The translations under genes were made by a program, and so were the position numbers. 64,000 nt of DNA from Octopus vulgaris (taxonomy: Eukaryota), in the NCBI GenBank assembly GCA_951406725.2, contig OX597815.1:171678001-171742000 (forward strand), in the 5' to 3' direction. Below are positions 1 through 64,000 of this stretch, in pieces; position 1 is the first letter of the stretch; every line of letters begins with the position of its first letter. The notes beneath the pieces are model-generated. The model saw nothing but the letters and a program-made list of their open reading frames with translations. It was not told where the DNA came from and made no database searches.

Positions 1-1899
1 AATGCAGTCCTGCATTCGTTATACCTGAACAAAAAACGCGATGGTCACATTTGGAATGATCGGAATTCGAATCAGTGAAATATACTGATCAATATTAAGC
101 GTGAGAAAATTTTGGAGGCGATGACTCCACACTAAGCAAACAAAGAGAACGTTGAAAAAGGGGTGGTATCTCAATACAAAACTGCTACGCATGTATACAA
201 TATGAAGCCCACAAAACCCATTGGATTATACTTCGAAATACAACAAAATGGCTTTCTTCTTGATTTTTAATAGCGATATTGTTGTATAGGGTATGGCAGC
301 TATAAAACTAGTTAATATACAAAAACCTAAGATCACCACATACAAATTGAACAGTACCAAGTTACCTTTATGCAGGTCAAAAGCGTCATCATTACATATG
401 AAATAAGGCGGCGAACTGGCAAAATCGTTTGCACACCGGATAAAATTCTTAGCGGCATTTCGTCCGTCTTTGCGTTCTAAGTTCAAGTTCCACCGAGATC
501 AATTTTACCTTTTACTCTTTCGAGAACAATAAAATAAGTATCAGGGGTCGATGTAATTGGGTCCTTTATCAAAGATATTCGAGACGAAAGGATTGAGAAA
601 GTACTTCCATTGATTCGTGCAAGGTTCAAGTGGGGGTTTTTTTAATGGTAACTATGGTCAATTTTTCAGAGACGCTAGCTTACTGACATTCAGTACTTCG
701 TTAGAATTGCAGTTCAAATTAGTTTACGTTTTCTGCTCCTTCGGATCTTCTGAGTGTTCTTCAATGCCGTCAGAAGATTAAAGAGTTATTTGTACAACTC
801 TATGGGACATGATTGTCTGAATCATTTGGTTCTAATATTTATTGAACGGTTTCACACAAATGAGTAATGATGTTGCCGATATTAACAACACGTTTATCTT
901 TAGTTCTGTTCTACGAGTAAGCTTGTTTGAACTTCTCTGATGTAACAATGATATTTAAGTATTAAAACTGTTATCAAATATTGTCATTTTGCAACTAAAA
1001 ATGTTTGTAATATTTTTACTTTTGTACGAGCAGATTAGCATGTTAGCATATTAGTTTCAACTAAATTATATAATTAATTAGCTTGTACGATCTTTTCGTT
1101 TGGGAGGTTATTTGAAAAGTTTTCGAACCAAAAATCATTTTAGGTTCTACTTCAGCCCTTACACAAAAGATTTTACCAGCATGTCCACAAGAAGCGCTGT
1201 TATTTAGTGTTCTTTTTGCTTATTCTGTTCTTTCGTACATAGACTCACCTGTTCTGGGTCGTCCGTTGAATACGCAGATATAGGTCAAAGCCTTATATAT
1301 TCGTCTTTTTATCACCTCTCTGTAAGCCACACTCATAACAGATTTAAGTGACTTTGAGATAAGAAAAATTACTAGATTGTAAAAATATTTATTTAGTGAT
1401 GTAATGCGATAATCTTTATTTACTTTATTTTAATGGTGATATAACACTGTTTCTTACTGTGTTAGTCTGTTGCGTTAGCAGACCCTTTGTCATTTTTTAA
1501 AACAAAGGCCTGTTAATGTTTTGTTACAGATACAATTCATAAGTGATATGCAATTCATTAGAATGAGATGCGGTTACGTAAGATGTCGAATATTCTTCAC
1601 ATTTAAAGATTTTCAAAACGTCAGCTTCTCCAGAATTAGAATATTTATAAAGGCTTGTAGAATCAATGGATTTAACAAATTTAGAGGATGCTAGTCGATA
1701 AAAGGGTGATTGTACTGTGACAGACACCGAATGAGAAGTGACCATGTTGTATTACGGTCTGTTATAGGAAAATATTTTTCACATTAAAATACAACCTTCG
1801 GAGTGGAAGTTGGCAGTTTCAAAATAGTTGCGATTAAGCAAATTCAGGGTTCTCATCCTACAGATATTAGTAAGAACCAAATCAATAAACTCTTTCAGC

Positions 1900-2730
1900 T
1901 ACAGAAAAATTTGAAAGAACATCATTTGCCTGAAGTTATCAGACATTCAATCTATAGTTTTATAAAATACATCATAGGTAGAGTACGGAAGAAAATGCAT
2001 TATATTGTTTTCCAGACAAAATAATAACAGCACCCGCGCAGGTATTCGTTAAGAGAGGTATTTTTTCGACCGGAAGCGTGCTTTACTGAGCAAAAGGACT
2101 TTCTGGATATCCACAAGAGGTTGTAGTTCTATACCACTGCTGCTTCTGTATGGAGGAGTTACCAAAACCTTTGGGAAAGATATATGTCTAAATTATCTAT
2201 GGCCAACGAAGTTCACGCAATGTAAATTCGTAAGAATAGGTACAACTTACCGACTTTTTTTACGATTAACAGCACTACAGGAGATTTCCCAAACAAGGAC
2301 GGGAACATTGGTGGACAACAGAATGGAAATGTGCAAAAATCAATGGGTTAGATATCGACTCATGAGTTCATTTATTTTGTACGCTCTATTGCATTTCAGT
2401 GAGAAAACCAAGTCATCTGAGAACAAGTCGCTTCTATATCTACAAGTATTTTCCGTAATAGAAAAATTCTATTACGACTCAAGCCACAGACGGAGATGAT
2501 GTAATCTTCTTAAGTGTATAATGAGTATAACAAGGGAAGTGATATCGAGTTACATTGAGAGTCTTGATGCCGAACGAAACAAGATGAACGGTGAAGATAT
2601 GTGGCATACGATCGAGTAACAGGACACTGAAATTAAGACAAACAGCTGGTTGGTGAGAAACCTAAACAGTGAGGCAAACTACCGCAGCATTTGGAGGACT
2701 CGGTAATTATTGAGGTTGTTAAAAGCCGAC
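1900..2730 (+). mobile_element. Highly degenerate Ty3/Gypsy-like integrase remnant
   Basis: Fragments YGGVTKTFGKDICLNYLWPT (integrase Zn-finger HxGxxKT...YxWP-like), ALLHFSEKTKSSENKSLLYL (core end) and LVRNLNSEA...PQHLEDS (GPY/F-like). Many stops. Confidence 0.45.
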
Positions 2731-5150
2731 AAATAATGAAAATACTTTTTATTTCGCCGTGAGACCTGATTTGGGTCGAATTTTCTCAGATCTGTAACAC
2801 CGCTTTTCTATCTTAATCTCTAAGCGACCGATTTCTCGGTTTTGACGGTCTGAACTTCATGATAGACATGTATTAACTGAATAAGGACGATGTAAGCAGA
2901 GTGCCTCAATCTAAAGGGTCAAATTAAGCGGAAGTCATGCATATTCAACCCATTAACCGATTTATTTGAGTTTTAACATCTCTACAATGATGACTTCAAA
3001 TTGCTATAACGCTATCTGTCAACAATATGTGTTGTGTACACATTTTTTACAAACTACGTATGACATAGATTTATCTACAAATGTCAATGGTGGACAACAG
3101 TCTGGACAATTCAAGCACAATTTCTACGAATTGAAGATGTACCGAAAACCTGAAGCTTAAAGACATTGTTCTTCGTTTAGTAGCAGAACACCAGAATAGA
3201 ATTGTTGTGTAATGTATGCGTGTCTCCTAATAAACATTGCTTCACTCTTTTTATTCATTGTAGCTTTACAATTACATCGAAAAGTGACTTAGAATTGATT
3301 TATTATGTAAAATCTCATATAACAATATTATATAAACATTTTGCCTTTTCTCATAGTTTTCTGGCTGCTATAAAACGCTGGCGCCGGCCTCTACTTTTCA
3401 CCATTTTATTACTCGAATTCACGAAAATGTTATGCATTTAACTAATATTAATCAATATTTGATGGATTCGATAGTAAACAGTTCGGAGTTTTGAAGAGTG
3501 ATACAATTAACAGAATTATGTAATTATCCAAGTTGCAATTAAGCAGAATCGACTGTACATAATTGTATATAATTGTAGACAGAATTATATATTTCTAAAT
3601 AGGAGCCTCTAAGGTTCTAATACAATGTTGTTTGTTCTGTTATATAGCAAAGATGCGATTACATGTTCCAACAGAGCGAAAGAATGAAATTATGATAAGA
3701 AATTAGGAAAAATACTGTGTATCAAAAATGAGAACATTGTGTACGCCAGCACCCTAGAATATGTTCGAGGTAACTTAAGTGTAATAGTTATGGAGAAAAT
3801 AATGTCTGCAAGTCAATTTTCGATAATTAAGTGCGGACTAACATACTTGATGTGGTATGCTAAAACGAATGTTTAATCAATTAGAATTATACTCGTAAAG
3901 AGAAAAAAGTTCATTAGCACCAATGATCGTTCTTTTCAAATGTAGTACGTGTTACACATTCATATCTATGTGTTTGCGTATGCCAAACTACATCTCGACT
4001 CTTGGCACTATTTTGTTAGTGAACAGTACAACTGTGTGTAAAGTATACAATGTATCACTACGCTGAATGTCGTCGTCCGTGTATCATGTAATGAAAATAA
4101 ACACGTAAACGTAACAATGGTTTTCAATTGGTTGTCTTTCCCATTAGAACCCAAACTACACATAACAGTACGTAAGGAAGATAACTCCGAAAAAAATATG
4201 GTTTAGAGAGAGTCGATTATAACGGCACCGTTGCTTGACTGGTACTCTATTTTATTGACCATGAAAGAATTCGAATTCAGAACTTAAAAAATCGAAATGT
4301 ATGCCCCAAAGCGTCAACGGTTTCGACCAATGCTCAAACGATTTGCCAATCAATTGTCCTAACCTTGAAGTATTAATATGTGTAAAAATATTTAATAGTC
4401 TACACACCCGATCAAACTTGCAGCTATCAAGCAAAGAAAATATAAACCATCACTGCCTATTCTCCGTTTACTTTGTAGCGTACACTCGAGTGAAATTCCT
4501 CTCCTCTTTATTATGTATACAGGCATTCGAACGTAGCAGATAACAGATAACTTTTGGCCGCTATTTAGATCCCGTTGTGTCTTCTTCTCTGATAGGTTGG
4601 TATTGGTGCAATTTGTCCCTTACTCTATCACACCAGTGCGCAGCGTATAACCAATCAGAGCATCTAAATAAGATCACATGAGGCAGCCTTTTCTAAACCC
4701 TGTTTGAACCTACTGTTCTTTATAAAAACTCACCTTCTCCTCGTCTCGAGGTCTTTGGTTCCAGACCTTTTGAGGTCTAGCCACTAACCACACAAGACAC
4801 AGCCAGTTCCTGCGACAACGCCAGACGACCCGTCCAACAGCATTACGAACCTCCGTCTTCGTCGCCACCATTATCTTCTTTACGTCGTCAACATCATCTT
4901 TCTACGTACACAGTTCAAGCTACACTGCACAGAGTCTAACATAGCAATGTTTGTGAATTACTTCACCATGGTTAACAGCGAATATGCAAACTGCGAGAAC
5001 TCCTGTACAAGGGATCCAGGCAGCAGCATCAGTCACAACTTCGTACGACACTACCGCACCGGTTCTGCATCATCGCTGCAACTTCTTGGTACAGTATTTT
5101 AACCACCGTGTACAATTGACTACGAACTGGCATTTCTCATTCTTGTATCT

Positions 5151-5458
5151 GTGGAGGCACATGGCCTAGTGGTTAGAGCAGCGGACTCGCAGTCGAGGGA
5201 TCGCGGGTTCGAATCTCAGATCGGACGATGTGTGTATTTATGAGCGAAACACCTAAGCTCCACGCGGCTCCAGCAGAAGGTAATGGCGAACTTCAGCTGA
5301 CTCTTTCGCCACAACTTTTTCTCACTCTTTCCTCCTGCATCTTGCAGCTCACCTGCGATGGACTGGCGTCCCGTCCAGGTGGGAACCTATACGTCAAGAA
5401 ACCGGGAATCCGGCCCTTATGGGCCAGGCATAGTTCGAGAAGGAACAAACAAAACAAA
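5151..5458 (+). mobile_element. tRNA-derived SINE (V-domain-like core) with TSD
   Basis: A box tggcctagtgg, B box ggttcgaatc, core cctgcgatggactggcgtcccgtccagg and an (aaaac) tail. TSD attcttgt(a/g)tct at 5139-5150 and 5459-5470. Confidence 0.85.
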
Positions 5459-7749
5459 ATTCTTGTGTCTATGAACATTCGTCTAACTTCTCATTATAGA
5501 CTCTTTGACTGTCTCCTTTTTCATTTCTATTCTTATATATATATTACGCACACGCATACATCCATGTCTATACACACATACACTTTGTTCTCATGACGGC
5601 CTGCCTATCATTCTGTAAACATGACGCACACACTGACACACATGTTAACATCAATAAAAATTCTCTCAAACATTCTGCTCGGTTGTGTGTGTGTCTCTCT
5701 CTCTTTCCCACTGGCACCTATATGTATTATTCCAGCCTTCTGAAAGGAGTCGTTATTAGATGGTTTCACCGCGTGAGACAGAGACCATCTATAAGTTAAT
5801 AATCACACGAAATCTAAAATAAAGACACTAATGGGTAAGTAACCAGAACGTAATATGTATGACTTGAAATATTGGAGCTTTCTGAGAAAGAACCAGGAAG
5901 ATTGCTCCATGTCCCACGGGCTCAATCAATCAGCCAAGTTAAGTTCATGAGTGTGTGAAGGGCAAGTAGTTAAGATGCTGGCTGCGTAAAGTATTCGACA
6001 AGAAATGCTTGTCTCTATTAAATATAGAGTAAAAGTAAAATATGTTGGCTAAGTTCGAAAGATAAGAAATGTGCATCTCAGAGAGAAAAAGAGAGAGAAG
6101 GAGAGAGAGAGTGAGAAAGAGAGAGAGACAGAAACAGACAAACAGAGATGAGATGAGATGTAAACTTAGGCAAACAAGATGACTTTCATGAGAATCGAAA
6201 ATTTGTGGTTTTTTATAGCCATGAGGAAAAAAAAACTTTGAGAACGCTCTCTCAAAGTTCCTTTTGATCTGTGTCGACATCACTCATATCCATCATCGAA
6301 TTCATTCACTGAAAAAGCGGGGACTCGGAATCGTGACATTTTGCTATCGACTTCTTTTGTTCTATCCAGCAGTTGTAAGCCCAAAGTTATTTTAGATAAA
6401 GATTCTAGCGTGCTGCATATTTTTTCGCGCACATTTTGTTTTCAAGTTACATCATATAAATATAGAAACAGAAGTGTAATACGAGGAAAAACTATCGTAA
6501 ATAGCAGCTAAAAATAGGGCCCGCACATATGAAGCAATACACAATACAATGTACAGAGTAGAATATGTTATCTATTGCAAAACTTTATTTAATTGTTGAC
6601 AATACTTTCCAGATGTTTTGTGTTCGAATACTTTCCTAGTCACGCTTGAAGATCTCACTGTAGCGCAATGATGTTTTCTAGACTTATTCCCCCCTCCTTT
6701 CTAATCGTAAGTTTCCTTTAAAATTTATCTTGATATATATCTATCCTCAATGCCGAACACCTGGTCTTTGATGGATATTCCAAAGGATAATTTATGCGTT
6801 GGTAATCCTTTAAATAAATAAGTTTTGAATCCTTAGAATTATAGGAAATAGATCGTGTTCTTCACATGGGAGAATATCGTTGAGATATTATATATCAGAA
6901 CTGGTATTACACGTGCGTACGCACACACTTAAATGCATGCGTGTGCGTGTGCGTGTGTGTAGATATATGTATATGCACATACAAACACACACAAGTATAT
7001 GCGTATGTGTGTATGTAAATATATGAATATGCATACGCACATATATGCGCGTGTGTGTGTAAACACTTAAAGCAAATGAATCACAAAAAAACAACTAAAG
7101 TCCAAGAGACTTCAGTTATATGTATGTGTATGTATATACATGTATGTGCACGTATATAACACGCAGGAACACACAAATACACACATACACACACACACAT
7201 ACACACACACTCATACACACATGCGCATGCGCATTAACGAGAACAAAACTTTAATGTCATAAATGCTAAATGGGAATTACCTATTTACCAGCACACAAAT
7301 GAGGCAACCAAAAAAAAATAATTTACTTGCGGACTGGGCGGCATTATGTCCAACAGATGGCATAAATACAACCTAACGATGATTCCACCTAAGTTCTTCC
7401 ATTGCTTAACTGACAAAAATTTAAGACATAAGTGCCAAATGTTGGAAGTTTTTGCAAGCCAAACTCTACAACTATATTTTAAATTAACATGTTTTCTTTA
7501 AAAGAACTTTACTAAACACTAAATAATATCATGTAGTATAAGCGAGCAACAGGAAAAATGCTTATTTTCAGCATATATTCAATTTCGTTTTAACTGTTGA
7601 AAGTGTGGGAAAATACAAATACAAAAGTTTATTGAAACTAATGTAAAAATGCATGTGATTTTGGGTTCATTTGCACTGCGCAGCACCTTGGTCAGTTCCT
7701 CTCAGGTGGTACATTATCTACTATAGATCCAATAAATTTGAATTATTTT

Positions 7750-9199
7750 GAATTCATAATTTTGAATTATGCAAGAACCATATAAACTTCGACAAAGCCG
7801 TAACATATTTTCTCTCGGAGTTGATGAATGTTTATACTTGTAATAAGGGTTTTCGAATGTGTGTTTCGTTTCCCCAATATATATTTTAGGTTGATCGCTG
7901 CTGTTTGATCCGACCTTTGCACTGTATACTATCGACTTTGCCAGGAAGTGAACATCTAATGGACAAGTCTCACGAATTCTAAAGTTGCATGATCTTTGTT
8001 GGCGCACTGCTTGCATCTTTCGGATCTTTTCAGTTTGGCTGCCAATTTTCGAAGATTCAAAGTTTATTGAAAATTTTAAAATTTGGTGCATTAATGTAGT
8101 TTTCCAAGCTAAATCTCAGGAGATACTTCACTTTTTCCAGAAGAATGTTTTAAAAAAGTTATTGAGATTTAAAGTTTACTCAGTCAGAAAACAGGATTTG
8201 GAAGCTGTTATTTAGTGCGTGACAGCACGTGTTGTCAACTGCAAGCAAATGAAATACTGGCGGAATTCTGCTTTACACACACCATATAACCCCTTATAAC
8301 TTTTTTTTTAGAATTTCCAGAATTTTTGGGCGAATTTGTATTCTACACATGGGAAATCATACGACAGTGTAAAAACAAAAACAAAAATTTGGTGGGTGCG
8401 TGATTTAAGACCTATTTAGCTGTAATTTTTAGCACATCTCACCACCAACTCAATGAATAGAAGATATATGTCAGCACGTGCTTTCTTGCAGACAAAAAAG
8501 TTCTCATACTTGGACTTATTATAGAAAAGGGCATGAATGTCTGTGGCTTTCGATTGGCTAAAATTACCCAAAATTTGCTAACTTTAAAAGTTTTTAACTC
8601 CTTATTTATTGATTTGTGGTGAAAATGAATTTCAAGGCATTAGTTAGCATATAAAACCATATCATTACACCGAATAAGAAATAAATTCGAACATAAATTG
8701 AAGAGATTGAAAATTGGCAGCCAAACACAAAAGATCCCATCTTTCTTCTGTTCACCTTCATGGCATTACAACCTTTGATATAACACCCGAAATTTTTGCA
8801 AGTTAAATAGCAAACCTTAAGACATTTCTTATACAGTATTTTCCTATACCTATGCCCTGGCGGGAAATGGTGATCTATAAAATAAGAAATTCTCTTGCTT
8901 TATTAGTTTTTACTACTAAGTTAAATACTGGGTTGTACCATAAAATATTCCTTTTCCTATTCCTATTCTTACGTTGAGTATGCCAATGTTTTTTACGTAT
9001 CTAATCTTAGCAGAAAACCCATTTCTAAGCGCCCCTTAAAAGCATCTTCATCAGAAGAAAACGAAGATACACGTTTACTGATATTGTCGGCCAAGTTCCT
9101 CAGTATACTAGGTGGGTGATTCGTTTGACTATGTATATATATTAAGTTCTCTTTTGGTTTGTAGTATGGTCTGAAACTATCACTGTCTAGTATTAACAT
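7750..9199 (-). mobile_element. Degenerate Penelope-like retroelement (RT thumb, linker, GIY-YIG endonuclease), interrupted by a MITE
   Basis: RPYYKPKENLIYIHSQTNHPPSILRNL...SKRVSSFSSDEDAF (RT thumb); RKRNILWYNP; CNFRIRETCPLD...SIVYSAKV...KIYIGETKHTF (GIY-YIG). Contains frameshifts. Confidence 0.85.
8022..8737. mobile_element. Non-autonomous TIR DNA transposon (MITE) with 8-bp TSD
   Basis: TIRs of about 29 bp: ggatcttttcagtttggctgccaattttc / gaaaattggcagccaaacacaaaagatcc. Perfect TSD catctttc at 8014-8021 and 8738-8745. Confidence 0.9.
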
Positions 9200-9218
9200 T
9201 ACGTCATATGTATGTACC

Positions 9219-9332
<114 letters not shown>

Positions 9333-11988
9333 TGTATGTGTACATATACACATATATGCTTTTATTTATTATTCTTTTACTTGTTTCAGTCATTTGACAG
9401 TGGCCATGCTGGAGCACAGCCTTTAGTCGAACAAATTGGCCTCCAGGATTTATTGTTCGTAAGCCAAGTACTTATTCTATCGATCTCTTTTGCCGAACCG
9501 CTAAGTTACAGGGGACGCAAGCACACCAACATCAGTTGTCAAGCGATGATGCAGGGGTAAACACAGACATATATATATTTAATAAAAAATACAATATGTA
9601 TATACGACGGGCTTCTTTCAGGCTTTGGTCGGCATATATATATATATATATATACACACACAAATATACATGTGCATACATGTGTGGGGGTCTTCATTTT
9701 GTAGGATACTAGTTTAGCTGCACCAATATGCATCAGGGTAAATTTTGCACTAGAAAGAATTCTGTGGCATCTGCTTCCTTTGCAGCCCCTAGCACCTGGT
9801 TAATTTACTTGGGGATCAAGTACATTGCTCAAATACTTTGTGTAAAACACCAGTCCTTAATGGATTACCAATATCTTTACCATAAAACAAAGAAACTAGA
9901 TACCAATTAAGTAAACGCTTAGCATAGATCTTCATCATGTAACTTTGAGATATTTAATTTCTAGCATACCAATTTCTGACTGTCGCTTGTTTTATCGTAG
10001 CAGCTACAAATAAATGTGAAGCTGCTAAAATGCTTCAACGCATAAAGAATTGGTTAAAAGCACTACTGCAATTCCGTTATGAAACTATTTTCTTACCCAC
10101 CCTAAACAAGATCGTCCACCTTCAAACCTTGTGCTTGTACATATAACGGATAGCAACAGCCCATGCCCTATAACACCTTGGAACGATTGCAAGTTATTAT
10201 TGACATATGATGAATTAAACCAATTATCTTACTATTTATTGGCAGAGTCCACAACTTGTAACTAACAATCAGTGCCGAGTGGTCTTCATCTGGAAATGGT
10301 CTTTATGTGTGTGGATTTATTTGCTTCTTCTTTAGGCATCACGTATTCTCCGAGTCGGCTTCGTGAGAAAGAGGATAGGATCTGAGTGTAACGGCCTGAA
10401 GTCGTGTTGTGATTTGAGTAAGGGTCGAATGACATACTGCTATAGATGAACATAAATTCAACGCTCGTATTGCTGGTATATTATTATTCTCGTCATTTTT
10501 ATCCCCGGCTTGATCAAATCGACATTGCAAAATATTGGCCACAGAACTGCATAATGCGTATCATGTTATAAAACAAGTTTAAACGTACGGAAGAGTCAGT
10601 TGTGGAACAGAAATTGACAAAAGAAATATACAGTGATACAGGAAAGTGTAACATGTGGGGGGAAAATAAAGCAGTATTCTAGTAATGTATTTTGCATAAA
10701 AGCACATGGAATACTCCGAAGAACATGGTTTGCCCTTTTCAGTGTTAACTGATTCTTTAAACAAAGGTGCAAACTAAGTGTTTCCCAATGCTTACATCTT
10801 AAGAAGGGAGTGTAACAAGCGTTACTTGACTTTCTACTACGAAACAATTAATCACAGGAGGAAATAACAAATCACTTGCTAATTAAACAAGGCCTGGATC
10901 TGCTGACAATGTAAAAATAATCTATGGAATACTGGATAGTGTTTATCTAATTACTTCAAAGTATAGGTGATGAGGAGATTAAGGAAATGCTCATGAATCA
11001 CCAGAGATATATATCTTCTTCCGCGGTCACATTCTTAAATTGTTTTCAGACAATACTGAAGAGGTGGGCATTCAGCATAATTTCAGTATTTAAGCCAATG
11101 GCTGAACTAACAACTAAACTTGAAATGAGATTAAAGGATTTTTTCCTTTCTTTCTTTTCGTTTTGTTTGCTTCACTGTGATCACAGAACTCAGCTTGTAT
11201 CAGATGTGTCTGAGAAATAGGGAAACAGACTACATTGTTTGTTATGGAAGAGTCACAAAATACTTAAAATGATAGGTGTGACTTCTCTGGAAGCTGTTTC
11301 CATAGCTAATTAATCGAATTAAGCTTGACAAATGTAATACCTTTTGAAGAATGATGCAATGCATTTAAGGCTTCTAACCTTCAAGATATTTACAAAAGGT
11401 AAATTATATGAAGAGTTTGGGATTGTAAAAGTAATTATCAATGCTCCTAAAAATAGAAAACAGTAGTAGTGAAGACCATTATCGTGTGTTATTCAGTAAA
11501 TCTTAGGTCTTTTTCACAACCTAAAAAAGGTAAAGGCTTACAGCTTTTCTGTCCAAAGTAGCAATACTCACACAAAATGAAGCTTTTCATGGTGGCTTCA
11601 GTTAAGAGAAATAAACCCCCTACAAGTAAATCCAGTCCCTGAACCGTCAAGCCAGGTAACCGTCCCTGAACTTTGTCAAGCCAGGTACAAAAAAAAATGA
11701 CCAACAGAAAATTCATGAAGATGGCAAGTAAAGGGGAAAAACTATACATAACAAAAACTGATGGATTTAAAAATAAATTTTCAATTAATCATCAGTAACC
11801 ATAACGCAGAATAATGAAATATTGAACAAGAAAAAAGATCTGGAGAAAACTACTGATTAGCGATACAATAGCTACGTTTTTGGTGGTTTTATATGAACAA
11901 AAAACAAAGTAGAATATTAAAAATTTTATTTAATAAAATAACCAAAGTGTTCCTTTGATGTTTTTCAATACAGTTAAAATTTTATATT

Positions 11989-12357
11989 TTTTTCTACTCT
12001 AGGCACAAGGCCCGAAATTTTGGGGGAGGGGTTCAGTCGATTAGATCGACCCTAGTACGCAACTGGTACTTAATTTATCGACCCCGAAAGGTTGAAATGC
12101 AAGGTCGACCTCGGCAGAAATACCTATTTCTTTACTACCCACAAGAGGCTAAGCACAGAGAGGACAAACAAGGACAGACAAACGGATTAAGTCGATTATA
12201 TCGACCCTAGTGCGTAACTGGTACTTATTTAATCGACCCCGAAAGGATGAAAGGCAAAGTCGACCTCGGCGAATTTTGAACTCAGAACGTAACGGCAGAC
12301 GAAATACCGCAAAGCATTTCGCCCGGCGTGCTAACGTTTCTGCCAGCTCGCCGCCTT
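11989..12357 (-). mobile_element. SINE family B (Meta-domain-like core), full copy with 17-bp TSD
   Basis: Head aaggcggcgagctggcagaaacgttagc and core gtcgactttgcctttcatcctttcggggtcga. TSD agttaaaattttatatt at 11972-11988 and 12358-12374. Confidence 0.9.
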
Positions 12358-12388
12358 AGTTAAAATTTTATATTAAAAAGATTGAAAT

Positions 12389-12424
<36 letters not shown>

Positions 12425-13284
12425 CAAAAGGATGTGTTATAATACTATTCCACACATACAAAGACATTCATACCAACAATCTAATATACCTCCATCATCA
12501 GCTGCCCCACGGATATTATTATGGTTTCGACACCTGGGCAATACTATTCAATCCGGCGGTGTCAACAGCACTAAAATAAGTGTTGCCTGTGAACAAACAT
12601 ACCAAAGAAACCACACTTACCCTACTATGTACAACAGTATCGGTAAATAAATCCAATAAGTAAATCTATAACCAAATCCTAAATATGTAACTAAACAGCG
12701 ACAAAACCTTTAAGTCATACAAAAAAATATTCCTTACAGTCTTCCATAGTATAATATAAAAGTGAAAGCTTAATAACCACATTCATTCAATCTAGATATA
12801 CGCAGGATTAAACTGTAACTTTAAAATTAAACTACAACAAAGAAACACATAAATCTATGTATATCTGTATCGGTATTAATAGTAAACCTACATTAACTAA
12901 ATTATATATTAAATGGCGACCAATCTTTAAGTCCATATAAATAATAATCCCAGCAGTCTTTCCTAGTTACTACTATAATAAAAAAAGTGAAAACTTTATA
13001 CTCAATTCTCTCCAAAACAAAACACGATTGAATTTAATTTACCGAATATATATATATACACACACACACGCACACAGATTGTTGAGAGAGAAAGATACAT
13101 GTGCCTAGGAGTGTTGCAGGATGATAACACGGCAAAACGACGAAGCACGAGCCACAAATCCATCTATCTAGTTACACCTAGTCTCCGTCTCGCCGAGCTC
13201 TACGCTGCACACTCCGGCAGCTCAAGTCATTTTGTCGATGTCATATGATATGTCAAAACAAACATTAACCACTAATACGCTTTC

Positions 13285-13718
13285 TAATTTTGGTACAAGG
13301 CCAGCAATTTTCAACGGAGTAGTTTGGGTGATGAGCAATTACATCGGCTTCAGTGCTCAACTGGTATTTATTTTATCAATCTCTAGAGAAGAAAAGGCAA
13401 AGTCGACCTCGGCGGAATTTGAACTCTTTACGTAAAGAACTGGAAGGTATGCCGCTAAGCATTTTCTCCGGCGCGGTAACGATTCTGCCACCCCACCGTC
13501 TTACTAACTACTAATAGTAATTTCGAATTATTGGCACAGGCCAGCAATTTCGGGAAGGGGTAAGTCGATTACATCGCCACCAGAGTTCAACTGGTACTTA
13601 CTTCATCGACACCGAAAAGATGAAAGACAAAGTCAACCCCGGCGTCATTTGAACTCGGAACATAAAGTCACAAGAAATGCCGCTAAGCATTCTGTTCTAT
13701 GTGCTTGCGATTCCACCT
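13285..13718 (-). mobile_element. Two tandem diverged family B SINEs
   Basis: Two successive matches to caaagtcgacctcggcggaatttgaactc...gccgctaagcat. Confidence 0.75.
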
Positions 13719-14712
13719 TATTATCCTACAGAGTTTCTTCTACTATAAGCACAATACCTAGAACAGTACTTGAATCATACTTCTTACATAATTGAAAATA
13801 TATTCTGAAAATTTGGACAATTAAAAGCAAGGCATCTATTACCGACCTACAGCCCCTTTCTCTCCAGTAACAATATAAATTTCCCCCTCCGTAGGGCAGA
13901 GGATTTTATGTCACCCACTTTGAGAAGCATTCCCACTGTGTTCTATCTCTTGTCTTCAACTCTCTCTCTCTCTCTCTTTCTTTGCTTGTATGTCCACACA
14001 CAAATGACGTCTGGTTATTTTACGCTTCAAGTTTCACAATCTAATGCTTTTAAGACTCTTTTTAAGCTCTAGTTGACTGACTTTTGGTGTTTTACCAGAC
14101 ACATGAAGGCTAGTATTTTGAACTTAATCAATTGCTTAATGCAATCATGGGCAACCTGCAGCCCACGGGACTTTCTGAATGTTACGCCTAACGATAAGCA
14201 TGATTTAAAAAAAAAATTTTAACCTTGTGCGGCTTGCCTGAGGATGAACCATGTCTTACTCGGCTCACTTCTGGAAGAAGGTTGCCTTTAAATATTGTTT
14301 AACCTCGATTAAACAGCCCTATATTCAAAGGCATTCTAGCCTTGACCTTCTCATCTGTAAGAGGTGGGGTCAATGACAATATTACGTAATGTAACTTCTC
14401 TTTTCTTCCAAAGACAATAAGTATATGATTTCAAAGAAATCGGGTTGCTATTTCCAGCAGGTTGAACAATCACATAAAAACAGGCATAGATAAACCTTTT
14501 TCGAGAAAAGGGCCGCATGTGTTATAATTCATCATCAAGTGAATTGCACTACTAAAAGATTATAGATCTTTCGTTAGATGTGCCATTCAGAAGTTTCCGT
14601 GGGTCGCAGTTTTCCCATAACAGACGTAAAGGCTAGGGCTAAAAGGTGAAAGACGAAAACGTTTGGAAATCTTTTCCTCGGGAAGCTCTTTCAAATATCT
14701 CTATGTGTAAAA

Positions 14713-15011
14713 CAGGACCGGCGTTAGGAAGCGCGGGACCCAATTAGAGAATTGTCAGTGGGGCCCTCTACCCTACAAAAGCTGAAGATTGATGTTTTAT
14801 GCTTCGTGTAGTACACCAGTCCCAGCCAAAAAGCGTTTAGGGCTTGAGGCTCCAGCATTAAGCCAGTGATACACTAAAAATTCATCATAGCGTCCTCCGC
14901 TCGATAGTGTCGCGGGGCCTTCTCTTGACGCGGGGCCTTCTCTAGGTGCGGAGCTTTCGCTTGGCGCGGGGCCCAATTTGAATAAATCTCATTAGCTTAA
15001 AACTGGCCCTG
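14713..15011. mobile_element. hAT-like MITE with GC-rich subterminal repeats
   Basis: CAGG...CCTG ends, near-TSD tgtgtaaa, and tandem gcggggccttctct repeats. Confidence 0.55.
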
Positions 15012-15273
15012 TGTGTAAATGTTGAAAATCATGAAGTAGAAATATCAACGTCATATTTTGTAAATAAGTTTCAAGCGAAACTGTGGGTCTCCTCCGGAAT
15101 ATATCAGCGGTGCTGGTCTAGACGACCTAAGATCTCCCCAGAAAAAGAAAACTTGTCTGACCTGGGCCAATTATATGAATTCCTTTACCCATTTAGATAC
15201 ATAATGTCTACTATATAACATACATATCGACGAACATACAAATACAAATTAAATACGCATACACACAACACTC

Positions 15274-15326
<53 letters not shown>

Positions 15327-16519
15327 ACACATGCTATGAGAAGGAATGATAATTTCGGATATGACCCAATCCTACTTGTCGTGTTAATAATACCTTTGAT
15401 CAAAGGGGTGGGGGTGAAATGACTGAATAAAAAAAAAAAGTCACTCCTCAGGTGAGCGACACAAGCAAACGCTACCAATTTGATGGCTTCCTGGATGGAG
15501 GGACCCTTTCATTAGTACATGCCTACAGGTATTACTGAACTGTCCGCCATGGCGTCATACCATGGTGAACATTGGACACATTTTGTTGGTGGCTGGAATT
15601 TGTCAAATGGCCTGTCTATGGTAAAAATAATGATATACATACAACAGGCGCTCTCGCTGCCACTGATGGTGATGACAACGAGGATGATGATGATGATGAT
15701 GATTGCTAGCACACCGACACATACACATACATATACACATAAACGTACACACACTAAACCGACACAAAGCCCACACACATTCATTAAACGTACGAGACAC
15801 ACATACTAGATGTCCATACGTACCAACACAGTTATAGACGAATGTTAATAACATTCACACGAAATTAGTTCACAGAAGAAAAAAGTTTCACTTTCTTTTC
15901 TTTCTTATTTGTTTTCTTTTGTCTTTCTTATTCATACATATATACAAATCAATACATACGCACATAGACGTAGTCAAATAAATAAACTAGTTTTTTTTTA
16001 TTTTATTTTCTGCCTCTTTTTTATACACAAATACACACACTCTCGTGCATATATATTTATACACACACAAACACAAAAATAGATCAATTATCTTCCCTGT
16101 TGCTTTAGTCACACACGCGCTCACAAAACACACATTCATACAAACATACGCACATACTCGCGCGCTCACACATATACACGAACACACACACAGATGAACT
16201 CACGCACATATACGCACGCATACAGACACGCCCACGCACTCACATACAAACATACACGCACATATGCACTCAAGCGCGCGCAAACACGTGTGCGCGCTCC
16301 TATATTATTTTTCCCTTCCAATTGTTTTCAGATTTCCAGCAATAAATAAGAAATTTCAGGTTGACAGAAATTTTCAAAAGTATATAAACCGAAATTAATA
16401 AAACGTGGATGCTTTCGTCAAATCAAAGTTAATAATTGTTGTTGCTTAATATCCTGCCAGCCCTTGTAATGATAAAATCCCGGAGTGATGTTTCGGTATT
16501 AGTGCATGACGTCAGTCAT

Positions 16520-16521
<2 letters not shown>

Positions 16522-16576
<55 letters not shown>
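16522..16576. repeat. (GT)n microsatellite
   Basis: Pure dinucleotide tract. Confidence 0.98.
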
Positions 16577-16580
<4 letters not shown>

Positions 16581-18499
16581 CGAGTATGTGTTCGATTGTT
16601 CAATTCTGTCGAGAAGGTGAAAGACAGTGTCACACACTAATTCGTGACGTCATAGACTTTTTCCGAAAATGCCAATACCGGCCGTGACCATCACATATTA
16701 TTTCTCAAACTTGGTGTATATAATACTACATGATCCAATGTGTCCTTTGATTTTTTACGTTGATGGTGTGAGTCTCGAAGGAGATTAAGCTGCTGTTTCT
16801 AGCAGGTCTGTCGAATACATATAAGCTTCTTCGTCAGTTCGAATCGAAATTATTAAATTAGAGCTGTGTTGTTTTTTTTACATCAATTCGAATTTGAAAA
16901 CTTAGGTTTTATATTAATTGTTCCCCTCCTTCCTCTCTTTCTCTCTTATACATATATACAAACACACACACACACATACTCATTTAGCTCAGTTTTAGTG
17001 TTTAGTTCAATGAATGACAATAAAATTATACTGGACTACACCCAGGTACAAAGACAGTTTTAGCGCCTCCACCTTAATTCATATGCATAATAAACAAGAG
17101 GGGAATTTTGCAGCCTTTCACAACAACCCCGGGAGCGACTGTCCCTGTTGACCCACTTCATACTCTTTTAATACTGTAACAACTTTGCCCCTTATTCTGA
17201 TCACTGTAACCTTTATCCGTTTGTTTTATAATTCTTTGATCATGTGCTCCGTTTTAATTATGATCCCTCAGTGACATTGACAAGATACAATCAACAACTA
17301 AATAGTTGTTGATATTGGGTAATTTATAACCATCAGCACCGGTCGACCAGACTTATTAACAAACAATAGTCCCCAGATTCCACATGCTGGCTATGATTCA
17401 CCGCTTGAGCATTTGACCTAATATATGAAGAACTGTCGTTGGTTAAAGTCCGTAAGGTGCTAGTGTACTAGTCAAAAGATTAGTTTGTTCCTATCACGTC
17501 ATATTTGCTAAGTTGTCTCCCTTAATTTTTAACAAAAAACTGGGGGAGAAATGAATACATGACAAATATTTTGTTAGCTCGCAATCACAGGCTCAAATCC
17601 TATGAGCTTAAACCGAAAGGAACCGGTTTTCCTTCCCTACAACCCTTGCAGGTCATTCAGTATATTTATTCCCACCCCTGCTTCATACACCATCTCCAAC
17701 CATCCATTACTTTTTTTCCATTCACTTTTGCAACTTCTGCTCACCCATTGTTCTTGTTCTTCTCTCCCAATGGGCCAACCCCGATCCCTCGTCAGCACCA
17801 AACTCATCACCAACCTGATTACTCCCACTCACACTGGTATTGTGTGAGTGTTTATGCATCTCCTCTACAGCAAGAAATATGTTCCAACCCTTTTCTTTTT
17901 CATACCTTAACCCAGTAGTTCCCAACCTGTGGTCCACGAAACCCACGGTCCGCAAAGGTAGTACTGGGGGTCCGTCAGCATGTTAAGCTGACAGACCTTT
18001 CAATAGCCTGGGGTTTTTTGGAAAACTCATTTAAATAGAGCCTTAACCTCTCACTAAACAGTATAAAGCTGCCTCCCTGTTTACTGTGACTCCACTTAAT
18101 TTTGCAAGCTACATGGCAACCTCATTAGTGCAGGTGCCATGAAAAAAAGGCTACCAGAACACTCTATAAAGTGGTTGGTGTTAGGAAGGGCATCGAGCCA
18201 GAGAAAACCATACCAAAGTAGACATTGGTACATGACACAATCTCCTGATCTGTCAGTCCTTGTAAAACTCTTCAACCCATGCCAGCATGAAAGATGGACG
18301 TTAAATAATGAAGATGGTGTAATAATGTTGCCTGTTGACAAAATATTCAGAAGTTTTCCAATAACCTAATGTGTTATAGAACATCTTTACAATGGTGAAC
18401 TCCCATGTCAATTTCAGTTTATGAAACTCTGGTTGTTCAATCAACTGGACAAACTACTGGTTGAATTATCATGCAAAATGCTTGAGCATTCCACAGACA

Positions 18500-19130
18500 T
18501 GCCTACCTACCCTATTGCATTATTATCTGCAGAACACCATCAACCACTTGTCTCCAGAATTTCTTCTCCTGCACTGTTCTTGGTAGATCACTCTTCAGCA
18601 GACTGGAGTCTTCAACCAATTGGTCAATGAATATCCTTGCAGGATTACCCCTAGGTTTCTTTCTGTGTGTTGATTTCCACATTAACATTTGTCTCACTAC
18701 TTTATCCTTGCTATGAAATCAGTGTCCATGGGACGTCAGTCTTCTTTCCTTTATGGTGAAGGTAATTCTTGAAAGATAATCATAAATAGCTTGATTGGTC
18801 ATATGGGATTGCCAGTTAATGTTAAGTGCTGCTCTCAGAAATCTATGTTTCATCTAGTTTTCCTTCCAGTGCCTAGAGTCCATGTGGTGCAGCCACATAG
18901 GAGCAAAGTTTCTATTGTCATTTAGAAAGAAGCTAACCTTAAATTTTCTGTTTAGATTTCATTTCCAAATGGTATTCATCTTCAACAGAGCTGACCATGC
19001 TTTAGCAATGTGGGTTTTAATGTCCTTCTCACCTGTATCAACCCATGAGCTCAAATATCAGCAATCATCTGCTTTTTCCAATTCATATCCATTCATTGTT
19101 AAAAGGTAGCTATTTTCTTGGTTGTAAGCC
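18500..19130 (-). mobile_element. Degenerate RTE-clade LINE 3' coding fragment
   Basis: EKDIKTHIAKAWSALLKMNTIWK...RALNINWQSH...ERRL..HGH...RGNPARIFIDQL..D...W, a typical RTE C-terminus. Confidence 0.7.
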
Positions 19131-19604
19131 GTGTACTTCATCATCATCGTTTAACGTCCGCTTTCCATGCTAGCATGGGTTGGACGGTTCAACTGGGGTC
19201 TGGGAAGCCAAAAGGCTGCACCAGGCCCAGTTTGATCTGGTAGTGTTTCTACAGCTGGATGCCCTTCTTAATGCCAACCACTCCAAGAGTGTAGTGGGTG
19301 CTTTTTATGTGCCACTGGCACAGGTGCCAGACGAGGCTGGCAATGGCCACAATCGGATGGTGCTTTTTATGTGCCACCGGCACGGAGGCCAGTTGGCCAT
19401 GATCGGATGGTTCTCTTACGTGCCACCAGCACTGGTATCACATTTACGATTTCCATTGATTTTGATCGATTTCGATTCATTTTGTCTTAATGTGTATGTA
19501 AGCCAATCTGTGACTGAGGAATCGCAAGGAGACAGCAATCACCTATGAAGTTGAAACAATCACCATGTATATACATGCATATGTATATGCGTGTGTGTGT
19601 GAGT

Positions 19605-19638
<34 letters not shown>

Positions 19639-20929
19639 GAGTGTGTGCATGTAGATATATGTATGTATGTATGTATGTATGTTTGTATGTATGTATGTTT
19701 GTATGTATGTATGTATGTAGGTGGGGTGAATTTGTATAGTCTTTAGAACATCAGATGAAATGACAATTCCAGCTCCTTTTAGTGTGAATTTAAATCTTGC
19801 TAAAATTTAATTTTGCCTTTCATCCTTCCCAAATCAATAAATAAAATACTAGTCTAGAGCAGTGGCCTCACTGTATTTGTTCCAGGCTTTGCATTCTGAA
19901 TTCAAATTCCACTGTGGCCTATTTAGGATTTAACACCACCACATCATCTTTCGTCGCTATAGCAGAGTCCACTCTGTTGCATGCATTTTGGTTAAATCTT
20001 TAGTATGGAGAGAGATACCATTCTTCCATCTCTCTCTCAGAAATCTTGTAAAGGGTCATGAGAGAAGGCCTGTAAAGGGTCGTAGCTACTAATCTTTCCT
20101 CTTATCTAAGGGATAAAATACATACATGGGTTGGGAATACAGCATTTGCTTCATAAATATGCGGTGTTTGGGTTCAGTCTTACTGCATGGTACTGAATGC
20201 AAGTATTTTCTATTAAGTTAACCAATGCACTATGAGGGAAGTTTGTAGAGAAACTATTTAGAAACTTGTAATGTATGTGCATGTGTGTGTGCGTGCATGT
20301 GTGTGTGCGTGCATGTGTGTGTGTGTGCACGTGCATGTATATCTTCATACATGTGTGTGTGCATGTGTTTGCATGTGTGTGTGTTTGTATGTATGTGCAT
20401 GCACCTGTTTGTGTGTATTGTGTATGCACGAACGTTTATATTCCATGTCATAGCATAAAACTCTTTGTTTGGTGATGCTATTTTTACATTCCAAGTAAGC
20501 AATATAACTTGTAGCTCTGTACTTTCAAAGACCAGTAGAATAAATTTTAAAAATCCTTCATTGAAAAACTGGTGAGGATCAACAACAACAAAAGCATCCA
20601 GCTATAAAATATAGTGTCAATGATAATCCCTCATCCAACCCATGTGTGTGTGTGTTTCTGTGTGCATGCATGTGTATGTGTGCATGCTCATGCATGATCA
20701 TTTTAATGTCCAGCTTTCTATGCTTGCATAGGTTGGGAGGAAATTTGAGACAGATTTTCAATGGCCGGATGCCCTTCCTGTTCCCAACCCTCACTTGTTT
20801 TCAACTTGTTGGCCAACATGTTTATACAGAATAGTAGAAATGAATATTAATGATTGCATGACAACAAGACAACTATCATACAATGTCAAGACAAGAAGAT
20901 ACAAACGTACACACAGTTGAACACACATA

Positions 20930-21124
20930 CAAGGAGGTGTTGAAAAGTTCCTGGCTCTAAGGGTGTCACAAAAAGCCTAGTTCTTTTACAGGGCTTAGAA
21001 AAACTGAAGGACCATTACAGTAAGTGTGTGAATCTGAGAAGAGAATTTGTTGAATAAAATCATAATTAACTGATCCTCTTGTGTTTTCATTTACCCAAAG
21101 CTAGGAACTTTTCAACACCCCCTT
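20930..21124. mobile_element. Mariner-derived MITE
   Basis: TIRs ggtgttgaaaagttcctggct / agctaggaacttttcaacacc; partial sibling at about 29645-29778. Confidence 0.75.
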
Positions 21125-21289
21125 TTCAGCATGCCTGTGTGTGTGCATGTGTGAGCATGTTGAGCTTCTCTCGGTTTCCATCTTCCACTTGCAAGGTGTT
21201 GGTCAACTCAGGGTGATAGCAGAAGACACTTGCCCAAGTAGCCCCACTGTGGGACTGAATATGATACTGTTTGGGAACCAAACTTCTCA

Positions 21290-21690
21290 GGTGCAGGAGT
21301 GGTTGTGTGGTAAGTAGTTTGCTTATGAACCACATGGTTCTGGGTTCAGGCCCACTGCATGGCCACCTTGAGCAAGTGTCTACTATAGCCTTGAGCCAAC
21401 CAAAACCTTGTGAGTGGATTTGGTAGACAGAAACTGAAAGAAGCCCATCGTATATATGTAAATATATGTGTGTGTGTGTGTGTATATGTTTGTGTGTCTA
21501 TGTTTGTTCCCCAGCATCGGTTGTCAAGCGATGTGTGTTTACGTCCCCGTAACTTAGCGGTTCGGGAAAAGAAACTGACAGAATAAGTACTAGGCTTACA
21601 ATGAATAAGTCCTGAAGTTGGTTTGCACAACTAAAGGCGGTGCTCCAGCATGACCACAGTCAAATGACTGAAACAAGTAAAAGAGTAAAG
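21290..21690 (+). mobile_element. SINE family A (tRNA head, CORE-like gcaccttgggcaagtg, internal (TG)n, aaaagagt tail)
   Basis: Same module recurs at 42122, 43720, 44625, 52364 and 56714, among others. Confidence 0.85.
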
Positions 21691-22060
21691 AGAAAGAGAA
21701 AAAGCACACAACCATACCCATGCCTAGACCGAGGAAAACATGTGAAGCATGATATCCAAATGTTGGGCCTCATGGAGGTGATGACAAGTGACTGAGACCT
21801 TTGGCAATATGCTATACTTGAGAAGACACGTCAGTTCAAGTGAAATCATAGTCATGACCAATACCAGTGTCATCTAACTGGCACCTGTGTTGGTGGCATG
21901 TAAAATGCACCCATTACACTCTTGGAGTGGTTGACGTTAGCAAGAGCATCCAGCTGTAGAAACCATGCCAAATCAGACTCGAACTTGGTACAGCTCTCCA
22001 GCTTACCAGTTCTAGTCAAACTATCCAGTCCATGCCAGCATGGAAAGTGGACGTTAACTG

Positions 22061-22245
22061 ATGATGATGATGATGATGATATGTATGTATGTATGTATGT
22101 ATGTATGTGTATGTATGTGTGTATGTATGTGTGTATGTGTGTGTGTCTGGGTATGTATGTATGTATGTATGTATGTATGTATGTATGTGTGTGTATGTAT
22201 GTGTGTATGTATGTGTGTGTGTGTCTGGGTATGTATGTATGTATG
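22061..22245. repeat. Compound (GAT)n/(TATG)n/(TG)n microsatellite
   Basis: Seen directly. Confidence 0.95.
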
Positions 22246-23735
22246 CATAAGTCAGTTGCAGGATGCATTAGAATGTAGGTATATCAACATGAAGGGCACC
22301 AGGATTGGCTGGGTTAGGGTTTTGGTTAGGGTTAACCTACCACACATTAGAGCAACTCATAGTTATTGTTTGTTAGTGGTACACTGTATGTATACACACG
22401 CACATACATCTATCTATATATAAAAATATACACATAGACAAATACATATATACATAAGTACCCAATCCAATATAAACTGTTGATCCAACCCGTATATGGT
22501 CCCAAATGTAGCATATATATATAAAAAGGGCACATAAGTGGGGTTCAAAATTCACAAAAACTTATTTCATCAACATTTTATAGATGCATTCTTTGATTAC
22601 ACCGTTGTCAGGTAAATTTTAAATATATAAACAGATAAGGTAGAAATAGAAGGTGACCAGTTCACCAATAACAATGACGAGAAAAGAGAAATTTTGAGAA
22701 GGTACAATAGAATTTATAAAGGAAGTGGTTCAGATACATGGAGAGCAACATATTCAAGGAAATTGTACAGATAAGATACCAGACTAAAGAGTTAAGGAGG
22801 TACGGACTGTCACCATAAATCTGACCCTAGAATACACACCTACTCTTAGGCTTATACATTAAATTATAATGTTTATGTGTGTGTGTGTGTGTGCGTGTGT
22901 GTGTGTGTGTGTGTATCTATATATTAGTATGCACTGTACATACATCTACACATCATCCGTCCAGTTTATCTATGTACATATACGAGGACCTCAGTATACT
23001 CTCACATATGCATATATAATCTAATATATACACATGCACTCATGCAACATATATACATGTTGGTGCATACAGATATATAGACATCCTAATTAAGCTGATA
23101 TATGTGCAAAGCACACAACAGGCATATACACACACACATGTACATGCTTACATGTATATTCACATGTGCACACATACATACATAAATATATATATATATA
23201 TATATATCTTTTAGCTTTTACTTGTTTCAGTCATTAGACTATGGCCAGACTGGGGCACCACCTTGAATTATTTTAGAAGAACTAGTCAATCCCAGTTCTT
23301 ATTTTCTTTTGAAGCCTGTCTTATCAGTTCAACCTGCTTGAATATGTGTTTTCTTTTATTTCCTATTTTATATAACCATGCATGATCCTTGATCACTGGC
23401 CAGAGTTATAAATTAATTAAGATAGCAACTTGTAAAATTGGGTAGTTTTGAACTGGTTGCCCTCCATGTATCTGACCCATTTTCTCTATAAATTCTATTG
23501 TACCTTCTTAGAAACTTCACTTGTTGTACCATTGTTGTTGGTGAACTAGTCATCTTCTATTTCTGCCTTACCAGTTAATATGTTAACAATTTACTTAACA
23601 ATGGTGAGTCTTTGCCATGATGTAATCTAAGAATACATCAATAGAATGCTGCCGAAATAGTTGTTGTGAATTATGAACCCCATTTCTGTTTTTCTCACAT
23701 GCAACACACACACAAATATGTATATATATATATAT

Positions 23736-24288
23736 ATAGTTCATCCAAACATGAAAACACAAAGAGAAAGCACAACAACGCGAGGACATGGAACAAGTAT
23801 AGTGTTATTGGAAAGAAGGAGAGTTTAACGTTTCGAGCGGAGCTCTTTGTCAGAAACATAGAAAAAGGAAAGGTCCAAGGAAGGGAAGAAGGAGAAAGAA
23901 AATCGCCAACAATACACATGCGGTCACATATTGAAATGACCAGAAGGGAATGGGTGACAGGCATGGTGAGAGGGTGTGAATGTTGGTGTATGTGTAAATG
24001 GTGGTGACAAAAAGAGAAAAGTGAAAGTAGAAGAAAGAAGAAAGGTAAAAAGAGGACGAGAAAAAATGGATAAGTCACAGATAAATTTTTGATGAGTTCC
24101 AATCACGATTAGAGTGGCATACTCCGTATACTCCGGATGAATGGTAACAGTAATCTGCAGGTGTAAAAATTCCAGGAATTGGTTATCCAAGTCAGTCAGA
24201 AGGCTGAAGGTCCGTGTGAGCATGCGGTATATATAGTTAATCCAAACATGAACAAAGAGAAAATACAGCAACGCGAGGACATGGAGCA
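23736..24288 (-). mobile_element. Penelope-like pseudo-LTR fragment with partial tandem duplication
   Basis: Direct repeat tagtt(c/a)atccaaacatgaa...caacgcgaggacatgga at about 23737 and 24233; contains the hammerhead motif. Confidence 0.5.
23823..23857 (-). ncRNA. Degenerate minimal hammerhead motif in a Penelope-like terminal repeat
   Basis: Minus strand reads GUUU-CUGACAA-A-GAGC-UCC-GCUC-GAAACGUU-AAAC. Helices I and II are intact, helix III is the palindrome ACGU, and G8 is changed to A. Confidence 0.6.
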
Positions 24289-24472
24289 TATTTATATATA
24301 TGTGGCAGTGTGGTAAGAAGCTTGCTTCTCAACAACATGCTTCCAGGTTCAGTCCTATTGCATGACACCTTGGGCAAGTGCTGTCTTCTGCCATAGCCTC
24401 AGGCCAGCCAAAGCCTTGTGAGTGGATTTGGTAGAGGGAAACTGAAAGCCCGTCGTATACATATACAAATAC

Positions 24473-24550
<78 letters not shown>

Positions 24551-24614
24551 AACCACACGTGGATGATAGTTTTCATGTCTGAGTCATGGTGTACTCAGTC
24601 CAGTATATCATCTT

Positions 24615-24935
24615 GAGTGGTTTCCATGTGGAGTTGCTTTTACAGCTCCACCAGCACCTTGGGGACAAATTTTGCTGACACATTCCATATGCACAAAACC
24701 TCCATTAAAATTGGATGCACTAGTCTCATGCTATTTCCCACTTCATGAACAATTTTCTAGATAGTTACACAATGGTTTTCCATGACAAGTCACCAAACCA
24801 TCTCAATCGGCTCCTCATTTCAGTTTGTGGATGACCTACCTGAGCGTGCCTCACTCTCCATTGAGGTGCAGCTATGTTTAAAGAGGTTATACTACTCCTT
24901 GATCTGAGGTTTACCCATAGCATCATCAACAAAGA
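24615..24935 (-). mobile_element. Mariner transposase fragment
   Basis: Frameshifted N-terminal pieces similar to the 60-61 kb element. Confidence 0.5.
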
Positions 24936-25280
24936 CCTGTTGAATCTTCCAGATGGTTTGAGCTTGAGTACCACCAATCTTTTGGTAATGGGTCTCAGTA
25001 CTGCATTGTGCTCCGATATCTGTTTTGGCTTGGTTTCTAAGGGTGGATATCCTTCCTAACACCAACCACATTACTGAATGTACAGGGTGCTTTTTTCATG
25101 GCAGCAGCACTGGTGAGGTTACTATGCAGTTTGCAAGGTTAAGATCATCTTTGATTGAGTGAAGTTAAAGTAGAGCAAAATGGTTTTATGTTTGGAGTTG
25201 AGAGGTCAAAGTATGAAAGAAGGGGTCAGAACAGAATGGGTTTCTTGATGTAAAGAAGCTACATTGCTACTCACATTATA

Positions 25281-25847
25281 TTGGGCTGTCCAGAAAGTTC
25301 ATGCCGATTTATAGTAGCTTACCTTTCAACTTATTTTAGAACATGGTTGAGTTCATAAAATAGGATTTGACTACACCTCCATTTAGAACACAGTTTAAGA
25401 TTTTTTTCGTGGAAGAAGGTTTATCTTCCTATAACCTTTGTTAATTCTGTAACCCTTTAAAATGGAAGATAAGAAAGTTTATTTTTGGCACTTGATGCTT
25501 TGGGAACTAGACAAAAATTGCTGCAGCTCGGCTGGGATGTGTTACCCCACCCTCCATATTGACCAGATATTGCTCCTTCGGATTTCCACTTATTCCGGTC
25601 TCTGCAGAATAGTCTTAATGGTAAAAATTTCAGTTCCTTGGATGACATAAAAAGATACCTTGATGAATTCTTTGACATGAAACCACCTCAATTATGGGAA
25701 GAGGGTATTTTCAGGTTAAAGTAAAGATGGAGATGCATTGTGCAACAAAACGGTTCATATTTGGTTGACTAAAAATGTAATGGCAAGTATTTATTGGCGG
25801 TTTTTTTTTTCCTTTCATAATCGGCACAAACTTTCCAGACAACTCAA
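25281..25847 (+). mobile_element. Internally deleted mariner element
   Basis: TIRs ttgggctgtccagaaagttcatgccgatt / aatcggcacaaactttccagacaactcaa, flanked by TA. Encodes HPPY*PDIAPSDFHLFRSLQNSL (YSPDLAP-D motif). Confidence 0.9.
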
Positions 25848-27349
25848 TAAAATCGATAAGTTCCTGGAAGTGAAAATTATTACTGGTATAACAGAAAAAG
25901 ATGATGAAATATACAGTTCTGCTCTCATTTAATTACAGCAGAAGAATACTGCTGTTAAGAAGGTAATGGAGGGATCAGTGATTGAGAGATGATGGGTGGT
26001 AGGAAAAGCTTGATTAGGAAATTGGGCAAGGAGCTATACTTTCAGGATCTCAGTTTTGCCAAGATGAGCAGGTCTTCTTGTACATCACGTATCTCCATTC
26101 ACTGTAGCCTTTTATCAACTCTTCCATAAAGTTCAAAGTCCTGAGATCAGCCTTCATATTTCATCTCAGGTCTTACACATCCACAAGCTCCCATTCACAT
26201 TGTGATTGGCACTTTTTCATATAGCTGTCCTCATCCATACATATTACCTGTCTATACCAGCAGTCTTCTTTTTTGCACACTGCAGCTGATTCCTTTTATG
26301 CCCAGTTTTTCTTTTAATATATCTATACTTCATCATTTATACACACTTATGTTGAATATTCCATGAAGCAACTTTCACTTTTAAAATTTATGCAAAGCTG
26401 TTAATTGGAAGTTATGGATTTTAACCAGTATTTCAAAGGATTTTTACATTACTCTTGTGTGAAATATATAAAATACGTATTTATAAATAAACGTCAAAAT
26501 TTAACAGAAGAAAATTTTGTTTTTCAAAAGCCCAAAGGAGAGTAAAAATGATTACAATTAATACTAGTATTTGTGTGTCATTTATTTTATCAATCCTAAA
26601 GGAAGAAACTCTTAAGTTCACCCCGTAAACTTGTTTGCACTCGGAACATAAAGGGACATGACTAAAAGCTTCCAAGGCATATAACTCATCACTCCATAAG
26701 TCTAGAATGAATGTGTGTGTGTGTGTGTATATTAAAAATCAAGAAAATAGAAAGTCTAAAGCTTTTTAATATTAAAAAGAAAGCAAAGTAAATTTTATTT
26801 CACTTGTGTAATATTGCAATTGGTTAGTCACAATCTATTTAGTTGCAATAAGAAAACAAACCAAAAAAAAAAGACACTTTAAAATAATTTTTGAAGAGCA
26901 GTAAATGATAAATTTGAATAATCATTTTAGTAAGATCAGAATATCTGGACCTAGATTAACTTCCAAAAATACAGTCTATAATTGATGTTTTCAAAAGATG
27001 CAAGAACACATGATACAAATTATAATGGATTAACTTCAATTAAATCAGAGCAAATCATTAATCTTTTTCTGTCTTTTTATCCACAGAAAAATACAAGACA
27101 CTGCATCTTCCAGGGTACATTATTCTTTTATCATTATCTGCAGCACCTATGTTCTTTTATTATTAATCCTTTTCTTGCTGGAGCATCTCCTTGAAGGGTT
27201 CAACCAAGCAAATCAACCCTAGTGCTTATTTTTTTTTTTTTTGAAGCCTGGTATTTATTTTAGCAGTCTCTTTTGCCAAACTGTTAAGTTACAGGGACAA
27301 AGCAAACTAAAACCAATTGTCAAGGTTGTCCTGTTAACATACATTATTC

Positions 27350-27823
27350 AGATGTGCTGTGCAAGAGAGGAGACTGTGCTGGTTTGGTCATATGATCCAG
27401 ATGGATGAGGACAGTTGCATAAAGAGCTGATCACTTGAAGTGGAGGGAAGTTGTGGAAGAGCGAGACCCTGGAAGATGTGGGATGAAGTATTGAAGGTCG
27501 ATCTCAAAACACTGAAATTTACAAAGAAGATGACAGAAGACCAAGATATGTGATGTATTACTGTACTTGAGAAGACCCATCAACCACAACAGAACTGAGA
27601 TTCGAAAACTAAAGTGCCACATAAAAAAGTATTGGTGTATGTGATGGTGCTACATAAAAAGCACCCAGTACACTCTGTGGAGTGGTTAGCATTAGGAAGA
27701 CCATCCAACTGTAGGAACCAAGCCAAAACAGACTATAAAACCTGATGCAACCCTTGGCCAACAAGTTCCTTTCAAGCCGTCCAACCCATGCTAGTATGGG
27801 AAGTAGGTGTTAAATATTGATGA
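27350..27823 (+). mobile_element. RTE LINE 3' end (ORF C-terminus plus 3' UTR)
   Basis: VQERRLCWFGHMIQMDEDS...VEGSCGRARPWKMWDEVLKVDL runs directly into the gtggtt...ttaggaag...aacccatgctag...gatgat tail module. Confidence 0.8.
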
Positions 27824-27884
27824 TTCAAAAGATATCATCAAATGTCTAACAAAAGATCTCTTTAAATAAATGTTTAAATAATGG

Positions 27885-28632
27885 TTTCAAATTTTGGCAC
27901 AGAGCCAGCAGGTTCTGAAGGGATGGGGTAAGCTGGTTACATTGACCCCAGTACTTGACTAATGATTTATTTCATAAACCGTGAAAGGATAAAAAGCAAA
28001 GTCGACTTTGGCAGAATTTTAGCTCAGAATATAAAGACAGACAAAATACCACAAAGCATTTTGTCCACCATGCTAACAGTTCTACTAGCTTGCTGCCTTA
28101 ATAAATGTCTAAATAATTCTCTCTGCTAAAGGCACAAGGCTTAAAATTTGGTGAGAGGGACTAGTCAATTACATCGACCCCCAGTGATTCACTCGTACTT
28201 AAGATAGACGAAATACCTATTTCTTTACTACCCACAAGGGGCTAAACACAGAGGGGACAAACAAGGACAGACAAACGGATTAAGTCGATTACATTTACCC
28301 CAGTACGTAACTGATACTTAATTTATCGACCCTGAAAGGATGAAAGGCAAAGTCGACCTCGGCGGAATTTGAACTCAGAACGTATCGGCAGACGAAATAC
28401 CTATTTCTTTATTACCCACAAGGGGCTAAACATAGAGGGGACAAACAAAGGACAGACATAGGTATTAAGTCGATTACATCGACCCCGGTACGTAACTGGT
28501 ACTTAATTTATCGACCCCGAAAGGATGAAAGGCAAAGTCGACCTCGGCGGAATTTGAACTCACAACGTAACGCAGACGAAATACCGCTAAGCATTTCGCC
28601 CGGCGTGCTAACGTTTCTGCCAGCTCCACCTT
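27885..28632 (-). mobile_element. Family B SINE cluster with internal tandem multimer
   Basis: Repeated unit gacgaaatacctatttctttactacccacaaggggctaaac...ggcggaatttgaactc at about 28207, 28390 and 28576, plus an older copy at 27885-28100. Confidence 0.85.
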
Positions 28633-29358
28633 AAATATCAAAATAAACTTTCAAGAGAACATGAAATGTTTTGGTACAGTCGATTTCGCAGCACATAAAG
28701 CTATAAATAATAGCATATAAAAATTGGGCATCCTTTGACTTTTTCAGTCGAAAACGATTTTTCAACCTAATGTGTTGTTATTTTCAAATAATAAATTTCG
28801 ATTTATTTTGCAATTATTAGCAATGATGTCTTTGTGAACATGACACCTAGATCAAAATATGTAAAATTCAGGGTACACTATTATTATCATCATAACCTGC
28901 TATAGTTTTGTTATCCATTTAAAACTAAGACAACAAAATAAATATGAACTTCATGCACCTTCTAGCATTCCTTAATTTCAAATTCACATTTTAATCCCCG
29001 CCTGGTGTATTGTGGCGGTTATCTCCCTTGTATTAACAGCCGTAACCAGAAGTCACAATACGCCCGTCTTCGCGTTCTGAGTTCAAATTCCACCGAGGTC
29101 GACTTAGCCTTTCGGGGTCAGGGATAAATGTAGTAGACTTACTCCCTGCCCTGAAATTACTAGCCCTGTGTCAAAATTTGAAACCATTATAATTCAAAAG
29201 AATATTAGCAAATGTCTAACAGCAGATTTCTTCAGATATATGTCGAAATAATAATTCTTGAATTTTTACATTGTTGTCATCCAGATAAAAGATGGATGAT
29301 GTGTAGATGTATGTACCATACAGCCACGCCTCTGCCTATAACTATTATTGCTGCTGCT

Positions 29359-29640
29359 AAGGCGGCGAGCTGGCAGAATCGTTAGCACGCCGGGCGAAAT
29401 GTTTAGCGGTATTTCGTCTGCCGCTACGTTCTGAGTTCAAATTCCGCCGAGGTCGACTTTGCCTTTCATCCTTTCGGGGTCAATAAATTAAGTACCAGTG
29501 ACGCACTGAGGTCGATATAATCGACTTAATCCGTTTGTCTGTCTTTGTTTGTCCTCTCTGTGTTTAGCCCCTTGTGGATAGTAAAGAAACAAGTATTTCA
29601 CCCGTCACTACGTTCTGAGTTCAAATTCCGCCGAGGCCCA
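29359..29640 (+). mobile_element. Family B SINE
   Basis: Near-consensus head and core with CpGs retained. Confidence 0.85.
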
Positions 29641-32600
29641 TCCTTCCAAGCTCTTTTACTGCGCTTAGAAGAACTGAAGGACCACTATAATAAGTGTGAA
29701 TTGGAGAGGGAAATATGTTGAATAATTAACTAATCTTCCTGTGTTTTCTTTTACCCAAAGTCAGGAATTTTTCAGCAGTTGCAATGCTAATGTTTACATG
29801 GCTCTTGTCTACTTACTAAACTATCATAACTGATTTTAATTAAATTCACATGCCACTATGTTCCATTCTACAACTTGAAAGAACCAATTGATGAGACAAC
29901 AACTGCAGTACCAAATTATCCCCAATCAAAATATATCACGACAGATGTTTCCAATATATCACAATACAGAACTTAAATATAGTGTACCAGATGTTTTAAT
30001 ATATCATCCCAAACAAATAAAAAATATTAAAAAATGCTATACTTAACAGCTGGTGTGACACATTTATAACATACATCTGATATATTTTTATTCCTACCTG
30101 CAAATATAATATACCAAATGTTTTTATTTTGAACTCTTGAAAAAGGAAATTCAGGCTTTTTATTTGCTACAATTTTGAAAGATTTCAATCTTTAAATTTA
30201 AAATTAATGTTTCCACTAATGACTTCTTTAAGTGTGTCTTTAACCTTTTTCCTGCCCTGTAAATTATGTGATACACAGGACATATTTCCCAGTTTCTTTG
30301 CATTGTATAGGATACACAGTTTTTTCAACCACCTGAGTAATTTGAGACTTATGAAGAGAAAGCTTTTTATTAATATTAATAAGAATGTGTTGGTGGCACA
30401 TAAAAGCACCCATTACACTCTCGGAGTGGTTGGCATCAGGGAGAGCATCCAGCCATAGAAACCATGCCAAATCAGACTGTAGTCCAGTACGGCCTCTCAA
30501 ACTGCCCAACCCATGCCTGCATGGACAACAGATGTTAAATGATGATGATAATATGAAACAAGGACTCAATAAAAGTCTGAAAACATGCATGGACATTTAG
30601 GAAAAACTTATGAAAATGATTTGGATAGGCAAAAAGTTAATAGCCATTGTATAAAATAATTGTTTTTAATTTGGGCACAAGACCAGCAATTTTTTTTGGT
30701 TGGGGTGGAGATACTCAATGACATTACCCTTTTTACTTGACATGTACTTTATTTTATTGACCCCCAGAGGGATGAAAGACAAAGTTGATCTTGACAGGAT
30801 TTGAACTCAGAATATCTACTGTATAAAATAACAATTTTTATATAAATATGACGATGGTTATTTGTTATTTATTCTTCTCCCTGAATGACATTTTTAAGGA
30901 GATTCCTACCAGAAGCTGAAACTGGTCCCCAGATTGTTTACCTAGTCTTAATACCATACCATAGTACACATCAAAACCAATAATAATAACGATAATAATA
31001 ATAATATGGTTTCTTACATGGACATGAAGCTTAAGATTTGAAAATGTACACAGATAGAGAAGTGTAACATTTATATTTTCCCAAGTGTATTGGTAACATG
31101 CACAAATTGATTCACAAAGGGCATTGAAATAGGATTGCAAATAAGGTTCACCAAAAACTTAATATTTCACAACACTTTTCTATAACAATTTCTTTTATTT
31201 TCATTAACAATTATAATAATTTTCAATAAAGCACACAGCCACAAATTTCATGTAGAGTTCACTGCAGTTGATCAAATCCATTTCAGTACTTAACTAAAAC
31301 ATTTATTTTATCAAATATGGAAGGAGAAAGGGAAAAATACAGCCCTGGTATAATCTAAATTCAGAAATTCAGAACTTAAAGATGCTATCAATAGTTCAAT
31401 AATCCTTTAGGCACAAGGCCTAAAATTTTGTTGGAGAGGTGGGCTTGTCAATTACAGTTATTTTATTAATCTCAGAAAGAATGAAAGGCAAAAATTGACC
31501 TTTGCAGGATTTGAACTAGGAACATAAAGAGCTAGAACAAACACTGCAAAGCTTATACCAATTTCTGTGACATTTAAGCAACTGAAGGAATAAAACCCTA
31601 ATTTGTCACAAGGTTAATCCTCAGCTGGTCACTTGTACTCATTTTCAATGGAGTGGACTGAAACAATGTACTCAAAGACATAATATGCTGCCAGGTCCAA
31701 GATTTGAACCCACAACTTAACATTCATGATCTCAGCATCTAAACCATTTGACCATGCACTTTCACAAAATGATTATCAGGTAAATAGAAATAATTCTGAA
31801 TTTTTTTTTTAATTATGATATATAGTTTTATTCATAACTTTGAGTGTGTGTATGTGTACTGTTTAATTTTTTGTTTTAAGAAATGAAAAAGCATTTTATT
31901 ATTTTTCATTTAGAGTCAGCAGTGTTGATATAAGGAAAGAGATTTTACACCCTGGATTGTTGGAACATCATTAGAGATCTGGTCCTCTAGTAATGTGTAT
32001 CAAGGGAAAAATCAACCTCTTGGAACCTGTCCACTTCAAGCTATACACTTTGAGAGTTGAATTCAATACTGGAAACCAACAATATCTTCCACATTAATAC
32101 TGCATTTGGTGCTTAAAGAGGTAGGTCGTTGTTGTTGTTGCTTATCCCAAAGTTGGTCATGACAGAGTAGACCTATGTCAATGACAATCCTGTCTTTTCT
32201 TAAATTTTGAATTAAATAATCTTTTCCTTAAGATGTGGTTTGACGAAGATTCAGTTATTTTTAGCAGATCAAGCAACAAAGCAGAGAGACTCACTCATCA
32301 CTTAAAGTGAATATTTATAACTAAATAAATTTGAGCATTAGGGTTAAATGTCACTGCCAAGACTACAGTAAAGCATCAATGACAGGATATGAACCGCCAA
32401 CCTTTCGACTGGTAGTTTGGCACCTTATCAACTCACCCAGCTATGACTTTCTGGTGAGAGAAGAGTTTATAATGAATTAGCTGCTATTAAAGTTTGTGAT
32501 AAACAGGAAAGACTTAACTGATTGTCAATAGAGTATATTTGACATTTAGATATGTTATGTTCAAGGGATGATTAAGGGCTGAGAAAATTAGAAAGGATAT

Positions 32601-34647
32601 TACAGATGTTATTTAAACAAATGTTGTTTTAATGACATTTGCCAAACAGGAAATGCTAACAGAACAGCTAAAGAATATGGACCAAGTGAATCTAGGACAC
32701 AAATGATTTCACCATGGGCTGCAACAAAACATTTAAATGACATGATGGAAAATACAGAAAAGATCTTCAGAGACATAAAATGTAAGAGAATATTTTTAAC
32801 TGCTTACATGCATATTTCCATACTTAACAAGACTAAAACTGGCTTTAGAAGTTTGTATTTTAGCATTTTATATGAGCAGTTGTTTTGTCTGGATTTAAAA
32901 AAATTTTTTTACAAAAAAGCACATACCTTTTCTACTGATTACCAATAACCAGGTGCATTAGAGCTATCAATATCATCTATAGAAAGATATGGACTTATGG
33001 CTACATAGTCACTATCCTAAACACATTACAAATGTTCTTCTGAAACTATTGTGATGGGATTTAAATTATACAACCACCCAGAGAATAATCGCCACAATTA
33101 CACTGATGAATAAAGAAGCAATCTATTACAGCAGAGAAACTAAATAGAATGACTTGAACCATGCCCTAAGAGCTAAGTCATTAAGTTTGAGCCAAGACAT
33201 TAAAAAAATATGAGAAAATGAAAAAAACATGGCATATCAAGGTAGAAAAAATTTTAGGAAGACTGCAGTGTTATGTATTTTTTAGGACAATAGTTATATA
33301 TTGAACAATACATAAAAATAGTAATAATGTTTTCAAAAGAGATCAATATAGCTTAGTTGACATGACAACAGAACAAGGAAAATCAACTTCAATATATGTT
33401 TGTTTTGGGAATTTAGATTATAAATGTTTCACAAATAACTAACTATAACCTAGAATTAACTATTCCCTCTTAAGGTGAGTATCACTATACTGTAATAAAT
33501 TAGTTAAGTTTCTTATATTTATATAAATATATACTGAAATCGAAAGATTTGAAAAATCCACAAATACAAATATTTTCAAATAAAACCGCTGACTGCAAAT
33601 GTAATTAAAGAAAAAAATTGAAGTTTAGCCCTTTAGCATTTAAAATGGCCATAGCCAGCTGAAATATTCTACCTGTTTTATGGTCAAACTGGTCATATTG
33701 AGCTTTTCACACCTACCCTACAATGTCATGCTAAAAAGTGTTTAAATCACATCATTAAAATCTCAAAGCTATGAAATAATGCATGATTAATGCAAAACAA
33801 CATTAAAAAAATATTAAATTTGACAGAGTAATCAGAATGCCAAAAGATTAAAGAATAAATATATTTGTTCCAAAGAGTTTGGTCTCGTACAAGTCACACA
33901 TAATTAGTAACAATAATTTCTTTCATATCTTTATTGATATATCAACTGATTCACTAATTATGCTGGTATTTTAATTATACTGATCAAATTTTGATTTTCA
34001 TTTTTTTAAAAGTAAGAGTGAGATAATGTCATGTGTACACAGCACAAACATACAACATATTCAATCATATAGAAAAGCAGGTAGACATATATGTATAAAT
34101 GCATATGCATATCTATATATATAAAGCAAAACATTTTATGATTTAAAATACAAGATGTTTATTTTTTAATGTTAATCAGCAATATGAACATTGTTAAAGC
34201 CTAAAAGAATCTCAGGTTTGTATTTGATGTTATTAAAACAATATAATATTCTTTAACGAAACCTATTCTCTAAATTCCAAAACATTTCCATCTGAAATAT
34301 TCAAATGCATTATGCTTCCCATGCACAAGCTCATATACACACCGTTTACACAGTACCATATATCAAAGCACATCTTTTTAACTCATGGCAAGACAAATTG
34401 AACGGATGGCTACAGAAACAAATTCATTTATTGTTGAGTTCAAAAGTAACATGTGAACCACTTGGCCACCAAACATTTTCTTAAACCACTGGTGTACATC
34501 ATTGACCATCCAACCATTCATTTATATCATAAAACAAAGAATTAAATGAACAAGAGATATAAAACACCAAATTATTTTTTAAAGTAATTTTATGATTGTT
34601 ATAAGTATGTTATATATATTTATACACATGTATATTTTCATAATACG

Positions 34648-34695
<48 letters not shown>

Positions 34696-34702
34696 CATAT
34701 GA

Positions 34703-34735
<33 letters not shown>

Positions 34736-35027
34736 GCATATGTGTATATGTGTGTATATATATAGATAAGAGCATTGTAGTTTGTTTGAAACAATGTAGT
34801 ACAGAAGTAGAAAAAGAAAAGGAAAATATAGAAAGCTGCTAACAATGCAGAAAGTTTTACAAACTAGACATTTCTTGAACTACTTTTTTCTGAGGATGGA
34901 GCTTTGCATCTGAAATATAAAGGTTCTTGTGAAATTTCCTGCATTGTTGGAAGCTTTCTATATTTTCCTGTTCTTTTTCCACATGTACATATATGAAATG
35001 CATGTGTGTGTATGCGTGTACATGCAC

Positions 35028-35061
<34 letters not shown>

Positions 35062-35164
35062 CATGCATATCTACAAATATAAGCATATATACAAGATAGA
35101 AAATGGCAATGGTGACTTTGAATTTTACTTCTGTAAGTCTCTATAGAATTCCTTCTTTCAGCGA

Positions 35165-35205
35165 TCACACTAGGTTGCGAAGGTGGCCCATAACATCAAG
35201 TTTAT
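35165..35205 (-). CDS. Probable terminal coding exon of the testican-like gene
   Basis: ttttatattttag acceptor. Phase 1 gives (D)KLDVMGHLRNLV-TGA, followed by AU-rich UTR-like sequence with AATAAA candidates near 34430 and 33930. Confidence 0.6.
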
Positions 35206-35767
35206 CTAAAATATAAAACAATGAAGAACTTTTAATTGATTTGAAGATGATTAACTCTTTTATATCTTTAATTAACGTTTTAAAAATATTAATATATGAT
35301 ACAAATGAATATGCTGAATATAACAAAAGGCAATCAAATGAGTTGATTTTACCTCATACATTCAATATCATTATCACACATACCTCATAAGGTCCCCGTT
35401 GTTTAGATTAGTTAGATTAGTGAAGAACTCCTACACACACTAATGTTTTAAGACTCTCCTTTCCCAAAATTTCCACCATCCTGTCCCTACCATTCCTTCA
35501 GTGTTTTGTTATAACCAGAAATGGCTCTGACGAAAGTAGCATTAATTTTTTTAAGTTGTTCAATTTTTCTCAACTGATCAATAGAGCAATTGAGTAAACC
35601 TACCAGTAATGACCACTGGAAACAACTGTAAGCCATATTAACTCTAATATAGGAAAAATATATAATGACCATTATTTATACCTTGTCTGAGATTATATAC
35701 ATATATATATATATATATATATACTTACATAAAAGACAAAAGGGTACGTGCTCCGCTATATATATAT

Positions 35768-36152
35768 ATCATCATCATTTAGCATCTGCTTTCCATGCTA
35801 GCGTGGGTTGGACGGTTCAACTGGGGTCTGTGAAGCCAGAAGGCTTCATCAGGCCCAGTCTGATCTGGCAGTGTTTCTACGGCTGGATGACCTTCCTAAC
35901 GCCAACCACTCCGTGAGTGTAGTGGGTGCTTTTTACGTGCCACCCGCACAGGTGCCAGATGGAGCTGGCAAACGGCCACGGACGGATGGTGCTTTTTACG
36001 TGCCACCGGCATGGGGGCCAGGCGAGACTGGCAACAGCTACGAACGGATGGTGCTTTTTATGTGCCACCAGCACGAGGGCAGTCGGGGCGGCGCTGGCAA
36101 CGAATGGATGGTGGTGCAGATGGCCACGAACGGATGGTGCTTTTTACGTGCC
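35768..36152 (-). mobile_element. RTE-type 3' tail element with internal tandem repeats and (GAT)n tail
   Basis: Five copies of ggtgcttttta(c/t)gtgcca. Similar copies at about 18100-18320, 19139-19435, 21880-22080, 30388-30550, 41500-41700 and 51293-51665. Confidence 0.8.
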
Positions 36153-38111
36153 ATATATATATACACACACATGATAGGCTTCTTTCAGTTTCCATCTATC
36201 AAAACCCACTCACAAGGCTTTGGTCACCCTGGGGTTATAGTAGAAGGCACTTGCTTAAGGTGCAACACACAAGAACTGAACCCGAAACAATGTGGTGGGG
36301 AAGCGGAATTCTTAGCATACAGTCATACCAACGATTTTAAACCCCAGTATTTATTATATTTATCAGTTGGAATTTAAAACAATATTCACAGACCGAAATT
36401 TGAATACTATAATGTGCTCTATCATTTCCATGAGCTTTTTGTATTATTACTCATAAATTAAAACTAGGAAAATAAGATCTAAAGTTGAGATGGTTTCTTT
36501 TGTTTTGAATATCTTTTGGAGGGGGGGGCAAGTTCAATTATAACTAAAATGTCTCTGTCTTATTTGAGAACTAATAGACATCAAAATTCTGTGACGTTTA
36601 TTGTTAACACTCAGTGCATATTACTATTATGTACCGGTCTTAAGGTAAAGCAAAGTACAGTTGCCTCCCTTGTTACATGTCGTTCAATACTTGATATTTG
36701 GATTGTGAGAGTGCCAGAAATTTCGTTCCACATCAGTCTTCAATTAAATAAACTTAAAAAGTATTAACGCAGGTCAAGGCAAATTTCGTAATAGTTATCG
36801 AAAAGATTAGCAAATGAATATTGTTGAATTGATAATTAACAAAGAGATTAAGCTAAAGAGCGTAATGTTTCATTTTAACTAACATTTTTCTATTAACTGT
36901 TGTCACACTTGCAAACAAATATTTTTAAATAGTTGGCATTTTTTCAAACAAATTATGGCTCTAGTCCATCAAGTGCAGGTTAAATTTCAAATACAAAGCT
37001 TCTGAAATAATTAATCTTTATTTCTTTTGATATTGGATGAAATCAAATTTTGTTAACGTCAGTGTTTAACCATTGGACTATCTGAATATATTACCGGAAT
37101 TTAATTATTTGCCAGAAAAGAATGAAGTCAAAATTTCAGTAAGAGCTAAATACTGTAAGATACTGAGTAAAATAAAATATAACACTCAATTTGGCAGTTT
37201 AATGTCACAGCTAGCTCAATAATCTTGGTTGCTTCCAATAATCTTGGTGTTTTCGCTCAATAATCTTGGTTACAGTGCCATCTTGAGACATGAGTACAGT
37301 GGGCAGTTGCCCAGGGGCCCCACAGATCTAGGGCTCAATTATGAACTATGTATGCTGTAGCTTGCTGTTAATAAATAAATGCTATAGAACCCAGTGCATA
37401 GGGTACTGGTAAGATACTCTTGCTTAGTCACAAAGCCAACTTTTATAAGAGAAGCTTATAGTCAACTGAATAGTACATCAATTTGATTGAATTTCAACTC
37501 AGAATTCAGAGAGATAAAACTAAATGCTATAAAAGCATTTTAGCACTGTAATCTATCATTTTATCAGCTAATTAACCTTCTTAAATTATTGATTGAAATA
37601 TTGATTAAAACAGCACATTTCTTGAAATGAGAGAACATCAGATGAATTAACCAACAGTAAGTATTACAGCATTTAATTTTTGTCTCTAATGTTCTGAATT
37701 CAAATACTATGAAGTTCATACAAACTTTTGTTCTCAGGTGTTACTAAAATAAGAACCAGTTATATTAAATTAAAATGAGTTAACAAACAATAGCTAACTC
37801 CTACAAAAATGATCTAATGCCTGTTTAAGCAAAATTTAACTTAATCTAGATAAGCCTGAGTATATTGCTACTCTTTAATCTATTGTCCGGTAAGAAAGTA
37901 AATGCAAAAATACTAGTTAGTTATTTGAAATAGAAAAGATAAATTATTCTTAGCTCAGAAAATAAGTTCAAATTTACTTTTGAAGTAAGCTATGCTTTTC
38001 CCAAAAGTTGCTACTTAAATTTTTTGAAAAGTTCAAACTTTCTAAATGAAAATTGAAACAGAATTAATTATATTTTAATATTCATTCAAAACAACAAATA
38101 AAAATACTGAC

Positions 38112-38243
38112 CACAATGTGGGGTGGCTCGGGTTCGTGTACCCAGTATTTGATTGCCATTCAGGTCCACACACCAGCAAACACCTTTATGGCACTGGCGT
38201 TTCTCATAATAACCATCTCTGTCACAATGTGGGATAAATGTAG
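38112..38243 (-). CDS. Testican-like gene exon: thyroglobulin type-1 domain
   Basis: ttttgtag acceptor and G|gtcagt donor. TFIPHCDRDGYYEKRQCHKGVCWCVDLNGNQILGTRTRATPHC has the diagnostic QC and CWCVD motifs. 132 nt, phase 1/1. Confidence 0.95.
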
Positions 38244-38743
38244 CTACAAAAAGAAAAAGAAAATTATATTTTCAGGTTTAAGTATCTCAAGGTTAAGAGA
38301 ACTGAGTTATGAATATTGTTAGAAGTGACAATGAAATGTAGAAAAATATGAGTAAATGATTAACTATTTTAAAGTTTTAAAATAACACTAGTGAAGTAAT
38401 GGTGGTCGTTTTGTATAAAGCATAGGGTTTGAAAGGGCTCAAGCTGATTTAGTTGACCAGCATCTGAACAATCAATAACCGAATAGTTATGAATTATATA
38501 TCGAAGTAGCTTGTCAAATAATAACAGTCAGGAACAGTCTTAACTATTATTGTAAATGTAAATTAATAAATAAATGTAAAACAACCAGAGAATTTAGTTG
38601 GTTTACTAAAATAAATGAGCAGATATTTTTGTTAAAGATTATTATTGAAATTGTAATTGTAAAGAATGAGCAGAATTCTAAGCTGAATAATATATTCGAA
38701 TGGTTGATCCAAAAGTTATGAATTTAAAATCCTCTGTTAGTTC

Positions 38744-39650
38744 ATAATAATAATAATAATAATAATAATAATTGTGTACAGTGCTCAGGTGCACTACAAC
38801 TCATCTAAAGTGTATATATAATCAGGTGTAGTTTCGACGGATTTCGGGAAGCATGAGGGCCTTAAAGGATGCAGTGTCATGGCAGTCAACAACTGATGCA
38901 GGCAGTTTATTCCACGCTTCAGCAACCCTGAGCGTGAAAAAATGTTTCCGAAAGTCATGGGAGCATGTCCACGTGTGTTAGACACATGGAGATCAAAAAG
39001 GTGTTCAGTGTTGTTGTTGGTGAGGTGGTTGATAACCTTGTGGGTGTTTACCAAGTCCGTCGCTAGACGCCGGAGCTTCAGTGAATCCATGCCCAGGGAA
39101 ACAAGGCGCTCAGAATATGGTAGGTGTCTGATGGAGGGTATGCGTTTGGTTGCACGTCTCTGGACAGATTCCAGGAGGTCAATGTTCTGAGCAAGATAGG
39201 GATTCCAAACTGATGATGCGAATTCCAAGTGTGGTCGTACCATAGCTGTATACAGTTTTAAATAGATGGCTGGAGAGCGGCTAACAAAAGTCTTGCTGAG
39301 TGATGCCAAGACACCCTCGGCCTTCTTGACAATTTTAGAGATATGCTTTGTCCAACGCAAATCACTGCTGACAGTGATGCCTAGGTGACGCTCGCAAGAG
39401 GATTTCTTGATATCAGTGTTGTGGAGGGAGTATGTGGACGCAGGGTTTTTCTCCCAAAATGCATGGTGGTACACTTGTCCACAGCCAGTTTCAGTTGCCA
39501 GTCTGTGATCCATTGCTGCATTGTGTCTAGGTCTGATTGCAGGAAAGAGTTGTAGACATCAGGATCAGTCCTCTTGATTTCAAGGTACAGCTTGATGTCG
39601 TCTGCATATTTCAATACTGTGGCATTCTTTAAATTGGCATCCAGATATCT
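38744..39650 (-). mobile_element. 5'-truncated CR1-like LINE (RT C-terminus, 3' UTR, (TTA)n tail) in a testican intron
   Basis: LKYADDIKLY...LQSDLD..QWITDWQLKLAVDKCTTMHFG, a frameshift, then ERHLGITVSSDLRW...LYTAMVRPHLEFASSVWNPY...LESVQRRATK. Confidence 0.92.
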
Positions 39651-41133
39651 GATTGAGTTGATGAACATAGAAAGGGCTTTCTCAGATTGATTGATCACAG
39701 CATGTAAAATTGTGCATTTAGTGAGTAATCAGCCAAATAAGAAGAAACTAATGAATTAATATTTTTATGAATTTTTATTTATAACCGAGGTTCATGGATT
39801 ACTGTGGAAAACGTATTTCTTTTGAAGAGGATCTTAGCAATAGCATGAACATTGTCATTAAAGATATTTCCAAGGAATACTGAGAAGAGATAATTATAAT
39901 AGTTTTGTTTTAAAACAACAATACTTATAATAGTCCAATTTTGAAACAACAACACGACTGATGACTAGGAATTTCATAATGCGTTTTTCTTATAGAAACA
40001 GTAAGAAAGCTGTATGTTTATCTAATGTAACACCAAGATTTTTTTTACCTCACAAGAGATAATTATATCAGTGTCATTAAAACGGATGTAATTAATAATG
40101 AATTCTCTCTTCTGATTTTATAGGGTTTTGTTTGAAATATTAATCATTAATTTACATATTAATGTTTAAGACAGTATAGGACATTGAGACATCTAAATGA
40201 ATATTATATATATTGGAAGCATATACATATAATGTGTATGTTATATTATGGATTTTTGCTGTGCATGTGTGTGTACATGTGTATATAGGTACACACATAT
40301 ACATCACACACAATTTATGTGTACAATACATAATTTTTTTAACATTGTGCATGTGTGTGTGCATGTGCATGCATGCATGTCTGTGTTCAAACACTGGAAA
40401 TATATTTGAATTTGCAGATCTTGATGGGAAGTGTTTTTTATTTTAAAGGTAGATTTAAAATAACCTGAATTGAAAGCCTGGTGAGCATTTGTATAACCAT
40501 GTGCATCGAAACAAAATTGAAAATAAATTGCATTACAGGGATGTAAACAAACCAACACCAGTTGTCAAATGGTGGTTGGGGGAGACAGATACCAAGACAC
40601 ACACACACACACATATATATATATTCAACAGGCTTCTTTCAATTTCTGTCTAATAAATCTACTCACAAATCTTTGTTTGGTCCAGGGCCTTAGAAGACAC
40701 TTGCCTAAGGTGCCACACAGTAGAACTGAACCCAGAACCATGTGGTTGAGAAGCAAACTTCTTATCACACAGCTATTTACCCAAACTGACTAAAATCAAT
40801 AATGACTAAATAAAGGAATATGGAAAAGTTTGAATATTTAGAAATTTCGGTAATGCTATAAATTAAAACCACATTATGAGGAAAAGAAAGGTAGCAAACT
40901 GGCAAAATCATAATAATGTCAGTAAAATGCGTTGTGATATTTCTTCTGGCATATTAGATTCTGAGTTCAAATTCTGCCAAAGTCAGCTTTGTCATTCATC
41001 CTTTCAGGGTCAATAAAATAACTACAAGTCCAGTATTGGGGTCGATGTAATCAACTTTTCCACTTCCCTTCAGAATTTCTGGTCTTGTGCCAAAATTAAA
41101 AAGAATTATAAAGAAAGAAAATTTTAATTTTAC

Positions 41134-41190
41134 CTGATTTCATAACAGCATCAGATCGGAGTCTCCTCAAGTGGGAAAAACATGGCGGTC
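41134..41190 (-). CDS. Testican-like gene exon: start of the thyroglobulin-1 domain
   Basis: ctttag acceptor and G|gtaaa donor. (R)PPCFSHLRRLRSDAVMKS(A); 57 nt, phase 1/1. Confidence 0.85.
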
Positions 41191-42121
41191 CTAAAGAGAT
41201 GACAATTAAAATACTTTAGAAAAATAATAACTTCTTTTCTTTTTATGACTTAATCAGAAGAGAAATGACACTATTCATGACCTGTGCATGAGCTCTAAGA
41301 CAAATGAATTAGGTAGGAAGAAAGGTAAAAACCCACAACTCACAAATTGTTCCAACAAAACACTAAATTTTCCTCAAACTTCAGATGGCTTAAATACTTT
41401 CAATCAGATATTTAATTCCACTTATACAATTTGAAAAAGGTGTAATGACTACAATTTCCCATTTTCCTACAGTCATGTAAGAAGCAATTTCCAGAGATAC
41501 CTGTGTCGGTGGCACATAAAATCACCCACTACACACTCGGAGTGGTTGGCGTTAGGAAGGGCATCCAGCTGTAGAAACACTGCCAGATCTGACTGGCCTG
41601 GTGCAGCCTTCGGGCTTGCCAGACCCCAGTTGAACCGTCCAACCCATGCTAGCATGGAAAGCGGACGTTAAACGATGATGATGATGATGATGATGATGAT
41701 CACTAGATTTTAACTTATGCAAGTCATGTTGTCTCAATAAACTTGATATATCTCAACAAAAAATAGTTTCAAACATGACATTTCTCAATGAAAGATAGAC
41801 TGGTATTTAAAACTGCTTTCTGAAGTTAAGAGTAATGAAATTTTGAGTGGATATATATGATTTCTGCAGTAAAAGAGTTGTACAGTAGAGCACTCAGATA
41901 AATTCTATAACTTTATTAACTTTATGATATTTATGAAGATGTTTCTCATAAGACATTCTACTTATTCTTAGCAGACAAAGCATTAAACTTTCAATAAACA
42001 CACATTCTTTCTCGCCTTCTCTTTCTCTCCTGTTAAGATAAAGCCAAAGTGTAAGAAAACTTAAAAGACAACTGACCATTTTCTCAAAATGGATATTCAC
42101 CACTGGAATCGCCACTACCAA

Positions 42122-42357
42122 CTCTTTACTCTCTTTTACTCTTTTACTTGTTTCAGTCATTTGATTGCGGCCATGCTGGAGCACCGCCTTTAGTCGAGCA
42201 AATCGACCCCAAGACTTATTCTTTGTAAGCTAAGTACTTATTCTATCGGTCTCTTTTGCCGAACTGCTAAGTTACGGGGACGTAAACACACCAGCATCGG
42301 TTGTCAAGCGATGTTGGGGGGACAAACACAGACCCATAAACATATACACACATGTAC

Positions 42358-42388
<31 letters not shown>

Positions 42389-42552
42389 TAGGACGGGCTT
42401 CTTTCAGTTTCCGTCTACCAAATCCACTCACAAGGCTTTGGTCGGCCCGAGGCTATAGTAGAAGGCACTTGTCCAAGATGCCATGCAGTGGGACTGAACC
42501 CAGAACCATGTGGTTCATAAGCAAGCTACTTACCACACAGCCACTCCTATGC
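42122..42552 (-). mobile_element. SINE family A, full copy
   Basis: Reverse complement of the copies at 52364 and 56714. Confidence 0.9.
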
Positions 42553-42653
42553 CAAAGGTATAAAATTTTAGGTCTCTTTATAATTTCATTGAATTTATGT
42601 TTTGGAATCAAATTTTATAGTTTCCAAAATAAAGCGACGCTTCCAATACTTAC

Positions 42654-42857
42654 GCACAGCAGCAAAACAGCAACACCATTCATGTCTGGTCAATTTGGAA
42701 TCATGGTTTCGGTCACAGGAATCCATAAATGGCTCCACACAAGGTTCCATTTGATTGTTTTCAATCTTAGATAGTTCTTTCTTGGTTATATGTTTGTCAC
42801 CATCAAAATCCAAGCGTTTGAACTCCCAGATAATTGAACGAACACAATGACATTTAC
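42654..42857 (-). CDS. Testican-like gene exon: EC domain EF-hand pair
   Basis: tttag acceptor and C|gtaagt donor. KCHCVRSIIWEFKRLDFDGDKHITKKE...EPCVEPFMDSCDRNHDSKLTRHEWCCCFAAV contains two canonical EF loops plus the testican EWC-x-CF motif. 204 nt, phase 1/1. Confidence 0.95.
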
Positions 42858-43216
42858 CTAAATAATTAAAGAGAAAAAAGTACTATGAACAGGAAATATA
42901 TATATAAAAAAGAACATTTATCAGAAAAAAGGTGGTAGAAATGACAAAAAGATGAAGCAGAAAATATATGGTAGTCACTTTTCTTGAAATGCCAACAATC
43001 ACTGGTTCATCATTTAACCATTATATTTATTATAGGCTAACACCATTTCTTGCAGACGTGATCCAAACAAATTAGTCAAACTATCTTGTAAATCTATCTT
43101 AGATACAAAAATATAAACCAAACCCATTACAGGTCTTTCACTTTTCCTGACAATATTTCCTCACCCAAGTTAGACTTTTAATGCACATTTCATAAAGCTT
43201 GCCTTTTATTTGAATG

Positions 43217-43673
43217 TGAGCAAAACGCCCCCACCCCCCACCCCCGTCCAATGGACGGTGCTGAGTTGTCAAACATTTAAACCAAATTTTCTCAAAACAA
43301 CTTGTCCGACCATCCTATAGGCCTCCCCTTTGAGAAACACTGATTTAACCTAAAGTGAAAGAAGAAATAAAAATAGACTTTTTTTCTATTCCAAAGAAAA
43401 ACGATTTTATTCACACAAATATGCAACCAAAGAGTTTAAAGTACCAGTAAGTACATCGCAACAGCTGATGTACTTGACCATACAAATGCACGTTCCCACG
43501 GCTTTATCGATTGCATTCTCACCTGGAATCGATTTTTGTAATTTTTTCAAGACTTATACACGCCTTGATACCGTTGGTATCTACATATCAAATTTGAGCG
43601 CAATCGGATGGAAGATGCCCAAGATCCTAGAAGACACATGCACAAACAGACAGAACGGATTTTATATAATAGA
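43217..43673 (-). mobile_element. Non-autonomous Helitron
   Basis: 5' A|TCTATTATATAAAATCCG, subterminal hairpin ccgtccattggacgg, and a CTAG-like end (CTCA). Inverted copy at 59513. Confidence 0.75.
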
Positions 43674-43719
43674 TAATCTATCCACAACAAGTATATATTG
43701 AGTAGTTGAACATATTTAT

Positions 43720-44108
43720 AGGTGCAGGCATGACTGTGGTTAAGATGCTTACTCTGCAACCATGTGGTTTTAGGTTCAGTTCCATGGCGCAGCAACTTTG
43801 GCAAATCTCTTCATCTATGGCCCTGGGCTCAACCAATGTGTGTAAATTTGCTAGAAGGAAACTGTGGAAGCCTGTTGTATATACGTACATGTATGTGTGT
43901 ATGCCTTAGTGTCTGTGTTTGTTCCCCCACCACTTGACAACTAGTGTTGCTTTGTTTATGTCTTTATAACTTAGGAGTATGGCATAGGGATTGATAGAAT
44001 AAATACCACAGTTAAAAATAAACATGGGGGTCAATTTGTTCAACTAAAACCCTTCAAGGTGATGCCCCAGTATGACCACAGTTCAATGACTGAAACAAGT
44101 AAAAGATG
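43720..44108 (+). mobile_element. SINE family A, diverged
   Basis: ggtgcaggcatgactgtggttaag...atgactgaaacaagtaaaagat. Confidence 0.8.
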
Positions 44109-44624
44109 AAAAAATACTTAAGAGGAAGTACTGTATAGAACATAGATACTTAAGGAGAGAAAAAAAGGTACTTTTAGTATAAAGCAGTGTTATTTCACTC
44201 AATAAATAACACTTTACACTTGGGCTAGTGACCCATTCATTCCATCATAATCCCTTAATGTTGCAGCAAATGTAAGGGTTATAGCAGGCATAGCTGAGTG
44301 AAATAAGGTGTTGAAATACTGTAATTTGTTGGTGAATTATCTTTTCCAGCGTGTGGTTTTTGAGATGTTTGGGGTGCTGGACTGTTTGTTGATAAGGAAG
44401 TTTTTGATTGTGCACTGAAATATTTGATAACATTCAATTGGCCCCTGGCTGTTTCAGCACCCAAAATAATGCCATGGATATTTTGAGATGATTCAAAAAT
44501 TTTTAGAAAACAAATACTGGTTGTCTAACCCTAATTTTCAATGAAATAGTGATATTGTATAGTGTAAGTACTTCTTTTTCTTTCAGCTGCCAATAGCTTG
44601 TTCTAAACACAGGTATGGATAGGT

Positions 44625-45120
44625 GAAGGTGTAGCTGTGTGGTAAGAAGCTTGCTTCCCAGCCACATGGTTCTGGGTTCGGTTCCACTGTGTGGCACCTT
44701 GGGCAAGTATTTTCTACTATAGCCTCATATATACATAAACTTGCTTTCCATTCACATCATCCTGGGTTTAGTTCCCCTGTGTGGCATTTGGGCAAGTGTC
44801 TTCTACTATAGCCTCAGGCCAACCAAAGTCTTGTGAGTGGATTTGGTAGACAGAAACTGAAAGAAGTCTGTCACATATATATATGTATATATCTATGTGT
44901 ATGTGTGTGTCTTTCTGTCCAGGTTTGTCCCCCTATTACTGCTTAACAACCAGTGTTGGTGTATTTATGACCCAGTAACTTAGCAGTTTGGCAAAAGAAA
45001 CCAATAGAATATAAATACTAAGCTTAACAAAAAAGAAAAAAAGTACTGGTGTCAATTCATTCAACATAAAATTCTTCAAGGTGATGCCCCAAGATGGCTG
45101 CGGTCTAATGACTAAAAAAA
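44625..45120 (+). mobile_element. SINE family A with duplicated head
   Basis: cttgctt...gtggca...ggcaagt...ctactatagcctca occurs twice, followed by the body. Confidence 0.8.
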
Positions 45121-45183
45121 TGTAAGAAATAAAAGGTAACTAATAGACACCATTAAAATAAACTATGAAAAATTTAAACTTAC

Positions 45184-45387
45184 GTGATTTGTAGAAACTA
45201 TTTAGTTCCTTTTTCACTGAAAAATGGTGCTTGGTTTTGTTAACTGCATGATGTAAATTGTAACTCGGAATCTGATAAACAGGACCATTAACTGTTTTCT
45301 TTCTGCTTTCTTTGAATTTAGCATGAAGAAGCACAAACCATCCAGTCAAACGTTTCATGATATCTTCCAACTGTTCGTGGTCACATT
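45184..45387 (-). CDS. Testican-like gene exon: start of the SPARC-type EC domain
   Basis: gtacag acceptor and C|gtaagt donor. CDHEQLEDIMKRLTGWF matches the EC-domain C-x3-L-x5-RL-x2-WF motif. 204 nt, phase 1/1. Confidence 0.9.
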
Positions 45388-46784
45388 CTGTACAAAGAAC
45401 ATTACAATTAATAGCTGATACACTTTTTACACCTATTTGTTCATTTATTTCATACACAAGTAAAAACAGTGTCAAAATTAATTGATTTGTCTGCAAAATA
45501 TTTGTAGTGAACATTCTGAGTTCAAATTTTGTCATGAACAACACTGACCAATGGCCAGTTCACCCTACTGATTTTAGATTAGGAAGAAATGCTCAGGATG
45601 ATTGTGTATTTCTCAGGCATGTTAATAAGCTTAAAAGAAATGAAATTTCTACAAACAGGAATATAAGCAAAGTAACAGCTTAACTTGCTGGGAGCTTACC
45701 TCAAATTTGTGTCATTGCCAACTCTTATGTATTAAATGTTTCATCATGAAATTTTAGCAATAAAAGTTCAGATACATATCAGTATTTCAGAGATACTTTA
45801 CAAGACTAACTTAATTATTTTTAATTCCATGTATATTGTATTTTCAGTAGAATATTTTCTAATCATCCAACAGCAACATGTTTTCACACACACACACACA
45901 CACACCTATGTACATAATATCATAATTACCCTGAATATTTTAACATCTGTTTTTCTAAGCTTGTTTGAGCTGCACAGATCTGACGTACAACATATGTCTG
46001 CTTTTTCCTCATCTCTTTTGTTGTAGGACCCAACCACCGTAGGTTTGATCTAACTAATTGTTCTCATGTTTTCCTCAATATACATCCTCCACAAAAGCAA
46101 ACAGCACCTAGTACTAATCATCCATTTCCCTTACATGTCCACATCAGCATGAATGTCTTTCCGCATATCTTGGCTCGGTTCTTTTATCATATTACCTAGT
46201 CATTCATTCACCCCACAAATTTAAACTTACACGATCAAATTGCTCATATAAGTTTACATTAAACATTTCACTGACCAACCTCACATCAATGTCCATGGTT
46301 TCACGACCATGATATGCCACATTTCTTATACATGATTCAGGAGGTGCATCTTCTGAGCAAAGAGACCTCCTTGCGTCTATCTTTGTTTAAAACAGGAAAG
46401 ATAAGAACTACATGACTTCTTATTCTTTTTACTTATTCTACCAACTATGGTTTCACTACAACCACCTCCAGGACTGATTAGATTACCCAGAAGCTACAAC
46501 GTGACTCAAAATATATATACTCATGTTTTGAGTTCTTTGTTCTTATGTACCACCAAACCTATGATATACCCACTCTCTTATAAAATATACAAGTGCCTAT
46601 TTTTTCTGACTTGTAGATTCTTAGACAACTAGAGCCCATAATCTTTGCATACCATCCTAAATCAGTGAGATTAATATAATCAATATTCTTCTTAAACTTG
46701 TACCTGTGGCAAAGACATAAACAGGGAAGGAAATCCGGAGGGCTTACATTCCGAGATGGACTGAGCTTAGTGATTAGTGCAGGG

Positions 46785-47066
46785 CAGTGGTTCTGAAATT
46801 GGGTAGTACTCTGCTCCTGGGTGTGGTGGAAAGATCCAGAGTTGCCTTGAAGAAAAGTGAGGTGAAAAAAGAGTGGCCTAAAAGGAGGAAATGGATACAA
46901 AAACAACAAAATAATGGGCCAATTAGATTAAGCTTTATTTGTGAAATACAGTTGTTTTGAGTTTGCAGCAGAAAGTATTCTCTGTTAGTGATGATGAATG
47001 GGGTTTGCTAGGAATGTGGCCAAAGTGCCAAGGGAGCAGTACCCCAAAATAGTTTGGGAGCCACTG
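46785..47066. mobile_element. hAT-like MITE
   Basis: Termini cagtggttctgaaa ... tttgggagccactg. Confidence 0.5.
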
Positions 47067-47561
47067 ATGTAAGGTATAGAGGGACTGGACTCAACAAGGG
47101 TAAACAGTTTGGGACATTTTTCAACTTAAATTTTGATTATATAACTTCTCTTTGTCATGCCATAACCGAACACCTTCAAGACATATCAGTCCCAAACTGA
47201 ACTTCAATTATCAATATATCATACTGTTGATACATCAGATTTGATAAAACTTTCAGAAACAAAAATAAAATAAAACTATACAGGATTATATTTCTTAGAT
47301 ACCTACATTCAGACTCTTGGACAATAGGATATCACTGAATAATGTCTCACTCTCTCTCCCACCCTTTCTCTATCTCTCTCTCCCTTTCTTCTCTCCCATC
47401 TCTCTCTGAGATCACTAAATATCTTTGTAACTCAGTAATCTTTAAGTTCATTTTACATAATTCAGAAACTGCTCTAATTTTCTCAAATTGTTTGCAAAAT
47501 GTTTCCATTTTGGAAAATGGAAAATTATAATATCTTTTTCTCTTCTTAAACCTTCATTTAA

Positions 47562-47767
47562 CCCTTTCAAAACTGCCTCTGGCTCTGTAGTACAAATAAG
47601 TTGTTTTCATAAGTTTTGAATTAAAATCTTCCACCAAACCTTAGTCACAATTTATGTTCCTAACACTAGCCTAATGATAACTAAGTTATTTTACTAAATT
47701 CTTTGTTCTATTTAAAATTAATTGAAAGAAACACAGAGCATCTCAAAATAAATACAGTGATAAAGGG
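47562..47767. mobile_element. piggyBac-type MITE
   Basis: TTAA-CCCTTT...AAAGGG-TTAA. Other piggyBac-like MITEs at about 33625-33851 and 58308-58491. Confidence 0.75.
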
Positions 47768-47969
47768 TTAAGAAGAGAAAAGTTTATGGTAAAAAAATTG
47801 TTCTCACAATAAAGCCAATATCCCTATTGTAACATGCACCATCTCTGGGTTATTTTTTTTTTTTTCAAGAAGCTTTAAATAGTTATACCCTGAAACGGAA
47901 AGAATTCTAATAAAAGAAAACTAAAATTTGGAGCTCATAAATGAATAATAAATTATAAATTATTCTTAC

Positions 47970-48021
47970 CATAATTTTTATGTGGTTTTTTGTGCATTTT
48001 GTTGCCCTTTCTAAGTGACAT
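47970..48021 (-). CDS. Testican-like gene exon: short basic segment
   Basis: ttttgtag acceptor, MSLRKGNKMHKKPHKNY(E), G|gtaag donor. Phase 0/1 bridges the two neighbouring exons exactly. Confidence 0.75.
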
Positions 48022-48407
48022 CTACAAAAGAAGGAAGGAATGAGTGAGATAAATGAGAAAGATAGCCAAAGAATTTCTGAAAAACATGTTTATATATAAC
48101 CAAGCTTATCTCTATCTTCCATTAGACAAAGCAGTTAAGTGATAAATCTTCCTTCTTATAAACCACTTTCACCACAGGAAAATTTGCAGTTATCACTACA
48201 AGGACTTTCTCAGTATAAAGGTAGAGGCATGGCTATGGGGTTAAGAAATTAGCATCCCAAACACATGGTTTTGGGTTCAGTCCTACTGTGTGACACTTTG
48301 GGGCAAGTGTTTTGTAATGTAGCCCCAAGCCAGCCAAAGCCCTGTGGTGAGTGGATTTGTTAGACAGAAACTGAAAGAAGGCCATCATTCATTTATGTAT
48401 GTATGTA

Positions 48408-48452
<45 letters not shown>

Positions 48453-49965
48453 TTGTGTGTGCACTTGCATGTGTGTATGTGTGCATGCATACATATGTAC
48501 ATATATATATATATGTATGTATGTATGAATAGATGGACAGACAGATGTGTGTGTGTATGTATATGCTTGAGTATGTGTATGTGTTTGTCTCTCTTTTTGC
48601 TGTCACATGATAGTTTTAAACAGATGTCACCATCATACAAGTAGAGTCAATCATTTCCAATATTCTGTGAAAATATGTCTGGCCATAGAAAACCTGCATT
48701 AATAAACTCCAACCCATGAAAGTATGGACAAGTGAATGTTAAAACAATGATGAAGATGTTGATGATACAGCAGTATATAGATTATGCAAAGCATGAGTCT
48801 TAAATCTATATAGACTCATCCATTAGAGTTAAAGAAGATTGGCTACTGACACAATGCTGTACATGTAATACATAATATGAACGGCCAACCTTTCAGCAGA
48901 ATGCCTGTTTCCCTATTGAACTGTATTCCCTCTCAGATAAACCCTGTCAAACAGAACAACAAAGTAAGTAATAATGATTAAACAAGTTCTCATAAATCTG
49001 CAGTAGCAGCATGAGCGCTTGTGAACTTTAGCTGTCCACATTGTAGATTTTTACTCTTGACTGCCCATTTTGATTCATTGCGTGATGGTTAGACCCATTT
49101 AGTTTTACTTGGACCACCAACATCTTTAACGTGATGGACTGGCCTGGTTTCTATTTGTCAATTATAAAAGGGGAAGTTCTGACTCGTTAAGTCCCAAGGA
49201 AGGAGAGTTATGTTACAAGTGACCAGGGACTTTGACGTGAAAACAATTTTGATTTCAATTTGCAGTTTAAACAGATTTCAAGCCAGAATCTTTGAAGTTA
49301 AGCTTAGCATTATACCAGCCTTTGAATAGAAGTGACCAGAATTATTGTGACACTGTATTCAGGTTTTTTTTTAAACCTCTATTCTACATTTTGATGAACA
49401 TTTAAATATTTATAATGTTTTAACAATTGAAATGTCTACCAGTTTGCTTTATAAAATTTCTGCAGTTGCAATGAATGTTTCCTTGCATTTATTGTATTTT
49501 GTCTCTGAATTCATTTATTATTATTAAGGTGGTAAGCTGGCAGAATCGTTAGCACACTGGGAGAAATGCTTAGTGGTATTTCATCCGCTGAGGTCGACTT
49601 TGCCTTTCATCCTTTCTGGGTCACTTAAATAAGTACTAGTTACGCACTGGGGTCAATGTAATTGACTTAATCCCTTTCTCCAAATTCGAGGCCTTGTGCT
49701 TCCAGTAGAAAGGATAATTATCCATCTTCAATTCATTTAACAGACCTTACTGCAATTCATACATCCACATACATACTATACTGCTTTAAATATAACAATT
49801 CTTGTAGTCGATAAATTAAGTACCACTTACGTACTGGGGTCGATCTAATCGACTGACCCCCTCCGCAAAACTTTTGGGCATTGTGCCTAGAGTAGGAAAA
49901 AATATATATATATTCACGATCAGTTACAAGTGAGCAGATTTATATCAACTTACAAAATAGCTAAC

Positions 49966-50281
49966 CAAGTTGGTATGGTGACCCCTTGCTGGCAAAATTA
50001 CAGATTTTGAATCATTCTGAGGTTTGTTATTGCTGTATACCTCAGAATCATTTGTCTGATTAAGATCATCCTTCATCATATCAGACTCAAGTTCATCTTG
50101 AGAATTTTCATCATCATATGACATCCCCTCCTCATTGGTATTGAAATAAGGAAACACATGATTGCTAGACAACTCCAGTTTCTTCTCAGTTGGCAAGTTA
50201 TTTCTTCGTGGACTTTCATCAACAGCCAAGCTATTCAACTGAAGGTTATTGGTTGCTTGGAGACGTTTCAAAAAGGTTAAA
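49966..50281 (-). CDS. Testican-like gene exon: acidic linker
   Basis: tttcag acceptor at 50282-83; open frame (S)LTFLKRLQ...EEGMSYDDENSQDELESD...RGHHTNL. Donor gttagc at 49965, with an alternative in-frame gtaagt giving an end at 49954. Phase 2/0. Confidence 0.8.
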
Positions 50282-50976
50282 CTGAAACAAGTTTTAAAGT
50301 AGAATTTTTTTTATTATTATTCCATTCAATAACACTGAGTTTATTGAATATAAAACATTTAACTTCAAATAAATTATATACACATTTTGTAAGCAAATTG
50401 AAAATATACATATATCACAAAAAAAAATATATAAATATATGTTCACCAGCACCGCATGTGAGCATTAGGAGTACATGTGTGTATGTATAAATGTATGCAT
50501 GTATGTACATACACATGTATGTGCAAATGTATGCATGTATGTATATGTGCATGACTTAACTTTTATTTCAGTTATTTGAATGTTTGTGTTTGTGTGTGAG
50601 TACACATACACACATATGCATAATACTTGCTCACATATACATATAGATATACATATGCTTATATTATGGGCTTTCCCATCGTTGGACAATGTATGAGGGT
50701 TCTGAAATTTCTTGCTGATCAACTACACAGACGATTTGTTTATAGTAATCAAATGTTTGTGTACACATAAGCTCACTCCCTCAATCAAATCGTCAGAACA
50801 TGTACAGGTACATGATGTGTCACATGTCAGATGAAAAGATGATTGCAGAGAAATGTGAAATGAAGTGTTTTGCTCAAGAATACAACACAACACCCATTCT
50901 TGGAATCAAAACCTTGATCTCGCAAGGATGACTGCAACACCCAAACCACCATGCCCCTTCACATGCATATATATTA

Positions 50977-51021
<45 letters not shown>

Positions 51022-51994
51022 TGCATATGCATAACACATGCACACATATATATAGATACACGTATGCATATATATATGCATATAAATACATATGTAAGTG
51101 TATGTATTTCTTCCTGGATTCTCATCAACACCTAAGCTATTCAGCAGCAAGTTATTGCTTATATGGCTCTATTGCTGCTTGCCACCTTCGTGACTTGATG
51201 ATATTATAACAACTATATCTACCAATTTACTGGCACCAACCACCTCTTATATCCATACTGGGACAGTGACATTAATGTAACAATAATCTTTGTCATCATC
51301 ATCATCGTTTAATGTCCACTTTCCATGCTAGCATGGGTTGAACGATTTGACTTAGGACTGGTGAACCAGATGGCTGCACCAGATCCCAATCTAATCTTGC
51401 AGAGTTTCTACAGCTGAATGCCCTTCCTAACACCAACCATTCTGAGAGTGTAGTGAGTGCTTTTATGTGCCACCGGCACGAGGGCCAGACAGGCGGTACT
51501 GGCAACAGCCACGCTCAAATGGTGTTTTTTACGTGCCACCTGCACAGGAGCCAGTCCAGTGGCACTGGCAACGACCCCGTTCAAATGATTTTTCATGTGC
51601 CACCGGCACAAGCGCCAGTAAGGCGTCACTGATAATGATCTCGCTCGAATGGTGCTTTTTACATGTCATTATTTAGTGAATGAGTGAGTTTGGTGCAGTT
51701 GATCTCATTTAGGGCTCTTGCTGTGATGTTAGTTCATTTGTGATCTTATTGCAAAGATTATTGACATATTGTATGAACATATTGATATCTACACCAAACA
51801 GATTTTTTAAAATTATGTTCTGCAAGAGTATACTGGAAAGTTGTAGTCTTCTGAATTCTAAACTAATGTTGTAGTTAGTCCTAACCTAGGAACTTTGGGC
51901 AGTGTGTGGTGATTCAATTCAGGGATTTATACAGCTTCTAAGGAAAATGATTAGTACCAGTTCTTATAAGATCTTTCAGCAGTCTAGGTCTGAA

Positions 51995-52320
51995 CTGACA
52001 CTCCATCGGTTATGACAATGAGGGTTCCAGTTGATCTAGTCAACGGAACAGCCTGCTCGTGAAATTAACATGCATGTGGCTAATCACTCCACAGACACAT
52101 GTACCCTTAAAGTAGTTCTCAAGGAGATTCAGCATGACACAGAGTGTGACAAGGCTGGCCCTTTGAAATACAGGAACTACTCATTTTTGCCAGCTGAGAG
52201 GACTGGAGCAATGTGAAATAATATGTCTTACTCAAGGACACAATGCATCACCGGAAATTGAACTCACAACATTGTGATTGTGAGCTGAATATCCTATCCA
52301 CTAAGTTATGTGTCTTCACA
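51995..52320 (-). mobile_element. Another tRNA/CORE-like SINE family
   Basis: Minus strand shows a tagtgg...gagttcaattt head and gtgtccttgagtaagaca core. Related fragments at about 31620-31760, 50700-50960 and 53900-54040. Confidence 0.6.
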
Positions 52321-52363
52321 GGTCTGACCTTCCAGCTAGAGTAATTGCAAAATTATTTTATAG

Positions 52364-52786
52364 AGGCGCAGGAGTGGCTGTGTGGTAAGTAGATTGCTTA
52401 CCAACCACATGGTTCCGGGTTCAGTCCCACGGCGTGGCACCTTGGGCAAGTGTCTTCTACTATAGCCTCAGGCTGAGCAAAGCCTTGTGAATGGATTTGG
52501 TAGACGGAAACTAAAAGAAGCCTGTCGTATATATGTATATGTATATATGTATGTGTGTGTATATGTTTGTGTGTCTGTGTTTGCCCCCCCCCCCCCCCCG
52601 ACATTGCTTGACAACTGATGCTGGTGTGTTTACATCCCCGTAACTTAGCGGTTCAGCAAAAGAGGCCGATAGAATAATTACTAGGCTTACAAACAATAAG
52701 TCCTAGGATCGATTTGCTCGACTAAAGGTGGTGCTCCAGCATGGCCACGGTCAAATGACTGAAACAAGTAAAAGAGTAAAAGAGTA
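52364..52786 (+). mobile_element. SINE family A, full copy
   Basis: ggcgcaggagtggctgtgtggtaag...tgactgaaacaagtaaaagagtaaaagagt. Confidence 0.9.
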
Positions 52787-54773
52787 ATAAACCAATTCAT
52801 CAATCTGAATGGCAGTGACCATTCTCACACGTATACTCCTCTCTGGAATACCAGCAGGAATACTGCATTGTCATACATGTATACAAGGCTGTAAAAAGTG
52901 TGAAGCCAGAAGTCAGGGAATCTTATTGTGCAACCATTCTCTTGTTTCCTTTCTCTCTAATGTCAAAGTGTAGAGCATAGTCTTCAACAGCATGCATGCA
53001 TATGAACATGCAGAGGTACATACACACAAACTTACAGACATGCATATGCATACAATTGAAGATTTTAGCTCCACACTTTGGCATTAGACAGAAAGGAAAC
53101 AAAAGAATGAGAGATTCATTAAGCCTCCTCACTGACTTATTTCTTCACAATCTTGCATTGCAACACTAGCGACAACTGGGCATTTCATGACCTACAATTA
53201 TATAACTACTGTCTAAAAAGGTTAAAAAAACATAACCAGTGCTAAATGAGGCTTTTAAAGTACATCTGGATATAATAATTTCTAGAATTGTGGAAAGCTG
53301 TCTGCAAAAGGTTACAACTGAGATAAATGAGCTTCTACCAACTCATCAACCTGCCAGTTAACAATGTTCAATAAAAAAATAAAACAACCAGCAATGTGGT
53401 AAGAAGATTGCTTCCTAACCATATGATTCTGGGTTCAGTCCCACTGTTTGGCACTTTGAGCAAAAATCTGTCATGCATGCATGTCTGTGTGTGTGTGTGT
53501 GTGTATGCATATAGTTATGTGTTTGTGTCATTATGTTGCTCTCCGCACCCACTTGACAACTGGTGTTGGTTTGTTTACATCTCCATAACTTAGCAATCTG
53601 ACAAAAAGAGACCAATAGAATAAGTACCGGGACTTTAAAAAATTAGTACTGGGGTCAATTTGTTCAACTAAAACCTTCAAGGTGGTGCCCTTGCAAGGCC
53701 ACATCTGAAAGACTGAAACAAGTAAAAGATAACCATCACTCACAAGCAAACATAACCTTCTGGCATAGACCATGCTTTTGTTAATTGTTTTCATGAGCCT
53801 ATGTAGTCATGAGCACAAACAGACACTCGTTTAGCCCTTTCACCTAACAGCCACCAGAACATCAAGGATGTGACAGCTGAAGTGAGAGAGAATCAGAGGG
53901 CTGCACCAAGGCTCATTTCCAGCTGAGTAAACTGGAGCATTATGAAATGAAGCACCTAACTCAATGAGACAATTGCTGTTCAGTGCAGGAAGGAGTAAAA
54001 CCCACAACCTTAAAATCATAGACCCAATACTCTATCCACTAGAGAAAGCATACAGAGAAAAAAAAAACTTTGCTCCCAACATATCCATAAGAATAATATA
54101 TAAAAGCTAGAGAAGTCAGCACTGAATACAGATTATAAATATAGACTTGGTATAATATCTGAAATGAGAGGTCGACTTTGCCTTTCATCCCTTTCAGGGT
54201 AGATAAGTTAAGTACCAGTTGTATACTGTGATCGATCTAATCGACTGCCACCCCCCACCCCCTCCCCAAAAATTTCAGGCCTTGTGCCTAGAGTAGAAAA
54301 GAATATCTGAAAGGAAAAAAATATCACACACATAAACATATATCAAATCAAAATCTTGTCACATTCTATGGATCCATAGGACTCGCATGATCTCAAACCA
54401 GATGAACTTTGTTAGATCAGCAGTTTCATAAGTAGTCTCTCTGTCTGTCTGTTTGTCTGTCTATCTGTCTCTCTCGTTTATTTTTGCAAGGAATTCAATT
54501 CAATACTCAATGAAATAGTTGTATAGTCTTTCCCATTGCGTTTATTAGCTTCTATAGAGTTAAAACCCTTAGGAAGTATATGTACCTTTTTTAAGAGCAA
54601 TGCTCAGCTGGAAAAAGCAAATAAAAAAATACCTACAAAGCTGTGAAATAGAAAAGCTGCTCGTTATTCAGGTAGATTGAGACAGGCAGTATTTAGTCAA
54701 CAGGTCTACTAGTTCACTAAATAGCTTTTGTAAAACTTGATCACATGACCATATGGTAATATTCAAACTGCTT

Positions 54774-54986
54774 AAGGCAGTGAGCTGGCAGAATCATTAA
54801 CACACCAGGTAATATGTTTAGCAGCATTTTGTCTGTCTTCACATTCTGAGTTCAAATTTCCCCGAGATCAACTTCACCTTTTATTCTTTTGGGATTGATA
54901 AAATAAGTACCTGCTAATCACTGGGGTCAATGTAATCAACTCATTCCTTCCCCCAAATTGCTGGCCTTGTGCCAAAATGTGAAATC
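54774..54986 (+). mobile_element. Family B SINE with 16-bp TSD
   Basis: TSD aatattcaaactgctt at 54758-54773 and 54987-55002. Confidence 0.85.
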
Positions 54987-55072
54987 AATATTCAAACTGC
55001 TTCATTTTCCTCCCAACTGTACTTCCCTTGAAGATTGAAAATCATAAAAATTCTCCTTCTTTTCTTACCTAC

Positions 55073-55160
55073 CTGTCTTTAGACTGTGGTTTCTCAATAC
55101 AATGATTTCCTTGTGCATTCTCAAAACAGATATGAAATTTTTGACAGCCATTAGGACAAT
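55073..55160 (-). CDS. Testican/SPOCK-like gene, first visible coding exon (N-terminal Cys-rich FOLN-like motif)
   Basis: Polypyrimidine tract plus tgtag acceptor, and AG|gtagg donor. Encodes (D)CPNGCQKFHICFENAQGNHCIEKPQSKD(S), with C-x3-C-x5-C-x8-C spacing like the testican N-terminal motif. Phase 1/2 fits the next exon. Confidence 0.8.
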
Positions 55161-55394
55161 CTACAGGGAAAAAGAAAATATTAATTTTCACAAAAGAAAA
55201 ACATTACAAAACTGATTTACAATACATACACACATACACACACACCTCATAGTTTCAGGTTCAGACCTATTCTGGGACACTTTAGGGAAGTGGTATTTTT
55301 TGCAGCCCTAAGCCAATCAAAGCTTTGTAAGTGGAATTCGTAGAAGGAAGGTGAAAGAAGCTTGACCACATGACCATATGGTAATATTCAAACT

Positions 55395-55626
55395 AGGCAG
55401 CGAGCTGGCAGAAACGTTAGCACGCCAGGCAAAATGCTTTGCGATATTTCGTCAGCCGTTACGTTCTGAGTTCAAATTCCACCGAGGTCGACTTTGCCTT
55501 TCATCCTTTCGGGGTTGATATATTAAGTACCAGTTACACACTTGGGTCGACGTACTTGACTTAATCCATTTGTCTGTCCTTGTTTGTCCCCTCTGTGTTT
55601 AGCCCCTTGTGGGTAGTAAAGAAATA
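55395..55626 (+). mobile_element. Family B SINE with 15-bp TSD
   Basis: TSD ggtaatattcaaact at 55380-55394 and 55627-55641. Confidence 0.85.
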
Positions 55627-56713
55627 GGTAATATTCAAACTGCTTGAGGTGGTGAGCTGGCAGAATCATTAGCATGCCAAGCAATATGTTTAGCAGCATT
55701 TCATTCATCCTTGCATTCTGAGTTCAAATTTCACCATAGTCAACTTTACCTTTCATCATTTCGGATGTGTGTGTGTGTGTTGTGCCTCCTTGTCTTAAAA
55801 TGTGATAGCGGTAAATTAGTGTCACCTTAATACAACCAATGTTACTCATTTCTAATCTTCTGTGAAAAGATGTCTAGCCATGGGGAAATATTGCCTTACT
55901 TGGAAACATGTGTGAATTAGCAACAGTAAGAGCATCAGCTGTAGAAATCTGCCACAACAAATTTGATTTGATTTATGCATGCATGGAAAAATGGATATTA
56001 AAACGATACTGATGATACACACACATCTTGAATTATGCTTACATTTGTGTATATAAATGTATGTGTGAATAAATATCTATGAACATGTATCATATTATAT
56101 TATGAGTGCTATCATATTATGGGTGCTACATTATGATTAACTGAATATTAAATAAAAAGAGGGGAAAAAATCCAACATGTTTCACAAAATAATTTTCAAA
56201 TCTTTCAATAGCAATAAATCAACTGTAAGAATTTCCAAAAAACGACCTGTGATAAACAAAAATTGTTTCAAAAGGATTCAATAGTATAGTTTGCAAAATA
56301 TTCTCTGAAGAACAAGTTAGCACCCTCTTTAATAAAAACCATTATATCAAAGTTTAATTAGTGTGATTTTTCATCAAAATTTAATTAGTGTTATTTTTCA
56401 ATATATAAATAATGTGAAGAGATGTAATATTCAGTTCATTTCCAAGTGTATTCACAATTAAAACCATGTTACTCATAGTCTAATTCATTGAGAGGATTTA
56501 CTATTATACTATTTTACCCATAACTCTGAATAAAAGTAGATAAATGGAAGGGGTCTCTTTATTCCACCCTATAAAGAAAGAAAGAAAAAAAAGAAAAACT
56601 TAAAAATTTTCTAGAGCTGGTGTCAGAATAAAGCTCACCAAGTCCATGCTGTATATTGGTAGGGCATCCAGGTATTACAGAATGCATAACTGGTTTTATG
56701 ATACACATAACAT

Positions 56714-56893
56714 AGGCACAGGAGTGGCTGTGTGGTAAGTAGCTTGCTTACCAACCACATGGTTCCAGGTTCAGTCTCACTGCGTGGCACCTTGGGCTAG
56801 TGTCTTCTACTATAGCTTCAGGCCGACCAAAGCCTTGAGAGTGGATTTGGTAGACGGAAATTAAAAGAAGCCCATTGTATATATGTATATATA

Positions 56894-56934
<41 letters not shown>

Positions 56935-57145
56935 TTGTGTGTCTATGTTTGTCCCCCAACATCGCTTGACAACTGATGCTGGTGTGTTTACGTCCCCGTC
57001 ACTTAACGGTTCGGCAAAAGTGACCGATAGAATAAGTACTAGGCTTACAAAGAATAAGTCCTGGTGTCAATTTCTTTGACTAAAGGTGGTGCTCCAGCAT
57101 GGCCACAGTCAAATGACTGAAACAAGTAAAAGAGTAAAAAGAGTA
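56714..57145 (+). mobile_element. SINE family A, full copy
   Basis: Same head, body and tail as the copy at 52364. Confidence 0.9.
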
Positions 57146-58164
57146 AGAGAGAATTGTTTCTGCGTGTGTCACAGTAAGTGGCAAAATGCTTGGATATCCA
57201 AGACATCATGGAAAAAGAAAAAACTCTTTGATGATGATGATGCTGGTGGAGATGGGGAATATGATGATGATGATGAGGGTTTGAGTTATTCTAAGTCGAC
57301 TGAACAAAAAGACCACTGTTCAATAAAGGACTCAATCCCTTAATAAATGCAAAGTGTATATTCATGATTATTGACCTTACAAGCATGGAGACTGATTCAA
57401 CGTGTCACAACAATCTTTCCAGAAGTGAACTCTGAAGAGACTATGGGGTCACATTAAAACAGTTTGCATGCTGCAACATCAATACCATGAATGTATATGT
57501 GTGTGTGTGTGTGTGTGCGCCTGAAGACTGGAAACCAATAACTTCAACAGCCACACAAATTCAGCCTTGAATAAATATTCTTCTAATTTACTTAACAACA
57601 GCAAATACTTTCACTCTTAACTACAATTCACAACAGTGGGAAACTATCATACACTATATAAATACATTACAGACAGACAGATACGCATAGACAAATGCAC
57701 AAATGTGTGTGTTCTTATTTATATCCATTTTTCAATACAAGCTTGGGCTAGATACATATATTATTGATGCATTATTTTACAGCTGGGTGTCCTTCTTGTC
57801 ACTACCCTTACCTGTTTTTCAAGTTAAGGGATACTGAATTCCATATATTTTCAAAGTTGTAAAGTCAGCAGGTGGTCTGTTGACAATGTAAATGACAGCA
57901 ATATCAACGCCCACAGCTGAGCAAATTTCAGAAAAGTGAAAATACACAAACACTGGTGCAGACACAACTGAAGGTGGGAGATTCACCTCCCAGCTACTTG
58001 GTTTTTTCCAGTTAGGCCCCAGTGTGTGGTACCTTGGACAGATGTTTTCTATTGAGGCCCTGGGCTAACCGGGACCCTGTGAGCTGAATTAGTAAACAGA
58101 GGCTGTGTATATAAGTGTGTGTGTGTCATTATCTTGACATGGATTGATAGTTTTAACTCTAGTA

Positions 58165-58305
58165 TTAGGTTGTCCCAAAAGTTCGTAAACACTTGCGAAA
58201 ATTGAATTTTTACTCGCCAAGTACTAACAAAAACAACAAAAATTATTCCTCAAAATAAAGACCATTATTTTCCAAGACTTTCTACGAACTTTTGGGACAA
58301 CCTTA
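58165..58305. mobile_element. Tc1/mariner-type MITE
   Basis: TIRs aggttgtcccaaaagttcgta / tacgaacttttgggacaacct, with TA flanks. Confidence 0.85.
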
Positions 58306-59479
58306 TATTTAAACTGGCCATATCCAGCTCAAATATTCAAATGTTCAGACCAGCCAGATCTGGCCTCTCACACCTAGCCTATGATGTCATTTGGAAAGTA
58401 TAAAGCTATGAGAAAATACAGGATTAATTCCAAACAATGTGAATAAATAAACATTACATTTGACAGAGTAATCTGAATGCTAAAGGGTTAAATGAGGGTC
58501 GCTGTCACACAAGCAGTGTCATTTATTTCTAATATTCTGAGAAAACATATCTGGCCATGGAGAAATATTACCTTGCTCGGAAACAAATGAGTGGTGGCAA
58601 GAGTGGTGGCTTATAGAAAATCTGCTTCAATGAATTCCCATCCACTTTTCCATGCCTGTATGGGTCAAACAAGAATTTGTTGGGGCAAATTTTCTTCAAC
58701 TGGTTGCTCTTCCTCATACCAGCCCTTGCCTCTGTATAGAACATTGTAAATGACAACACTGCTTGTATAACAGTGACAATCATTTTCAACATACACAATG
58801 TAAAGGCAAAGAAACACAAACACACACACATATATTTACACATACATACATACACGCATGCACACACACACACATACACATATGTGCTACCAACATGCTG
58901 TGTTGCTAGTATCCATGCTGTGGAACAGATAAGTACCTAAATAACTTATTTGACCAAACTGCTTGCCAGAACTCAACAATAAATATCAGGTCTTCATATT
59001 GACACACCAAACTTGACATAGTTTATCAGAGAAGCAAGAAAACAACCATCTGCTAAAAATTTCCCTCATTTTGAAAGAAGTCTTATCGCAAAATGCTTTT
59101 TATATTTTCCTTTTTTTTCTTTAATTTTCTTAATGTCCCTATTTGTTGGAATACAATGTGTCACCTCTTTCCTTGCAGACAAAAAGAAGTTTATTTCTAT
59201 TATGCTTCTATGCACTGAGTATATGAAGATTAATTTATTTTTCTTAGAATTCACACTGCAAAAAGTCATCATCATTGTCATTTTTAACATCCACTTTTCC
59301 ACGCTTGCATTGGTTGGGCAGAATTTATTGTGACAACCGTTTCCAAGTAACATAATATTTCCCCATAACCAGATAAACTTTTATAGAATATTGGAAATGA
59401 AGGACATCACATGCATTATGGCGACACTCATTTACAACTATAACATGGTGTCAAGACAAGGAGAAATTAAATAAGACAA

Positions 59480-59512
<33 letters not shown>

Positions 59513-59513
<1 letters not shown>

Positions 59514-59872
59514 CTATTATATAAAATCCATTCTGTCTGTCTGTGTGTGTCTTCTAGGATCTCGGGCATCCTCTATCCGATTGCGCTCAAATTTGATGTG
59601 TAGATACCGACAGTATCAGGGCGTGTATAAGTCTTGAAAAAATTACCAAAATCGATACCAGGTGAGAATGCGATCGATAAAGCCGTTTTTCTTTGGAATA
59701 GAAAAAAGTCTATCTTTATTTCTTCTTTTGCTGGTGTCTCAAATTTAGATTAAATAAATCAGTGTTTCTCAAAGGGGAGGCCTATGGGATGGTCAGACAT
59801 GTTGTTTTGAGAAAATTTGGTTTAAATGTTTGACAACTCAGTACCATCCATTGGACGGGGGCATTTTGCTCG
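59513..59872 (+). mobile_element. Non-autonomous Helitron (internally deleted sibling)
   Basis: A|TCTATTATATAAAATCC start, ccatccattggacgg hairpin, CTCG|T end, no TSD. Confidence 0.75.
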
Positions 59873-60281
59873 TATATATGTATATATATTCCATCTGCCA
59901 AATCCACTCACAAGGCTTTGGTTGGCCTGAGGTTATAGTAGAAGACATTTGCCCAAGGTGCCACATAGTAAAATTGAATCTGGAATCATGTAGTTAAAAA
60001 GCAAAACTTCTTACCACACAGCCACACCCAGCATATTTGATTTTCTACTTATTTTTTTTCATTTTCAATAAGTGGCATTTAATTCCTTACTGAAATATCT
60101 GTCAGTTAAGTTATCATATTCCTGCTATGCACTTTCACAGTTTAAATTAAACCCATTATAACAAATCTTTTAAATTTAGTCAATTAACTGTTGAAACTCA
60201 TCTCTGATGTTTCTCCAGAAACAGAAGGTATTGCTTATGAACTTCAGCTCTTTTATAATATACACACATACACACATACAC

Positions 60282-60312
<31 letters not shown>

Positions 60313-60322
60313 TACACATATA

Positions 60323-61130
60323 CATAGGGGGTACCCAAAAGAGACCGGAATTTTGCAATATTATTTTATTCACTTAGTTTTACATGTGTACTATTTTATT
60401 GCCTTCAAAGTATTCTCCGTTTGAAGCAATGCATCAGTCCAGATGCATTTTCCACTATTCAAAGCAGTCTTGGAACTCTTGAAAAATGATGCCTTTTAAT
60501 GCCTCCATCATTTTTTCTTCAACCCCTTCCACAACTGCAAATTTCATAGCACCAGCTTTCATCACCAGTGATGACCTTCAAAAAGAAAGTCCACATCAAT
60601 TTCTAACTGCTAATTCAGTTCACGACAAGCATTCAGTTGTGACACCTTTTGATCTTCCATGACCAAGTGAGGCACAAATTTTGCTGCAACTCTTTACATC
60701 CACAATTCCTTACTCAAAGTTCGTTGGCAGGAGATGCAGGACACACCAGTCATATCAACAAGTTCATCAATTGCTCAGTGATGGTGCTCCAAGATCAGTT
60801 CAAGATGTTTTCATTTGTTCAGGAGGTCAACGGTTGTCCTGAATGAGGTTGGTCTTCCAGCAACAAATGACCATTACTTAAATATGAAAACCACTCATAA
60901 ACTTGTGCTTTACTCATAACAGCATCCATGTAAGTTGATTGAATCATCGCAACTGTTTTGGCCACCATTTTCCCCAGGAGAAAACAGAATTTCATGGAAG
61001 CATGCTGTTCCTTCATTTCAGCCATTACAAAAATCGATGAACTGGGGAAAAACATGGCAAAATAAAGATGCACCATTATGGTAGTACAACCTCATTGGAT
61101 GCCACAGGTTGGCAGACTGATGCCTGAGGG
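60323..61130 (-). mobile_element. Degenerate mariner transposase remnant
   Basis: MKEQHASMKFCFLLGK...AQVYEWF...LEDQPHSGQPLTS (mariner N-terminal HTH); ITGDESWC downstream; TIR-like end at about 60323. Confidence 0.85.
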
Positions 61131-61650
61131 TTGAATCAAGTGGCTTCTAATGGTGAAAGCCCTCATCGTTTGTTTTAACTGTTTTGTTCTCATTGTTCTA
61201 TCTTTTACTGTTTTTACTTTTTTATTGTTTTTACTGTTTTGTTCTTACTGTCCTGTTCTTGTTACCACTTTTACCCTCCACAAAAAATCCCAAATTTTAT
61301 TTAATTTGCTTTGCGAGAAGGACTGTTTCAATGAAGTCGCATCTTGTCCTTACTTTCGGAATGTGGAGTAGATGAAACAGGGACAACTTAAGAAGGGGAA
61401 TATTCCTTATGTTGTATGTCTCGTTTCTCTGTTTCTTTCGTTGTTTGAAAAAAAGTTCGTTTCTATGTTTTTGTTTTTAAGTTTATGTACATACCTACAT
61501 ATATATGTATATATACATGCATATATGGGTACAGGACATCAAAAAAACCTTGACCACAATGAGAAACGAATATATAAAATATATTTTTTTAAACATATAA
61601 CTAGATCACAAAAAGTATAAAAATGAATAATCAATGTATAAGTAAAACAA

Positions 61651-61751
61651 AACTACATACGTTTCATGGCTATAATTAAATTCGAATTACAACTAAATTT
61701 GAATTTAATCGAAAATTAATTCAATTTAAAATTATAGTCATTCTTCAGGTT
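61651..61751 (-). ncRNA. Type I hammerhead ribozyme motif (Penelope/retrozyme type)
   Basis: Minus strand reads AAC-CUGAAGA-AUGACUAUAAU...AUUAUAGCCAU-GAAAC-GUAU-GUA-GUU. The core is intact and helix III (ACGUAUGU) is self-complementary. Confidence 0.75.
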
Positions 61752-62524
61752 AACAATAATAGTTAAATAAATAAGTGAATGGAGTTTATATTTATTAAAA
61801 AAAAAATAAATAAAATAATAATTTTTCTTCTAGAAGAAACTCCATTAAGTAAATTTGAAATTTAAAACATTAGGATCCGTTTCCTACAATAAATTTATTA
61901 TCTTAAATATTTAAGGTTAAAAAAATACAGTAAATAGATAGAAAAATGTATTTATCTGTCAAGATATAATTTAGCTTAATAAAAAACATTAATAGACTAT
62001 AGAATATCTTTAATCTAGTTATACTCTAATACTTAATTATCAAACTATTTTACAAAACAATCACACTTAATATTGTTAAATTTTAGTTCGTATATAATAA
62101 TAAAATTATAAATAAAAAAAAATAAGTATCTAAATTATAATCAACAAATATAGTAATTAAAAATCTATATTTTTCTATCAATAAACATATAAACAATAAA
62201 TAAATTAGTCCATTATTACTTACATAAATATTACATATATCTTAGAAAATATTTATGAAATACAAAATAAGAACTGAAAAATTCCAAAGTAAAAACGTAT
62301 AATCTATCTTTATAGAATACTTATGATTACTATTGTTATTAAATGTAATAACACTAGAAATATGATACGACTTGAAATATAATTAGAAACTTATAGTTCA
62401 ATTAAAACATTTTTACGATCTAGATCCCAAAGTGACTAACGAATATCTTAAAATTTACATTCAAATATAATAATTATAAAATAATCATAATTAAATAAAT
62501 GTACATATCTAAATTACCATTAAC

Positions 62525-62541
62525 ATATATGTATATATATT

Positions 62542-62622
<81 letters not shown>

Positions 62623-62669
62623 TTGTGTGTGTGTGTGTATATATATATGTGTGTATATATAAGTATATT

Positions 62670-62702
<33 letters not shown>

Positions 62703-62731
62703 GTGTGTGTATATATATGTGTATATATATA

Positions 62732-62792
<61 letters not shown>

Positions 62793-62803
62793 ATATATAT
62801 ATG

Positions 62804-62846
<43 letters not shown>
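62525..62846. repeat. Compound (TA)n/(TG)n/(TAA)n microsatellite
   Basis: Seen directly; lies between the two hammerhead motifs. Confidence 0.95.
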
Positions 62847-62913
62847 TGAGGGAATATTATTCCAAACTTACAGGAAAAAATTGAATTTAGAAATACTAAA
62901 TCAAATTTCACAA

Positions 62914-62953
<40 letters not shown>

Positions 62954-63101
62954 AACACCTTTTATCAATTCAATAATGAAAAATTAAATTATACCATTTA
63001 GAAAAATTACATATTATAGAAAGATTAAATATAAGATAAAACATATTACAATGATTAAGTAATATGCAAAATAGTAAATAAAACGTATATATTTGGTAGA
63101 A

Positions 63102-63196
63102 TAACGACACGTGTTCCATGGCTATATTGAAGAATTGATAATAGTAATATTAATAGTAAAATCACTTCAATATAAATATAGCCACTCTTCAGGTTA
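63102..63196 (-). ncRNA. Type I hammerhead ribozyme motif with one core substitution
   Basis: Minus strand reads UAAC-CUGAAGA-GUGGCUAUA...UAUAGCCAU-GGAAC-ACGU-GUC-GUUA. Helix III is the palindrome ACACGUGU; GAAA is changed to GGAA. Confidence 0.7.
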
Positions 63197-63692
63197 AAGT
63201 TGAAAACAATAAAATAGTTAATTAGATAAATTAATAAATATATGTAAATGATCTTATAAAATACGAAATATCTTAATATATTCTTGTTTAAATAAAAAAA
63301 AATAGAATAAAAATAAGATACAATTAATTAAAATATTTAAAACAAATATATATATATAAGTAAAATACCAAATATACATTAAATTAAATTATTAATTAAT
63401 TTATTTATTTAATAAACTTCTAAATAAAATCTTATATTCATTAAGTAATATATAGTAAGCACCTTAATGTTAAGTAATATACATAATGTTAGTACAAGCT
63501 ATAAATATTAGAATTAATGATAGGAAAAGGTTTAAATATATACACACCTATTAGATAAACTAACTATATTATTAATATATATGTAGAATATATAGATTTA
63601 ATATTTTACTCAATTATATAGTTGACAAAAATATCAATTAATATTAAACTAATTTACATAAATGTAATATTAAACTAATTTACATGAATGTA

Positions 63693-63752
63693 ATATTATT
63701 TAATAGTTGGTTGGTCTATTTATTAATAGACCAACCAACTATGAAATAATAT
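63693..63752. repeat. 28-bp inverted repeat (hairpin)
   Basis: atagttggttggtctatt-tatt-aatagaccaaccaactat is a perfect 18-bp stem, extended by 9 bp after one mismatch. Confidence 0.95.
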
Positions 63753-64000
63753 ATTGTCTCACAAAACTAATTCTCAAATTAAATTATATATAATTCGTTA
63801 AATCGCATTATAAAATTAATGATAATTATCATAAAACATAAAACATAATAAATATATAGATATATATATCGTAACTAATAATTATCAAGAAATTATATAT
63901 AAATTAATATTTTAACAACAATAATAATCATAATAATAATCAAACTTAATACAGTTTAAGAGTTAAATAATATTGTTAAATATAAAACGTTACTTAGCTT

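Follow-up and report, generated by a model that had tools for sequence, protein, structure and literature searches.

The window, a stretch of 64,000 nucleotides, contains two type I hammerhead ribozymes, motifs A and B, which are recognised from their sequences and lie on the minus strand within an AT-rich block. Each has a greatly expanded helix II. With moderate confidence they can be placed near the 3′ ends of two related, separate ORF-less insertions of Penelope-like element (PLE) type, which share an orientation and are piled up in a TA-rich microsatellite. Motif B, together with some 850 nt on its upstream side, is part of a multi-copy family present in the sequencing runs of two organisms. 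The 1.45-kb circular RNA proposed for this locus in a first-pass annotation is not supported.

Anatomy and detection of the hammerhead motifs

Both motifs were found by direct reading and by a descriptor scan of the two strands of the window with a helix II of up to 150 nt, which gave two matches, these two only; the descriptor was composed after the motifs had been seen. Reading and scan confirm the positions first assigned to them, as two type I hammerheads on the same (minus) strand with cuts 1452 nt apart. The features of the block are as follows.

61480..61525, no strand: degenerate TA-rich tract, from the sequence; putative target or 3′ boundary of the B segment
61526..61653, minus: B tail, 128 nt after the cut, ending at the TA-rich tract; from contigs and sequence
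61651..61751, minus: hammerhead motif B, type I, predicted cut 61654/61653; helix I strand AAC 61751-61749, CTGAAGA 61748-61742, helix II domain 61741-61666, GAAA 61665-61662, helix III near-palindrome ACGTATGT 61662-61655, A17 61654, GTT 61653-61651
61752..62524, minus: AT-rich ORF-less body upstream of motif B, a member of the multi-copy family
62525..62846, no strand: (AT)/(AC) and (ATT)14 microsatellite block; putative 5′ boundary of the B segment
62847..62913, no strand: AT-rich island of 67 nt between the microsatellites, from the sequence
62914..62946, no strand: (AT)17 tract; putative 3′ boundary of the A segment
62947..63105, minus: A tail, 159 nt after the cut, with no significant similarity to the B tail
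63102..63196, minus: hammerhead motif A, type I, predicted cut 63106/63105; helix I strand TAAC 63196-63193, CTGAAGA 63192-63186, helix II domain 63185-63118, GGAA 63117-63114, palindrome ACACGTGT 63114-63107, C17 63106, GTTA 63105-63102
63197..64000, running off the window, minus: AT-rich ORF-less body upstream of motif A, from sequence and reading frames

In each motif three helices surround the core, with helix I open and helix III consisting of 2 bp or of a dimer duplex. Helix I has 4 bp in A and 3 bp in B. The earlier concern that this is too short can be set aside, since 3-bp helices I occur in the minimal hammerheads (min-HHR) described for metazoan PLEs in PMC4209133. The helix II domain has a conserved base of 9-11 bp that carries a long extension, with one A.C mismatch near the base in motif B. 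The expansion had been correctly recognised; the lengths are 68 nt in A and 76 nt in B rather than the 70-75 nt first given, and the inner parts of the two helices, which had been described as different in sequence, can be aligned. Overall the motifs have 78 identities in 106 alignment columns. The CUGANGA and GAAA core with a U16.1-H17 cut site is present in motif B, that is, in one of the two motifs, as motif A has GGAA, the core change (A13G) already reported in one copy. Changes at A13 impair hammerhead cleavage. The section on natural hammerhead core variants in PMC3088659 does not include A13G.

Neither motif is detected by Rfam: 58000-64000 gives 35 matches with E up to 10, none of them to a hammerhead model, and the matches listed are microRNA models driven by the microsatellites, below the gathering score. 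The long helix II is the likely cause. The published core search of PMC8557442 limited the distance between the half-cores to 17 nt, so that motifs with a helix II of 68-76 nt escape this search as well as Rfam, and hammerhead censuses may undercount them.

The pair of motifs is beyond chance. At least two descriptor matches occurred in none of 200 block-shuffled windows and in none of 5000 shuffles of the AT-rich block, and at least one match in 6/200 and 1/5000, respectively. The helix II hairpins are stable (z -3.9 and -3.8; 0/200 shuffles equally stable). The whole motifs fold at z -2.2 and -2.0 only, the minimum-energy monomer fold lacks the junction, and the monomeric active folds of the two motifs lie 4.2 and 5.8 kcal/mol above the minimum. 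Such costly monomeric folds are expected of hammerheads with a 2-bp helix III, which act as dimers (PMC4209133; PMC7229834; PMC6765202, in the parts that treat them).

Covariation between A and B is thin. Over the 25 pairs predicted in A, 19 are the same in B, 3 have changed on one side, 1 is compensatory, 1 broken and 1 gapped; eight of the 25 are also predicted in the fold of motif B itself, and RNAalifold, given the two motifs aligned with MAFFT, did not recover the helices. Folds in sliding windows stay close to z 0 outside the motifs, the microsatellites and a hairpin at 63693-63752. This hairpin, in the body upstream of motif A, is long and near-perfect with an 18-bp core (z -9.9), and is adjoined by a 26-nt tandem duplication (63639-63698).

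Helix III palindromes

Helix III is formed by an 8-nt palindrome that differs in sequence between the motifs. The palindromic character first ascribed to it is perfect in A and approximate in B at this locus, and perfect in most of the family copies of B that were compared (see below). The homodimer duplex of helix III is predicted at -10.3 kcal/mol for A and -6.2 kcal/mol for the locus allele of B, against -3.2 kcal/mol for the A/B heterodimer. With the family allele at 61657, motif B reaches -9.8 kcal/mol as a homodimer and -3.6 kcal/mol with A. These palindromes and strong homodimer duplexes lend predicted support to the proposal of PLE-type dimer hammerheads. As self-pairing is strong and cross-pairing weak, A and B look tuned each to its own kind, and on these duplex energies they would be poor partners for dimerising with each other. 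The helix I strands, judged from sequence, are cross-compatible. Two sister ribozymes with different palindromes offer a natural test of the part played by helix III in partner choice.

Layout of the AT-rich block

The block begins at about 61530, where the G+C content falls abruptly to 16%, and runs past motif A to the end of the window with a uniform AT content to 64000. It is therefore not bounded by the two motifs, as had been claimed. The spacer does contain the microsatellites described earlier, at 62525-62846 and 62914-62946. It was also correctly called ORF-free: none of 12 read-through frames from the two parts outside the microsatellites matches a Pfam family, and no reverse transcriptase (RT) or GIY-YIG remnant adjoins either motif. 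The B segment lies between TA-rich tracts: on the 3′ side of motif B one lies 128 nt beyond the cut, and on the 5′ side stands the microsatellite block. The (AT)17 tract is reached 159 nt after the cut of motif A.

Within the body of the B segment two G+C-richer 9-mers, 61870-61878 and 62422-62430 (minus strand), could pair across 550 nt; family variants at 61877-61878 change one of the two.

The interval between the cuts

The first-pass annotation had taken the two motifs as tandem hammerheads that bound a retrozyme-like unit of about 1.45 kb, to be excised and circularised. The interval from cut to cut is 1452 nt with 16% G+C, and its spacing and strand would permit this, as would the cross-compatible strands of helix I. 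Retrozymes carry a hammerhead in each of their near-identical tandem units, a layout that is absent here. Self-comparison gives no direct or tandem repeat between the A and B sides beyond the motif and about 30 nt upstream (61705-61780 with 63150-63235, 73%). Aligned locally, the two upstream regions reach a score of 391, compared with 345 +/- 17 and a maximum of 398 in shuffles (n=30). The upstream 108 nt are no more alike than shuffles (140/500 as high), nor are the two tails (90/500 as high).

When folded in circular form, the interval slightly exceeds its shuffles in stability (z -2.2, 15 shuffles), as does 61654-62524 (z -2.25, 20 shuffles). The circular fold is branched, with 23 hairpin loops versus 21 in the shuffles, and the helix I of the junction is not formed. 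A rod-like viroid fold was ruled out by this branched and only mildly stable structure. Consensus lengths of up to 972 bp are given for vertebrate non-LTR retrozymes (10.64898/2026.07.22.740005), which would favour a unit of this size; the animal retrozyme circles reported in PMC7229834 are of 170-400 nt. Together with the A13G change, the weak A/B helix III and the behaviour of the family copies at the B cut described below, these points leave excision of a 1452-nt circle very unlikely.

Motif B belongs to a multi-copy family

A search for sequencing runs listed 24, none of them on record as RNA. No run contained half of the sampled words; the best word share was 0.17, and as microsatellite words alone make up 0.11-0.15 of the stretch these shares were not used on their own. 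Contigs of four of the 24 runs were aligned to 61270-62515 at 80% likeness, a stretch that ends short of motif A. Runs X1 and X4 are from organism A and X5 is from organism B; the fourth is X12. X4 and X12 may be RNA runs, and contigs give no information on transcript ends or expression levels.

Contigs cover 29 of 30 bins in X1, X4 and X5, and 20 of 30 in X12. Over the block the pieces from organisms A and B are mostly 85-95% alike, and several distinct contigs are found per site (8 at 61995 and 10 at 62234 in X1). The description as an ORF-less repeat family is thereby borne out for the B segment, by many diverged contigs in both organisms. No contig in the four runs spans the whole of 61270-62515. 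Coverage of the B body reaches the edge of the compared stretch, and one X4 contig has other sequence in place of 61775-61917, so the body differs between copies.

Motif B is hit by five of the 40 variants shown (there are 141 more), and none of these 40 touches CUGAAGA, GAAA or GUA. One of them, at 61657, makes the palindrome of B perfect; this alternative allele accounts for 82 of the 97 depth units in X1 and for the entire depth in X4, X5 and X12. The palindromic helix III is thus kept across copies, being perfect in the allele that dominates all four runs. The four others shown fall in helix II, where three keep or improve a pair and one breaks a pair. For the B segment, then, conservation of the core holds throughout the variants shown and conservation of helix II in most of them. 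Among the 12 indels shown (44 others exist), three lie at motif B: one in the apical loop, one in an internal loop and one immediately outside helix I.

In X1 (61581-61708) and X5 (61597-61700) there are contigs that continue beyond the B cut into the same tail. The loose ends shown near this cut (24, with 231 others) resemble the B tail and not the A tail. Copies that run past the cut into one and the same tail are unexpected for a unit propagated as a 1452-nt circle.

In X4 the end of one contig would coincide with the predicted cut at 61654 if its last four letters were left ungapped; other X4 contigs cross the site. Neither this end nor the missing upstream cover in X12 was counted as evidence.

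Two stretches bordering or overlapping the B tail, 61270-61480 on the plus strand and 61522-61605 on the minus strand, are pieces of a far more abundant repeat, with a summed depth of thousands versus tens to hundreds. Some contigs link 61425/61434 with 61570 on the other strand, so that the B tail may have its last 60-80 nt in common with the 3′ end of the abundant repeat, which may provide a lead to the autonomous partner. On the plus strand at 61381-61420 this repeat, taken with its family allele at 61389, has CUGAAGA, a short hairpin and pairable flanks with no GAAA; by its sequence this is a candidate hammerhead half-core on the strand opposite to motifs A and B.

Two probable insertions of Penelope-like type

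The anatomy of the motifs matches the min-HHR consensus of PLEs given in PMC4209133: a U-rich flank, a 3-bp helix I, CUGANGA, a palindrome and an AU-rich flank. The position of the motifs points the same way. According to the supplement of PMC8557442, hammerheads of the Hydra clade lie on the sense strand 25-350 nt from the 3′ end in 24 elements, at 148 nt or less in 23 of them, and the clade prefers (TA)n targets in 26 of 27 families, one of which is from Octopus bimaculoides. The TA tracts that follow the cuts at this locus at 128 and 159 nt have the layout of such 3′ ends, as measured on the two copies present here. In the same supplement Hydra-1_cRog resembles the motifs in its helix I, its core and the base of its helix II, which carries a short loop. 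PLEs are also described as inserting beside earlier PLE copies (PMC6765202).

Several observations weigh against this reading. The A tail, at 159 nt, is longer than 23 of the 24 Hydra-clade tails in that supplement. No ORF with RT and GIY-YIG domains is present in the block in 12 read-through frames up to 64000, and no pseudo-LTR or partial tandem or inverted copy was found beyond the motif and about 30 nt. The PLE consensus sequences in the supplement of PMC8557442 contain no match for six short motifs of the block and its flank, nor for one of two short motifs taken from the ribozyme itself. Finally, AT content is uniform between about 61530 and 64000, which would fit a single element equally well, and the comparison of contigs covered the B segment.

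Two PLE-type insertions nevertheless give the best explanation. Each family would be transcribed as tandem or co-localised copies. The 8-nt palindromes of helix III would hold two copies of the same ribozyme together, with cleavage after GUA or GUC. An autonomous PLE of Hydra or Neptune type would supply the RT/GIY-YIG protein that reverse-transcribes the processed RNA and inserts it at (TA)n. The bodies of 800-900 nt would be non-autonomous cargo, or the long 3′ UTRs of 5′-truncated PLEs, and the long helix II an expanded hairpin on the conserved base of 9-11 bp. A separate origin of the A and B segments and mobilisation by a PLE protein are likely; we infer both, and the suggested link to such a protein is one of resemblance. 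To judge from their sequences the copies at this locus are probably inactive or slow, given A13G in A, the changed palindrome and stem mismatch in B, and the poor match between A and B as dimer partners.

Of the earlier assignment to a non-autonomous retrozyme or PLE derivative with an expanded helix II, the PLE side is thus retained; the retrozyme unit is not, as no tandem unit exists. The cephalopod origin named there would agree with repeat types that suggest an octopus. PLE hammerheads are well known and their role is still debated. A family of this kind, ORF-less and with a hammerhead at the end of a 1-kb body, would travel with PLEs in SINE-like fashion and would not require the tandem layout of retrozymes.

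Less likely alternatives: one long element or foreign DNA

The two motifs could instead belong to one non-coding retroelement of more than 2.4 kb with several diverged hammerheads in series, Terminon-like, in which the microsatellites have grown and whose transcript is cut into modules. The shared strand, the motif and about 30 nt upstream in common, the uniform AT content to the end of the window and the B-body coverage that continues to the edge of the compared stretch would all agree with this, and Terminons do carry hammerheads at several places (PMC6431247; PMC7761336, as described there). A single element does not account for TA tracts that follow both motifs at 3′-end distances, no ORFs or telomeric repeats are seen in the block, and the replacement of 61775-61917 in the X4 contig indicates a body that varies between copies. 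This arrangement is considered unlikely, while still carrying some weight.

A bolder form of it, which we regard as doubtful, is an undescribed ORF-less retroelement of more than 2.4 kb whose diverged long-helix-II hammerheads each dimerise with their own kind. Its intact copies would cut their RNA into modules, a kilobase circle among them, and the extended helix II would serve as a handle for a PLE RT. If an element with several ribozymes were real, its circle would be far larger than known animal retrozyme circles and its ribozymes would be invisible to Rfam and to published descriptors; an entire class of them may then have gone unnoticed.

AT-rich DNA of foreign or artefactual origin (from an organelle, a parasite, a virus or a mis-assembly) with hammerhead-like words would explain the abrupt drop to 16% G+C, and the long hairpin with its tandem duplication recalls control regions; that no sequencing run has half of the sampled words would also be in keeping. 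It is scarcely probable, as the same runs contain many diverged copies of the block as well as the repeat that flanks it, the motifs are beyond chance, and Rfam gives nothing at gathering level, rRNA included. The motif patterns were found at 0 loci in viral contigs and at 0 loci in metagenome contigs, and blastn against phages gave four short weak matches over 4-7% of the query. A mitochondrial origin was rejected: there is no convincing ORF under table 5 and no Rfam rRNA match.

Comparison with known hammerhead-bearing elements

Under the preferred reading, with two PLE-type ends, the nearest relatives would be the Hydra-clade PLEs of PMC8557442, with which the motifs have in common CUGANGA on the sense strand, a short palindromic helix III, a T-rich flank, a position near the 3′ end and (TA)n. 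The Hydra-clade motifs given there have a helix II domain of about 9-24 nt, in contrast to 68-76 nt here, and the elements consist of an RT-EN ORF with a short 3′ UTR, whereas here a non-coding body of 800-900 nt has no adjoining ORF. With the min-HHR of metazoan PLEs as presented in PMC4209133 the motifs share a helix I of 3-4 bp, U-rich and AU-rich flanks and a dimer-type palindromic helix III. The helix II of min-HHRs has 6-8 bp and is closed by G-C, whereas here it has 9-11 bp plus the long extension and is closed by A-U or G-U. Helix III has one pair more than in min-HHRs, and a tetraloop, as in the newt and axolotl motifs of PMC7229834. Most min-HHRs are described as dispersed single motifs from truncated elements (PMC4209133).

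Animal non-LTR retrozymes are likewise non-coding and AT-rich, carry type I hammerheads and are probably mobilised by PLEs (PMC7229834; 10.64898/2026.07.22.740005). As characterised in these sources they differ in forming tandem near-identical units, with circles of 170-400 nt and a consensus of at most 972 bp, whereas this locus has no unit and its ribozymes have diverged. Bdelloid rotifer Terminons (PMC6431247) share the presence of several hammerheads along one strand; in that account they are telomeric, with ORFs for the Athena RT and, beyond the ribozyme, telomeric repeats, and the block has no ORF or telomeric-type repeat.

A precedent for the expansion of helix II is found in the spike-moss element PLE-X1, whose enlarged loops 2 of 35 and 29 nt are marked as deviating in File S2 of PMC8557442. 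Unlike the A and B segments, PLE-X1 is shown there as G+C-richer, targeted to plant rDNA and provided with ORFs, and its helix II domain is at most about 53 nt. The viral type I hammerheads termed ‘long helix II’ in PMC13725137 have 6-8 bp. Literature searches found no published account of this long-helix-II family; Repbase was outside the search, so a prior description is possible. Motifs A and B are accordingly regarded as an apparently undescribed, PLE-hammerhead-like variant in an ORF-less repeat family.

Host gene and surroundings

As stated in the first-pass annotation, the hammerheads share the strand of a testican gene: a SPARC calcium-binding exon (E 2e-17) lies at 42598-42882 and a thyroglobulin exon (E 4e-18) at 38089-38271, both on the minus strand, and further up there is a weak SPARC piece (E 0.022). 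In 43000-61560, where small exons could escape, neither a Kazal nor a first exon of a testican-type gene was detected, and this makes it plausible that the block lies within an intron of the testican/SPARC-type gene. An acidic exon candidate of this gene, bounded by AG/GT, is seen at 49955-50283 (minus strand).

Use by the host, with an intronic ribozyme pair regulating the testican-type pre-mRNA in the manner of amniote HH9/HH10, could be read into these downstream exons on the same strand and the possibly intronic position. It is nonetheless highly improbable, since the motif belongs to a repeat family, the locus carries degenerate rather than intact alleles, and the weak helices III and I predict little activity of the monomer. 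Cutting of the pre-mRNA is probably rare, as the ribozymes are degenerate and predicted to depend on dimers, and any effect on the host gene is probably small.

Remnants of other mobile elements lie elsewhere in the window, all on the minus strand. A decayed GIY-YIG-like frame at 7714-8115 has no Pfam match and by eye resembles the endonuclease of Hydra-type PLEs (feature score 0.95; family on 12% of members). A C-terminal remnant of a LINE-type reverse transcriptase, also identified by eye with no Pfam match, lies at 38794-39728, and a broken mariner transposase remnant (HTH_48, E 3e-05) at 60603-61244.
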